This document shows positions 1-64,000 of a DNA stretch of 64,000 nucleotides, piece after piece. The stretch comes from Pseudomonadota bacterium (lineage in GTDB: Bacteria > Pseudomonadota > Gammaproteobacteria > Burkholderiales > JAJZUU01): NCBI GenBank assembly GCA_021848325.1, contig JAJZUU010000009.1, positions 1,580 to 65,579 on the forward strand, given 5' to 3'. A program made the translations under genes and the position numbers. Within the stretch, counting starts at the first letter, position 1. The number at the start of each line of letters is the position of its first letter. The notes under the pieces are model-generated. The model was not told the origin of the DNA, made no database searches, and saw only the letters and a program-made list of their open reading frames with translations.

Positions 1-2
1 AG

Positions 3-881
3 GCGCTGCCCAATGCCGGCGTGGGTCTTGCCCGCCTCGAATTCGTCATCGCCCGGACCATCGGCATCCACCCCAAAGCCGTGCTGCAGTACCCCGACCT
101 GCCGGATGAATTGCGCGAGACGGTGCGTCGGCGCAGCGCCGGCTACCCCGACCCGGTGGCCTTCTACGTGGAAAAGCTGGCCGAGGGCGTGGCCACCCTG
201 GCGGCGGCATTCTGGCCCAAGCCGGTGATCGTGCGCCTGTCCGACTTCAAATCCAACGAGTATGCCAACCTGATCGGCGGCGACCGTTACGAGCCCAAGG
301 AAGAGAACCCGATGCTCGGTTTTCGCGGCGCTTCCCGTTACGTGGCGGAGTCCTTCCGCGACTGCTTCGAGCTGGAATGCCGGGCCATGCGCAAGGTGCG
401 GGGGGAGATGGGGTTTACCAACGTCGAGCTGATGGTGCCCTTCGTGCGCACCGTGGAGGAGGGGGCCCGGGTGATCGGGCTGTTGGAGCAGAACGGCTTG
501 AAGCGGGGCGACAACGGGTTGAAGGTGGTCATGATGTGCGAGGTCCCCTCCAACGTTCTGCTGGCGGACCAGTTTCTGCAGCATTTCGACGGGTTTTCCA
601 TCGGCTCCAACGACCTTACCCAGCTCACCCTGGGGCTGGACCGGGACTCGGGCCTGGTGGCCGGGGCCTTCGATGAACGCAACGCCGCGGTCAAGGTGCT
701 GCTGCACCAGGCGATCCAGGCCTGCCGCCGCGCCGGCAAGTATGTGGGCATCTGCGGGCAGGGCCCGTCCGATCATCCCGATCTGGCCAAATGGCTGGTG
801 GAAGAAGGCATAGAGAGCATTTCCCTGAACCCTGACACGGTGGTGGAGACCTGGCTGTTCCTGGCGGGCAAGGAAGTGTAG
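3..881 (+). CDS. ppsA: phosphoenolpyruvate synthase, C-terminal part (5' end lies outside window)
   Basis: ORF 21..881 stays open to the window edge. Carries C-terminal PEP-utilising TIM-barrel motifs ([31 protein letters not shown]). Confidence 0.85.
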
Positions 882-900
882 GCGGCGTGCCAGCGGTGGT

Positions 901-2688
901 CTAGTAGCCGAGCGCCCGCGCCCCCTGGTAGAAGGCAAAGCTCAGAAGCCAGGCGAGCCCCAGGGGCCAGCCTACCGCCAACAGGGTGAACGGCAGGCTC
1001 TTGGATTCGCTGCGGATGGTGGCGATGGTGGACAGGCAGGGGGTGTAGATCAGGGTGAACAGCATGAAGCTGTAGGCCTGTACCCAGTCCAACTGGTGGC
1101 CCATCAGGCCCATCAGGGCGGTGCCTTCCATGCCGTAGATCACGGCTAGGGAACCGATCACGATTTCCTTTGCCACGAAGCCGAAGATCAAGGCGATGGC
1201 CAACTGCTGGTTGATGCCGATAGGGTCGAGCAGGGGCGACAGGAAGGCGCCGATCATGCCGGCCCAGGTCTGTGGGCTGGCGGGGGCGGCGCCGGCGGGG
1301 AAATGGGTCAGCAGCCACACCAGCACCACCCCGGCGATGATGAACTTGCTGGCGCGATTCAGGAAGTGGCGGGCCTCATGCCAGCCGCGCAACGCCATCT
1401 GGCGCAGGGTGGGGAAGCGGTAGGGAGGCAACTCCAAAATGAACGGCTCGGTGTTCTGGAACCGTTTTTTGAACAGCAGGGCGGTCAAAAAGGCGGTGGC
1501 GAAGCTGAACATGTAAAGGCTGAACAGCACCACCGGCGCCGCCCGCGGCGTAAATAGCGCAGTCGTGATGAAAATGAACACCTGCAGCCGGGCCGAGCAC
1601 AGGGAAAACGGGATGGTCAGCATGGTCAGCAGGCGCAGAGCGCGCGAGCGCATGACCCGGGTGCCCATCAGTGCCGGCACGTTGCAGCCGAAACCCATGA
1701 GCATCATGACGAAACTGCGCCCGTCCAGTCCCATCTTGGACATCAGCGCGTCCATCAGAAAGGCGGCGCGGGACAGGTAGCCCGTATCCTCCACGATGGC
1801 CATGAACAGAAAGAACAGGATGATGATCGGCACGAAGGCGGCGACGGTCCCCACCCCGTTGTAGATCCCGTCCAGCAGCAGGCCGCGCAGCATGGCGGGC
1901 GCCGGGGCGAGGGCCGGATCCAGCACCCCCTGTCGCAGTTGGTCCAGGGCCCAGCCCACCCCTTCCTGCAAGGGGCTGCCCAGAAAGAAGATGGCCTGGA
2001 ACAGCACGTACATCACCACAAAAAACAGCGGCAACCCGAACCAAGGGTGCAACAGGACATGATCGAGGCGTGCGGTCAGGTTGTCCGACAACTGGACCGG
2101 GATCTGCACTGCCTTGGACAGCGCCGCCTCCATCGCCGCCTCGATCTGCGCGTCCTGCGCCAGCATCTCGCGGATGCGCTCCAGCCGGACCGGGTGGCTG
2201 GCCTGCACCGCACGGTTGATGAGCTGGTACGCCTCCTTGTAGCCGGTGCCGTATTTTGCGCTGAGGGAAACCGTCGGCAGGTCGAGCACTTCCCCCATCT
2301 GTTGCGTATCCACCGTGATGCCGAACTTGCGCGCCTCGTCGGACATGTTCAGCAGCACCACAGCGGGCAGGTTAAGCTGCTTGATCTGCAGCACCAGACT
2401 CAACTGGCGCTCGATCTGCGAGGTGTTGACGATCAGCAGCACCAGATCGACCGCGTTGTTTTCCAGGAAATGGCGCACCACCTGCTCGTCGTCCGAGAAG
2501 CCGTGCAGATCGTAGATTCCGGGCAGATCCACCAGTTCCACGATTTCCCCGCCGAGCAGCACCTTGGCTCCCAGGAGGTCCACCGTCACGCCCGGCCAGT
2601 TGCCGACCCGGGCGGAGGCGCCCGTGATGCGGTTGAAGAAGGTGGACTTGCCGGTATTGGGCATGCCCAGGAGGGCGACGCGCTTCAT
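901..2688 (-). CDS. feoB: ferrous iron transporter FeoB
   Basis: 595-aa ORF with an N-terminal G-domain (GMPNTGKST, DLPG) followed by a polytopic membrane region. Lies directly downstream of feoA. Confidence 0.93.
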   Translation of the reverse strand: MKRVALLGMPNTGKSTFFNRITGASARVGNWPGVTVDLLGAKVLLGGEIVELVDLPGIYDLHGFSDDEQVVRHFLENNAVDLVLLIVNTSQIERQLSLVLQIKQLNLPAVVLLNMSDEARKFGITVDTQQMGEVLDLPTVSLSAKYGTGYKEAYQLINRAVQASHPVRLERIREMLAQDAQIEAAMEAALSKAVQIPVQLSDNLTARLDHVLLHPWFGLPLFFVVMYVLFQAIFFLGSPLQEGVGWALDQLRQGVLDPALAPAPAMLRGLLLDGIYNGVGTVAAFVPIIILFFLFMAIVEDTGYLSRAAFLMDALMSKMGLDGRSFVMMLMGFGCNVPALMGTRVMRSRALRLLTMLTIPFSLCSARLQVFIFITTALFTPRAAPVVLFSLYMFSFATAFLTALLFKKRFQNTEPFILELPPYRFPTLRQMALRGWHEARHFLNRASKFIIAGVVLVWLLTHFPAGAAPASPQTWAGMIGAFLSPLLDPIGINQQLAIALIFGFVAKEIVIGSLAVIYGMEGTALMGLMGHQLDWVQAYSFMLFTLIYTPCLSTIATIRSESKSLPFTLLAVGWPLGLAWLLSFAFYQGARALGY

Positions 2689-2694
2689 CTGGGT

Positions 2695-2931
2695 TTAGGA
2701 GAGTGGCTTGATGTCGATCTTGCGGGCTTCATTTATGCGCAGCATGACATCCGTCGTCCCGATCCGCACCTGAAGCGGCCCGGCAAACCTCGCCCCGCGG
2801 ATGACATTCACCTGCTTACCGATGCGGAAACCCAAGGCGGCAAGCCGATGGAACAGGTCTTCCTCGGTATTGAGGGCAGATATGATCCCTGCTTCACCAG
2901 GCTTGAGAGCGGACAGTTTCACGGTGTTCAT
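2695..2931 (-). CDS. feoA: ferrous iron transport protein FeoA
   Basis: 78 aa counted from internal ATG 2931 (MNTVKLSALKPGEAGII...), FeoA-like small SH3-type sequence. 6-nt gap to feoB. The longer ORF up to 3036 is an AT-rich leader. Confidence 0.8.
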   Translation of the reverse strand: MNTVKLSALKPGEAGIISALNTEEDLFHRLAALGFRIGKQVNVIRGARFAGPLQVRIGTTDVMLRINEARKIDIKPLS

Positions 2932-3119
2932 GGCGATAGGTATCCTGAGCAAAGATTGATTGAGAATTATTCTTATTATGGCAAAATTTTCACACACTTT
3001 GCAAGTAAAATTTGGATGTTTAGGTACGAAATGCAACTTACTGAATGTATGGCGAAAATAAAGCCGGCGGCGCGGCCGGAGGGCGACGCGCGCGGAACGT
3101 CCGCGGCAGTGGGCCGTAA

Positions 3120-4844
<1,725 letters not shown>

Positions 4845-4914
4845 GGGCGCGTGCCGCCGCAAACGAGGCGCAAAAAAGCGGCCGATTTTTTGTTAGACCC
4901 ACAACGGGCGCTAT

Positions 4915-7147
<2,233 letters not shown>

Positions 7148-7153
7148 CCCGAG

Positions 7154-7486
7154 ATGCGCTGGCTTACGCTCATCCTGGTGGCGTTGATTGCCCTGCTGCA
7201 ATACTCCTTGTGGCTCGGCAAGGGCAGTTGGCTCCGGGTGTGGCAGGTGGACCAGCAAGTGAAGGCGCAGAAAGCGACCAACCAGTCCCTGCAGGCGCGC
7301 AACGCTTCCCTGGACGCGGAGGTGCGCGACCTCAAGCAGGGCTACAGCGCCATCGAGGAACGTGCCCGCAGCGAGCTGGGCATGATTAAACAGGACGAGG
7401 TGTTCTTCCAGGTGCTGGAGGAACCGAAACCTGCGGCGCCCTCCGCCACGCCGCATCCGCCGCCGAAAGGGAGCGTGCGGCATTGA
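7154..7486 (+). CDS. ftsB: cell division protein FtsB
   Basis: 110 aa with one N-terminal TM helix and a coiled coil ([18 protein letters not shown]). Conserved position after eno. Confidence 0.88.
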
Positions 7487-7563
7487 GTCGGGCTTGGTTG
7501 GGGCCCGGGCTGTGCCTTTGTTGCGCTCCCCGCTCCCGCCGCTATGCCCCCTTGGGCCTCCGC

Positions 7564-8592
7564 TTACAGGGGGTAAGGCAGGGGTAGGAATCTGAGGGCG
7601 GGCCCGTCCGCCGTCTTCCAGTGGACATTCCCCGTCTCGGCGCTGCTGATCTGGATCACCGCCAGCACGTCGCAGCCCCCGTCCGGGGAGGGATGGGCAT
7701 TGACGATCATCCCGCTGGCCTGGCCTTCCAGGTCCGGGCTGAACAGTTCGTCGCCCGGGGCCGCCGAACTGGTGCCGTCGATGTTCGCCAGATACATGCG
7801 CCGTTTGAGCTTGCCGAGATACTGGGTCCGGGCCACGATCTCCTGGCCGGGATAGCAGCCCTTCTGGAAGCTCACCCCGCCGATCGCCTCGCAATTCACC
7901 ATCTGAGGCACGAACTGTTCCTGGGTGGCGGGCAGGATGCTGGCGATGCCGGCCCGCAGTTCCAGCCACTCCCACCACGAACTGCCGACGGGGATGCAAT
8001 CCTGGGCCAGGCGGTCCCACAGGGCGGGGGCGTTGTCCGGCGCGGTGACGATTTCGAAGCGCTCGCCCGGCAGGCGGATGACGGTGTCCCCGTTCGCCCG
8101 GAGCACGTCATGGGGTGCCGCCGGCGCTTCGCCATAGAGCCGCTGCACCACCTGGGCCGCCGCGGCGCCGGCCAGACCCAGGCGGACGGATTGCTCGCTC
8201 GCGTCCAGCACTTTTACCTTGGAGCGCAGGACATACATGGTGAGGCGCTTTTGAACGGCCGGCAACAGCACCGCCGGAAGCTGCACGCAGTAGCCGGTCT
8301 CCGTCTGCCACAGCAAGAAGCTGGCAAGGAGTCGGCCCTTCGGCGTGCAATAGCCACCGTACTGGCTTTTCCCGGGGCCGGCCTGGCGTACGTCGCTGGT
8401 GATCTGGCCTTGCAGGAAGGACTGGCTGTCCTCGCCGGAGAAGGCGATCACACCGAGGGCGGAGAGATCGGTGACGATGGTGCCGCCCCTGGCCGATTCC
8501 TTTTCCTTTGCCGGGTTGCCGAAATGCTCGACCCGCCCATCGACGATGAGTGCTCCCGAGGATACCAAATGATTTTGCCAAGTCGGATTCAT
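7564..8592 (-). CDS. ygfZ: folate-binding tRNA-modification protein YgfZ family
   Basis: GcvT-like sequence with C-terminal KGCYPGQE motif. Start placed at ATG 8592 (MNPTWQNHL). Confidence 0.8.
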   Translation of the reverse strand: MNPTWQNHLVSSGALIVDGRVEHFGNPAKEKESARGGTIVTDLSALGVIAFSGEDSQSFLQGQITSDVRQAGPGKSQYGGYCTPKGRLLASFLLWQTETGYCVQLPAVLLPAVQKRLTMYVLRSKVKVLDASEQSVRLGLAGAAAAQVVQRLYGEAPAAPHDVLRANGDTVIRLPGERFEIVTAPDNAPALWDRLAQDCIPVGSSWWEWLELRAGIASILPATQEQFVPQMVNCEAIGGVSFQKGCYPGQEIVARTQYLGKLKRRMYLANIDGTSSAAPGDELFSPDLEGQASGMIVNAHPSPDGGCDVLAVIQISSAETGNVHWKTADGPALRFLPLPYPL

Positions 8593-8761
8593 AATTATGG
8601 ATTGAGATGTCAGCGGCTTCCATCCATGCTTGCCCGAGGCTCTGGGAAACCTTACGATGGTCGTGCGGGTGAAGCAGCCCGCGGCGCAGACGGCCGCAAG
8701 TTGAGCTAATCCCGTCAGCTCACTAAAATAATTGCCTTTGGCGTTTTTTACAAGGCCTCTC

Positions 8762-9136
8762 ATGCAAAAACGGCGTCCGGTGTACTTGAATCTCCTGAAA
8801 ATCAAGTTTCCTGCAAGCGGAATGGTTTCCATATTGCACCGGGCGAGCGGGCTGTTGCTGTTTCTCGCCATCCCGCTGTTGCTGCTGGCGCTGGATCGCT
8901 CGCTGGCGTCCTTGGAGGGGTTCGACTCCCTGGCCATGGACGGTCACGGATGGCTGTCGAGGCTGGTGGTGGGGGCGGTGTTATGGGGTTTCCTGCACCA
9001 CCTGTTCGCCGGCCTGCGTTTCCTGTCGCTCGACGTGCACCGGGGCATCCACCTGCCCCAGGCGCGTTTCAGCGCGCGGCTGGTGCTGCTTGCCAGCGCG
9101 CTTAGCGCCGTGGCGCTGGCGCTGTGGCTGTGGTGA
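8762..9136 (+). CDS. sdhC: succinate dehydrogenase cytochrome b556 subunit
   Basis: Small 3-TM protein (SILHRASG motif) leading the sdhCDAB cluster. Start at ATG 8762; 8732 is also possible. Confidence 0.85.
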
Positions 9137-9483
9137 CCCGGTCGGTGGGCGGGGCCCACTACGGTCTGCGGGATTGGCTGATACAGCGGGTTACCGCGGT
9201 GTTCATGACCGGCTACGCGCTTTTTCTGTTGGGGCTGGTGTTGTATTGGCGGCCCCTGGGCTATGCTCGGTGGAAGGCGCTGTTCGACCAGCCCTGGATG
9301 CGTTACGCCACCCTCCTGTTTTTTCTCGGCCTCTGTCTGCATGCCTGGGTGGGGGTACGGGACATCCTGATGGATTACGTGCCGGTCACCGCCATCAGGC
9401 TTTTTTTCCACGTCTTGGCGATCATGGCGTTGCTGGTCTATTCGATGTGGGCGATCCGGATATTGTGGAGCAACGGAATTTGA
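9124..9483 (+). CDS. sdhD: succinate dehydrogenase membrane anchor subunit
   Basis: 119-aa hydrophobic protein ([15 protein letters not shown]) between sdhC and sdhA. Confidence 0.85.
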
Positions 9484-11246
9484 CGAACGTGGCCAAGCGT
9501 ACCTTCGACACCTTGGTGATCGGGGCCGGCGGGGGAGGGTTGCGCGCCGCTTTGCAGCTGGCGGATGCCGAGTGCCATGTGGCGGTGGTGTCCAAGGTTT
9601 TCCCCACCCGATCCCACACCGTGGCGGCTCAGGGAGGGATCAATGCCGCCCTGGGCAACGTGAGCCCGGACAACTGGCATTGGCATATGTACGACACCGT
9701 CAAGGGATCGGACTACCTGGGGGACCAGGACGCCATCGAATATATGTGCCGCAGCGCGGCGCAACTGGTGTACGAGCTGGAGCACGCCGGAGTGCCCTTT
9801 TCGCGGCTGGACAACGGCAAGATCTATCAGCGCCCGTTCGGCGGGCAGTCCCGGGAATTCGGCAAGTCCCAGGCGACGCGCACCTGCGCCGCCGCCGACC
9901 GGACCGGCCATGCCTTGCTGCACGCGCTTTACCAACAGAACCTGAGGGCCAAGACCCACTTCTTCGACGAATTCTACGCGGTCGACCTGCTTAAGGACGC
10001 GGATGGCTATGTCCTGGGCGTGCTGGCCTTTGAAATCGAGACCGGAGAACCGCTGGTGATTGAGGCGCGCACCACCCTGCTCGCCACCGGCGGCGCGGCC
10101 AGGATCTTCCAGAGTTCCACCAACGCCCTGATCAATACCGGCGACGGCCTGGGCATGACGCTGCGCGCCGGAATACCACTGCAGGACATGGAATTCTTCC
10201 AGTTCCATCCGACCGGCATCGCCGGCGTGGGCAACCTCATGTCCGAAGCAGCCAGGGGGGAAGGTGGATACCTGCTGAACGCTGCCGGCGAGCGCTTCAT
10301 GGAGCGCTATGCCCCCAATGCACGGGACCTGGCCAGCCGGGACGTGGTGAGCCGGGCGATCATTACCGAGATTCGGGAGGGCAGAGGCTGTGGCGAGCGG
10401 CGCGACCACGTTTTGCTCAAGCTGGACCATCTGGGCGCGGACGTGATCAAGCAGCGCTTGCCGGGCATCCGCGAACTGGCCATGCGGTTCGCCCACATCG
10501 ACCCCATCGAGCGGCCGGTGCCGGTGTTCCCCACCGCCCACTACATGATGGGCGGGATCCCCACCGACCGTCACGGCCGGGTGGTGGCACCGGCCATGTT
10601 CGGGCCGGAGGAGGCGGTGCCCGGACTGTATGCCGTGGGCGAGTGCGCCTGCGTTTCAGTGCACGGGGCCAACCGGCTGGGGGGAAATTCCCTGCTGGAC
10701 ATCCTGGTTTTCGGACGCGCCGCGGGCAATCACATCCTCGAATATCTGCGCGACAATCCCTACCCCCGGGAAACTCCGCCGGATGCCTTGGAAGTACCCC
10801 TTCAGCGCCTGCGCCGCTGGGAGCGACCGGGCAAGGGAGAGACCGTCTACCGGATCCGCGAGGAAATGCGCAGCGTCATGGAACGGCATTGCGGGGTATT
10901 CCGCAGCGGGGACCTGATGACCGAAGGAATCCGCAAAGTCGAGGAACTGCACGACAGGCTCCAGCATGCGGTCATCCACGATCGGAGCAAGGTGTTCAAC
11001 ACGGCGCGCATCGAGGCGCTGGAACTGGAGAACATGATGGAAATCGCCCTTGCCGCCATCATCTCGGCACAGGCGCGCCAGGAGAGCCGCGGGGCCCATT
11101 CCCGGGAGGATTTTCCGGAGCGGGACGACGACCACTGGCTCAAGCATTCGCTGTATTTCATGGAAGGCCGCCGCATGGACTACAAGCCGGTACGGCTCAA
11201 GCCGCTCACGGCGGAGACATTCGCACCCAAGGCGCGGAGCTATTAG
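9480..11246 (+). CDS. sdhA: succinate dehydrogenase flavoprotein subunit
   Basis: FAD-binding [28 protein letters not shown]-type and HPTG motifs. No ATG near the N-terminus, so the likely start is TTG 9480 or GTG 9489, overlapping the sdhD stop. Confidence 0.93.
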
Positions 11247-11344
11247 AATTTGTTATGAATAACCATTGCCTGCGCTTCGCGCCTTGCGGCCATTCCGAAT
11301 ACGTGGCAACGTACCTCCAAGCTATTCATTGACGAGCCCTTGGC

Positions 11345-12040
11345 ATGCGTTTTTCCATCTACCGCTACAATCCGGAAACCGACGCGAAGCCATACATGCG
11401 GGACTACCAGTTGGACATCGACGCCAGCGGCAAGATGCTGCTGGATGCGATCCTGCTCCTCAAGGCCCAGGACGAAACCCTCAGCGTGCGCTCCTCCTGC
11501 CGCGAAGGGGTGTGCGGTTCGGATGCCCTCAACATCAACGGCAGAAACGGCCTAGCCTGCATCACCCCGCTGTCCGACCTCAAGGAGCCGATCGAACTGC
11601 GGCCACTGCCGGGTGTGCCGGTGATTCGGGACCTGGTGGTGGATCTGAGCCAGTTCTACCATCAATATCGTGCCATTCGCCCCTACCTGGTCAATCAGGA
11701 CCCCGAGCCGGAGATTGAGCGCCTGCAAGCGCCGGAGCAAAGGGCGGAACTGGACGGGCTGTACGAATGCATTCTGTGCGCCTGCTGCTCTACCGCCTGT
11801 CCGTCGTTCTGGTGGAACCCGGACAAGTTTCTCGGGCCCGCGGCCCTGCTCCAGGCCTACCGGTTTTTGGCCGACAGCCGCGACCAGGCCACCAACGAAC
11901 GGCTGGATTACCTGGAAGACCCTTACCGGCTGTTCCGTTGCCACACCATCATGAATTGCGTGGACGTTTGCCCGAAGGGGCTGAACCCGGCCCTGGCCAT
12001 CGGCAAGATCAGGTCGTTGCTGGTCAAGCGCACCATATGA
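11345..12040 (+). CDS. sdhB: succinate dehydrogenase iron-sulfur subunit
   Basis: 231 aa with 2Fe-2S (CREGVCGSD) and 4Fe-4S/3Fe-4S (CILCACCSTACPS, CHTIMNCVDVCPK) cysteine motifs. Confidence 0.96.
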   Translation: MRFSIYRYNPETDAKPYMRDYQLDIDASGKMLLDAILLLKAQDETLSVRSSCREGVCGSDALNINGRNGLACITPLSDLKEPIELRPLPGVPVIRDLVVDLSQFYHQYRAIRPYLVNQDPEPEIERLQAPEQRAELDGLYECILCACCSTACPSFWWNPDKFLGPAALLQAYRFLADSRDQATNERLDYLEDPYRLFRCHTIMNCVDVCPKGLNPALAIGKIRSLLVKRTI

Positions 12041-12273
12041 ATGAGGTCAACCGCGTGCGCTGGCGCTGCCGGCGCGGCATGCTGGAATTGGACCTGGTCC
12101 TGGCCAGATTCGTGGATCGGTACTACGCCCGGTTCACTCCCGACCAGAAGCGCCTGTTCGGCGACTTGCTGACTCTCCCGGACAACGACTTGTGGGACAT
12201 GCTTACCCGGGAAGAAGTGCCCGGGGCGGACGAAGAGATGGCCCCGCTGCTGCGGCTGTTGCGCCGATGCTGA
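12037..12273 (+). CDS. sdhE: FAD assembly factor SdhE (YgfY/CptB family)
   Basis: 78 aa with RWRCRRGMLELD motif. ATGA overlap with the sdhB stop. Confidence 0.88.
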   Translation: MNEVNRVRWRCRRGMLELDLVLARFVDRYYARFTPDQKRLFGDLLTLPDNDLWDMLTREEVPGADEEMAPLLRLLRRC

Positions 12274-12704
12274 CCCTCGCTCTGGGCCGCTCCCCCCTGC
12301 TGATGGCACTGTTGGCGGCAATGCACGGCATCGGCGCGGCGAGCGTTTGGCTGGTGCCCGGGCCATCCTGGCTGAAGGTGTCCGTCAGCCTCGCGCTGGC
12401 GGCCAGTCTGGCATTCTACGGCGCGCGGGACGCCTGGCGGGTGCTGGGGGGAGCCGCGGTGGCACTGCGGCTGCGCTCCGATTGCAGTTGCGAGATCGCG
12501 ACGCGGCAGGGCCGATGGCTGGAGGCGAGGCTGCTGGGGTCCACTTTCGTCTCCCCCTATCTGACGGTGCTTAATCTGCGGCCCAAGGGAGGCCTGTTTG
12601 CCAGGCACGTGGTGATCTTGCCGGATGCGGTGGATACCGAAGGCTTTCGCCGCCTGCGGGTGCTGCTCAAGTGGAAATGCAGCGGTTCCGCAAGCGCCGC
12701 ATAG
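12267..12704 (+). CDS. YgfX/CptA-like inner membrane protein
   Basis: 145 aa with two N-terminal hydrophobic helices. Overlaps the sdhE end by 7 nt. Same sdhE-ygfX arrangement as in E. coli. Confidence 0.6.
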   Translation: MLTLALGRSPLLMALLAAMHGIGAASVWLVPGPSWLKVSVSLALAASLAFYGARDAWRVLGGAAVALRLRSDCSCEIATRQGRWLEARLLGSTFVSPYLTVLNLRPKGGLFARHVVILPDAVDTEGFRRLRVLLKWKCSGSASAA

Positions 12705-12799
12705 CCCGCAGGCATCTTCCCTGTAAGCGACGGACCGTTACAAACCGACTAATTGAACTGTGTCTTCTGCGGTAAAGCGTCGTTTGTTGCTTTCCCTGG

Positions 12800-14371
12800 C
12801 TATGGAACCAGTACGGTGTTTTCCGCGACCGGCAATGGTTCGGGATAGTCCCGGCTGTAATGCAGGCCGCGGCTCTCGTGGCGGCGCATGGCGCAGCGCA
12901 CGATCAGGTCCGCGGTCAGCACCAGATTGCGCAACTCGATCAGGTCGTTGCTGACGCGGAAGTTCTGGTAGAACTCGTCGATCTCCTCGGTGAGCAACTG
13001 GATGCGGTGCTTGGCCCGTTCCAGCCGCTTGTTGGTGCGCACGATCCCCACGTAGTCCCACATGAAGCGGCGCAACTCTCCCCAGTTGTGGGCGATGACG
13101 ATCTCTTCGTCGGCGTCGGTCACCCGGCTTTCGTCCCACTGGGGCAACGGGGGCTCGGGTACGTGTCTCTGCTCCAGGATGTCCCGGGCAGCCGCCTGGG
13201 CGAAGGCTATGCACTCCAGCAGGGAATTGCTGGCCAACCGGTTGGCCCCGTGCAGGCCGGTATGGGCCACTTCTCCGACGGCGTACAGGCTGGCCACGTC
13301 GGTGCGCGCCCGCAGGTCCGTCATTACGCCCCCGCAACTGTAGTGGGCGGCCGGGACCACCGGGATCGGCTGGCGGGTGATGTCGATGCCCAGTTCCAGG
13401 CAGCGCGTGTAGATGTTGGGGAAATGGCTGGTGAGAAAGTCCGCCGGCTTGTGGGAGATGTCCAGGTAGACGCAGTCCGCCCCGCGCTTTTTCATCTCGA
13501 AGTCGATGGCCCGGGCGACGATGTCCCTTGGCGCCAGTTCGGCCCGCGGGTCGTGTTCGGGCATGAAACGGGTGCCGTCCGGAAGCCGGAGCAGGCCGCC
13601 TTCCCCCCGTACCGCCTCGCTGATCAGGAAGGATTTGGCGTGGGGGTGGTACAGGCAGGTCGGGTGGAACTGGATGAATTCCATGTTGGCCACGCGACAG
13701 CCAGCGCGCCAGCCCATGGCTACGCCGTCTCCGGTGGATACGTCCGGGTTGGTGGTGTACAGATAGACCTTCCCGGTGCCGCCGGTGGCCAGAACCGTGT
13801 GCTGGGCGGCAAAGGTTACGACTTTGCCTGCCGCGGTATCCAGGGCATACACGCCGTAGCAGCGTTGGTCGGGCCGTCCCAGCTTGTGGCCGGTGATGAG
13901 GTCGATGGCGATGTGCTGTTCCAGGATGGTGATGTTGGGGTGGTTCCTGACCTTCTCTGCCAGGGTCTGCTGGATCGCCAGACCAGTGGCATCCGCGGCG
14001 TGGACCACCCGGCGATGGCTATGGCCGCCTTCCCGGGTCAGGTGGTAGCCGGTATTGGCGTTTCTGTCCCGGGTGAAAGGAATTCCCTGCTCGATCAGCC
14101 ACCCGATTGCCGCTTTGCCGTGTTCCACCACGAAGCGGGTTACCATTTCGTCGCACAGTCCGGCGCCGGCGATCAACGTATCGCGGACGTGGTTCTCGAT
14201 CGAATCCTCGCTGTCCAGAGCGGCCGCAATCCCGCCCTGGGCCCAACTGCTTGCGCCGTCGAGAAGGGTCCTCTTGGTCAGCAGCACCACCCGTTTGCTG
14301 TGCGCTACCTGCAACGCCAGGGTGAACCCGGCAAGCCCGCTGCCTATTATGATCACGTCGAAACGAAACAC
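12800..14371 (-). CDS. nadB: L-aspartate oxidase
   Basis: 523 aa with [12 protein letters not shown] dinucleotide fold and fumarate-reductase/SdhA-like core ([16 protein letters not shown]). Confidence 0.94.
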
Positions 14372-14674
14372 TTTGGACTCCGCCTTGTCTTATGCCTGTA
14401 ATGATATCTCATCCCGCTCGCCCGCGCGCCAAACGCAAGATGCTTTTTCGGGTTGAAGGAAGGGCCGACGGGGACAAATTTGTTTTTTGCGGTGGAACAA
14501 CCCTTTCTTGGGGTGAACTATTGTTTGGCCCCATTGTCTTTCCTACAGAGTTCGAGGCGGAAGCGGGCTCCCTGAATGGTGTATACTAGGTTACGCGGCT
14601 TGTAGGCTCGTGAAACGGGCCGTTCCGGTCGTTCATAGTCTAATGCCAACAACTACCAATCAGGGAAGACCCGC

Positions 14675-15274
14675 ATGGGTGATCGGGAGATCGACCAGCA
14701 ATTGGTCGAACGTGCTCAACATGGCGACAAGCAGGCCTTCGAGCTGCTTGTCGTCAAGTACCAGCGCAAGCTGGCGCGCCTGTTGTCGCGTTTTGTCCGC
14801 GATTCGGCAGAGGTCGAGGACGTAACGCAGGAGGCTTTCATAAAAGCCTATCGCGCGCTGCCCTCGTTTCGCGGGGAAAGCGCATTTTACACTTGGTTGT
14901 ACCGGATCGGGATCAACACGGCGAAGAACTATCTGGTGGCCTTGGGCCGGCGCGCGCCCACCACCACCGAGTTCGACAGCGAAGAGGCTGAAACATTCGA
15001 GGACGCTGGGCTGCTGCGCGACATCAATACGCCGGAGAGCGAACTGATGAGCAAGCAGATCGCCATGACCGTGAACGCGGTCATGGAAACACTTCCGGAG
15101 GAATTGCGTACGGCGATTACCTTGCGGGAGATCGAGGGCCTGAGTTACGAGGACATTGCCAGTATCATGAATTGCCCCATTGGCACGGTGCGTTCCCGTA
15201 TTTTTCGTGCCCGTGAGGCGGTTGCCGAGAAACTGCGTCCGCTGCTGGATACAGGTAAAGACAAGAGGTGGTGA
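14675..15274 (+). CDS. rpoE: ECF sigma factor sigma-E (RpoE/AlgU)
   Basis: 199 aa with QQLVERAQHGDKQAFELLVVKYQ N-terminus. Followed by rseA/B/C and degP. Confidence 0.95.
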   Translation: MGDREIDQQLVERAQHGDKQAFELLVVKYQRKLARLLSRFVRDSAEVEDVTQEAFIKAYRALPSFRGESAFYTWLYRIGINTAKNYLVALGRRAPTTTEFDSEEAETFEDAGLLRDINTPESELMSKQIAMTVNAVMETLPEELRTAITLREIEGLSYEDIASIMNCPIGTVRSRIFRAREAVAEKLRPLLDTGKDKRW

Positions 15275-15275
15275 A

Positions 15276-15776
15276 ATGAGCGAGCGAATCTCTGCACTGA
15301 TGGATGGCGAACTGGAAGACGATGAAGCCCTGGGGGCATTGACGGGGCGTGAGGGATTGCGCGAGGCCTGGTCTACCTATCATTTGATCGGCGACGCCTT
15401 GCGGCAAATGCCCAACCTGGCGCAGGAGACCGGACCCGGATTCGAGGCCCTCTTGGCCGCCGAGCCCACGGTTCTGGCCCCGCGAGCAATCCGCCCCGCC
15501 CGCCGCAAGCTGATGGCCTGGTCGGCGGCGGCCTCCTTCGCGGCAGTGGCGGTCGTATTGCTCGCCACGCTAAAACCCTCGACTGGCGATCTCCCGGGCG
15601 GTGGAATGCTTCAGCGGGGTCAGGTGGTGGCGGACGCCGGCGATTCTCAGCCCGACGGAAACATCAACCCCTATCTGCTGGCGCACCAGGAATTTTCGGC
15701 CACCGGTACCGTGCAAGGTGGGGCACCCTACGTGATGCGCGCGGCGTTCGATAGCCGGCGAGACATGGCGCCATGA
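15276..15776 (+). CDS. rseA: anti-sigma-E factor RseA/MucA
   Basis: N-terminus MSERISALMDGELEDDE with a central TM segment. Start is 2 nt after the rpoE stop. Confidence 0.88.
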   Translation: MSERISALMDGELEDDEALGALTGREGLREAWSTYHLIGDALRQMPNLAQETGPGFEALLAAEPTVLAPRAIRPARRKLMAWSAAASFAAVAVVLLATLKPSTGDLPGGGMLQRGQVVADAGDSQPDGNINPYLLAHQEFSATGTVQGGAPYVMRAAFDSRRDMAP

Positions 15777-16747
15777 GACGTATCGTTTGGACCTTCCTTT
15801 TTTTGGGCTTTCTCCCCGGCGCTTTGCGCGCCGAAACGGGACAGGGGGGCGAAGCCCTCAGTTGGCTGGAAAAGATTGCAGCGGCGGCGCACCAGCTAAA
15901 CTATTCCGGCACCTACGTTTATCAGTACGGCAACCGGGTAGAGACCTCACGGATCACCCATTATGTAGACGGGACCGGTGAGCGCGAGAAGCTCGAGGCG
16001 CTAGACGGCCCGCCCAGGGAGCTTATCCGGAACAACCGGGAGGTGCTGTGTTACCTGCCGGAAGACAATACAGTCACGGTGGAAAGGCATAGTGCCCGGA
16101 AGTTCTTTCCCGCTATCCTCCCCGAAAGGGCCGGCGCATTGGGGGCGTATTACACCATCAAGCTCGGGGGCCACGAGCGAGTGACCGGGCACGAGTGCCA
16201 AGTCGTGCTGCTGGAGCCGAAGGATGCATTTCGCTACGGCCACAAGCTATTGGCGGACGTTGCCACGGGTTTGCTGCTGAAAGCCAGCCAATTCAACGAA
16301 AAGAACGAGTTGGTGGACCAGTTTGCCTTTACCCAGATCGATATCGGCGGTCCTATCGACGAATCCCGGCTCAAGCCCAATCCATCCTGGAAAAAGCTGA
16401 CATGGCGCACGGATCCAGTCGTGGCCGGGAAGGCCGATGAGAACGATTCGAACTGGGTCGTATCCGACCTCCCTCCCGGGTTTCACAAGATCATGGAGAT
16501 GAAGCGCAAGCTGCCCGGCAGGAAAACGCCAGTGGAACACATGGTCTACTCCGACGGTCTGGTGGCGGTTTCCGTATTTGTCGAACCCATCGTCGGCAAG
16601 CGTCACCTGGCGGAGGGTTTTTCCAGCCAGGGCGTGATCAACGTCTACTCGAGGCCCATTTTCGGCCACCAGGTGACCGTGCTGGGCGAAGTGCCTGCGG
16701 CCACGGTGATGCAGATCGCCAACTCCGTATCGCGCAAACCGCGATAA
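15773..16747 (+). CDS. rseB: sigma-E regulatory protein RseB/MucB
   Basis: 324 aa with a signal peptide. MucB/RseB-like (LNYSGTYVYQ) and overlaps the rseA stop. Confidence 0.88.
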   Translation: MRRIVWTFLFLGFLPGALRAETGQGGEALSWLEKIAAAAHQLNYSGTYVYQYGNRVETSRITHYVDGTGEREKLEALDGPPRELIRNNREVLCYLPEDNTVTVERHSARKFFPAILPERAGALGAYYTIKLGGHERVTGHECQVVLLEPKDAFRYGHKLLADVATGLLLKASQFNEKNELVDQFAFTQIDIGGPIDESRLKPNPSWKKLTWRTDPVVAGKADENDSNWVVSDLPPGFHKIMEMKRKLPGRKTPVEHMVYSDGLVAVSVFVEPIVGKRHLAEGFSSQGVINVYSRPIFGHQVTVLGEVPAATVMQIANSVSRKPR

Positions 16748-16902
16748 GCAGAAATGACTGAGATCCGTTCCCTGCCGTGCGGAATTTGGTTGTCACACAG
16801 GCCCTTTCGGGCTAGGCTTCACTCGAAACCTGGCGGTCGCGGCTTAGCCAAGCCCTCCGGCGTCATCAGCCTTGCATCCTTTTTTTAAAGAAAAGTCGGC
16901 AA

Positions 16903-17385
16903 ATGCTTGAAACACAGGCCATAGTGATCCGGGTCGGGGAGGGTGTCGCCTACGTCGAGACCCGCCGACAATCCGGTTGCGGTCATTGCGATTCCAAGAA
17001 CGGTTGCGCCACCAGTAGCATCGGCAAGCTGTTCGGAGCCGACGGCGCCCGCTTCAGGGCATTGAATCCGGTGGGCGCGGGGGTGGGCGACAGCGTGCTG
17101 ATCGGCGTTGAGGACGGCGCGTTGTTCAAGAGTTCGCTGGCGGTATATCTTGTTCCGCTGCTGCTGGTGATATTGGGAGCCGCCTGGGCCGGCTCCGTTG
17201 CTCCCTCGTCCGCCGCTGCGGACGGATATTCAATCGCTGGTGCCTTTCTCGGGCTTGTCGCTGGCTACTTCTGGTTGCGGATATTGACTTCTGCGATCGG
17301 TTCGAGCCGCCGTTTCCAGCCGGTCATCCTGGGCAAGGTGCGCGAGCAGGGGTTCGTTCCCATGATGAAGGAATCCCAAGGATGA
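16903..17385 (+). CDS. rseC: RseC/MucC family protein
   Basis: 160 aa with CGHCDSKNGC motif followed by two TM helices. Confidence 0.8.
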   Translation: MLETQAIVIRVGEGVAYVETRRQSGCGHCDSKNGCATSSIGKLFGADGARFRALNPVGAGVGDSVLIGVEDGALFKSSLAVYLVPLLLVILGAAWAGSVAPSSAAADGYSIAGAFLGLVAGYFWLRILTSAIGSSRRFQPVILGKVREQGFVPMMKESQG

Positions 17386-18758
17386 AGCGCCTCGCCTTCG
17401 CTTTCGTTTTGTTCGCCTGCGCTAGCGGCCTTTCGGCGGCGAAGGAGTTGCCCGATTTCACGGCCTTGGTGGAGCAGCAAGGGCCGGCCGTGGTCAATGT
17501 CAGCACCATACAGGCAGTGCATCGGCCGCGGCAGCATCCGCCTATTCCGGGAATGCCGGAAAAGGAATTTCACGATTTTTTCCGGCGTTTTGTACCTCCT
17601 GGCGGGGTGCCGGGCGCCTTCGAAAGCAAGTCGCGCGGTTCCGGATTCATTATCAGTTCGGACGGATACATTCTTACCAACGCCCACGTGTTGCAAGATG
17701 CCGAAGAGATCATCGTCGGCCTGACCGGCGGGCACGAATACAAGGCCAGGGTCGTCGGCAGCGACGGAAAGACGGACGTGGCCTTGCTCAAGGTCGACGC
17801 CCACGGCTTGCCGAAGGTCAAGATCGGGGACCCCAGGCGGCTTAAGGTGGGAGAATGGGTGGCGGCCATAGGCTCCCCCTTTGGTTTCGAGAACTCGGTC
17901 ACCGCGGGGATTGTGAGCGCCAAGGGGCGGTTGTTGCCCCAGGAGGACTATGTGCCCTTCATCCAGACCGACGTGGCCATCAATCCGGGAAACTCGGGGG
18001 GGCCGCTGTTCAATCTGAAGGGCGAGGTGGTGGGCATCAACTCGCAGATCTACAGCCGAACCGGTGGGTCGATGGGGCTTTCCTTCGCAATCCCCATCGA
18101 CGTGGCGATGGAGGTGGCCCAGCAGTTGCGCGTCCATGGCAAGGTCACCCGCGGTTGGCTGGGGATCATGGTGCAGGAGATCAACGACGAGTTGGCCGGG
18201 GCGTTCGGGCTCGATAAGCCGGGAGGCGCGCTGATAACCGCCGTGCAGAAAGACGGCCCGGCGGACAAAGGAGGGCTGCGCCCCAGCGACGTGGTGCTCG
18301 CGTTCAACGGCAAGAAGGTGAGTGACTCCAGCGAATTGCCGCGGCTGATAGACGCGACCAAGCCCGGTACCAGGGTAGCTCTACAGGTTTGGCGCAATCA
18401 GGGCGTGCGGGAAGTGGGCGTGGTAGTGGGCGAATTGCCCGGGGATAAGCCGGTGCCTGTCCGGACGCCGGCCAAGAACGCCAATAAGGTCGGCCTGGTG
18501 CTGAGCGAGTTGACCCCGGAGCAGGAACAGCAGTATGGGGTAACGGCTGGTCTGCTGGTGCAAGAGGCACAGGGGGCCGCAGCACTGGCGGGTGTCAGGC
18601 GTGGAGATATCATCCTAGCCCTGGGCCGTCAGGCGACATCCGGTGTGGAGCAGTTTAACCAACTCATATCCGAGCACGAAGCGGGCCGTAGCGTCCCCAT
18701 GCTGCTGCGGCGCGGCAACAATGTCTTGTACGTCGCCCTCGGTCTCGATGGCAAATAG
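17382..18758 (+). CDS. degP: periplasmic serine endoprotease DegP/MucD (HtrA family)
   Basis: Signal peptide, trypsin-like domain (TNAHV, GNSGGPLFN) and two PDZ-like regions. Confidence 0.93.
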   Translation: MKRLAFAFVLFACASGLSAAKELPDFTALVEQQGPAVVNVSTIQAVHRPRQHPPIPGMPEKEFHDFFRRFVPPGGVPGAFESKSRGSGFIISSDGYILTNAHVLQDAEEIIVGLTGGHEYKARVVGSDGKTDVALLKVDAHGLPKVKIGDPRRLKVGEWVAAIGSPFGFENSVTAGIVSAKGRLLPQEDYVPFIQTDVAINPGNSGGPLFNLKGEVVGINSQIYSRTGGSMGLSFAIPIDVAMEVAQQLRVHGKVTRGWLGIMVQEINDELAGAFGLDKPGGALITAVQKDGPADKGGLRPSDVVLAFNGKKVSDSSELPRLIDATKPGTRVALQVWRNQGVREVGVVVGELPGDKPVPVRTPAKNANKVGLVLSELTPEQEQQYGVTAGLLVQEAQGAAALAGVRRGDIILALGRQATSGVEQFNQLISEHEAGRSVPMLLRRGNNVLYVALGLDGK

Positions 18759-18909
18759 CAGAATTCCAGAACTGACGCCGTATATCCGCGAATCCTGCCA
18801 TTTGTGCCCAAATCGCGCCGCACTGGATGCTTACTTGGTGAAAATCCGATAAAATAAGCCACTCGGAACGAAGGGCACTCACCGTGCCCTTTTTTGCTAC
18901 CTTCTTCGT

Positions 18910-20703
18910 ATGAATCATATCCGCAATTTTTCCATTATCGCCCACATCGATCACGGCAAATCCACTTTGGCCGACCGCTTCATCCAATTGTGCGGGGGGC
19001 TGAGCGAACGGGAAATGGAAGCCCAGGTCCTCGATTCCATGGACCTGGAGCGGGAACGGGGCATCACCATCAAGGCGCAGACCGCGGCCCTGCAATACAA
19101 GGCGCGGGACGGAAAGACCTATCTGCTCAACCTGATTGACACTCCGGGCCATGTGGATTTTTCCTACGAGGTGTCCCGCTCCCTGGCCGCCTGCGAAGGG
19201 GCTCTGCTGGTGGTGGACGCTTCCCAAGGGGTTGAGGCCCAGACGGTGGCCAATTGCTACACCGCCACTGAGCAGGGGGTAGAGGTGCTGCCGGTCCTCA
19301 ACAAGATCGACCTGCCATCGGCCGAGCCCGAGCGGGTGATCCAGGAAATCGAGGACATCATCGGCATCGACGCCAAGGACGCGGTCCGAGCCAGCGCCAA
19401 GACCGGGCTGGGAGTGGAGGATATCCTGGAGGCGGTGATCCAGCGCATCCCGCCGCCCAAGGGGGACCCGGGCCTGCCGCTCAAGGCGCTGATCATCGAT
19501 TCCTGGTTCGACAATTACGTGGGCGTGGTGATGCTGGTGCGGGTGGTCGACGGGGTGCTGAGGCCCAAGGACAGGATCCGCCTGATGGCCGCCGATGCCA
19601 CCTTTTTGTGCGAGCACGTGGGGGTGTTCGCTCCCAAGTCCAGAAATCTGGAGCAACTCTCAGCGGGCGAGGTAGGCTTCATAATCGCCGGCATTAAGGA
19701 ATTGAAGGCCGCCAAGGTGGGCGATACGGTCACCCTGGCGGACAGGCCCGCCGGCGAAGCGCTGCCCGGTTTCAAGGAGGTCAAGCCCCAGGTGTTCGCC
19801 GGCCTCTATCCGGTGGAGTCCCACGATTACGACGCCCTGCGCGACGCCCTGGAAAAGCTGAAGCTCAACGACGCTTCGCTGCAATACGAGCCGGAGACCT
19901 CCCAGGCACTGGGGTTCGGCTTCCGTTGCGGTTTCCTCGGACTGCTCCACCTGGATATCGTGCAGGAGCGCCTGGAACGGGAATACGACATGGACCTGAT
20001 CACCACCGCCCCCACGGTGGTGTATCAGGTAGCCCTGCGCGACGGGACGGTGACGGAGATCGAAAACCCGTCCAAGTTGCCGGAGCTGTCCCGGGTGGAG
20101 GAGATTCGCGAGCCGATCATCACCGCCACCATCCTGGTGCCCCAGGAGTACGTCGGGGCGGTGATCACCCTGTGCACCCAGAAGCGGGGGGTGCAGAGCA
20201 ACATGCAATACCTGGGGCGGCAGGTGATGCTGACCTACGAAATGCCCATGAACGAAGTGGTAATGGACTTCTTTGACAAGCTGAAATCGGTCAGCCGCGG
20301 CTATGCCTCCCTGGACTATGAGTTCAAGATGTTCCGCGCCGCCGACCTGGTGCGCCTGGACATCCTGGTGAACGGCGACCGGGTGGACGCCCTGTCGGTG
20401 ATCGTGCATCGTGCCTCCTCGCAGTACCGGGGCAGGGAACTGGCCGCCAAGATGCGGGAGCTGATCCCGCGCCAGATGTACGATGTGGCCGTGCAGGCGG
20501 CGATCGGCTCCCACATCATCGCGCGGGAGAATGTCAAGGCGCTGCGCAAGAACGTTCTGGCCAAGTGCTATGGGGGCGACATCACGCGCAAGCGCAAACT
20601 GCTGGAAAAGCAGAAGGCCGGGAAAAAACGCATGAAGCAGGTGGGGAACGTGGAAATTCCACAGGAGGCGTTCCTGGCCATCCTAAGGGTCGAGGGCAAA
20701 TGA
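18910..20703 (+). CDS. lepA: elongation factor 4 (LepA)
   Basis: 597 aa with [20 protein letters not shown] and DTPGHVDF motifs. Confidence 0.97.
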
Positions 20704-20791
20704 GCGACGAGCTTTCCGGCGGTCCGGAAGACGGTGAGCTTCAAGGCATGCCCTTCATCCAAGGCTCATAAAACAACAACGGAGAAACCGA

Positions 20792-21595
20792 ATGGATTTC
20801 GCATTATTCATGTTCGTCGCACTGGTGGTCACCGGGACGGTCTGGCTGCTAGACCATTTTATCGGCCGCCGCCACCGCCCCGCCGACGGGAAGGAGCCTT
20901 GGTGGGTCGAGTATTCGAAGAGTTTCTTCCCGGTCATCCTGCTGGTGTTCTTGCTGAGGTCCTTCCTGGTGGAGCCCTTCAAGATCCCTTCCGGGTCCAT
21001 GATCCCCACCCTGCTGGTGGGGGATTTCATTCTGGTAAACAAGTTCGACTACGGTATCCGGCTGCCGATCATCAACCGAAAGATTATCGACGTGGGTGAG
21101 CCGAAGCGGGGCGACGTGATGGTCTTCCGGTACCCCAAGGATCCTTCCGTGGATTACATCAAACGGGTGGTGGGATTGCCGGGTGACACGGTAACCTACC
21201 GGGACAAGCGCCTCACCATCAACGGCAATCCGGTCCAGGCCAAGCCGGACGGCGATTACAGCTATGTGGAGGCGGGCCTGAATTACGCTACCACGCAACG
21301 CTATGTCGAAACCCTCGGCAGCCATGTCCACTCGATCATCACCCAGCCGGACATGGATACCTATCTGCCGGGACAGGTGGAGGATTTCCCCCACAAGGGC
21401 AACTGCGTATACCGGGAAACCGGATTTACCTGCGTGGTGCCCAAGGACAACTACTTCATGATGGGGGATAACCGTGACCGCAGCAACGACAGCCGTTATT
21501 GGGGTTTCGTGCCGGAGCGCAACATCGTCGGCAAGGCATTCATGGTCTGGTGGAACTTCGACCACTTCAACCGGATCGGGAAGTTTCTCAACTGA
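20792..21595 (+). CDS. lepB: signal peptidase I
   Basis: 267 aa with IPSGSMIPTL and GDNRDRSNDSRYWGFV motifs. Confidence 0.95.
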   Translation: MDFALFMFVALVVTGTVWLLDHFIGRRHRPADGKEPWWVEYSKSFFPVILLVFLLRSFLVEPFKIPSGSMIPTLLVGDFILVNKFDYGIRLPIINRKIIDVGEPKRGDVMVFRYPKDPSVDYIKRVVGLPGDTVTYRDKRLTINGNPVQAKPDGDYSYVEAGLNYATTQRYVETLGSHVHSIITQPDMDTYLPGQVEDFPHKGNCVYRETGFTCVVPKDNYFMMGDNRDRSNDSRYWGFVPERNIVGKAFMVWWNFDHFNRIGKFLN

Positions 21596-21606
21596 GGGAG
21601 GACGGT

Positions 21607-21963
21607 ATGGAACGGCAAAGAGGCGCGACCTTTATCGGAATGCTCGTCATCGCGGCGCTGGTAATATTCGTTGCCGTCATCGGGATCAAACTTACGCCCA
21701 GTTATATCGAATACTGGTCGGTCAAGAAGATACTGGCCGCCATGGCCCAGGACCCGGCCTTGCAAGGCATGTCCCCGAGAGAGGTCCGCGCCTCGTTCGA
21801 CAGGAGGGCGGACATCGACGACGTGAACAGCGTCAAGGGAAACGACTTGGACATCTCCAGGGAAGACGGGAAGCCGGTGGTGGGGGTGGCCTATTCCGTC
21901 AAGGTGCACCTGTTCGGCAATGTCAACGCCTGCCTGGACTTCAGTGCCTCTACTGCGAAATAG
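21607..21963 (+). CDS. DUF4845-like small membrane-anchored protein
   Basis: 118 aa with N-terminal MERQRGATFIGMLVIAALV (pilin-like leader plus TM). Conserved lepB-rnc intergenic gene in proteobacteria. Confidence 0.7.
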   Translation: MERQRGATFIGMLVIAALVIFVAVIGIKLTPSYIEYWSVKKILAAMAQDPALQGMSPREVRASFDRRADIDDVNSVKGNDLDISREDGKPVVGVAYSVKVHLFGNVNACLDFSASTAK

Positions 21964-21999
21964 GGGCATGACCGGGTTTTCCGCGGATATCTCGCTAGC

Positions 22000-22671
22000 G
22001 TGAAACGCAGTATCATTTGCCGCCAACTGGGCTACGAGTTCAACACGCCCGCGCTGTTCAAGCAGGCGCTGACCCATCGCAGCTTCGGCATGCCCCACAA
22101 CGAGCGGCTGGAGTTTCTCGGCGACAGCGTGCTCAATTGCGTCATCGCGAACCAGTTGTACCACCAATACCCGCGCCTGCCGGAGGGCGATCTGAGCCGC
22201 CTCAGGGCCCATCTCGTCAACAAGCAGACCCTTTATGAGATCGCGCAGTCGCTTCACCTGGGCGATCACGTGCTGTTGGGGGAAGGCGAACTGAAAAGCG
22301 GAGGATTCCGGCGCCCTTCCATCCTGGCGGACACCCTGGAGGCCATTTTCGGCGCGGTCTTTCTGGACAACGGTTTTGTCGCGGCGGAGAAGGTAATCGG
22401 CCGCCTGTATGCCCCCCTGCTGCAGGGGCTCGACGCCAAGAACATGGGGAAGGACTCGAAAACCCTGCTGCAGGAGTATCTGCAAGGGCACCGGATTCCC
22501 CTGCCGAGCTATTCGGTGGTCGCCACCCACGGGGAGGCCCATCAGCAGCATTTCGAGGTGGAATGCCTGATCCCCGAGTTGAATATCCGTTCCCGCGGCG
22601 ATGGCCCGAGCAGGCGCAGTGCGGAACAGAGCGCCGCCAAAGAGGCCTACCGGCTGGCCACGGAGACTTAG
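22000..22671 (+). CDS. rnc: ribonuclease III
   Basis: GTG start; [12 protein letters not shown] signature and a C-terminal dsRBD. Confidence 0.95.
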
Positions 22672-22676
22672 CAGCC

Positions 22677-23567
22677 ATGCACAACACCGATTTTCGCGCC
22701 GGATTCATCGCCATCGTGGGTCGCCCCAATGTGGGCAAATCCACCCTGCTCAACCGCCTGGTCGGGCAAAAGGTCAGCATTACCTCGCGCAAGGCGCAAA
22801 CGACGCGGCACCGTATCACCGGCATCCTCACCGATGAGCGGGCGCAGTATGTGTTCGTGGACACCCCCGGTTTCCAGACGCAATACCAGTCCGCGTTGAA
22901 CCGGGTCATGAACCGGACCGTGACCCAAACCCTGCACGATGTGGACGCGGTTTTGTTCGTCATCGAGGCACTGCGCTTCGATAACGGGGATCAGCGGGTG
23001 CTCGACCTGCTGCCCAGGGAGCGCCCGGTGCTGCTGGTGATCAACAAGGTGGACAAGCTCTCCGACAAGGCCCAGTTGCTGCCGTTTATCCAACGGATTT
23101 CGGAGCTGTTCCCCTTCACCGCGATCGTTCCGGTGAGCGCCGAGCAGGGTGCGCAGTTGTCCGAACTGTTGCAGGAAATTCGGCCGCTGCTGCCCGTTGG
23201 TCAGCCCCTCTTCGGCGAAGACGAGATCACCGACCGCAATGAACGTTTCCTGGCCGCCGAACTGATCCGGGAAAAGTTGTTCCGCCTGTTGGGCGACGAA
23301 ATCCCGTACTCCACCAGCGTGCTGGTGGAGAAGTTTGAACTCGACGGCGCCCTGCGGCGCATCCACGCCGCCATCATCGTGGACAAGCCGGGCCAGAAGG
23401 CCATCGTGATCGGAAAAAAGGGCGAGAAGCTCAAGACCATCGCGACCCAGGCGCGCCAGGACATGGAAAAGCTGTTCGGCGGCAAGGTTTACCTGGAAGT
23501 CTGGGTCAAGGTCAGGGGAGGGTGGGCGGACGACGAGCGGGTGGTGAAGCGTTTGGGGTACGAGTAG
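22677..23567 (+). CDS. era: GTPase Era
   Basis: [18 protein letters not shown] and DTPG motifs with a KH domain C-terminus. Start moved to ATG 22677. Confidence 0.96.
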
Positions 23568-23585
23568 GGGCCAGGCAGGTCAGTC

Positions 23586-24317
23586 ATGAGCAGTGGCGAA
23601 AAGGGCCGGCAGGAGGCACAGCCTGCCTATGTGTTGCACAGTTACCCGTTCCGTGAAACCAGCCTGGTGGTCGAAGTCTTCAGCCGCGACTTCGGGCGTC
23701 TGCCGCTGGTCGCCCGCGGCGCGCGCCGGCCGAAATCCGCGGTGCGAGGCCTGCTTCTGTCGTTCCAGCCGCTACTGCTGAGTTGGTTCGGGAAGTCGGA
23801 AGTGCGCACCCTGCACCGTGCCGAATGGCAGGGCGGGCAACCTCAGTTGCAGGGGCTGGCCCTGATCTGCGGCTTCTACCTGAACGAACTGCTGATGCGG
23901 CTGCTGCACCGGGAGGACCCTCACGAGAAGCTCTTCCTGTGCTACCGGCGCGCCTTGCAGGCCCTGGCCGGGGAGGGCGAGTACGCTACCATCCTGCGCC
24001 GCTTCGAGAAGTGCCTGCTGCAGGAACTGGGCTATGCCTTGTCGCTGGAGCACGATGCCGAGAGCGGCGAACCGGTTGCGCCGGATCGCCTCTACGCCTA
24101 CCAGATCGAGCGCGGTCCCCTGCTGGACCAGGCCGGGCCCGGCCGAAACGGTGTACAATTGCTGGGCAAGACGCTGCTGGACATGGCCGCGGATGACTAT
24201 GCCGACCCCGTTACCTTGCAGCAGAGCAAGGCGCTGATGCGCACGCTCATCAACCATTACCTGGGGGAAAAACCCCTGCACACCCGGCAACTCCTCAAGG
24301 ACGTGCAGCAATCATGA
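23586..24317 (+). CDS. recO: DNA repair protein RecO
   Basis: 243 aa in the conserved era-recO-pdxJ order, with N-terminal OB-fold-like [19 protein letters not shown]. Confidence 0.88.
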
Positions 24318-25045
24318 TCTGCCTGGGCGTTAACATAGACCATATCGCCACCCTGCGGCAGGCCCGCGGCACCCGCTACCCTAGCCCGGCGCAGGCTGCC
24401 TTGATGGCCGAGTCCGCCGGGGCGGACGCCATCACCCTGCACCTGCGCGAGGACCGTCGCCACATCCGGGACGCGGACGTGGAGATCCTGCGCCAGTTGC
24501 TGCAGACCAGAATGAACCTGGAAATGGCGGTCACCGACGAGATGCTGGCTGTCGCGCTGCGGGTGAAGCCCCATGACGTCTGCCTGGTGCCCGAGCGGCG
24601 TCAGGAGTTGACCACAGAGGGCGGGCTGGACGTGGCCGCCCATTTCGACAAGGTGGCCCACGCCTGCCGCGTGCTGGGCCAGGCCGGGATACGGGTTTCT
24701 TTGTTCGTCGACGCGGACCGGGAACAACTGCAGGCGGCCCGGGATGCGGGCGCCCCGGTGGTGGAAATCCACACCGGGCATTATGCGGATGCCGCCGATC
24801 CGGTGCGGGAACAACGGGAGTTCGAACGAGTTGCCGCCTGCGCCGAACAGGGCGCCGCCCTGGGGCTGCACGTCAACGCCGGCCATGGGCTGCACTACCA
24901 CAACGTGCAGCGGATCGCCGCCATTCCCGCGGTGCGCGAACTCAACATCGGCCATGCGATCGTGGCCCACGCGCTGTTCGTGGGATGGGACCGGGCGGTG
25001 CGCGAAATGAAGGCGATGATGTCGGCCGCACGCGCCCGGTCATGA
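24314..25045 (+). CDS. pdxJ: pyridoxine 5'-phosphate synthase
   Basis: [16 protein letters not shown] and HLREDRRHI motifs. Confidence 0.95.
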
Positions 25046-25434
25046 TCTACGGGATCGGCTCGGACATCGTGGCCGTGGAGCGTATCCGCCGGCTGCTGAC
25101 CGCCTACGGCGACACCTTTGCGCGGCGCATCCTGGCCCCGGAGGAGTGGGACGCCTATCGCGCGAGTGCGAACCCGGCAAACGTGCTGGCCAAGCGCTTC
25201 GCCGCCAAGGAGGCCCTTGCCAAGGCGCTGGGTACCGGGCTCAGGCATCCGGTCAGCCTGCGCAACATCAGCATTATCCACAATGGATTGGGCCGGCCGG
25301 AATTCAGTCTGAGCCCGGAACTGGCGCAACTGCTCCGGCAACGGGGCGTCGGTCGCCAGCATCTGTCGCTGAGCGACGAAAAGGACCTGGCCTGCGCCTT
25401 TGTCGTGTTGGAACAATCGATCGGAACGTCGTAA
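25042..25434 (+). CDS. acpS: holo-[acyl-carrier-protein] synthase
   Basis: N-terminus [15 protein letters not shown] and [14 protein letters not shown] motif. ATGA overlap with pdxJ. Confidence 0.93.
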
Positions 25435-25437
25435 ATC

Positions 25438-26514
25438 ATGTCGCTTGGCCCTGTCATGCTGGATATCCTCGGCACCGAACTCACCGCCGAGGAGCGCGAG
25501 AAACTGACCCACCCGCTCACCGGCGGGGTCATCCTGTTCAGCCGGAACTACCAGTCCCCTGGCCATCTGCTGGCCCTGACCTCGGCCATCCACGCCCTGC
25601 GGACCCCGCCGCTGCTGATCGCCGTCGATCAGGAAGGGGGCAGGGTGCAGCGCTTCCGGGAAGGTTTCACCCGGATACCGCCCATGCGCGAACTGGGCCG
25701 TATTTGGGACCGGCACCCCCATCAGGCCAAGATCCTCGCCCACAAGACGGGCTACGTGCTGGCCTCGGAGCTGCGCGCCTGCGGCGTGGATTTCAGCTTC
25801 GCTCCGGTGCTGGATGTGGATTATGGGCAAAGCGGAGTGATCGGCGACCGCGCCTTTCACCGCGACCCCCAGGCCATCGCCGAAATGGCGCATGGTCTCA
25901 TGCTGGGCTTCAAGCAGGCGGGGATGGCCAGCGTCGGCAAACATTTTCCCGGGCACGGCTTCATCCGCGCGGATTCCCATCTGGAGGTGCCGCTGGATGG
26001 CCGGGATTTCGCCGATATCGAGATGGACGATCTGGTGCCGTTCAGGCAAATGATCGATTTCGGGCTTGCCGGGATCATGCCCGCCCACGTGATCTATCCC
26101 AAGGTGGACAGCCTTCCCGCGGGCTTTTCCAGGATCTGGCTCAAGCACATACTGCGCCGGGACATGGGCTTCGACGGCGCCCTTTTCAGCGACGACCTGA
26201 GCATGGCGGGGGCGGCTGTGGCGGGCGGTATCGTGGAACGGGCCGAGGCGGCCCTGGGGGCGGGCTGCGACATGGCTCTGGTGTGCAACGACCCGGCCGC
26301 GGCGGAGCGGCTGCTGGACAAGCTGCGCTGGCAGATGCCGGCGGTGAGCGTGGCGCGGCTGGTGCGCATGCACGGCCGGCCTCACCCGGAATCCCTGGTG
26401 AGGCTGCACGAGCAGGCGGATTTCGTCAACGCGGTGCACGCGGTGGCCGGGTTTGGATTCAGCAGCGGCGAGCTTCCGCTGCAGGCGGGCGGGGCGGGCG
26501 ACGATGGGCAATAG
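25438..26514 (+). CDS. nagZ: beta-N-acetylhexosaminidase NagZ
   Basis: GH3 motifs ([28 protein letters not shown]). Confidence 0.93.
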
Positions 26515-27439
26515 CCATACCCACCATCATGAGCACGCCCATCATGGCGGCGGCGCCCAGTTCCGCTGGGCGTTGCTGATCACGCTGGCCTTCGCCATCA
26601 TCGAAAGCCTGGGCGGCTACTGGTCAGGGTCGCTCGCACTGCTGGGGGACGCCGGTCACATGTTTTCCGACGCGGTGGCCCTGGGCTTGGCCGCGCTGGC
26701 CGCCTGGATCGCCAAGCGCCCGCCTTCGGCCCGCCTGTCCTACGGCTTCGTCCGTGCCGAGGTGGTAACCGCCCTGCTCAACGGACTGATCATGCTGCTG
26801 GTGGTCACCGGCATCGCGATAGAGGCGGTGGAGCGCCTCAGCAGACCGCAGCCGGTGGCGGGGGGGATGGTAATCGCCGTGGCCGCCGCGGGGCTCGTCG
26901 CAAACGTGGTGGTGGCCTTCGTGCTGAGCCGGGGCGAGCAAAGCATCAACTCCCGCGCAGCGCTGCTCCACGTTATGGGGGACCTGCTGGGTTCCATCGC
27001 CGCCCTGATCGCGGGGGCGGTCATTTATGCCACCGGGTGGATGCCCATAGACCCCATCCTTTCCCTGCTGGTCGCCGGCCTGATCCTGTTTTCCACCCTC
27101 AATCTGCTGCGGGAGGCGTTCTACGTACTGATGGAAGGGGTGCCGCCGCACCTGCAACTGGAAAACGTGGGATATGAAATGGCGAAAGTGGCGGGAGTGC
27201 GCGGGGTGCACGATTTGCACATCTGGAACCTCTCTACCGGCCGGGCGGCGCTTTCCGCCCACCTGGAGATGGATGACCTGAATTCCTGGCAGCCGATCCT
27301 GGCGGGCATGCGCGCCATGCTCCACGAGAGATTCGAGATCGACCATATCACGCTGCAGCCCGAGCTCGCGGAGGGGATCAGGCAGCCCTACACGGCGGAC
27401 ATCCCCATCCATCCGAAGAAGGCGCCGGCACGAAGGTGA
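26504..27439 (+). CDS. cation diffusion facilitator (CzcD/ZitB-type) transporter
   Basis: His-rich N-terminus ([16 protein letters not shown]), six TM segments, [11 protein letters not shown] and HVMGDLLGS motifs. Start moved to ATG 26504, overlapping the nagZ end. Confidence 0.88.
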
Positions 27440-27448
27440 GCGGGCAGG

Positions 27449-28015
27449 CTATACCCTCTCCATATATTCACCGCTGTCGGTATTGACCTTGATTTGCTCA
27501 CCCTCCAGCACGAACGCGGGGACCATCACGGTCAGGCCGGTCTCCGTCTTGGCTGATTTATAAGAACTGGCGGCGGTCGCGCCCTTGAGGCTAGGTTCCG
27601 TCTCCGCCACGGTCAGCACGACGCTCTGGGGGAGCTGCAGACCGATGGCGCGCTCGTTGTGGAAGTTCACCTGGACGTCGGTGTTGGGCAGAAGATATTC
27701 GGTCTGTCCTTCCAGGAAGTCCGCCGAGAGGGAGAGTTGTTCGTAGGTCTCCTTGTCCATGAACACATAACTGTCGCCTTCCTGGTATAGGTACTGCATG
27801 TCGCGGCTTTCCACAAAAGTGCGCTCGATCTTCTCATCGGTGCGGAAGCGCTGGTTGAGCTTGGTACCGCTCTGGATATCCTTCATCTCCACCTGCATGA
27901 AGGCGCCGCCGCGCCCGCCGACGTGGACGTGGTAGCATTTCAGGATGCGCCACACGCGCTTCTCGAACTCGACGAGGTCGCCGCCCCGGATTTCGGTTGC
28001 AAGCACTTTTGCCAT
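27449..28015 (-). CDS. efp: elongation factor P
   Basis: 188 aa, EF-P-like throughout (HVGGRGGAFMQVEMKD loop region). Confidence 0.95.
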   Translation of the reverse strand: MAKVLATEIRGGDLVEFEKRVWRILKCYHVHVGGRGGAFMQVEMKDIQSGTKLNQRFRTDEKIERTFVESRDMQYLYQEGDSYVFMDKETYEQLSLSADFLEGQTEYLLPNTDVQVNFHNERAIGLQLPQSVVLTVAETEPSLKGATAASSYKSAKTETGLTVMVPAFVLEGEQIKVNTDSGEYMERV

Positions 28016-28115
28016 GGGGGTACTCTTGAGCTGGTGGGAAAATTGGCATTCTACTATAGCCCCGTCCCATTCATAAACCTAAGGCGCCGGGCGTTCCGAG
28101 TCCGCGCAGCTATAG

Positions 28116-28769
28116 ATGGATAATCGCGAGATGGAACCGGAGTTTTCCACCGAGTGCAGGCGATGCCCCCGCCTGGCCAATTTTCTCGACCAGGTCAAAA
28201 GCGATAATCCCGCCTATTACGCAAGACCGGTACCGCCCTTCGGCGCCGACAACCCTGCGGTGCTGGTAGTGGGGCTCGCGCCGGGGATGCACGGCGCCAA
28301 CCGCACCGGCAGGCCCTTTACCGGCGATTATGCCGGCCTGTTGCTGTACGAAACCCTGCACCGCTTCGGCTTCTCCAGTCAGCCAAGCTCCGTGAGCGCG
28401 GCCGATTCACTCCGGCTTATGGACTGCCGCATCACCAACGCGGTCAAGTGCCTGCCCCCGAAGAACAAGCCGGATACGGAAGAAATAAAGCAGTGCAATA
28501 AGTACTTGAGGATTGAACTTAATGCATTGACGGAGGATGCGATTATCCTTGCCTTGGGTAACGTCGCCCACCGTGCGGTTCTTTTGGCCCTGGGGCTCAA
28601 GAACAGCGCTTTTCCCTTCGCCCACGGGGCGGTGCATATCTTGCCCCGGGGGCTGACGTTGTATGATAGCTACCATTGCAGCCGTTATAATACCCAGACG
28701 AGACGCCTTACCACGCCCATGTTCGAGCAGGTTTTCGCCGCTATAGCCAGCCAACTGAGGAGAAGATGA
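28116..28769 (+). CDS. uracil-DNA glycosylase superfamily protein (family 4/5-like)
   Basis: CRRCPRL, VVGLAPGMHGANRTGRPFTGD and HCSRYN motifs. Confidence 0.8.
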   Translation: MDNREMEPEFSTECRRCPRLANFLDQVKSDNPAYYARPVPPFGADNPAVLVVGLAPGMHGANRTGRPFTGDYAGLLLYETLHRFGFSSQPSSVSAADSLRLMDCRITNAVKCLPPKNKPDTEEIKQCNKYLRIELNALTEDAIILALGNVAHRAVLLALGLKNSAFPFAHGAVHILPRGLTLYDSYHCSRYNTQTRRLTTPMFEQVFAAIASQLRRR

Positions 28770-28957
28770 TGCCCTACGTCAACATTCGCGTCGCCGGCAC
28801 CTTGACCCGCGAGCAGAAAAGCAAGATCGCCGAAGAGATCACCGATGTCCTGGAGCGCATTGCCCATAAGCCGAAATCGTACACCTACATCGCCTTCGAC
28901 GAACTGCCCGAGGAGAATTGGGCCGTCGCCGGTACCCTGTTGGACGAGGACGCGTGA
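28766..28957 (+). CDS. 4-oxalocrotonate tautomerase family protein
   Basis: 63 aa beginning MMPYVNIRV (Pro-1 type), the typical size for the family. Confidence 0.75.
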   Translation: MMPYVNIRVAGTLTREQKSKIAEEITDVLERIAHKPKSYTYIAFDELPEENWAVAGTLLDEDA

Positions 28958-28995
28958 GTCCGCCCTCGGTCGGGCCCGTTGCGTGTCATCGCTAG

Positions 28996-30795
28996 ATGTT
29001 CGACAGCAAGGCCTTCCTCAAGAACCTCTCCAATCTCCCCGGGGTGTACCGCATGCTCGGTGCCGATGGGGAGGTCCTGTACGTGGGCAAGGCGCGGGAC
29101 CTGAAGAAGCGGGTATCCTCCTATTTCCAGAAAGGCGATCTTTCGCCGCGCATCCGCTTGATGCTGAGCCAGATCAAGCAGATCGAGACCACCGTGACCC
29201 GGTCGGAATCGGAAGCGCTGCTCCTGGAAAACAATTTAATCAAGGCATTAAGTCCGCGCTACAACATACTGTTTAGAGACGATAAGTCGTATCCGTATGT
29301 AATGCTCAGCGGGCACCGTTTTCCGCGCCTGGGCTTTTACCGCGGCGCCCTGGACAAGAAGAACCGCTATTTCGGCCCCTTTCCCAATGCCTGGGCGGTG
29401 CGCGAGAGCATTCAACTGCTGCAGAAGGTGTTTCGCGTGCGCACCTGCGAGGACAGTGTATTCAATAACCGCTCGCGCCCCTGCCTGCTGCATCAGATCA
29501 AGCGCTGCACCGCCCCGTGCGTGGGGCTGGTCTCAGCGGACGACTACCAGAACGACGTGAAAAACGCTGCCCTGTTCCTGGAGGGCAAGGAAAGCGAGGT
29601 CCTGCGCACCCTCTCGGGGAAGATGCAGGCCGCCGCGGCCAGCATGCAATACGAACAGGCCGCCCTTTATCGCGACCAGATACAGTCCCTGAGCAAGATC
29701 CGGGAAACGCAGTTCGTGAGCAGCGGAAGCCGGCTGGATGCCGATGTCGTGGCGTGCGTGTCCGACGGCGGCGTGGTGTGCGTCAACCTGGTCATGATCC
29801 GCGGCGGCAGGCACCTGGGGGATAAGAGCTTTTTCCCACAAAATGCCGACGATGGCGATGCCGCTGCCGCCCTGGAGGCGTTCCTCTCCCAGCATTACCT
29901 GAATCGCGCAGCGCCCGGGCTTATCATCGTCAGCGAACCTGTGGTTGGCGAGGAACTGGAAGTGCTGCTCGGCGAGCAGGCCGGCCACCGGGTCCGGATT
30001 AATGCCCACCCGAGCGGCGAGCGCCGGGTCTGGCTGCAGATGGCCCTGGAGAATGCACGCCTGGCCGTGGCGCAGAGGCTGAACCAGCATGTGGCCCAGG
30101 AGGCGCGGCTGCAAAGCCTGCAGGAGGCGTTAGGTTTGCCGGCAACCGTCCGGCGCATCGAGTGCTTCGATGTGAGTCACACCATGGGGGAGGCCACCGT
30201 AGCCTCCTGCGTCGTGTACGACCATGGTGCCATGCAAAATGGCGAGTACCGCCGCTACAACGTCACAGGGGTGACGCCGGGGGACGATTATGGGGCGATG
30301 CGGCAAGTGTTGAGCCGCCGCTACGGTAAGATCGCGTCCGAGGAGGGCAAGATGCCGGACCTCATCCTCATCGACGGCGGGAAAGGGCAACTAGGCGTCG
30401 CGATGGAGGTGCTCACGGACTTGGGTCTCGCCGACGTCTATCTGGCGGGAGTGGCGAAAGGAGAGGAGCGAAGGCCGGGATTGGAGCAGTTGGTTTTCCC
30501 GGATCGCGAAAACCCGCTACAATTGCCAAAGGATCACAGCGGCCTGCACTTGATCCAGCAGATCCGGGACGAGGCGCACCGCTTTGCGATTACCGGCCAC
30601 CGGGCCAAGCGTGGCAAAGCGCGCACCAGTTCCTCGCTGGAGCAGATCGGCGGGGTCGGGGCCAAACGCCGGCAAAAGCTCTTGGCGCGTTTCGGCGGGC
30701 TGCGCGGCGTGCAGTCCGCCAGCATCGACGAGTTGTCTCAAGTGGAGGGTATCAGCCGGAAACTCGCCGAAAAGATCTATCAAGAGTTGCATTAA
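28996..30795 (+). CDS. uvrC: excinuclease ABC subunit C
   Basis: GIY-YIG N-terminus ([19 protein letters not shown]), a UvrBC-interaction region and a C-terminal HhH. Confidence 0.96.
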
Positions 30796-30866
30796 GGCCC
30801 ACCGCCCCCTGCGGGTGCCGTGGGCCCTGCGGCCTTCCCCAGCGACGAAGCCACCCTCAAACTAGC

Positions 30867-31442
30867 ATGCCACTGAATATACCCAATCTGCTGACTTGGC
30901 TTAGGATTGTTCTGATCCCGCTGTTCGTGGCCGTGTTCTACCTGCCGCATTCGTGGATTTCTGGGCACGAGGCCAACCTGGTAGCCACCGCCATCTTCGC
31001 CATCGCCGCGCTCACCGACTGGCTGGATGGCTATCTCGCGCGAAGCCTGAACCAGACCTCGGCCTTCGGTGCCTTCCTCGACCCCGTAGCGGACAAGCTC
31101 ATGGTGGCCGCCGCACTCATCGTACTGGTCAAACTCGGGCGGGTTGACGCCATGGTTTCCCTCGTCATTATCGGTCGCGAGATCGCCATCTCCGCCCTGC
31201 GCGAATGGATGGCCAAGATCGGCGCAAGCAAGAGCGTGGCGGTCTCGTTCCTGGGGAAAGTGAAGACCACCGCTCAGATGGCCGCCATTCTACTGCTCCT
31301 GTATCATGAAAAAATGCCGCTCATCGATGCCCAGACGGTGGGCACCGGGCTAATTTATATCGCGGCCATATTAACTTTGTGGTCAATGGCTTATTACCTG
31401 AGAATGGCTCTGCCTCATGCATTGAAGAGCGGTCAGCCTTGA
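30867..31442 (+). CDS. pgsA: CDP-diacylglycerol--glycerol-3-phosphate 3-phosphatidyltransferase
   Basis: DWLDGYLAR...GAFLDPVADK CDP-alcohol phosphatidyltransferase motif. Confidence 0.94.
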   Translation: MPLNIPNLLTWLRIVLIPLFVAVFYLPHSWISGHEANLVATAIFAIAALTDWLDGYLARSLNQTSAFGAFLDPVADKLMVAAALIVLVKLGRVDAMVSLVIIGREIAISALREWMAKIGASKSVAVSFLGKVKTTAQMAAILLLLYHEKMPLIDAQTVGTGLIYIAAILTLWSMAYYLRMALPHALKSGQP

Positions 31443-31481
31443 CATCGGCGCCAAAATTATTACAATTGTCACTCTTGTTAG

Positions 31482-31556
31482 GCGGGAATAGCTCAGTGGT
31501 AGAGCACAACCTTGCCAAGGTTGGGGTCGCGAGTTCGAGCCTCGTTTCCCGCTCCA
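31482..31556 (+). tRNA. glyW: tRNA-Gly (anticodon GCC)
   Basis: GCGGGAATAGCTCAGTGGTAGAGCACAACCTTGCCAAGGTTGGGGTCGCGAGTTCGAGCCTCGTTTCCCGCTCCA folds as a canonical cloverleaf. Confidence 0.95.
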
Positions 31557-31562
31557 CATTCC

Positions 31563-31590
31563 GGGGAAAGCGACGGGCTTTCCCCTTTTT
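31563..31590 (+). terminator. intrinsic terminator after tRNA-Gly
   Basis: Stem GGGGAAAGC/GCTTTCCCC followed by a T5 run. Confidence 0.6.
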
Positions 31591-31831
31591 AGTTCAAGAA
31601 GCTGCCTAAAGAATCTTCGCGAGTGCGGCAGGTTGTTAAGCGGCTTCCGAGATAGCCCGCAACAGGCCGCTTCCAGCAGGTGGTCCGGTTCTCGGGTTTC
31701 TGCGCTAAGAGCGATTCCGGTTACGGTCCGGCGTACCTGGAGGCCGTGCCCGAACTCCGTTCGCGGCACCGGTCCTGCCCTCGGCGGTTCGCCGTGACCG
31801 GTGCGATTTTGTGTGTGCCAGCTTGAGTTAC

Positions 31832-31905
31832 GGCGGGGTGGCAGAGTGGTTATGCAGCGGCCTGCAAAGCCGTGGACGCCGGTTCGATTCCGACCCCCGC
31901 CTCCA
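31832..31905 (+). tRNA. cysT: tRNA-Cys (anticodon GCA)
   Basis: GGCGGGGTGGCAGAGTGGTTATGCAGCGGCCTGCAAAGCCGTGGACGCCGGTTCGATTCCGACCCCCGCCTCCA folds as a canonical cloverleaf. Confidence 0.95.
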
Positions 31906-31909
31906 TCCA

Positions 31910-31948
31910 GCCCGGATGGCGGAGCAGGGACACACAAGGGATTTCAAG
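31910..31948 (+). pseudogene. degenerate tRNA-Leu 5'-half-like fragment
   Basis: GCCCGGATGGCGGAGCAGG matches 18 of the first 19 nt of the tRNA-Leu 5' half at 32017, and about 29/39 positions overall without gaps. No matching 3' half follows. Confidence 0.45.
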
Positions 31949-32016
31949 ACCTCCAGATATATTCCGCAAGGCATTGTTTCGTAATTGACTTGTTTCTGAT
32001 CGGCAACATGAATCTT

Positions 32017-32055
32017 GCCCGGATGGCGGAACAGGTAGACGCTACGGACTTAAAA
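32017..32055 (+). pseudogene. leuZ: tRNA-Leu(UAA) 5' half (acceptor, D arm, anticodon 5' stem and loop), separated from its 3' half by the insertion
   Basis: GCCCGGATGGCGGAACAGGTAGACGCTACGGACTTAAAA. Joined to 47821-47868 it gives a perfect 87-nt class II tRNA. Confidence 0.9.
32047..32055. repeat. attL core (GACTTAAAA)
   Basis: Identical 9-mer at 47812-47820. Corresponds to the last 2 nt of the anticodon stem plus the 7-nt anticodon loop. Confidence 0.8.
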
Positions 32056-32137
32056 ACATCTTGTGGTGTAGTATTTTCAACGGTTAGAAGCACATTGCGC
32101 GTAAAAGTGCGTAATCCGTTGAAAAGGAGCCAACACC

Positions 32138-33256
32138 ATGGGGTCGATAGTCGAGTCCAAGAAAATCGGCAAGGACGGTAAGGCCGTCACGATCTACCGG
32201 GCGCACATCCGGCGCACCGGATTCAAGAGCCAGTCCAAGAGCTTCCGCACCAAGACCGAGGCGAAGGAATGGCTGCGCAACAACGAAGCCACCGTCCTGC
32301 TGGAAAAGAAATCCAAGGGGTCAGGCACTACCTTCGCCAAGCTGGCCGAACTATTCGCCGCTGCGCCCCCGATGAAGGGCACGCGGTATTGGGACGCCGG
32401 CCACCTCGATTTCTGGATTGAGCAATTCGGGCCGCTGCGCCTCAACGATGTTACGCACGGCGAAATCAACGCCGCCGTGGCCGTGCTCCAAACCCGCCCG
32501 GCGATGCGCGCCACGTCGAGCGGCCCCAAGCCTACCGGCAAGCTGCTATCGCCGGCCACGGTCAACCGCCATCTGGCTACCCTTTCCGCCGTGATGAACT
32601 TCGCGCTCAAGCGGGGCATGATCGAGGCGCATCCGATGAAGGCCGGCAAGGTGGAGAAGCTGACCGAAGGCAACGGCCGCAAGCGCGTATTGACCAACGA
32701 GGAAGTTACGCGCCTGCTGGCTGCTGCCGAGGGTAGCCGGTGGCCGATGATGCCGCTATTCCTGCGCATGCTGCTGACCACGGCCGCGCGCAAATCCGAA
32801 GTGCTCAACCTTCGGTGGGAGCACGTCAGCTTGGCCGAGTCAGTGGCGATTCTGCACGAAACGAAGAACGGCCGGGCGCGAGCCTTGCCGCTGGTTTCCG
32901 ACGTGCGGGCCGCACTGGAACAGGTCAGCAAGGTGCGGCCGATAAATTCCGACTACGTGTTCTTCGACCCCAAGCACCCGGCCCAGCCCAAGAACGTGGA
33001 CACGATCTGGCACTTTGTGCGCCAACGCGCCGGCCTGCTGAAAGACCGCGACGACCCGCTCGACCAGGTGGTGCTCCACACGACCCGGCATTCAGCCATC
33101 ACCAAGATGCTGAAAGGCGGCGCCAACCTTACCCAGGCCGCCGTCGTGTCCGGCCACCAGACCCTCGCCATGCTCAAGCGCTACGAGCACCTGGCGGCCC
33201 AGGATTCCGTCGAGTTGGCCGAACGCCTGCTCGGCGGTGGTAAATCCGTCGCCTGA
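32138..33256 (+). CDS. int: tyrosine-type site-specific integrase
   Basis: 372 aa with an RBS AAGGAG upstream. C-terminal catalytic motifs (TAARKSE, HTTRHSAIT, GHQTLAMLKRYEH). Confidence 0.92.
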   Translation: MGSIVESKKIGKDGKAVTIYRAHIRRTGFKSQSKSFRTKTEAKEWLRNNEATVLLEKKSKGSGTTFAKLAELFAAAPPMKGTRYWDAGHLDFWIEQFGPLRLNDVTHGEINAAVAVLQTRPAMRATSSGPKPTGKLLSPATVNRHLATLSAVMNFALKRGMIEAHPMKAGKVEKLTEGNGRKRVLTNEEVTRLLAAAEGSRWPMMPLFLRMLLTTAARKSEVLNLRWEHVSLAESVAILHETKNGRARALPLVSDVRAALEQVSKVRPINSDYVFFDPKHPAQPKNVDTIWHFVRQRAGLLKDRDDPLDQVVLHTTRHSAITKMLKGGANLTQAAVVSGHQTLAMLKRYEHLAAQDSVELAERLLGGGKSVA

Positions 33257-33336
33257 CGGTTTCAGGCAAAGCGGGCCGGCGCGGTGGGCAAACACCGGCC
33301 GGCCCTGACCGAAACGCAACTGCAAGGAGTTACGAA

Positions 33337-33762
33337 ATGGCTACCCAAGAGAATATCAAACCAGCGACCGAAGCCGCAGAGCGCGACGCACTCAACGAAG
33401 CCGCAGAGCGCGACGCACTCAACGAAGCAAGCATGGCACTCGGCCGGGCGTGGGGACTTGCTGAAACCCTATGTTTTCAAGCGGGCGAACGCCCCGACGA
33501 TTTCGACGTCGAGGGCGTCATGCGCGTGATTCACTCGCTGGTGGGCCAAGCGAAGGCGAAGGTAGGCGCTCGGGCCGTTGATCTGGAAATCGACGCCGCG
33601 CTGGCGGTTTGTTGTCTGGTCATGGTGGATTCCCAGGAAAGCGCCTATGACCCCGGCTCGTCGTCATCGTGGGCACTTGAGGCTGTACCGAGCGCTATTC
33701 AGCGCGCGAAGGATGCAGTCGACGCTGTGCCCTGGGGCCTCCCTCAACTGAAAGCCGCTTGA
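33337..33762 (+). CDS. hypothetical protein with an internal 9-aa duplication
   Basis: 141-aa ORF with RBS AAGGAG. No family recognised. Followed by a terminator. Confidence 0.55.
   Translation: MATQENIKPATEAAERDALNEAAERDALNEASMALGRAWGLAETLCFQAGERPDDFDVEGVMRVIHSLVGQAKAKVGARAVDLEIDAALAVCCLVMVDSQESAYDPGSSSSWALEAVPSAIQRAKDAVDAVPWGLPQLKAA
33370..33423. repeat. perfect 27-bp tandem duplication (2 copies plus 5 nt of a third)
   Basis: GAAGCCGCAGAGCGCGACGCACTCAAC x2, encoding EAAERDALN twice. Confidence 0.95.
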
Positions 33763-33767
33763 TTCCG

Positions 33768-33789
33768 GCCGCCTGCGGGCGGCTTTTTT
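33768..33789 (+). terminator. intrinsic terminator
   Basis: Stem GCCGCC/GGCGGC with loop TGCG, followed by a T6 run. Confidence 0.75.
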
Positions 33790-33830
33790 ATTCGATGACG
33801 TATAAATAACTTTGTGCCTGTTTGTGATGC

Positions 33831-33859
33831 TTGGCAATCGGTGGCGGTCAAGGTATAGT
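33831..33859 (+). promoter_or_regulatory. sigma-70-like promoter
   Basis: TTGGCA, 17-nt spacer, TATAGT. Confidence 0.6.
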
Positions 33860-33865
33860 CGCTGA

Positions 33866-34067
33866 CAGTATCTCGAAACGAAAACCGCGAAGCCAGACCG
33901 CAACGACTGGTGCAGTACGAGGCAACACCCCCGAGCGAAAGCTAAAGGTGGTGGTAACGGCCCCCAAGGAATGCACCGCCCTTGGAACCGATACCCCCTA
34001 GCCCCCGGCTAGGACAGGCGCTTAGAGATATAGACCGGAGCACTACATGCTGCCGGTCTTTTCATTT
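33866..34067 (+). ncRNA. candidate ~200-nt structured leader/small RNA ending in an intrinsic terminator
   Basis: Lies between promoter 33831-33859 and hairpin GACCGGAGCA...TGCTGCCGGTC plus TTTTCATTT (34033-34067). Internal hairpins CCAAGG/CCTTGG and CTAGCC/GGCTAG. No convincing ORF. Confidence 0.4.
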
Positions 34068-34102
34068 GTGGCGACCGGTAGCACCTCGCAGGAGAGTGCG
34101 CC

Positions 34103-34342
34103 ATGCAAACCACGAACACCCAAGAAGCATTTGAGTTAAGCGACCTTCGCGCCGTCGAAGCGCTCGCCGCCGAAAATCCCAAGTACCTGACTGTATCCAC
34201 GCTGCGCTGGCAGCTTCGCCACCGTGACACCAACGGCCTGGCCGCCGCGTGCGTGCGCGTCGGCAAACGCCTGCTGATTTCCAAGTCGCGTTATGAGCAC
34301 TGGCTGGCGACCCAAACCGAAGCGGCGCGGGGTGTGGCATGA
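34103..34342 (+). CDS. excisionase/AlpA-type helix-turn-helix DNA-binding protein
   Basis: 79 aa with RBS AGGAGA. HTH_17-like sequence LTVSTLRWQLRHRDTNGLAAACVRVGKRLLISKSRYEHWL. Confidence 0.7.
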   Translation: MQTTNTQEAFELSDLRAVEALAAENPKYLTVSTLRWQLRHRDTNGLAAACVRVGKRLLISKSRYEHWLATQTEAARGVA

Positions 34343-34620
34343 GCTACGCCGCCAACATCCCCCCGCAACTTGATTTCAGCAAGCGCGGCATGTGCGCCGC
34401 CCTCAACATGGCCGAGGACGAGTTCACCGACGCCTACCGTAACAAGGAAATCGCGCCCCCGGATAGCGTGCGCTTACGCGAGCCTAGGTGGTCAGTGATG
34501 GCCCTGGGGCAGGAAATCAAGAAACGCACCCCGGCGCATCTGGTGGGGCTGGAAGCCCTGAACTATCAGCTTGAAGCACTGGCTCGCGCCGAACGTGCAG
34601 AAGGGTGGCGACATGACTAA
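34339..34620 (+). CDS. hypothetical protein
   Basis: 93 aa. ATGA overlap with the upstream gene indicates translational coupling. Confidence 0.55.
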   Translation: MSYAANIPPQLDFSKRGMCAALNMAEDEFTDAYRNKEIAPPDSVRLREPRWSVMALGQEIKKRTPAHLVGLEALNYQLEALARAERAEGWRHD

Positions 34621-37081
34621 TGCAACCGCCCGTGCCATTGCGGCGCTACAAAAAGAAATGGCCTCAGGGGAAACTGAGGCCAGCAAAGAAAAAACCACTG
34701 TAAGCGAGAGTGTACCGAGTGCCAAAAATTTAGGCAACGGTCAGTTCGCCGAGCACGGCGCCGCTTTGCTTGCCAACGGCTATTTAATCATTCCAATCAA
34801 GCCGGGCCACAAGCGCCCGGCACTCGACAACTGGCAAACCGCACGACTTGGCGCCGCTGACCTGACCCGATACCCTAACCATGGCGTCGGTGTGCTGTGC
34901 GGGCAAGGTGCCCAGCCCATTGCCGCTATCGACGTGGATACTACGGACGGTGCATTGACTACCCGGTTCGTGGGTTGGTGCCAGGAACACCTCGGCGCCA
35001 CGTGTGAGCGCGTGGGCTTCGCGCCCAAGATCCTGCTCGCCTACCGGGCAGCGTCCGAAGGCTGGGGCAAGGCTACCGGCGCCTGGTTCGAGGACTTGGG
35101 CGGTGCGCGGCACCGGCTGGAAGTGCTGGGCAAGGGTCAGCAGTTCGTGGCCTACCATATCCACCCGGACACGGGCGAGCCCTACGAGTGGGTGGATTTC
35201 TTCGGCGGCCTCGATGCCATGCGGGCCGGCGACCTGCCCATCATCACCGAGGCCCAGGTCGAAGAAGCCCTGCAGGTGTTCGAGGCCATGGCCGAGGAAG
35301 CCGGGCTCGTGCGCGTGTCGGGCAGCAAGACCAAGGCTGGGGGCATGACCTCGGCGCCGGTCGACGACCCGCTCATGGCCTATGAGCCACCGGTCGGCAT
35401 TGACATGGGAGAGGCCCGGCGCCTTGTGTCCTACGTGGATAACGAGGACTACGACACCTGGCTGAAAGTCGGCATGTCGCTGCACCACGAGTTCGACGGC
35501 GACGTGGCCGCGCTGGATTTGTGGGATGAATGGTCGAGCACGGCAACGAACTACGCCAGCCGTGAGGACTTGGAGAAGCGGTGGGATAGCTTCGGCCGAT
35601 CGGGGCGCAACCCGACGACGGCGCGCTGGCTGCTCAAGGTAGCGGGCGAAGCAAAGAAGCCCGACCATGATGCTGGCCGATTAGACGCGGCACGCCGCGA
35701 ACACCAGAAGCAGGAAAACGAGCGCATTGGCAACGGCAACGGCCGTTACCCGACCGTCGAGGTTATCGACCTGAAAGCCGCATTGACCCGATTCGTTTTC
35801 ATGTCGGACGGTTCTCGCGTCGCCGACATCTTCAACCCGCACTACGATCTGGCCTTTTCCGACTGGTCGGCCACGTTCGCAGCCTCGAAGGAGCCGATAT
35901 GGGACGACGAGAAGCGGAAGGAGAAGCTGGTGGCTGTTCCGCTCTTGTGGCGCGCATCGAAGGAGCGCAAGACCGTGGTTTGCCGCACCTTCAAAGCAGG
36001 CGGTGCGCCGGTTCTCAACGATCCCAACGGGAAGCTGGCGCTGAACACCTGGCGCCCGTTTGATCGCACTGCGAACGTGCAGGACATGGCAGCGGCCGGG
36101 GTGGATCTGTTCCTGGATCACGTCGACCTGCTATTCGGGAAGGATGCCCCGCGTTTCCTCGACTGGCTGGCGCATATTGAGCAACGCCCCGGCGAACTCC
36201 CCCATACGGCGTGGCTGCACATTGCCAAGCACTTCGGCCTGGGCCGCAACTGGATGGAATCGGTACTCGCCCGCGTTTGGGCCGGCGCCGTGGCCGCCAA
36301 TCTTGACCTTGTTTCAGTGCTCAAGAAAGACGGCTACAACGGCCGGCTTTCTTGCAAGGTGCTGGCCGTGGTCGATGAAATTCGGGAAGGCGGCCGCGAC
36401 GCGCAGTGGGAGCACTCGGAGAAAATGAAGAGCATCATCACCGAGGAAACGCGGCAGATTAACCCGAAGTACGGGCGTCAGTCGGTAGAGTTCAATGCGT
36501 GCCGCTGGTTGATGTTCTCCAACCACTTGTCGGCCATCCCCCTAGAAGATGGCGACCGACGCATCGAGGTTGTCTATACCGAGGCCCGGCCACGGGGGGC
36601 AGATTACTACGCCAGGCTGTACTCCGTGCTCGACGATGCCATGTTCATCGCCGCCGTAGCGAAGTACCTGGGCGAGCGTGACATTGGCGCATTCAATCCG
36701 GGTGCCCACGCCGTCAATAGCGAATCGAAGAAGGCGGCAACCAAAGCGAGCCAAACCCCAATGGCAGCATGGTGCGAAATGCTGGTCGAGCACTGGCCCA
36801 GTGACCTGATTATGTCGCAGCACCTTTTCGACATCCTGGCGCGCGATGGTGCAGGCGGATCGCTCAACGCCGCACACCGACGAACCTTGGAGCAGCACGG
36901 CGTTGAAGCCCTGGGCAAGCCGTTGAAGGTGGAAGGCCGGCCGGTGCGCGTTTCAATTGTTCGCAACAAGGAACGGTGGAAACAGGCAGAACCTAACAAC
37001 CTGCGCGACGAGTTGGCGAAGGCCAATCCCGGATTGGACAGTGCCCGCGACTACCTGATGGAGTTTGCAGCGTGCGGGTAA
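34613..37081 (+). CDS. replication protein: bifunctional primase-polymerase N-terminal domain + PriCT-like + SF3/D5-type helicase-like C-terminal domain
   Basis: 822 aa. Prim-pol-like GYLIIPIKPGHKRP...GVGVLCG...IDVD, PriCT-like YDTWLKVGMSLHHEF and helicase-like LAVVDEI (Walker B). Start at ATG 34613 with RBS AAGGGTGG (34571 is an alternative). Confidence 0.8.
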   Translation: MTNATARAIAALQKEMASGETEASKEKTTVSESVPSAKNLGNGQFAEHGAALLANGYLIIPIKPGHKRPALDNWQTARLGAADLTRYPNHGVGVLCGQGAQPIAAIDVDTTDGALTTRFVGWCQEHLGATCERVGFAPKILLAYRAASEGWGKATGAWFEDLGGARHRLEVLGKGQQFVAYHIHPDTGEPYEWVDFFGGLDAMRAGDLPIITEAQVEEALQVFEAMAEEAGLVRVSGSKTKAGGMTSAPVDDPLMAYEPPVGIDMGEARRLVSYVDNEDYDTWLKVGMSLHHEFDGDVAALDLWDEWSSTATNYASREDLEKRWDSFGRSGRNPTTARWLLKVAGEAKKPDHDAGRLDAARREHQKQENERIGNGNGRYPTVEVIDLKAALTRFVFMSDGSRVADIFNPHYDLAFSDWSATFAASKEPIWDDEKRKEKLVAVPLLWRASKERKTVVCRTFKAGGAPVLNDPNGKLALNTWRPFDRTANVQDMAAAGVDLFLDHVDLLFGKDAPRFLDWLAHIEQRPGELPHTAWLHIAKHFGLGRNWMESVLARVWAGAVAANLDLVSVLKKDGYNGRLSCKVLAVVDEIREGGRDAQWEHSEKMKSIITEETRQINPKYGRQSVEFNACRWLMFSNHLSAIPLEDGDRRIEVVYTEARPRGADYYARLYSVLDDAMFIAAVAKYLGERDIGAFNPGAHAVNSESKKAATKASQTPMAAWCEMLVEHWPSDLIMSQHLFDILARDGAGGSLNAAHRRTLEQHGVEALGKPLKVEGRPVRVSIVRNKERWKQAEPNNLRDELAKANPGLDSARDYLMEFAACG

Positions 37082-37098
37082 TACCTTGCAGCGAACAC

Positions 37099-37261
37099 GT
37101 AACCGGCCGCCGATTGGTGGCCGTTTTTGTTTGGGCGGTTACGCTGGTTACGCTGGTTACGCTCAATATATAAACGTCAAACCATTCATTTTATTGATGG
37201 TTACTTTTTAGAAACGCCGTAACGAGCGTAACGAGCGTAACCGACCGCCGATTGGTGGCCG
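37099..37261. other. putative replication origin: inverted iteron triplets flanking an AT-rich core
   Basis: GGTTACGCT x3 (37137-37163), a 50-bp AT-rich stretch (37164-37213), then an inverted AGCGTAAC(C/G) x3 (37216-37242). Bracketed by a direct 25-bp repeat GTAACCG(G/A)CCGCCGATTGGTGGCCG (37099 and 37237). Confidence 0.65.
37104..37133 (+). terminator. intrinsic terminator after the replication gene
   Basis: Stem CGGCCGCC/GGTGGCCG (one G.U) with loop GATT, followed by TTTTTGTTTG. Confidence 0.65.
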
Positions 37262-37278
37262 AATTTCCGCGCAGTACG

Positions 37279-37520
37279 TGCGCGCGAGGCAACAAAAAAA
37301 ATTGACACCTGAAAAAGGCCCAAACTTCACGCATCGCGCGCGGGCATGCGCGTGTGGGGCTGGGCATCCGCACACCTGAAAAAGGGGCGGCAGCGCCTTG
37401 CTAGACGCATCGCGCGTGCGCATGCGCGCGAGGCAGACGTCCTAGGCCTCTAGACGATGGGGACCTAATCTCGCGCGTGCGCATGCGCGCGAGGCAGACA
37501 CCGTCCAGACACCTGAAAAA
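37279..37520. repeat. GC-rich repeat array / probable operator region
   Basis: 28-bp perfect repeat CGCGCGTGCGCATGCGCGCGAGGCAGAC at 37411-37438 and 37472-37499, with a related TGCGCGCGAGGCAAC at 37279. ACACCTGAAAAA at 37305, 37372 and 37509. ACGCATCGCGCG at 37329 and 37405. Confidence 0.85.
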
Positions 37521-37688
37521 ACGGCCGCAACGGATCAACTGACCGCTGGCAATCAAGCAACAGTGCGCCCTCAGCCGGCGTGTGCGTAATCCCGAGCGTA
37601 AAGGGCATGGTGCACGTACCTCGTAGGGGTGCCCGTACCTTTCTGTCTGACAAATACAGTCATCCCATGACCACCGGACAGAAACGAC

Positions 37689-37889
37689 ATGCCCAAGCTG
37701 ATAACCCTCGAAGAAGCTGCCGCCCGATGCGGCATTTCGCGCCGGACGGTGGATCGCTACGTCGAGCGCGGGCAGTTCGTGGCTCTCTATCAACTCCCTA
37801 CCGGCCACCTTCGCGTTGATGAGCACGACCTCAACGCTTGGCTGGCCGCATGCCGCACCGACAACCAACCGAAGGAAGCCACCCAATGA
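37689..37889 (+). CDS. excisionase/MerR-type helix-turn-helix DNA-binding protein
   Basis: 66 aa, LITLEEAAARCGISRRTVDRYVERGQF...LRVDEHDLNAWL. Confidence 0.7.
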   Translation: MPKLITLEEAAARCGISRRTVDRYVERGQFVALYQLPTGHLRVDEHDLNAWLAACRTDNQPKEATQ

Positions 37890-38782
37890 GAACCGCAGCC
37901 ATCGACAAGGAACTCGCCAAAGAGCACGAACAGCTTGGCGAGGCCCGAGCAGCAGCAGCCGAAGCCGCTGAGAAGCTGTCCACCGAACCCGGCAACAAGA
38001 AACATCGTTTGGCCGTGCTGGAAGCGCAGGCACGAGCCGATGAAATCAACGTGACCATCGAGGCCCTTAACCTGGCCCGCGAGCAGGCGGTCAAATTCGA
38101 TCAGTCCGAGGAAGGCCAGGCCACCCGCGCCAAGCGGGCGTCGATGGTGGCAACCGTGCGCGATGCCAATGCACAAATGGTTGCAGCAGCGGCCGCCGTC
38201 GACGAGGTGCTGGCCGCACTGCGCACCTGCGCCGTGCAATTCGCCGACGCTCGCTTGGCCGCTCAAAGTGCTAGTGCCGCCTATCTCGACCTGAACGAGA
38301 GCGACCTCGACGCCCGGATGCACGACTACCAAGCCCTGAACCACGAACCCGGCAACGTGGCGCACGCCTTGGCATTGACACTGCACGACATTGTTACTGC
38401 CACCGGACTGGATTGCAGCCACTTCCTCACGTTCAACCCCTACACGCTGACGCCCAACAGTGGCGTGGGCGGTGAATTCTTGCGAACCCTTGAACAAGGA
38501 GCACGGGCCAACACCCTGCGCGCTGTCACAACCCTGGCACATATCGAGGCAGTGCATACCGGCACCTATGTGCCGCCACCGCCCATGGAGCAGCCCAGAC
38601 CCAACCTGCACGCCGACCACTTCATCGCCGCGAACTTCAACGAACTGATGGAGCACGTTGCTGCAACCGGCGAAGAGCCAGCCCTCGACCCGGACGAAAC
38701 GCACACGATTGCAAAGGATTGGGACGAATACTTGGCTGCAACCTCGGGCCTCGAATCGCCCAAGGTGCTGCACCAGGAGTAA
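37886..38782 (+). CDS. hypothetical alanine-rich, predominantly helical protein (scaffold-like by composition only)
   Basis: 298 aa. ATGA overlap with the upstream HTH gene. N-terminal coiled-coil-like region. Confidence 0.6.
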   Translation: MRTAAIDKELAKEHEQLGEARAAAAEAAEKLSTEPGNKKHRLAVLEAQARADEINVTIEALNLAREQAVKFDQSEEGQATRAKRASMVATVRDANAQMVAAAAAVDEVLAALRTCAVQFADARLAAQSASAAYLDLNESDLDARMHDYQALNHEPGNVAHALALTLHDIVTATGLDCSHFLTFNPYTLTPNSGVGGEFLRTLEQGARANTLRAVTTLAHIEAVHTGTYVPPPPMEQPRPNLHADHFIAANFNELMEHVAATGEEPALDPDETHTIAKDWDEYLAATSGLESPKVLHQE

Positions 38783-38788
38783 CCAGCG

Positions 38789-38995
38789 ATGAATTACACC
38801 CCCGTCAATGTGCCGCTGCAAAGCCCCGAGCGCGTGGTCTATCCGCACGAGGTGACACCACCGCGTGAGTGTGAGGTCAGCAGGCCGAGCCCGACAGAGG
38901 CAGCGACATCCTGGTCGGGCTTCCACAAGCGGGGGTGCTATGAGCGAAGAAGCCAAGCGATACATCGTGCGCGAATACCTCGATCTTCACCCTGA
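38789..38995 (+). CDS. hypothetical small protein (uncertain)
   Basis: 68-aa ORF with a good RBS (AGGAG 9 nt upstream), but it overlaps the next ORF by 56 nt. Confidence 0.3.
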   Translation: MNYTPVNVPLQSPERVVYPHEVTPPRECEVSRPSPTEAATSWSGFHKRGCYERRSQAIHRARIPRSSP

Positions 38996-39122
38996 CAAAG
39001 AATTCCGGCGCGCGGTCTTTGCGTTGCTGCTTCTCGACAAACCTGAGCACCTAGACACGCTCTACGACATGGCCGTGCGCTTCGGCATGTGCGGCGAGAT
39101 TGTCGAGGGCGTTTTCATTTAA
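38940..39122 (+). CDS. hypothetical small protein
   Basis: 60 aa (MSEEAKRYIVREYLDLHPDKEF...) with RBS GGGGGTG. Confidence 0.45.
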   Translation: MSEEAKRYIVREYLDLHPDKEFRRAVFALLLLDKPEHLDTLYDMAVRFGMCGEIVEGVFI

Positions 39123-39134
39123 GGAGTCTTAACC

Positions 39135-39578
39135 ATGGCAATCATCGACGCAGCAACGCAGTTTTCCAACGCTCAAACCGTGACCGGTGCGAGCGCTGTC
39201 CTTTCCGCCAATACCCTTGATGCGCTACAGAACCGCGATATGGGCGGTGGTAAATCTTTTCAGGTGCTGTTTCAGGTCGGCACCGCATTTGCCGGCCTGA
39301 CGGCCCTCGAAATGCAGATCATCACGGCCGACGATGCCGGCCTGACCACGAACGTGAATGTGCTGGGCAGTACGGGTGCCATTCCAGTGGCTTCGCTGAC
39401 GGCGGCCGCCAGGTTCTACGCCAGCATCAACCCGCGCATCGGCAACAAGGGGCAGCGCTACATCGGCTGCCGCTACATCCCGACCGGCACCGGCACGGCT
39501 GGCACGATCAGCGCGCAAATCGGTGGCGACGTGGGCGACTTCAAGCCGGTTTATCCAACCGGCTATTCCGTGGCTTAA
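39135..39578 (+). CDS. Bbp16-like (phage capsid cement/decoration-type, jelly-roll) protein
   Basis: 147 aa with RBS AAGGAG. Pattern FSNAQTVTGASAVLSANTLD...RDMGGGKSFQVLFQV...ALEMQIITADD...RYIGCRYIPTGTGTAG resembles the Bbp16 family as I remember it. Not verified by search. Confidence 0.5.
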   Translation: MAIIDAATQFSNAQTVTGASAVLSANTLDALQNRDMGGGKSFQVLFQVGTAFAGLTALEMQIITADDAGLTTNVNVLGSTGAIPVASLTAAARFYASINPRIGNKGQRYIGCRYIPTGTGTAGTISAQIGGDVGDFKPVYPTGYSVA

Positions 39579-39589
39579 GGGGAACAATC

Positions 39590-40117
39590 ATGGACGTTGG
39601 AGGCGCAGGGATATTTTTACAGGCGGCCGGGGCCGTCAATTCGGCTATCGGCAGCTACTACAGCGCGAAGTCCCAGCAAAGCAGCCTGCGCTTCGCCGCA
39701 GACATCGCCGACATCAATGCGCGCATTTCCGAAATCGGGGCGCAATCTGAATTGATGAAGGGCGAGCGCGAGATTGGCGCCCTCACGATGCGTTACGGCC
39801 AGATGAAGTCCACGCAGCGCGCCTCACTCGCAGCAAACGGCGTGGATTTGGGCGAAGGCAGCGCGGCCGAGATCCAAGCCTCTACCGACATCCTCAAGGA
39901 AATCGACGCCAACACGCTGAACTCCAACGCTGTGCGCAGCGCCTGGGGCTATCGCACACAGGCGACCAACTACCAGAATGACGCCATCTTAAAGCGTGCC
40001 ACGGCCAGCACTATCGACCCACTTGGGGCGGGCCTCACGTCACTGCTGGGCAGCGCTGGCAGCGTGGCGAGCAGTTGGTACAACTACAACAAGGCGAGCG
40101 GCCAGCAGGTGCGGTGA
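39590..40117 (+). CDS. T7 gp14-like internal virion protein candidate
   Basis: 175 aa. Gly/Ala-rich hydrophobic N- and C-termini flank a long Q/A/S-rich helical region, with the size and composition of podovirus inner-core proteins. Confidence 0.45.
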   Translation: MDVGGAGIFLQAAGAVNSAIGSYYSAKSQQSSLRFAADIADINARISEIGAQSELMKGEREIGALTMRYGQMKSTQRASLAANGVDLGEGSAAEIQASTDILKEIDANTLNSNAVRSAWGYRTQATNYQNDAILKRATASTIDPLGAGLTSLLGSAGSVASSWYNYNKASGQQVR

Positions 40118-40629
40118 TGAGAACCATCGGGCTTTCTGCAAAAGGGAAGGTGGTAGGCGAATACGTGCCATCGGCAAAACTGACCTTTGCCCAGGTAGAG
40201 GAAATGCGCGCCCTGGCAACAGGCGGCCTCACATACACCGAAATTGGCGCCAGGTTTGGTGTTTCCAGATCGAGCGCGGCCAGGGCCATCAAGGGCGAAA
40301 CCTGGGCAGTTCCGGTAGCAAGGCTGGTGCAGCAGATCGAAACCGAGGACTTGGCCGCACTCACTTCTGGCGAGGGGCGGCTGCTGATTGCCAAAAAGGC
40401 CGGGGCGACTACCGGGTCAGTTGAACGAGCCATGAAGAAGACCGGCATTGCCTGGGATGGAAATATCAGGAAGCAGAAGCATTCCCATTGCAAGCAGGGG
40501 CACCCCCTGGAGGGTCAGAACCTGATTGTGAGGAAAAACGGCACCCAAGCCTGCCGAGAGTGCAGCCGGGAACGGGGGCGCACATTTGCACGGAGAAAGC
40601 GCGATGACGCTCGCCGTGGCCGTGAATGA
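40117..40629 (+). CDS. HTH DNA-binding protein with C-terminal Cys/His zinc-ribbon-like motif
   Basis: 170 aa. AKLTFAQVEEMRALATGGLTYTEIGARFGVSRSSAARAIKG, and HCKQGHPLEGQNLIVRKNGTQACRECSRER. Start overlaps the previous stop by 1 nt. Confidence 0.6.
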   Translation: MRTIGLSAKGKVVGEYVPSAKLTFAQVEEMRALATGGLTYTEIGARFGVSRSSAARAIKGETWAVPVARLVQQIETEDLAALTSGEGRLLIAKKAGATTGSVERAMKKTGIAWDGNIRKQKHSHCKQGHPLEGQNLIVRKNGTQACRECSRERGRTFARRKRDDARRGRE

Positions 40630-40834
40630 CGCCGGTTTGCGCATCGGTGAGGATCATCCGAACGCCAAGCTGACCGATGCCGAAGTGGAACGCATCCGCA
40701 GCCTGCACGAGGAAGGCATGGGCTACGAGGCTATCGCCGAAAAATACGAAGTAAGCAAGTGGTGCATCGGGCGTATTTGCCGATACGAACGCCGGGGGCA
40801 AACCACTGCACGCTGGAAAACAATCGAGGAGTAA
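40604..40834 (+). CDS. small HTH DNA-binding protein (paralogue of the N-domain of 40117..40629)
   Basis: 76 aa, HPNAKLTDAEVERIRSLHEEGMGYEAIAEKYEVSKWCIGRICRYERR. RBS GGAGA upstream of ATG 40604. Confidence 0.55.
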   Translation: MTLAVAVNDAGLRIGEDHPNAKLTDAEVERIRSLHEEGMGYEAIAEKYEVSKWCIGRICRYERRGQTTARWKTIEE

Positions 40835-40839
40835 AACCC

Positions 40840-43449
40840 ATGCCAACCGTACCCCGTTTCGACGGCCCGCAAGTAACGCCCAACACCTTGCCCCAGGTGC
40901 GAGTCGATACGCCTGAGTTCCACAACTACGCCGCCGACCAGGCGCAGCAATTAGGGCGGGCCATGAGCAACTTCGGCGGCCACATGACCGAGATTGCCAC
41001 CGACGCGCAAAACGAAGCCAACAAGACTGTGGCCAAGGACATCGACACGCAAGCCACGGCGGCTATCGGTGACGTGCTGTACAACCCGCAGAGCGGTTAC
41101 ATGGTCAAGGAAGGCAAGGACGTGGTCGCCGGCTATGGCGATGCAACCGAAGCCCTCAAGCAAGTGCGCCAGAAGGCCCTCGATGGGGTGCAGAACACGG
41201 CAGTGCGCCAAATGGTCGAGCCGGTCATCAATGCCCGGATGCAGAATGCCCTCGAAACGATCAACCGGCATTCAGGCACCGAAACTCGCCGCTATCAGGT
41301 GCAGACCTCGGATTCGCGGGCCATCGTCACGTTGCAGGACGCTGCCTTCAACTACGACGATGACAAGCGCTTCAACGAAGCCCTGGCCGTCACGCGGGAT
41401 GAAACCAACAACCTAGCCAAGCTGCAAGGCTGGGACGAAGCCACGGCACGCTTGCAGGCGCAGAAATACGCCGACACCGGCAACCGCATGCGCTACGAAG
41501 CCTGGGCAATCAAAGACCCGGTGGCCGCCTTCGCCCACTTCCAGCAAAACGCCGAGGGAATAAGCCCGCTGGTGCGCGACAACATCGGCCGCCAGCTTTT
41601 CCAGCATGCTGCCCCGGTGCTCGCCACCATTGTGAATCAGACAGGCGGGCCAGGCGTGGTGCCCTCTGCACCGGGCGACATGACAGCGCCGCGCGGCATC
41701 CGCAACAACAACCCTGGCAACGTCATGCGCGGCAGCGACACGTGGCAGGGTGAGGTGCAAGGCAACGACCCGCGCTATGCCAGCTTTGCGACGCCCGAGG
41801 CCGGCATACGGGCCATGGGCAAGACCCTCATCAACTACCAGGATAAGCACGGCATCAACACCGTGGAAGGCGTCGTGTCGCGCTGGGCGCCAGCCACCGA
41901 GAACAACACGGCCGCCTACGTCGCCACCGTGGCGAAGGAAATGGGCGTCAAGCCCGATGCAAACCTCGATTTGCACGACCCCGCAACGCTCAACAAGCTG
42001 ACCCGCGCTATGATTCGCGTCGAGAACGGCAAGCAGCCGTACACGGACGATCAGATCGCGCTGGGTCTGGCTGCCGCCACCGGCAACACCCCACTGCCAA
42101 CGGCGGCCAGTGCCAAGCGCGACCCCAATGCCTCTACCGGCATCGGCCTGGTTGACGGCCTGCCCGCCGACTGGAAGCTGCATGTGTTGCAGCTTGCGCG
42201 CAGCCAGGCGCATCAAGACATGGCCGAGGCCCGCGAATCGCTGCGCGGCCGGGTGCAGGATGCCAGCGCCGAGTATATGGCGAATGGCTTTGCATCCAAC
42301 CCGCCGAACGAGGCCGAATTTATCCGCGCTTATGGACAGGCCGAGGGCGCCGGCCGGTACCGTGATTTCCAAAGCGTCGCCACGCTGGGTCAAACCCTGC
42401 AACAGGTACGCACGTTGCCGAACGCCGCGCTCAACGACTTGTTGAAATCCTCGAAGCCCACACCGGGCGACGGCTTCGCAGTGCGGCAGCACAACTTCGA
42501 GATTCTTTCGGGGGCTATCGACACCGTGGTGAAGGCTCGCACCCAAGACCCGGTGGCCTACGCACTGACCGGCAAGAGCTACGGCCTTCGCCCGATTCAG
42601 CGCTTCGATGATCCACAGGGCACGGCCCAGGAGCTTGCCCGTCGAGCGGCCGCAGCGCCGCAAATGTCGGCCGACTACAACACGCCGCCGCGCCTCTTGT
42701 CCAACGCCGAGGCCAGCGCACTATCGGCCACGCTCAAGGCCAGTCCGGTGGAAGGGCAAAAGCAACTGCTGGGCACCATTGCAAAAAGCATCAACGACAT
42801 GGGCCTGCTCAAGGCGACCATGCAGTCCATTGCGCCAGATTCGCCCACGGTAGCCGTGGCCGGCATCTATCAGGCGCGCGGCCTGCGCACGACGGAAAAC
42901 CGCGACGTGGCCGACCTCATCCTGCGCGGGCAGGCCATCCTTACCCCGAACAAAAAGGAGGACGGCAGCGGCCACATGGGCGGCGCGTCGCTCATCAAGA
43001 TGCCCGAGGAAAAGCTGCTGCTATCCGACTGGACAAGCGCGACCGGCGACGCTTTCAAAGGCCGCGAGCAGGCCGCCGACCTGTTCATGCAAACCGCCAA
43101 GGCCATCTATGCGGCCCGCAGCGCCGAGGAAGGCGACTACTCGGGCGTGATCGACTCGAAGCGCTGGAAGGCCGCCATCAACCTGGCAACGGGCGGCATC
43201 GAGAGCCACAACGGCAGCAAGATCGTGATGCCCTACGGCGTGCCCTATGACAAGTTCCAGAATGCGCTGCAGGGCCAGGTCGACCGCATCGTGAAGGACG
43301 GCGGCGCACTAAACACCTCGACGCGCGAAATGATGCGTCTGCCACTGGAAAACGTCGGCGACGGCCGCTATCTGTTCCGGCGAGGCACCGGCTATCTGGT
43401 GGGCAAGGATGGCCGCCCGGTGGTGGTCGATTTGAACGGGGGCCGCTGA
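40840..43449 (+). CDS. large virion-associated (internal/ejection-type) protein candidate with GIRNNNPGN motif domain
   Basis: 869 aa with RBS GAGGAG. N-terminus MPTVPRFDGPQV... and central PRGIRNNNPGNVMRGSDTWQGE...YASFATPEAGIRAM, both recalled from phage structural proteins. Confidence 0.55.
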   Translation: MPTVPRFDGPQVTPNTLPQVRVDTPEFHNYAADQAQQLGRAMSNFGGHMTEIATDAQNEANKTVAKDIDTQATAAIGDVLYNPQSGYMVKEGKDVVAGYGDATEALKQVRQKALDGVQNTAVRQMVEPVINARMQNALETINRHSGTETRRYQVQTSDSRAIVTLQDAAFNYDDDKRFNEALAVTRDETNNLAKLQGWDEATARLQAQKYADTGNRMRYEAWAIKDPVAAFAHFQQNAEGISPLVRDNIGRQLFQHAAPVLATIVNQTGGPGVVPSAPGDMTAPRGIRNNNPGNVMRGSDTWQGEVQGNDPRYASFATPEAGIRAMGKTLINYQDKHGINTVEGVVSRWAPATENNTAAYVATVAKEMGVKPDANLDLHDPATLNKLTRAMIRVENGKQPYTDDQIALGLAAATGNTPLPTAASAKRDPNASTGIGLVDGLPADWKLHVLQLARSQAHQDMAEARESLRGRVQDASAEYMANGFASNPPNEAEFIRAYGQAEGAGRYRDFQSVATLGQTLQQVRTLPNAALNDLLKSSKPTPGDGFAVRQHNFEILSGAIDTVVKARTQDPVAYALTGKSYGLRPIQRFDDPQGTAQELARRAAAAPQMSADYNTPPRLLSNAEASALSATLKASPVEGQKQLLGTIAKSINDMGLLKATMQSIAPDSPTVAVAGIYQARGLRTTENRDVADLILRGQAILTPNKKEDGSGHMGGASLIKMPEEKLLLSDWTSATGDAFKGREQAADLFMQTAKAIYAARSAEEGDYSGVIDSKRWKAAINLATGGIESHNGSKIVMPYGVPYDKFQNALQGQVDRIVKDGGALNTSTREMMRLPLENVGDGRYLFRRGTGYLVGKDGRPVVVDLNGGR

Positions 43450-44729
43450 TGAGCTTCGACCTTTTCCCGAATGAGCAAGGGGCCGCGCTGCTGAATGCGG
43501 CGCGCCATCCTTCCACCACGCCCGAGCCCGGCGCCTTCGACAACTTCTTCAGCGGCGCCGGGCAATACACCATGCGCAGCCTGGCCGAAGCAGGCCGGGC
43601 CGTGTCCCTGGCCGGTGCTGTTGTGCCCATGGCAATCGACAAGATGACTGAGGGCGACAATTTCAGCGGCAAGAGCCTGACCGACCGCTACTTTGAAACC
43701 CACGACGAGGTGTTCAACAACGCCGTCGACTACTGGACGCCGAAGCCCGGCGAGGTGGGCGCAGCCGGCCAGATTACTGGGCAGCTTGCCGGGGGCATCT
43801 TGCAGGCTGTTGTGCATCCGGCCTTGTTGGTCGGCACCGCCGCGCTGTCGCCGGCCGAGGACTTGGTGCGCGAGGGCGTGGATGCGAGCACGGCCACCAA
43901 GGTGGGCGTCATCCAGGGCGCGGGCGCCGCCATCGGCTTGAAAATGCCGTTTCTCGGGCAGACGCTCGCCACGCGCGTGCTGTCTGGCGCGGGCGGCAAC
44001 CTGTTACAGGGCACGGCAGGCGCGGCCGCATCGTCGGGCGTGCTCAAGGCCGAGGGCTACGACCAGCAGGCCGAGCGATTCAACCCGTGGGATATGCGCG
44101 CCCGCATACTCGACACGATGCTTGGGGCCGCTTTCGGCGGCCTGGCGCACATCGGTGCGAAAGGCGAAGCCAAGGCGCCCAAGCTGACCCCGACCGACGA
44201 GGCCGCGCTGTTGGTGGCGAATCAGGCGCGGCATATCGAGGACGTGACCCCGCAGGGCCGGCCGGCGACCGATGCCGACGCAACGATGCACGCCGATGCG
44301 ATGCGCCAGGCCGTCGAGCAGGTGCTGCGCGGCGAGCCGGTCACTATCGACGGCCTGGTCAAGGACATGCACATGGTGCCCGACGAGGCACTGACACGGC
44401 AGCGCACCGAAGTGACCGACGAGGCCCAGCGCATCGCGGCCCTGGAAGCACCCATCGAGGCCCCCATCCTGCCCAAGATCGAGCCCGGCGCGCCCGTGGC
44501 TGATGCCATCCCGGCCGAGCACAACCCGGCGAGCCTCAAGGCACGGCAGGCTGTTGTGGATCGCCCCGACCTGACCATTCCGACCAACCGCACCGACGCG
44601 GACGGCAACCCCATCACCCTGCGCGCCGCCGACGCGCTGGCCCTGGCTGATGCCGATGTGGCGCACGCCCAGGCTACCGCCGCCAGCGTGTTCAAAACGG
44701 CAGCCCATTGCCTTCTAGGAGCCCTGTAA
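43449..44729 (+). CDS. hypothetical Gly/Ala-rich protein with hydrophobic segments (ejection-protein-like)
   Basis: 426 aa. Start overlaps the previous stop. Contains GAAGQITGQLAGGILQAVVHPALLVGTAAL and GVIQGAGAAIGLKMPFLG stretches. Confidence 0.5.
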   Translation: MSFDLFPNEQGAALLNAARHPSTTPEPGAFDNFFSGAGQYTMRSLAEAGRAVSLAGAVVPMAIDKMTEGDNFSGKSLTDRYFETHDEVFNNAVDYWTPKPGEVGAAGQITGQLAGGILQAVVHPALLVGTAALSPAEDLVREGVDASTATKVGVIQGAGAAIGLKMPFLGQTLATRVLSGAGGNLLQGTAGAAASSGVLKAEGYDQQAERFNPWDMRARILDTMLGAAFGGLAHIGAKGEAKAPKLTPTDEAALLVANQARHIEDVTPQGRPATDADATMHADAMRQAVEQVLRGEPVTIDGLVKDMHMVPDEALTRQRTEVTDEAQRIAALEAPIEAPILPKIEPGAPVADAIPAEHNPASLKARQAVVDRPDLTIPTNRTDADGNPITLRAADALALADADVAHAQATAASVFKTAAHCLLGAL

Positions 44730-47258
44730 ATGGCCGACCCTTTTCGCTGTATTGCCGCGCTCAACAAGGCCGCAGGCAAGGAACTGAACCCGGACGAAGC
44801 CCTTGAGGTTTTCGACCGCATCCAGCGCACGGCGCGCGACTTGGCAGCCGGCCGCATCCAACCCGAGGGCGGGGCGAATCTTTCCAGCCCGGAAGGAATC
44901 ATGCAGCACGCTGCCGAACTTGCGGCCAAGGAGTTGATCCACGACAAAATCCGGCAGCAGCACAACACGCACCTGCGCATTGCCATCCTGGGGGAGCGCA
45001 AGGCCGAGGTCGAAGCAATGAAGGGTGGGGGCATCGGCGACGTGGATGCAGTGCGTCGCCTCATCGCAAACGACCCGGACGGCCGCGCGGATCGCTTCTC
45101 GCTCGAAGCCCGCGTGCACGGCGTTTCCAACCTGCTGAAATCGCGCATTCAGGACACGTGGGCGGCCCTGGGCAACGACTTCCTGGGCTTCATCCAGCAG
45201 CACGACAAAATCCGCGACCTCATCACCGAAATGAAGGGCCAGGACAGCGGCAATGCGCTGGCGAAGAAGGGCGCGGAAGCCTGGGCAAAGGCCGCCGAGG
45301 AATCACGCGCATGGTTCAACGAGAAGGGCGGCGAAATCGGCCACCTCGACGACTGGGGCTTCCCCCAGCACCACAGCCAGGAGCACGTCGCCAAGGCCGG
45401 CGTGGATGCCTGGGTGGCCGATGTATATCCAGCGCTCAAGCTGGACAAGTACGTCGACCTTGCAGGCAATCGCATGACCGAAACCCAAATCAAGGAACTG
45501 CTCAAAAATGCCTGGTGGTCAATTGCCACCAACGGCGCCAACAAGATCGAGCCCGGCAAGGCGCGCGGCCACGGCGCCCGCGCGAACCGCCACGCCGAAG
45601 AGCGCCAGATCCATTTCAAGGATGCCGACGCGGTGCTCGCCTATTGGGCCAAGTACGGGGAAAAGACCTTTCCCGACATTCTGGTCGGCCACCTTGAACA
45701 AATGGCAAAGGACATCGGCTTCATCGAGCATTTCGGACCGAACCCGGACGGCGCCTATCGGGTGCTGCGCGACGAAGCCGAGCAGGCCGCGAAAATGTCA
45801 GACCCGGCATCGCTCGACAAGATCGACAAGGAACTGGCGCGCCTCGACAACCTCTACGACTACGCGGCCGGGCGCGCCAAACCCGTGGCGAACCGTGCAG
45901 TGGCGGGCGTGTTCGACGCGCTGCGCAACCTCAATTCAGCCGGCAAGCTGGGCAGCGCATTTTGGGCCTCGTTCTACGGCGACAAGGTCATGCTCGAAGC
46001 CATGGGCCGCGTCAATAAGCTGCCCATGTGGCAAAGCTGGTACAACGAGGTGCGCTTGCTCAACCCGTTCAACGGTGCCGAGCGCCGCCAGTTGCAGCGG
46101 CAAACCCTCATGCTCGATTACATGAAGTCGGCCATGTACCGCTTCGGCGACGACCTGGGCCGCTCATCCTGGACGGGCAAAATGTCGAACGCCGTCATGA
46201 AGCTGTCGGGCATGTCGGCAATCAACGAGTGGCGGCGCGGTGCCTTCGGCCTCACGATGATGGATAGCATCGGCCACGAGGTGAGCACAAAGACCTGGGC
46301 CGAAGTCGGCCAGCAGGACATCCACCTGCTCAAATCGTTCGGCCTCACCGAGGCGGATTGGAATATCTGGAAGCTGGCCCAGCTTGAGGACTACGGCCAC
46401 GGCAACAACACCATGCTGACCCCGGAGGCCATCGCCAAGATTCCCGACGAGGCCCTGGCGCAGATTGGCATAGAGAACCCGGCGCAGGCCCGGCGCGAGG
46501 CCGTGGTCAAGTACCTGGGCGCGCTGCATTCCGAATCGCTCAACGCCGTGATCGAGCCCGGATGGAAAGAGCGCGCCAGGATGGTGGGCGGCTTGCAGCG
46601 CGGCAATCTGCGCGACGAAATCACGCGCAGCTTCTGGCAGTTCAAGGCGTTCCCGATTACACAATTCGAGCGCCTTCGGGACATCGGCCTCTCGCGGCCG
46701 AACGCGGGCGGCAAGGCCCAGTTCATCGGCGCGGTGCTGCTCATGCAAACCATGGCCGGCGCCATGATGCTGCAAACGCAATCGCTGCTATCAGGGGAAG
46801 ATCCCCGCCCAATGGATGATTGGAAATTTTGGCTTGCCGCTTTCATCAAGGGCGGCAGCCTGGGTATCTACGGCGACTTCCTCTACTCGCAGAGTGGCAC
46901 GACGCGCTACGGCAGCGGCCCGCTGGAAGTGCTGGCCGGCCCGACCATCGGGTCGGCGGCCGATGCGGTCACGGCACTGGTGCAGGCGGGTAACGCCGTT
47001 GCAGCCGGCAAGGATACGCACCTGGGCGCCAAGCTGCTGAACATCGCCAAGGGCTACATCCCCGGTCAGAACCTTTGGTACACCAGGGCGGCCACCGACC
47101 ACATCATCTTCCAGAATGCGCAGGAAGCGCTCTCGCCGGGCTACCTGGCGAACATGCGGGCCAATTCGGTGCGGCAGTTCAAACAGGACTGGTGGTGGGC
47201 GCCGGGTGAATTTACGCCGGATCGCGCGCCCGACATGGCGAACGCGCTAGGGAGGTGA
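44730..47258 (+). CDS. large hypothetical virion-associated protein candidate
   Basis: 842 aa. Start immediately follows the previous stop. C-terminal hydrophobic segments (FIGAVLLMQTMAGAMMLQ, FWLAAFIKGGSLGIYGDFLY). No family recognised. Confidence 0.5.
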   Translation: MADPFRCIAALNKAAGKELNPDEALEVFDRIQRTARDLAAGRIQPEGGANLSSPEGIMQHAAELAAKELIHDKIRQQHNTHLRIAILGERKAEVEAMKGGGIGDVDAVRRLIANDPDGRADRFSLEARVHGVSNLLKSRIQDTWAALGNDFLGFIQQHDKIRDLITEMKGQDSGNALAKKGAEAWAKAAEESRAWFNEKGGEIGHLDDWGFPQHHSQEHVAKAGVDAWVADVYPALKLDKYVDLAGNRMTETQIKELLKNAWWSIATNGANKIEPGKARGHGARANRHAEERQIHFKDADAVLAYWAKYGEKTFPDILVGHLEQMAKDIGFIEHFGPNPDGAYRVLRDEAEQAAKMSDPASLDKIDKELARLDNLYDYAAGRAKPVANRAVAGVFDALRNLNSAGKLGSAFWASFYGDKVMLEAMGRVNKLPMWQSWYNEVRLLNPFNGAERRQLQRQTLMLDYMKSAMYRFGDDLGRSSWTGKMSNAVMKLSGMSAINEWRRGAFGLTMMDSIGHEVSTKTWAEVGQQDIHLLKSFGLTEADWNIWKLAQLEDYGHGNNTMLTPEAIAKIPDEALAQIGIENPAQARREAVVKYLGALHSESLNAVIEPGWKERARMVGGLQRGNLRDEITRSFWQFKAFPITQFERLRDIGLSRPNAGGKAQFIGAVLLMQTMAGAMMLQTQSLLSGEDPRPMDDWKFWLAAFIKGGSLGIYGDFLYSQSGTTRYGSGPLEVLAGPTIGSAADAVTALVQAGNAVAAGKDTHLGAKLLNIAKGYIPGQNLWYTRAATDHIIFQNAQEALSPGYLANMRANSVRQFKQDWWWAPGEFTPDRAPDMANALGR

Positions 47259-47347
47259 GCGGCGCGGCTACGAGGTCAGACACTAGCCGCTTCTCAGGCC
47301 GGGGTGACACTGCTCGCCCGGCCGCCGCTTTGAAATTGTAGCCTTGT

Positions 47348-47645
47348 TGGTGCCTGGGACGGGAATCGAACCCGTATAGCTTTCGCCGAGGGATTTTCGT
47401 CACACTACGGCTTTCGCCGCCAGCCTTCGCCGTTCGTGCGCTGGACTATGCCTTCACCATGGCGCTGCGCGCTGTAGGTGCCCCCCGTCTAGTCTCTACA
47501 CCTTCCCCTTGCGAGGCTTGGCTCGGCGTTGCCTCGGCCCGAAGGTCAGGGGTTTCACCGAATTTGAGGGGATTCACGCGGGCGCTTTCGCTCCCCGGTG
47601 CTCAATGTTTAAGTCCCTTGTGTCTACCAATTTCACCACCCAGGC
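47348..47645 (-). tRNA. tRNA-Leu (anticodon UAA) gene interrupted by a group I intron
   Basis: Exons 47645-47611 and 47397-47348 join to an 85-nt class II cloverleaf with all four stems Watson-Crick paired and loop CTTAAAA. Confidence 0.88.
47398..47610 (-). ncRNA. group I intron (bacterial tRNA-intron type, IC3-like), 213 nt, no ORF
   Basis: P1 CTTAA/TTGAG places a U.G wobble at the 5' splice site, and the intron ends in G. Core strings TCAAATTCGGTGAAACC, GGCAACGCCGAGCCAAGC and GAAGGTGTAGAGACTAGACGG are present. Confidence 0.85.
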
Positions 47646-47657
47646 GGCGAAACGCGT

Positions 47658-47686
47658 ATTTTACCGGAGAGTGCGCAGCGCGTAAA
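47658..47686 (-). promoter_or_regulatory. sigma-70-like promoter for the element-borne tRNA-Leu
   Basis: On the minus strand: TTTACG, 17-nt spacer, TAAAAT. The -10 ends about 12 nt upstream of the tRNA 5' end. Confidence 0.55.
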
Positions 47687-47811
47687 ATGCGCGTAACACA
47701 CAGCACAATTCACCACAAAACAACACGCCAGGATGACACCCCAACACAACAAAAGCCCCCGTTTTCATTGCGTTACGTTGCGTTGCATTGAGTGGGTTTG
47801 CGTTGGGCCTT

Positions 47812-47820
47812 GACTTAAAA
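47812..47820. repeat. attR core (GACTTAAAA)
   Basis: Identical to 32047-32055. Confidence 0.8.
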
Positions 47821-47868
47821 TCCGTTGACCGAAAGGTCGTACCGGTTCGATTCCGGTTCCGGGCACCA
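47812..47868 (+). pseudogene. leuZ: tRNA-Leu(UAA) 3' part (anticodon loop, 3' stem, variable arm, T arm, acceptor, CCA)
   Basis: GACTTAAAATCCGTTGACCGAAAGGTCGTACCGGTTCGATTCCGGTTCCGGGCACCA. Complements the 5' half at 32017-32055. Confidence 0.9.
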
Positions 47869-48013
47869 TCCTTGGCCCACCTAGCAGTCGACTCCCTCTC
47901 CCGCTACTCCCTCCCGTAGACCGCGCAGCCGCTTTGTCTTGGGCAAGTCCGACACTGCGTTGCGATCGCGGAAAAGGTTTTTCAACTAAGGCCTTGGGCC
48001 CAGGCGGGCGCTT

Positions 48014-49228
48014 CTACGCCGTCAGCGCCTTGTGGATACGCTCCAGCGCCAGCTTCAGGTTTTCCATGGAGGTGGCGAAGGAAAGGCGGATGTAGCCTTC
48101 GCTGCCAAAGGCCGAGCCGGGCACCACGGCGACTCCGGCCTGTTCCAGCAGGTATTCGCTCAATGTCACGTCGCTGCTGTCGCTAACGACGCCGCGCGCG
48201 CGCAGTTTTTCGATCGCCTGGCCCACTTCAGGAAATGCATAGAAGGCGCCGCCGCTGGGAAGGCAGCGCACGCCGGGGATTTCGTTCAACCTGTCCACCA
48301 CGAAGCGGTGTCTCTCGCGGAATGCCGCGAGCATCGGTTCTATGCACCCCTGGTCCCCGTTCAGGGCCGCCTCGGCGGCCACCTGGGAAATGGAGGTGGC
48401 ATTGGAAGTGCTTTGCGACTGCACATTCTCCATGGCGGTGATGAGGGGTTCCGGGCCGGCGGCGTAGCCGATGCGCCAGCCGGTCATGGAGTAGGCCTTG
48501 GATACCCCGTTCAGCACCACGGTGCGGGGGTACAGGTCGGGACAGGCGTTGAGGATGTTGGAGAAAGGCTGTTCGGAGAGCAGGATGTGCTCGTACATGT
48601 CGTCGCTGGCAATGAGCACGCCCGGGTGGGCGCGCAGCACTTCCCCGAGGCCCGTCAGCTCTTCCGGGGTATACACCGCGCCGGTCGGGTTGCTGGGGCT
48701 GTTCAGCACCACCAGCCTGGTTTTCGGCGTGATGGCGTCGCGCAGTTGCTGCGGGGTGATCTTGAAGCCTTGCGCGATCCCGGCCTCGACGAACACCGGC
48801 TCGCCGCCGGCCAGGATCACGATGTCCGGGTAGGACACCCAGTACGGGGCCGGGATGACGACCTGGTCGCCCGGGTCGATCAATGCCTGGACCAGGTTGA
48901 AAAAGCTTTGCTTGCCCCCACATGAAACCAGGATTTGGCCGGGTTGATAGTCCAGGCCGTTGTCGCGCTTGAACTTGCGGATAATAGCCTGCTTGAGGCT
49001 CGCGGTGCCGGCCACGGGGGTGTACTTGGTGAAGCCGCTATTGATGGCGCCGATGGCGGCATCCTTGATGTGCCTGGGGGTATCGAAATCGGGTTCGCCT
49101 GCGCCGAGGCCGATGATGTCTTTGCCCTGGGCCTTGAGGCGCGCCGCATGCGCGGTCACGGCGAGGGTGGGGGAGGGCTTGATCGCCTGAACGCGCTGTG
49201 AGAGTACCACGGTCCTGTCCTTATTCAT
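48014..49228 (-). CDS. class I/II pyridoxal-phosphate aminotransferase (aspartate aminotransferase-like)
   Basis: 404 aa from ATG 49228 (MNKDRTVVLSQRVQAIKPSPT), with SKAYSMTGWRIGY PLP-lysine motif. Confidence 0.9.
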   Translation of the reverse strand: MNKDRTVVLSQRVQAIKPSPTLAVTAHAARLKAQGKDIIGLGAGEPDFDTPRHIKDAAIGAINSGFTKYTPVAGTASLKQAIIRKFKRDNGLDYQPGQILVSCGGKQSFFNLVQALIDPGDQVVIPAPYWVSYPDIVILAGGEPVFVEAGIAQGFKITPQQLRDAITPKTRLVVLNSPSNPTGAVYTPEELTGLGEVLRAHPGVLIASDDMYEHILLSEQPFSNILNACPDLYPRTVVLNGVSKAYSMTGWRIGYAAGPEPLITAMENVQSQSTSNATSISQVAAEAALNGDQGCIEPMLAAFRERHRFVVDRLNEIPGVRCLPSGGAFYAFPEVGQAIEKLRARGVVSDSSDVTLSEYLLEQAGVAVVPGSAFGSEGYIRLSFATSMENLKLALERIHKALTA

Positions 49229-49292
49229 TCGGGGCGGGCTGTGTTGCCTGCATGGTATAATTTGAAGCTGCGAAAAACCCGTAATTCTACTC

Positions 49293-51320
49293 GTGATCGT
49301 CACTTTCCCCAATAGCCCTTATAGACTGCACCAACCTTTCGAACCGGCGGGCGACCAGCCCGCCGCCATCGGGCAACTGGTGGAGGGCATAGAGAATGGC
49401 TTGGCATTCCAGACCCTGCTCGGGGTAACCGGCTCCGGCAAGACCTTCACCATGGCAAACGTGATCGCGCGGCTGGGCCGGCCGGCCATCATCATGGCGC
49501 CCAACAAGACCCTGGCGGCCCAGCTTTACGCCGAGATGCGGGAGTTCTTCCCGGAAAACGCGGTGGAGTATTTCGTCTCCTACTACGACTATTATCAGCC
49601 GGAAGCTTACGTGCCGTCGCGGGACTTGTTCATCGAGAAGGATTCCAGCATCAACGAGCATATCGAACAGATGCGCCTTTCCGCCACCAAGGCCTTGCTG
49701 GAGCGGGAAGACAGCGTGATCGTGGCCACCGTCTCGGCCATCTACGGCATCGGCGATCCGGTGGATTACCACGGCATGATCCTGCACTTGCGCCAAGGGG
49801 AGAAGCTCGCCCAGCGGGACGCCATCAAGCGCCTGACCGAAATGCAGTACGAGCGCAACGAGGTCGAGTTCCGGCGCGGGGTGTTCCGGGTGCGGGGCGA
49901 CGTGCTGGACATCTTTCCGGCGGAGAGCAACGAGACCGCAGTGCGGCTGAGCCTGTTCGACGACGAGGTGGAAAGCCTCGCCCTGTTCGACCCGCTGACC
50001 GGCCACATCGTGCGCAAAGTGACCCGCTACACCGTGTATCCTTCCAGCCACTACGTCACGCCCCGCAGCACCACTCTGAGGGCGATCGAGGCGATCAAGG
50101 CGGAACTGCGGGAGCGGATCGAGTTCTTCCAGCGGGAGCGCAAGCTGGTGGAAGCCCAGCGCATCGAGCAACGCACCCGTTTCGATCTGGAGATGCTGAA
50201 CGAGGTGGGCTTTTGCAAGGGAATCGAAAACTATTCGCGCCATCTGTCCGGCAAGGCCCCCGGGGAACCGCCCCCCACCCTGATGGACTACCTCCCGCCA
50301 AATGCCTTGGTGTTCCTGGACGAGAGCCATGTCACCATTCCCCAGGTAGGCGGCATGTACCGGGGCGACCGCGCGCGCAAGGAAAATCTGGTGGATTACG
50401 GCTTCCGGCTGCCCAGCGCGCTGGACAACCGGCCCCTGCGCTTTGACGAATTCGAGCGCGTGATGCGCCAGACCGTCTTCATTTCGGCCACCCCGGCGCA
50501 GTACGAGGCGGACCACGCCGGCCAGGTGGTGGAGCAGGTGGTGCGCCCCACCGGGCTGGTGGATCCCGTGATCGAGGTCCGCCCCGCATCCACCCAGGTG
50601 GACGACCTGCTGTCCGAGGTGACCCTGCGGGTCGCTCGCCGGGAGCGGGTGCTGGTGACCACCCTGACCAAGCGCATGGCCGAGGACCTCACCGACTATC
50701 TATCCGACCACGGCGTGAAAGTGCGTTACCTGCACTCCGATATCGACACCGTGGAACGGGTGGAGATTATCCGCGATCTGCGTCTGGGCGAATTCGACGT
50801 CCTGGTGGGCATCAATCTGCTGCGGGAGGGCCTGGACATCCCGGAGGTGTCGCTGGTGGCGATCCTGGACGCGGACAAGGAGGGCTTTCTGCGCTCCGAA
50901 CGCTCCCTGATCCAGACCATCGGACGGGCTGCGCGGCACATCAACGGCACCGCCATCCTGTACGCCGACCGGGTGACCGAATCCATGCGCCGGGCCATCG
51001 GGGAGACCGAGCGCCGGCGCAAGAAACAGACAGATTTCAATAGCGCCCACGGCATCATCCCAAAAGGGGTGACCAAGCGCATCAAGGACCTGATCGACGG
51101 CGTGTACGATGCCGACGCGGCTCAGCGGGAGCACAAGGCCGCCCAGGCCGTGGCCACCTACCGGCACATGAGCGAGAAGCAGCTCACCAAGGAACTGAAG
51201 CGCATGGAGAAGGCCATGCTGGAATGCGCGAAAAACCTGGAGTTCGAGCGTGCGGCGGAATTGCGCGACCAGTTGAAGGAACTGAAGCTTAAGCTATTCG
51301 GAGTGGTGGAGCACGATTGA
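49293..51320 (+). CDS. uvrB: excinuclease ABC subunit B
   Basis: [25 protein letters not shown], helicase motifs and a C-terminal UVR domain ([11 protein letters not shown]). GTG start at 49293. Confidence 0.96.
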
Positions 51321-51469
51321 TTCGGCTGCGGCCATCAGCTTTTCAGATTGAGTCCATAAACTGCTGTAAATTGTGCGGTGCGCAACCCATCTTTTCCGCC
51401 TATCCGTTCGATCTCGTCCTTCTGGAGCACCCGGAGCAGGTTTGCCCGGGATGCTTGTCTCGGGGGCAC

Positions 51470-51568
51470 TTGCTAGCCGGTCTATGGGTGTGTATGATGA
51501 CGTGCTCCCTAAGCGCCTTCTCGTAGGGATGCCGGGCGGTCAAGAAGGCTAGCTGCGGCTAGCTTTTT
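51470..51568 (+). ncRNA. candidate small transcription unit (promoter plus ~60-nt RNA plus terminator)
   Basis: TTGCTA, 17-nt spacer, TATGAT (51470-51498). Hairpin GCTAGC-TGCG-GCTAGC plus T5 (51548-51568). Confidence 0.25.
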
Positions 51569-51738
51569 GCGGCGGTCCCACGCATGCGTTCCAAAGATTT
51601 CGTAGTCTGCAGTGATCGGCGCGGCTGACAGGCGGAACTCCGCCCTATGCGCCGGTCTTGTGGACTGGCGGCAGGGGTTTCAGGAAGGGTGACGGCCGGA
51701 AGCGACGGATCCGACATGCCTCTGCCCCACGGTTTTAT

Positions 51739-51838
51739 GGCGGGCCTCCCCGCATTGCAAGGTGGTGAACCTGGTCAGGTCCGGAAGGAAGCAGCCACAG
51801 CTACTTATTGCAAGTGCCGGGGGTTGGGCTCGCCACCC
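51739..51838 (+). ncRNA. ffs: signal recognition particle RNA (4.5S, small bacterial type)
   Basis: Domain IV core CCTGGTCAGGTCCGGAAGGAAGCAGCC. Ends GGCGGGCC...GGCTCGCCACCC can pair. Conserved position upstream of dnaX. Boundaries accurate to about 5 nt. Confidence 0.85.
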
Positions 51839-51891
51839 TCTATCGCCGCTATCCTGCGGCCTTCTGTCGGTTTCTGGTAGAATTCCAACCC

Positions 51892-53499
51892 ATGAGCTAC
51901 CAAGTGCTGGCGCGGAAATGGCGCCCCAAGACCTTTGCTGAATTGATTGGCCAGGAGCACGTGGTACGGGCACTCAGCAACGCCTTGGAACAGAAGAGGC
52001 TGCATCACGCCTACCTGTTCACCGGAACGCGCGGTGTGGGCAAGACCACCCTGGCGCGAATTTTGGCCAAATCCCTCAACTGCGAAACCGGCATCACGGC
52101 GGCGCCTTGCGGCCAATGCCAGCCCTGCCGCGAGATCGACGGCGGGCGCTTTGTGGACCTGCTGGAGCTGGACGCGGCATCCAATACCGGTATCGACAAC
52201 ATGCGCGAGGTCCTGGACAACGCGCAATATGCCCCCAGCAGCGGCCGCTTCAAGGTGTATATCATCGACGAAGTGCACATGCTCTCCAAGGCCGCCTTCA
52301 ATTCCATGCTGAAGACCCTGGAAGAGCCGCCGCAGCATGTAAAATTCATCCTCGCCACCACCGATCCGCAAAAAATCCCCGTGACCGTGCTGTCGCGCTG
52401 CCTGCAGTTCAATCTCAAGCAACTGCCGGCGGCGCCGATAGCCGCACACCTGGGGCGGGTGCTCGAACAGGAAGGAATCGAGTCCCAGTTGGCGGCGCTG
52501 CAGTTGCTGGCGCGCGCGGCCCAGGGCAGCATGCGCGATGCCCTCAGCTTGCTGGATCAAGCGATCGCCTACGGCGGCGGCAAGGTCGAGGAGGGCGGGG
52601 TGCGGGCAATGCTCGGGACCATCGACCAGTCCTATCTGTTCGGGTTGCTCAAGGCGTTGGCCGGCGGCGACGGCGTGGGAATGATGGCAACCGCCGAGGA
52701 GATGGCGGGGCGCAGCCTATCGTTTGATGCCGCGCTGCAGGATTTGGCGGTGCTGCTGCACCAGATCGCCCTGGCCCAGACTGTTCCTCAGGCGCTGGCC
52801 GAAGACCTGCCGGAGCGGGAGGGGATCATGGAGCTTGCCCGGTCCTTTCATCCGGAGGCGGTGCAGCTTTACTATCAGATTGCATTGCTGGGACGCAAGG
52901 ATCTCGGGTTGGCGCCCGACGAATACGCCGGTTTCAGCATGACGCTGCTACGCATGCTGGCCTTTTCCCCGGGTGCCGGGTCAGGCGCCGCTGCGGGCCA
53001 GGTGCCGGACGAAAAATCCCTGGCGGCCATTTCTACCGCAGCGCATGCATCGGAGCCGCTGCCCGCCGTGCCAAGCGCAGCGCCGGCGGCGACCTCCGGT
53101 GGCGATGACAGTCCTCCGTTTGACGGAGATTGGCCGGGGTTGGTGAACCGGCTCCAGCTCGGAGGTATGGCCCGGATGCTGGCCCAACACTGCGAACTGA
53201 AGCGTTACGACCATGGCATATTGGAATTGCTTGTGCCGGAAGCGCACAAGCACCTGCTGGAGAAGGCTTATCAGGAGCGCCTGAAGGGGGCCATAATCGA
53301 ATATGTGGGCACAGTGCTGGACATCCGTTTATCTGTCGGCACCAGTGGCGGCATAACGCCGGCCGAACTGGAGCACCGCGAAAGACAAACCAAGCAGGCG
53401 CAAGCCATCGCGTCGATCGAGCAAGATCCCTTTGTGCGCGAACTGGTGGAAAACTTCGATGCGAAAGTGGTCGAATCCAGCATAAAACCCATTAACTAA
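51892..53499 (+). CDS. dnaX: DNA polymerase III subunits tau/gamma
   Basis: N-terminus [25 protein letters not shown], Walker [10 protein letters not shown] and zinc-module cysteines. Start moved to ATG 51892. Confidence 0.95.
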
Positions 53500-53557
53500 G
53501 TCCAATCCGGTGGTTTGGCCTACACTGGACTGTGCGAGCAATGACAGGAGACGAACG

Positions 53558-53884
53558 ATGATGAAGGGTGGTTTGGGCAATCTGATGAAGCAAGCCCAGC
53601 AGATGCAAGAAAACATGCAGAAGATGCAGGAAAAGCTGGCCGAAATCGAGGTGGAAGGGCAAGCCGGGGCAGGGCTGGTAAAGGTGGTGATGACCTGCCG
53701 CCACGACGTAAAACGCGTGGTGATCGACGACAGCCTTCTGGGCGAGGATAAGGAGATGCTGGAAGATTTGCTAGCTGCGGCGGTGAACGATGCCGTCAGG
53801 CGGGTCGAGACCACCTCCCAGGAAAAAATGGGCGGCATGATGTCCGGCCTGGGCCTGCCGCCGGGGTTCAAGCTGCCGTTCTGA
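53558..53884 (+). CDS. ybaB: nucleoid-associated protein YbaB/EbfC
   Basis: [27 protein letters not shown]. dnaX-ybaB-recR synteny. Confidence 0.93.
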
Positions 53885-53917
53885 TGGCATGCTGCCGCGC
53901 TCGACCCAAGCCGCGAC

Positions 53918-54514
53918 ATGAAGCCCCCATCCAGTCTGGAAGACCTGATCGAATCCTTGCGCTGCTTGCCCGGGGTGGGGCCGAAATCGGCCCAACGCAT
54001 GGCCTATCATCTACTGCAACGGGACCAGGCGGGCGCCGAGAAATTGGCCCATGCCCTGACCCATGCCCTAGGCCATATCCGCCACTGCGAGAAATGCAAC
54101 AATTTCACCGAGGAGGAGATATGCGCCCTGTGCCGCTCCGGCCGGCGCGACGGGAGCTTGCTGTGCGTGGTGGAAATGCCGGCAGACCTGCTCATGATGG
54201 AGCAGGCCCAGTGCTACCAGGGGATGTATTTCGTGTTGATGGGAAGGCTTTCCCCGTTGGACGGGGTAGGCCCCAAGGACATCCATCTGGACAAGTTGGT
54301 CAAGCGGACCTCCGACGGGCTGGTCAAGGAAGTGATCCTGGCCACCAATTTCACCGTGGAAGGGGAGGCGACCGCTCATTACATCAGCGAACTGCTGCGC
54401 GCACGCGGCATGCGGGTAACCCGCATCGCACGCGGGTTGCCGGTGGGGGGGGAACTGGAACATGTGGACAGCGGCACGCTGGCGCAAGCCGTGCTTGAGC
54501 GCAGGGACGCATAA
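53918..54514 (+). CDS. recR: recombination protein RecR
   Basis: [17 protein letters not shown] HhH motif, C4 zinc finger and Toprim domain. Confidence 0.95.
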
Positions 54515-54959
54515 GCTTAAATCGGCGCTGCCTATCTTTTCCCTGGTTTTCCTGGTTGGCTGTGCGACCACGCCGCCTATCGCGGACAGCCTCAACCGCT
54601 GGGTCGGGCAGGACGTCAACGGGCTGATCAGGCGGCTGGGGCCGCCCGACCGCATATACAAGATGCCCAACGGCAACAGCCTGTACAGCTATACCCGTGG
54701 GCATACGGAAACCATGCCCGTGGTCAAGACGCCTACCTACATCCTTCCCCCGCGCACCACGGTCAGTATCTCGGGCGGTGAGACCCATGTGACTACTACC
54801 GGGGGCGAGATCTTCGGCGGCGAGGTCTACGGCGGCGGCAAATACCGATCCTGGTGCAAGCTCCACCTGGAGGTAAACCGCGCGGACCGAATCGTCGGCT
54901 GGAGCGCCCAGGGGAACGCCTGCGACGAACTGCTGCCGGCATCCGCTCCTCCTTTGTGA
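54462..54959 (+). CDS. hypothetical lipoprotein
   Basis: Lipobox FLVGC after a hydrophobic segment. The true start is possibly TTG 54495. Overlaps the recR 3' end. Confidence 0.55.
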
Positions 54960-54982
54960 GGCCGCCGGACACGGGCGGGGGG

Positions 54983-57106
54983 TCAGGTGGTCAGGTTGCG
55001 GTAGATGTCGGCCACCTTGAACGGCAGCTTGCGGATCTCGTCGATCACGATGTAGTTGACCGCTCCGTACAGGTGGGGCAGGTAGTCCTTGGCTTCCCTG
55101 TCGATGGTGATGCAAAACGGGTGCACGCCGCTGCGCTTGGCTTCCTGCAGCGCCTTGCGGGTATCCTCGATGCCGTAGGGACCGCGGTAGCCGTCATGGT
55201 AGTCGTCCGGCTTGCCGTCGGAAAGGGTGATCAACAGCTTGGTGCGGGCCTCCACCTCCCCCAGCAGGCGGGTGAGGTGGCGGATGGCGAAGCCCATGCG
55301 GGTGTAGTCCTGGGGCCGGATACCGCTGATGCGCGCGCGCACCTCTTCGTTGTACGGCTCCTCGATGCGCTTGATGCGGTACAACTCGCAGCGCTTGCGG
55401 GTGATGCCGGAAAAGCCGTAGATGGCGTAGCGGTCGCCCAGGGTCTCCAGGGCCTCGCACAGCAGCACCAGGGATTCGCGCTCGGCGTCGTTGATCCAGC
55501 CTTTGGTGGAGCCGCTCATGTCCACCATGAACATCACCGCGATGTTGCGCTCCGTGCGGTGCATCCGGGTGAACAGGCGGTCCGTCATTTCGCTGCCGTC
55601 GTGGGCGTCCGAGAGGGCCTCCACCAGGGCGTCGATATCCACGTCGTCGCCGTGTATCTGGCGCTTGAGCAGGCGGTCTTCGTCGCGCATGGCCTCGAAG
55701 GAGCGGCGCAGGTGCTTGACCAGGCCGCTGTATTCTTGCATCACCTTGGAGACGTACCCGTCGTGCACCGGCGGCACGTCCTTCTCGCGCATCACACACC
55801 AGTTCTTGCGGTAGTGCTGGCGGCCGAAGTCCCATTCCGGGTAGAAGGTGGCACCCTCTTCGTGATAGGTTCCCTGCCAGACTTCATCGGGATCTTTGGC
55901 TTTTTCCTCGAACAGACCGGGGTCGTACTCCCCCGGTCCGGCCGGGGAGAGATGTTCGGGGGGGAGTTCACCCCAATCCAGGTAGACCGAGGTCAGCAGT
56001 TGGCGCACGCCTTCGGGCGGGGCGATCGGCATATCGTCCAGGATCAGTTCAAACCGGGGCAGACCGGCCTGTTCGTCTTGTGCCGGCTTGACCTCGAAAC
56101 GGGGGGCGGTGTCACCGTCCCCTCCTTTCTGTTTGCCGAGTTCCTCCAGCAGTTGCGCCAGCTTGACCCGCAGCAGCGTCTTCTCCCGCTCCATGCGGGC
56201 GGCCATGGTGTTCGCGACGGCTTCCAAGCGCAATTCGCCCTGGTAGCAGACGGCGGCCGGAATTGGGGCCGGATAGGCCTCCGCCAGCAGGCGCAGGCTG
56301 TCCTCGGCGGTGGCTTCCGGCCGGGCCAGTTCCTGCGCCCATGGATCCCATTCCTGCGGCAGATATTCTTGGTGGAGTTCGGCCTTGAGTCGCCGCATTT
56401 CGCGGGACAGGCCGGGCAATTCCCGGCGAATGCAGGCCTCCAGGCGCAGGGTTTCGAGGGCGTGGAACTGCGCCCGCGCCCGCTGGTGATCGGGATAGGT
56501 CGCCAGGGTCTCGAATAGATTGGCGCGAAAGCTCCTGAAGCGGGTCTGCGCCCAGAGGAAGGCGACCATCGCCTTGCATAGCTGGAAGTTGTCCTCCGCC
56601 CTCGGCATCCTGGCGATTACCGCGGGCAGGTATAGGATCTCGCTGTCGGTATAGACCGCATCCCCTTCTTCCAGCTTGAGCTGCCTACCCGACAGCCCGC
56701 GCACGAAGGTGAGCAGGATACCGCTCACATCCCCGAATATCGCCCCCGCCGCGTGCTCGTGGCTGAACTGGGCAAAGCGCTCCACATCCTGGATAACCTG
56801 GAGGGCTGGCCGCAGCCCCGCCCGGTCGTAGGTATCCATCGCATGCAAGGCCCATGCCTCGATTACGCGCCGGTCCATGTGCGCCAGCACCTGCACCGCG
56901 CGGCGGGCGAATTGGTAGGCGATTTCGATATTGGTGGTGGCGCTGCGTCGTATCCAGTTGAGCAGGAAATCCTGCTCGTGCCGTGGCAGGGAAGAAAGCT
57001 CCGCCGCGAGGGTATCCACGCGGAGGAAGGTGAATTCCACCTCCAGCCATGCCTCCAGGGACTTTTCGATCTGCCCTGCCGCCAGCGGCAGGCTGTCGTC
57101 CGCCAC
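54983..57106 (-). CDS. CbbO/NorD-type von Willebrand factor A domain protein
   Basis: 707 aa with a C-terminal vWA domain carrying MIDAS motif VDMSGST. Lies 12 nt downstream of its MoxR-type AAA+ partner. Confidence 0.85.
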   Translation of the reverse strand: MADDSLPLAAGQIEKSLEAWLEVEFTFLRVDTLAAELSSLPRHEQDFLLNWIRRSATTNIEIAYQFARRAVQVLAHMDRRVIEAWALHAMDTYDRAGLRPALQVIQDVERFAQFSHEHAAGAIFGDVSGILLTFVRGLSGRQLKLEEGDAVYTDSEILYLPAVIARMPRAEDNFQLCKAMVAFLWAQTRFRSFRANLFETLATYPDHQRARAQFHALETLRLEACIRRELPGLSREMRRLKAELHQEYLPQEWDPWAQELARPEATAEDSLRLLAEAYPAPIPAAVCYQGELRLEAVANTMAARMEREKTLLRVKLAQLLEELGKQKGGDGDTAPRFEVKPAQDEQAGLPRFELILDDMPIAPPEGVRQLLTSVYLDWGELPPEHLSPAGPGEYDPGLFEEKAKDPDEVWQGTYHEEGATFYPEWDFGRQHYRKNWCVMREKDVPPVHDGYVSKVMQEYSGLVKHLRRSFEAMRDEDRLLKRQIHGDDVDIDALVEALSDAHDGSEMTDRLFTRMHRTERNIAVMFMVDMSGSTKGWINDAERESLVLLCEALETLGDRYAIYGFSGITRKRCELYRIKRIEEPYNEEVRARISGIRPQDYTRMGFAIRHLTRLLGEVEARTKLLITLSDGKPDDYHDGYRGPYGIEDTRKALQEAKRSGVHPFCITIDREAKDYLPHLYGAVNYIVIDEIRKLPFKVADIYRNLTT

Positions 57107-57118
57107 GAGAAAGCCCCC

Positions 57119-57931
57119 TTAGAAAATGGAGGAGGAGAGTTCCTGGATGGCGGCCAGCATCTCCGGGTCGTCGGTGATCGCCTGGGCAATGGCGCTCTGA
57201 CAGGCAGAGACCGGCGCCACCCCGGCGGCAATCAGCTTGCCAGCGTGTACCAGCAGGCGGGTGCTGGCCCCTTCCTCCAGGCCGCTGCCCTTGAGATTGC
57301 GCGTCATGTGGGCGAACTTGACCAACTGTTCCGCCACCTCGGCGCTTATGCCCGCCTGGTTGGCGACAATCCGCCGCTCCAGTTCCGCGCCGGGGTAGCC
57401 GAATTCCAGCGCGACAAAACGCTGCCGCGTGCTCTGTTTCAGGTCTTTCAAGACGCTCTGGTAGCCGGGGTTGTAGGAAATGGCGAGGCAGAAATCCCGG
57501 TTGGCTTCCAGCAGGACACCAAGCTTTTCCATAGGGAGGACGCGGCGGTCGTCCGCCAACGGATGGATCACCACCATGGTGTCCTTGCGCGCTTCGACAA
57601 TCTCGTCCAGATAGCAGATTCCCCCCGCGCGCACGGCGCGGGCCAGCGGGCCGTCTATCCACACCGTTTCGCCGCCTTTGACCAGGTAACGGCCCACCAG
57701 ATCGGAGGCGGTCAGATCGTCGTGGCAGGATACCGTGATCAGCGGGCGTTTAAGACGCCACGCCATGTATTCCATGAAGCGGGTCTTGCCACAACCGGTT
57801 GGCCCCTTGAGCAGCACCGGCAGCCGATTGCCGTAGGCGGCCTCGAAAATGGCCACCTCGTCGCCGGTGGGCTCATAATATGGCTCTGATTCTACGAAAT
57901 ATTCTTCCGGATTCAGGGCGCGTGCTTGCAC
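57119..57931 (-). CDS. CbbQ/NirQ/NorQ-type MoxR AAA+ ATPase
   Basis: 270 aa with Walker [13 protein letters not shown] and Walker [10 protein letters not shown]. CbbQ-like throughout. Confidence 0.9.
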
Positions 57932-57954
57932 GGCATTTCCTCAACGGTGGGAAG

Positions 57955-58869
57955 TCAGTCGATGTGCTTGTACTTGTCGTCATCCTCGGCGGGCGGGGTA
58001 TCCAGCGGCCCGACCTTGGCCACGATGTCCGCCATCACGGCGTCGCGCTCCTGCTTGCGCGCCACGCGCTTTTCCTGCGCGTCCGCCTTCATCGGGATGG
58101 AAGTTTCGTCGAACATCACTTGCTTGAGAAAGCGGTAACCGAACTGCATCAGCTCGATTTCGTCCTGCTGGATTTTCTGCTTCAGCTCCTCCGGCAGGTC
58201 GTAAACCTCATTGAAGGAATCACCCCCCACGAATTCCCGGAAACGGTCCAGGTCGTAGCTAGCCAGGAAAAACAGTTGCAGGCTGCGTTTGCTGGGTTTG
58301 CCCACGGTCGGACCAGTGGATTTCTTTTTAAGGACGAGTTGGCGCCAGCCGCGGCCTTGCTCGTCGTACTCCTCCAGTCCCTGCTCGTGGCGGTATTCGT
58401 CGATGGTCAGGGAGCGCGGTTCGTTGTGGCCCAGGCAGTGATCTTCCTTGACCAGTGCGTAATGGTCCTGGTCGGTGTATTCGTTCTGCTTGCGCATCGA
58501 AATCAGGGCGACCGGATAGTAGCGGCAAGCGGTGGGGCGGTCTTCGTAGACGCTGCACCCTTCATCGGTCATGAACTGGCATTGGTTGGTATTCTCCACG
58601 GGGCGCAGCTTTACGCCGGCAATATCGCCCTTGGCCATCTCGAACGGGAGGGTGTATTTCAGCAGGAAGTCGCTCGAAGTCATCCCCGTGCGGCGCTTCA
58701 GGCGCAGGACATCGTAAGGAGTGAGGGTGATGTCGATGGATTTGCAGCACGCATTGAAGCAGCCGATGCCTTTATGGCAACGGAACTGGATGACCTTGCC
58801 GCCCTCGTACAGGGCTGGCACGACAGGGCTTGTAGGAAAGGGGGAATCTTGGCTCTCGATCTTGTCCAT
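57955..58869 (-). CDS. YkgJ/UPF0153-like Cys-rich (putative Zn/Fe-S binding) protein
   Basis: 304 aa with FRCHKGIGCFNACC and CQFMTDEGCSVYEDRPTACRYYP motifs. Confidence 0.65.
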   Translation of the reverse strand: MDKIESQDSPFPTSPVVPALYEGGKVIQFRCHKGIGCFNACCKSIDITLTPYDVLRLKRRTGMTSSDFLLKYTLPFEMAKGDIAGVKLRPVENTNQCQFMTDEGCSVYEDRPTACRYYPVALISMRKQNEYTDQDHYALVKEDHCLGHNEPRSLTIDEYRHEQGLEEYDEQGRGWRQLVLKKKSTGPTVGKPSKRSLQLFFLASYDLDRFREFVGGDSFNEVYDLPEELKQKIQQDEIELMQFGYRFLKQVMFDETSIPMKADAQEKRVARKQERDAVMADIVAKVGPLDTPPAEDDDKYKHID

Positions 58870-58990
58870 CGTTTACTTCTCGCTATGTTCGTTCACCTTC
58901 CCCTACGGTATCGGTGGCTCTGGTTACCGAAGAAGAGGGAGTGTTATGCTACGGAACATGTCAGAACAGACATGCGGCTAGGGAAGATTA

Positions 58991-59025
58991 CAAAGAAACA
59001 AAACCGGGCACCCTGCGGCGCCCGG
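58991..59025 (-). terminator. intrinsic terminator after aprA
   Basis: On the minus strand: CCGGGCGCCGCAGGGTGCCCGG hairpin followed by TTTTGTTTCTTTG. Confidence 0.7.
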
Positions 59026-59055
59026 CTTTGAGGTTGCAACTATTTTATTGACTAC

Positions 59056-61080
59056 TTAGTGGCTGGCAGCCTTGAACAGCTTGGACTTGTCAACCAGGTC
59101 TACGTGCTTGCGCTTGAACACGGTCCACTTGTGGGTGGTCTTGTCGTAGACGGAGTTAACGAAGCATTTCCAGTTTTCTTCATCCACGAAGTTCTTGTCC
59201 ATACGGTAGTAGAAGCCCGGGTAACGGGACTCTTCACGGAACTGGATGTGCTTCATGTGGGCTTCCGCCGTCAGAATACGGTGGTAGTTTTCCCAGGCGC
59301 GCAACAATTCGTGCAGGTCCTTCGCACGCATCTTCTGAGCGTCTTCCTTCAGCATTTCCAGCTTCTCTTCCGCCACGGCAAGCATGTGCTCGTTGGTGGT
59401 GTAATAAGTCGCCACACCGGCCACGTACTCGTCCATGATCTTCTGCAGACGGAACTGGAGCATCTTCGGCGTGATGTAGTTGGGGTTCACGTCGATAGCG
59501 GTGGAGTAGTCCTTGAACTCCAGGAAGGTGCGCACCGGCTTGTAGATCTCTTCCACCAGCGTGTTCACGTCGGCGTCGAGCTCGGGTTTCCAGCTCTTGT
59601 TGTCGATGCAGAACTTGACCATCGCCTTGGCGGCAAGACGGCCTTCGGCGTGGGAGCCGGAGGAGAACTTGTGGCCAGAAGCGCCCACGCCGTCACCGGC
59701 GGTGAACAGGCCCTTCACGGTGGTCATGGAGCGGTAACCCCAGTGCCAGCCCTTGGGCAGGTGGTCGGGGACGCCAGGCAACCCCTCGGTGGTTGGTGCG
59801 CCCAGATCTTCCGGGCCGGATACCCAAATACCGCAGCAGCCGGAATGGGAACCCAACAGGTAGGGCTCGGTCGGCATCAGTTCGGAGTTTTTCTTCTCCG
59901 GCTCGATGTTCTCACCCACCCAGACGCCGCACTGGCCAACGCACATGTCCAGGAAGTCCTCCCACGCCTCGGCTTCCAGGTGCTTCACTTCGCGCGGAGA
60001 CAGGGTTTCCTTCAGTTTGGCGAGGGCGGTCACGGTGTCCATGTAGATCGGGCCGCGGCCTTCCTTCATTTCTTTCAGCATCAGGTGGTTACGCAGGCAG
60101 GAGGCGGGAACGGCAGCCAGCCCGTAGGGCGGGTAATCGTTCAGCATTTCCTTGTTGCGGTCCATGTACACTTCGCCCAGGGCATTGACGGCTTTGGCCT
60201 TGAACAGCAGGAACCAGGCGCCGACCGGGCCGTAGCCGTCCTTGAAGCGGGCGGGTACAAAGCGATTTTCCATCATGGTGAGTTCGGCACCAGCCTCGGC
60301 AGCCATGGAATAGGTGGAACCGGAGTTCCATACCGGGTACCAGGCGCGGCCGGTACCTTCACCCACGGAACGGGGACGGAAAATGTTCACCGCGCCGCCG
60401 GCGGCCAGCAGACAGGCCTTGAACTTGTACACGTACACTTTGTGCTCGCGCACGGAGAAGCCGACCGCCCCAGCCACCCGCTTGGGATCGTTCTTGTCGT
60501 TCACCAGCTTGACGATGAACACACGCTCCTGGATGCGGTCCATGCCCAGCGCCTTCTTGGCGGCTTCGGCCACGATCCACTTGTAGGACTCGCCGTTGAT
60601 CATGATCTGCCATTTACCGGAACGTACCGGCTTGCCACCATCCTTCAGTGCCGGCATACCCTTGGAGCCGTCATGACGCTCGCCGTTCTCATCGGTTTTC
60701 CAAATGGGCAGGCCCCACTCTTCAAACAGGTGCACGGACTCGTCAACCACGCGACCCAAGTCATAGGCCAGATCGTCGCGGGTGATGCCCATCAGGTCGT
60801 TGGAGACCATACGGGCATAGTCGGCGGGATCCTGCTCCGGGCCGATGTAGGTGTTGATCGCGGACAGGCCCTGTGCCACGGCGCCGGAACGGTCCATGGC
60901 AGCCTTGTCAACCAGTTTGATCTTGAGGTCTACGCCGGTTTCGGCCTTGGCGGCCTCGGCCCAGCGCACCATTTCATAAGCGGCGCCGCAGCAGGCCATG
61001 CCGCCGCCAATCAAGAGGATATCGACCTCTTCCTGTACTACTTCTGGATTTCCAAATGTTCCTTCAGACATCGCATTCAC
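59056..61080 (-). CDS. aprA: adenylylsulfate (APS) reductase alpha subunit
   Basis: 674 aa. FAD-binding VDILLIGGGMACCGAAYE; AprA-like throughout and paired with aprB. Confidence 0.95.
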   Translation of the reverse strand: MNAMSEGTFGNPEVVQEEVDILLIGGGMACCGAAYEMVRWAEAAKAETGVDLKIKLVDKAAMDRSGAVAQGLSAINTYIGPEQDPADYARMVSNDLMGITRDDLAYDLGRVVDESVHLFEEWGLPIWKTDENGERHDGSKGMPALKDGGKPVRSGKWQIMINGESYKWIVAEAAKKALGMDRIQERVFIVKLVNDKNDPKRVAGAVGFSVREHKVYVYKFKACLLAAGGAVNIFRPRSVGEGTGRAWYPVWNSGSTYSMAAEAGAELTMMENRFVPARFKDGYGPVGAWFLLFKAKAVNALGEVYMDRNKEMLNDYPPYGLAAVPASCLRNHLMLKEMKEGRGPIYMDTVTALAKLKETLSPREVKHLEAEAWEDFLDMCVGQCGVWVGENIEPEKKNSELMPTEPYLLGSHSGCCGIWVSGPEDLGAPTTEGLPGVPDHLPKGWHWGYRSMTTVKGLFTAGDGVGASGHKFSSGSHAEGRLAAKAMVKFCIDNKSWKPELDADVNTLVEEIYKPVRTFLEFKDYSTAIDVNPNYITPKMLQFRLQKIMDEYVAGVATYYTTNEHMLAVAEEKLEMLKEDAQKMRAKDLHELLRAWENYHRILTAEAHMKHIQFREESRYPGFYYRMDKNFVDEENWKCFVNSVYDKTTHKWTVFKRKHVDLVDKSKLFKAASH

Positions 61081-61147
61081 CTTCCTAAATATTCGTTAAT
61101 AACGTCAACCAGCATCACGCTGAATGCCTTGAATCCCTCTGCATCCC

Positions 61148-61615
61148 TTATTTCCGGATCAGCTCAGCGGGGTTGCCAGCACGGTAGCCGTTCTCATTGT
61201 TAAAGAAGCCGGGGTTAGCGATGTTTGCCAGTTTCGCTTCCGGTTTGCCGCCATACGGGTTGATGGAACCCTCGGGGGTGGTGCGGATCGGGAACTTGAA
61301 GCGCTTCAAGGTGCCGTTACGGAACTTGATGGTCCACATGATGGAGTCGGAGCCGCGCAGGGGTTGCACGGAGCCACCCAGCGGAACGATGTCGGCATAG
61401 TGCCGTGCTTCGATCGCTTGTTGCGGGCAGATCTTCACGCAGGAGTAGCACTCCCAGCACTGCTCCGGTTCTTGGTTGAAAGCCTTCATGGCGTGGCCGG
61501 TCTCGGAGCCGTCCTTGTCCAGCTTCATCAGGTTGTGCGGGCAAATGTACATGCAGGCCGTCTTGTCTTGGCCTTTACAGCCATCACACTTGTCGGTGCG
61601 TACAAAGGTTGGCAT
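61148..61615 (-). CDS. aprB: adenylylsulfate (APS) reductase beta subunit
   Basis: 155 aa, MPTFVRTDKCDGCKG...CMYICPHNLM, with a second ferredoxin-type cluster CWECYSCVKICP. Confidence 0.95.
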   Translation of the reverse strand: MPTFVRTDKCDGCKGQDKTACMYICPHNLMKLDKDGSETGHAMKAFNQEPEQCWECYSCVKICPQQAIEARHYADIVPLGGSVQPLRGSDSIMWTIKFRNGTLKRFKFPIRTTPEGSINPYGGKPEAKLANIANPGFFNNENGYRAGNPAELIRK

Positions 61616-61682
61616 TATCTACTCTCCTTCTTCTCTCAAAAATAAAAGCCGGCCATTCACATAACCGGCAGGCCCAAAAAAG

Positions 61683-62900
61683 TTACTTGGCGGAATGCCC
61701 GGTGAGCTTCACTTCCACCCTGTCTTCCTGTTTGATGCTTGCGTAGTATTCGCGCAAAATAGCCAGCACCTCGGCACGGCTGAATTCAGCGGGCACTTCC
61801 GCATTTTCGGAAAGGGCCTTGCGCAGCTTGGTGCCGGACAGCAGCAGGCGGTCGGCTGGATCGTGCGGGCAGGTGCGTGCGGATGCCATGCCGCCGCACT
61901 TGTAGCACCAGAAGGTCCAGTCGATCTTGAGCGGTTTGGTTTCCAGCGCGCCCTGGGGGATCTCGTCGAAGATCTTCTGTGCATCGAACGGGCCGTAGTA
62001 GTCGCCTACGCCTGCGTGGTCGCGGCCAACGATCAGGTGCGAGCAGCCGTAGTTCTGGCGGAACAGGGCGTGCAGCAACGCTTCGCGCGGACCGGCGTAG
62101 CGCATGTCAAGCGGGTAGCCTGCCTGGATCACGGTATTCTTGACGAAGTATTTTTCGATCAGGGTACCGATCGCTTTGGAGCGCACATCGGCGGGAATGT
62201 CGCCGGGTTTCAACTTGCCGAGCAGGGAGTGGATCAGGACGCCGTCGCAGGTTTCCACGGCAATCTTGGCCAGATACTCATGGGAGCGGTGCATCGGGTT
62301 GCGGGTCTGGAACGCCGCTACCGTCGCCCATCCCTTGGACTCGAATAGTGCGCGGGTCTCGGCCGGAGTCAGGAATTGGTCACCATATTCTTGTTTGAAC
62401 GTGCCGGTAGAAAGCACTTTCACCGGGCCGGCCAGATTGACCTCGCCTTGCTCCATAACCATCTTGACGCCCGGATGCTCGGTGTCCGTGGTCTTGTACA
62501 CCATCATGCATTCATGGGCCTTGTCGATGGTGTACTTTTCGGTGATCTTCATGGTGGCCATGATCTCGCCGGACTCGCTGTCTACCAGGGCCACATCGGA
62601 GCCTTCCTTAAGGCCGTTGGCGGTGACCTGATCGGTGGAGAGGGTGATCGGGATCGGCCAGAACAGGCCATTAGCCATTTTGTAGCCGTCGCACACGCCT
62701 TGCCAGTCGGCGTGGGTCATGAAGCCATCAAGGGGGGTGAAGCCGCCAATACCCATCATAATCACGTCACCGCTTTCGCGGGATGAGATGCGTACTTTGG
62801 GGAGGCTCTTTGCGCGCTCCTGCTCGGCCTTGAGTTCCTGCCCTGCCAGAAGCAAAGACTTAAGCTCGCCGCCACCATGCGGTTTAACCAATCTCGACAT
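61683..62900 (-). CDS. sat: sulfate adenylyltransferase (ATP sulfurylase)
   Basis: 405 aa with [13 protein letters not shown] and GRDHAGVG motifs. Confidence 0.95.
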
Positions 62901-63109
62901 ATAGTTCTCCTATCCTTGTGGTCTCTCGTAAAATTAGGTACGGCCTTCTTTTAAAGATTAACGGTATTGTTATCACACAAGGATAGCATGGAATATTCGG
63001 AGATTCTTATCCATATATTTTATCTCCAGATAAGATTGAATTATAGGGATCGAGCAAATTGCGAGTTCATTTTCATATCCGAATCCTTGTGATCCGCGAG
63101 GCCAGGCGA

Positions 63110-63523
63110 TCAGGCATCGAAAAATGCCGGCATATCACTCTCTTCTACCCTGATTACGTCCAACCACGCCGGCTGATTTGCGCCGCCGGCGCGGGTAAGC
63201 TTTTTAGTGTCTTCGTAGACCATCTTCCAGCGGTTGTAGAGGCAATCGCTGATTCGGTGCATGCCTGCATCGAAAAAAGCGTTGTGGAGATCCCCGATGG
63301 TCTTGGCAAACGATTCTAGTTGCTCCAGTTGGGCGGCTGGATAGCCTTTTCTGCCGGGGTCGGTATATTTCATCAACTCCCTGCGGACAGCGTTCAGGAA
63401 TATTTTCTGTCCTTCCGTGAGAGCGCTCTCGTCGCGCTTGGTGCCGGCAAGGGCCAGAACGTCATCCATATATTGCCTGAGGCGCACCCCGAAGTCGAAG
63501 TTGCTGTAGTCGATCGATTTCAT
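63110..63523 (-). CDS. hypothetical protein
   Basis: 137-aa ORF, same strand as and upstream of sat. No family recognised. Confidence 0.5.
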   Translation of the reverse strand: MKSIDYSNFDFGVRLRQYMDDVLALAGTKRDESALTEGQKIFLNAVRRELMKYTDPGRKGYPAAQLEQLESFAKTIGDLHNAFFDAGMHRISDCLYNRWKMVYEDTKKLTRAGGANQPAWLDVIRVEESDMPAFFDA

Positions 63524-63702
63524 GGCATTACTTCCTGCAAAGTTACTTCAGCGTCTAGTGCGGCCTGCGGCGGTTTTCGGGTGCGTATCTTGCGCTCTTT
63601 CGCGCGGGTTTGCCCAGGGCCGGTATTGCGTAGGATGCCGGCAATGGGCATATCTCCGAGGCCGGCACTCAGGCCCAGCGAGGGGTATTCGGAGGCTTGC
63701 TC

Positions 63703-63966
63703 CTATAACAAATCGATCTCTAGGAACTCTCTGTGCGCCCCGACACCGTCAGCGTCTGCCGCCGGAATCGTTAGCACCTCTCGGACTTGCCTGTGGGCAT
63801 AGCCATGGACGTCCGCCTGAATAGTGATCGCAGTGTCTTGGGCCTCGAGAACCAGCGACAGGGCATCGTCCAGAACCTCGATCACGCGGAAAGTGCGGCC
63901 ATGAAGGGCTACAAGAAGTCCGATCATGTCGTGTAACTGGGCTAGCGATGGGCGCTGTTCCTTCAT
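63703..63966 (-). CDS. hypothetical protein
   Basis: 87-aa ORF with no family recognised. Confidence 0.35.
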   Translation of the reverse strand: MKEQRPSLAQLHDMIGLLVALHGRTFRVIEVLDDALSLVLEAQDTAITIQADVHGYAHRQVREVLTIPAADADGVGAHREFLEIDLL

Positions 63967-64000
63967 GGGCCGCGTATTGATGAGTCGGTTTTCGATTGTG

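Follow-up and report, generated by a model that had tools for sequence, protein, structure and literature searches.

How can a bacterium go on decoding UUA after an integrated element has cut its tRNA-Leu(UAA) gene in two? In canonical tRNA-targeting elements, the entire 3' part of the tRNA is present in attP, and an intact gene is restored at one of the two junctions; elements of this kind with the crossover in the anticodon loop were reportedly described by Williams in 2002 (Nucleic Acids Research, volume 30, page 866). The 64-kb window studied here (the whole stretch of 64,000 nucleotides that was analysed) holds an element that shares with canonical tRNA-targeting elements both the crossover in the 7-nt anticodon loop and a tyrosine integrase beside the junction. 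Unlike them, however, it has only 9 bp in common with its target, and the target gene is destroyed. The initial annotation of this locus proposed that the element makes good the loss with an intron-containing tRNA gene of its own, a proposal that we examine here by comparison with related loci.

The host, an uncultured betaproteobacterium whose UvrB is ~85% identical to Sulfuricellaceae homologues, has a tRNA cluster that starts at the host gene pgsA (30867-31442) and continues with tRNA-Gly(GCC) (31482-31556, plus strand) and tRNA-Cys(GCA) (31832-31905, plus strand), both called by ARAGORN and by the Rfam tRNA model (68 and 61 bits, respectively). The next gene in the cluster is the target, tRNA-Leu(UAA) or leuZ, which in the window is present as two halves. 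The first 39 nt form attL (32017-32055, plus strand) and end in the core GACTTAAAA at 32047-32055. There the gene breaks off after the anticodon loop (…ACGGACTTAAAA), and the unrelated sequence that follows (ACATCTTGTGG...) is unable to complete the anticodon stem. At the other end of the insertion, attR (47812-47868, plus strand) begins with the same core (47812-47820) and runs through the 3' half of the gene to its CCA, reading GACTTAAAATCCGT…GGGCACCA. When joined, the two halves yield an 87-nt canonical tRNA-Leu(UAA). The core GACTTAAAA is the only sequence common to the two junctions, so that no tRNA is rebuilt at either of them, and neither ARAGORN nor Rfam calls a tRNA at attL or attR. 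The host gene is thus split without being rebuilt.

By looking up the neighbouring aminotransferase protein, we were able to find both further occupied assemblies and an empty site. The latter lies on a sister contig of the same host (L275), in which pgsA, tRNA-Gly, tRNA-Cys, an intact tRNA-Leu(UAA) and the aminotransferase gene follow one another contiguously, in the same order as in the window and with no element between them. The intact gene is identical, in both its 5' and 3' parts, to the two halves from the window joined together, which places attB within the host tRNA-Leu(UAA) gene and implies a precise insertion into the anticodon loop with duplication of the 9-bp core. Since identical occupied junctions were found in at least five independent metagenome assemblies, the insertion is not an assembly artefact; it is real, and it is polymorphic.

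The element body, absent from L275, extends from 32056 to 47811 (an insertion of 15,765 bp) and was annotated using Pfam and PHROGs. A tyrosine integrase gene (32138-33256, plus strand; PF00589, 1.6e-26; phrog_1, 4e-54) starts 83 bp inside attL, and the other genes identified code for a prim-pol/PriCT-2 primase, a Bbp16-like protein, a T7 gp14-like protein and three large virion-type proteins, the virion-type proteins being internal virion proteins of the podovirus type. Pfam and PHROGs revealed no capsid, portal or terminase genes in the element, and without capsid and terminase genes the term ‘lysogeny’ may not apply to it in its strict sense. In full-size relatives a terminase gene follows the gene for an 842-aa protein. 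The compact layout of the element is kept in L027, L028, L034 and L036, across several hosts, and this conservation makes it look more like a satellite than like a decayed prophage. The attP junction of the element reads …GGGCCTTGACTTAAAAACATCTTG…, and a motif, GCGCGTAAAAGTGCGTAATCC (32097-32118, plus strand), is repeated in both attP arms, with related copies at 47653-47700 and 47770-47806 as well as in L027, L036, L057 and L281. These repeats are candidate arm-type integrase sites.

Close to attR, on the opposite strand, the element carries a tRNA-Leu(UAA) gene of its own (47645..47348, minus strand, identified by ARAGORN -i), the 5' end of which is 166 bp from the attR core, in agreement with the position given in the initial annotation. 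The gene consists of exon 1 (47645-47611), a 213-nt intron (47610-47398) and exon 2 (47397-47348), all on the minus strand, and encodes A73 and the CCA end. Its spliced product of 85 nt folds as a normal class II cloverleaf with the anticodon of the destroyed host gene. Both default ARAGORN and Rfam at its gathering score missed the gene, the detection of which needed either intron-aware ARAGORN (-i) or Rfam at an E-value threshold. Because default tRNA finders overlook intron-containing genes, lysogens of such elements will appear to lack tRNA-Leu(UAA) altogether.

The suggestion that this gene is no simple duplicate of the target was borne out, as the host and element tRNAs have the same anticodon and differ in the acceptor, D, anticodon-stem and variable arms and, in addition to what had been noted, in the T arm. 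The exon-intron junction, GACTTAAAC, does match the core at 8/9 positions, as had been claimed. The attL flank (GACTTAAAAACAT) and the exon-intron junction (GACTTAAACAT) also look alike; neither L027 nor L036 preserves this resemblance, which was treated as chance. A promoter scan also recovered the promoter-like sequence proposed earlier, TTTACG-17-TAAAAT (47686..47658, minus strand), which faces the element tRNA, together with a pair on the plus strand that overlaps it and faces attR, TTTACC-17-TAAAAT (47660..47688); these are two sites where 0.2 were expected, their putative assignment as promoters being a consensus match. The promoter-like sequence is conserved in L057 and partly in L036; both keep the -10 element, and the -35 spacing is lost in L036.

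By sequence and predicted structure, the intron belongs to the group I introns, more precisely to the IC3 class and to the tRNA-Leu type termed ‘Leu.3Ug’, with its insertion point between U34 and A35. It matches RF00028 (Intron_gpI) over the full length of the model at 37.2 bits (E = 8e-8), a score below the gathering score of 50. The splice sites read CUU/AAACAUUGAG...GACG/AAAA; at the 5' site, U-1 forms a U.G wobble pair in P1 (CUU/AA…UUGAG), and the base just before the 3' splice site is a G. The site CUU/AAAA (U34/A35), the P1 U.G pair, the terminal G and an IC3-type core, GGUGUAGAGACUAGACGG, are all shared with Leu.3Ug introns, which have been catalogued in Proteobacteria before (10.1101/2020.01.27.920355). 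What sets the element's gene apart from these is its setting, as it is a replacement, borne on a mobile integrative element, for an intron-less host gene that has been destroyed. In the literature searched, no link was found between Leu.3Ug intron genes and the replacement of a destroyed tRNA.

For an alignment of 23 sequences, we then combined the window gene with two close relatives and a further 20 intron-containing tRNA-Leu(UAA) genes that are more distant. The resulting consensus structure has 75 pairs, which comprise the tRNA stems and P1-P9, and 45 of the 75 show compensatory changes. Paired cells amount to 98.3%, against 35-41% in slid controls; covariation scores 0.531, compared with 0.06-0.08 for slid controls and 0.18 for shuffles, of which 0/500 scored as high. 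All 23 sequences have the U.G pair at the 5' splice site, and the window sequence forms 72 of the 75 consensus pairs. Covariation therefore provides strong backing for a conserved secondary structure, as predicted from the alignment, in this family of intron-containing tRNAs.

Is this arrangement peculiar to one host? We identified it in at least six other host backgrounds. Integrases that are 85-97% identical adjoin 5' halves of split tRNA-Leu(UAA) genes, which differ from one another, in Magnetospirillum aberrantis (L027; GCA_011022235.1), in a metagenome contig (L028) and in L289, and the other end, made up of the intron-containing tRNA, an attP arm of ~170 bp, the core and a host 3' half, was found in L036, in a Dechloromonas MAG (L057), in L281 and in L284, with host sequences that differ from one another. 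L036 and L289 are the same contig. In L286 the intron-containing tRNA and the arm are present, after which the contig ends. Every complete family member seen (the window, L036, L057, L281, L284, L285 and L286) has the intron. As a point of comparison, relatives that share structural genes, with an 842-aa protein 75-85% identical, were found beside intact tRNA-Ser genes in L038, L039 and L055, and these have no tRNA of their own; another relative, L034, has no tRNA at its end and likewise none of its own. A ‘tRNA-Asn with intron’ reported by ARAGORN -i in L055 is really a tRNA-Ser(UGA), and further false positives of the same program were discarded in L054, L062, L206, L207 and L220.

One locus, L285, appears to capture a later stage. 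Here the intron-containing tRNA and its promoter region are 91% identical to those of the window and the tRNA is intact. The attP arm is shorter, by contrast, mutation has turned the core into GATTTAAGT, and decay of the host 3' half has left it with a broken T stem; nothing like the element body was found within 790 nt. L285 thus looks like a relic in which the intron-containing tRNA is the sole part still intact. Together with the window and L275, it puts a natural series of states on view: an empty site, an occupied site and a relic.

The empty site, the recurrence of the arrangement, the relatives beside tRNA-Ser genes that have no tRNA and the relic provide good comparative support for the compensation that the initial annotation had proposed. 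We consider it highly probable that the element compensates for the tRNA-Leu(UAA) gene it destroys, in an intron-bearing, proteobacterial form of tRNA-dependent lysogeny. As we envisage it, the tyrosine integrase of this podovirus-related element would act on a minimal core in attP, GACTTAAAA, and on the anticodon loop of the host's tRNA-Leu(UAA) gene, recombining the two. Since the 3' part of the tRNA is missing from attP, integration leaves the host gene split, with no intact copy restored. The replacement would be the complete tRNA-Leu(UAA) gene that lies 166 bp from the core with its own promoter-like site, the transcript of which would splice out its 213-nt IC3 intron by itself to give a normal tRNA-Leu(UAA). 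While the architecture of this gene and its intron can be read directly from the DNA, we infer from the same sequence that the tRNA is likely to be transcribed, spliced and charged, and that UUA decoding in the lysogen would depend on it, host tRNA-Leu(UAA) genes having been viewed within the 64-kb window and fragments only. Such dependence would favour the keeping of at least that tRNA.

The principle itself has already been published. In tRNA-dependent lysogeny, as described by Guerrero-Bustamante and Hatfull (mBio 2024) for the mycobacteriophage Fionnbharth and other phages of the K4 and L clusters, a core of ~10 bp in the anticodon loop blocks the rebuilding of an essential single-copy tRNA, and experiments have proven that survival of the lysogen needs a phage tRNA of the same anticodon (PMC10865867). 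The element described here resembles these phages in its tyrosine integrase, in an attB within the anticodon loop, in its short core, in a tRNA that is not rebuilt and in carrying a tRNA of the same anticodon. There are differences too: the hosts of the mycobacteriophages are Actinobacteria and the tRNA concerned is Lys(UUU), whereas here the hosts are Beta- and Alphaproteobacteria and the tRNA is Leu(UAA); and, unlike in the mycobacteriophages, the replacement tRNA has a group I intron and lies 166 bp from the attP core, on a 15.8-kb unit that has no capsid or terminase genes. What goes beyond the published principle (PMC10865867) is the phylum of the host, the presence of an intron and the location of the tRNA gene beside attP. 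Bioinformatic evidence likewise points to replacement tRNAs in Sinorhizobium meliloti, where they occur in prophage-related sequences (PMC11476347, PMC12429752), and in the Lactobacillus johnsonii prophage Lj965 (cited in PMC10865867). In these cases, as here, a tRNA gene is knocked out by an integrated element that supplies an isoacceptor of it, but the integrases and the elements are different ones and introns are not reported; neither S. meliloti paper (PMC11476347, PMC12429752) uses the word ‘intron’. The present data would extend tRNA-dependent lysogeny, experimentally shown in actinobacteriophages only, to Beta- and Alphaproteobacteria.

Phage tRNAs are common and several roles have been proposed for them (PMC10264068), and the element tRNA might accordingly be an ordinary accessory tRNA, serving codon supplementation or the evasion of anticodon nucleases, with UUA decoded by another gene and no dependence on the element. 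We regard this as highly improbable. The element has one tRNA only, and its anticodon is exactly that of the destroyed gene; wherever a family member splits leuZ, the tRNA is conserved beside attP, and it is absent from the relatives beside intact tRNA-Ser genes; and the relic L285 keeps it while the host half decays. Moreover, UUA is used at 1.6 per 1000 codons in the element, close to the ~1.2 per 1000 codons of the host ORFs of the window, which makes codon supplementation unlikely.

If the element tRNA does compensate for the loss of leuZ, what, if anything, does its intron contribute? To see how widespread such introns are, we scanned IMG/VR with the IC3 core motif. Among the matches listed, 44 of 120 contigs hold a same-type intron-containing tRNA-Leu(UAA) gene, and most of those 44, again among the matches listed, have it within a phage tRNA array. 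Given that a 2014 review held introns in phage tRNAs not to be known, the many intron-containing tRNA-Leu(UAA) genes in these arrays stand in contrast to that view. These intron-containing genes have the structure of the window gene, with 70-75% identity to it, and none of the 44 contigs (IMG/VR, among the matches listed) has a related integrase. With the intron-bearing form so common in phage arrays, the intron may be inherited baggage that arrived with the gene. The tRNA-Leu(UAA) gene would then have been taken from the phage gene pool, with the intron as a neutral passenger, and compensation would take place despite it. This reading, which the earlier cataloguing of Leu.3Ug introns in Proteobacteria also favours (10.1101/2020.01.27.920355), fits all the data, does not exclude compensation and strikes us as slightly the better bet. 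It nevertheless leaves unexplained why the intron is retained in every family member, including L036, the exons of which are host-like.

The initial annotation also suggested that the intron might protect the element's tRNA from self-integration, and the intron is present in every complete family member seen. In this reading it acts as a shield: by splitting the anticodon stem-loop of the replacement gene, which resembles attB, it would guard that gene from the integrase of the element or of a superinfecting relative. Without the intron, the replacement would hold the full 9-bp core, and recombination with attP would invert or destroy it. A new argument comes from L036/L289, where the element tRNA, once spliced, would match the host attB at 56/57 positions of the central 57 nt; at the DNA level, this likeness to attB stops at the splice site, leaving the intron as the only DNA-level difference. 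Sequence drift alone would not protect an intron-less copy, as the integrase family tolerates very different anticodon stems in attB (ACGGA, CCGGA, GGCGA, GCGGA and AGAGA). Against a shield, same-type intron genes abound in phage tRNA arrays lacking a related integrase (the 44 of 120 contigs among the matches listed), the junction in the window still keeps 8/9 of the core, and mycobacteriophage systems function with intron-less replacement tRNAs. On balance, we think this role unlikely. It does, however, yield a testable hypothesis, that of the intron as a DNA-level shield of an attB-like sequence, and one that joins two previously unconnected fields, tRNA-targeting integrases and self-splicing tRNA introns.

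Additional searches for relatives in phage data added little to this picture. A search of IMG/VR with the integrase returned two prophage contigs only, both cut at the integrase, a profile search of IMG/VR with the 842-aa protein gave no further members with this integrase, and annotated phage records searched with the region gave short matches to other IC3 introns only. When a 17-nt junction pattern, GGACTTAAAYAWTGAGC, was run against IMG/VR, all of the 24 loci found were chance matches in ribosome-binding-site/ATG contexts.

A more far-reaching version of the shield combines two claims: that the intron has been kept since it hides the replacement gene from a promiscuous integrase, and that these elements also install intron-containing tRNA-Leu(UAA) alleles in chromosomes. 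We judge this combination distinctly unlikely. If it were true, group I introns could spread with neither a homing endonuclease nor reverse splicing. Hints in this direction come from the relic L285, from stand-alone genes in L280, L283, L287 and L288, and from the host-like exon core of the L036 tRNA.

L280, L282/L283, L287 and L288 have the same lineage of intron-containing tRNA on the chromosome, as a stand-alone gene; the contigs concerned include Ga0247831_1000699 (L280) and Ga0105046_10001252 (L283), the relic L285 being on Ga0208938_1000227. These stand-alone genes adjoin a DUF6806 gene, as does the split host tRNA in L036, and they are oriented like the element tRNA of L036, opposite to the host gene. 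Element-borne copies could, on this sequence evidence, become resident chromosomal genes. The idea that the intron-containing tRNAs of L287 and L288 had simply replaced leuZ in situ is not supported, as the other flank is without tRNA-Gly, unlike that of the L036 host (L289). In two of the loci, the 3' end of the stand-alone intron-containing tRNA is itself used by islands with a P4-type integrase.

Members of the element family are consistently about 15-18 kb in size, as seen in the window (32056-47811), in the relatives L027 (Magnetospirillum aberrantis), L028, L034 and L036, and in L029/L030, two contigs from IMG/VR (18.0 and 15.8 kb). Their genes encode an integrase, a primase and structural proteins of the internal-virion type only (Bbp16, a gp14-like protein and three proteins of ~870, ~426 and ~842 amino acids), and no capsid, portal or terminase genes were found in any of these members. 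In the full-size relatives L001 and L002, a terminase gene lies 3' of the gene for the 842-aa protein. The family may represent a phage satellite equipped with ejection proteins of its own.

Within the window element, a repeat-dense non-coding stretch (37098-37532) lies 3' of the primase gene, and looks like a replication origin or regulatory region. It contains three copies of GGTTACGCT together with an inverted counterpart, a perfect 29-nt direct repeat (copies at 37410 and 37471), and further repeats spaced 137-138 nt apart. Both attP arms likewise carry repeated motifs, GCGCGTAAAA and TGCGTTA/TGCGTAA (47653-47700, 47770-47806 and 32097-32118), which may be arm-type integrase sites. One pair of these motifs overlaps both the -35 region of the promoter-like site of the element tRNA and a promoter-like site on the opposite strand that is directed towards attP and int, an arrangement by which expression of the tRNA or of int may be coupled to the state of integration.

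When the intron-containing tRNA of the relative L036 (12628-12932) was compared with the two halves of its split host gene (L289 126-164, on the same contig, and L036 13100-13161), it proved to be chimeric: in the anticodon stem and the variable arm (20 nt) it matches the tRNA of its host (56/57 identical), and its acceptor and T arms are of the element type. This pattern points to gene conversion involving the element tRNA and the two halves of the split host gene. A relic of the right end of an element was also identified at L285 (788-1220; Ga0208938_1000227), where an intact intron tRNA is accompanied by a shortened attP arm, a mutated core and a decayed host 3' half. No element body was found there over a distance of 790 nt, and an IS3-like gene begins at the edge of the locus.

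The same lineage of intron tRNA was also observed as a stand-alone chromosomal gene (L283 4709-6388, L280 1-927, L287 and L288), adjoining DUF6806 and a small conserved ORF. At L283 and L280, P4-type integrases (Arm-DNA-bind_3, Phage_int_M) are found at the 3' end of the intron tRNA; thus, an intron-containing tRNA is used as an attachment site by other islands.

Phage tRNA genes with group I introns are abundant among IMG/VR contigs retrieved with GGTGTAGAGACTAGACGG (L081-L185). Among the matches listed, 44/120 are intron-containing tRNA-Leu(UAA) genes, mostly within tRNA arrays, and the other intron-containing tRNAs include calls of Met/Ile(CAU), Ser, Lys, Thr and more. According to a 2014 review (PMC3984707), all phage introns then known lay in protein-coding genes, and we found no paper describing this abundance in the literature searched. 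Several UAA-anticodon intron tRNAs (…GGCAAGAGACTT/AAAATCTCTCAAGCGGTGGTTCGAATCC…; L099 2742-3013, L123, L130, L138, L139, L152, L173 and L179) lack a long variable arm; they have a class I shape, and may therefore not have leucine identity. An unannotated IC3 intron was also seen in a 90,490-nt IMG/VR contig (L122 3211-3522), within a gene that ARAGORN -i calls as tRNA-Lys(UUU).

In the host tRNA cluster of the window, a degenerate 5' fragment resembling tRNA-Leu (GCCCGGATGGCGGAGCAGGGACACACAAGGGATTTCAAGACC; 31910-31953) lies 5 nt 3' of tRNA-Cys and 107 nt 5' of the real leuZ. Since the empty-site contig L275 has this fragment too, it is older than the insertion. In a second host (L028 6700-6790), the 3' end of a tRNA-Gly fragment comes just before the element, as does an ICE-like gene set (ParA, AlpA, DUF2857), so that this tRNA cluster holds two mobile elements in tandem. 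Elsewhere in the window, 51739-51837 matches the bacterial small SRP RNA (Rfam, 82.5 bits), an ordinary host gene.
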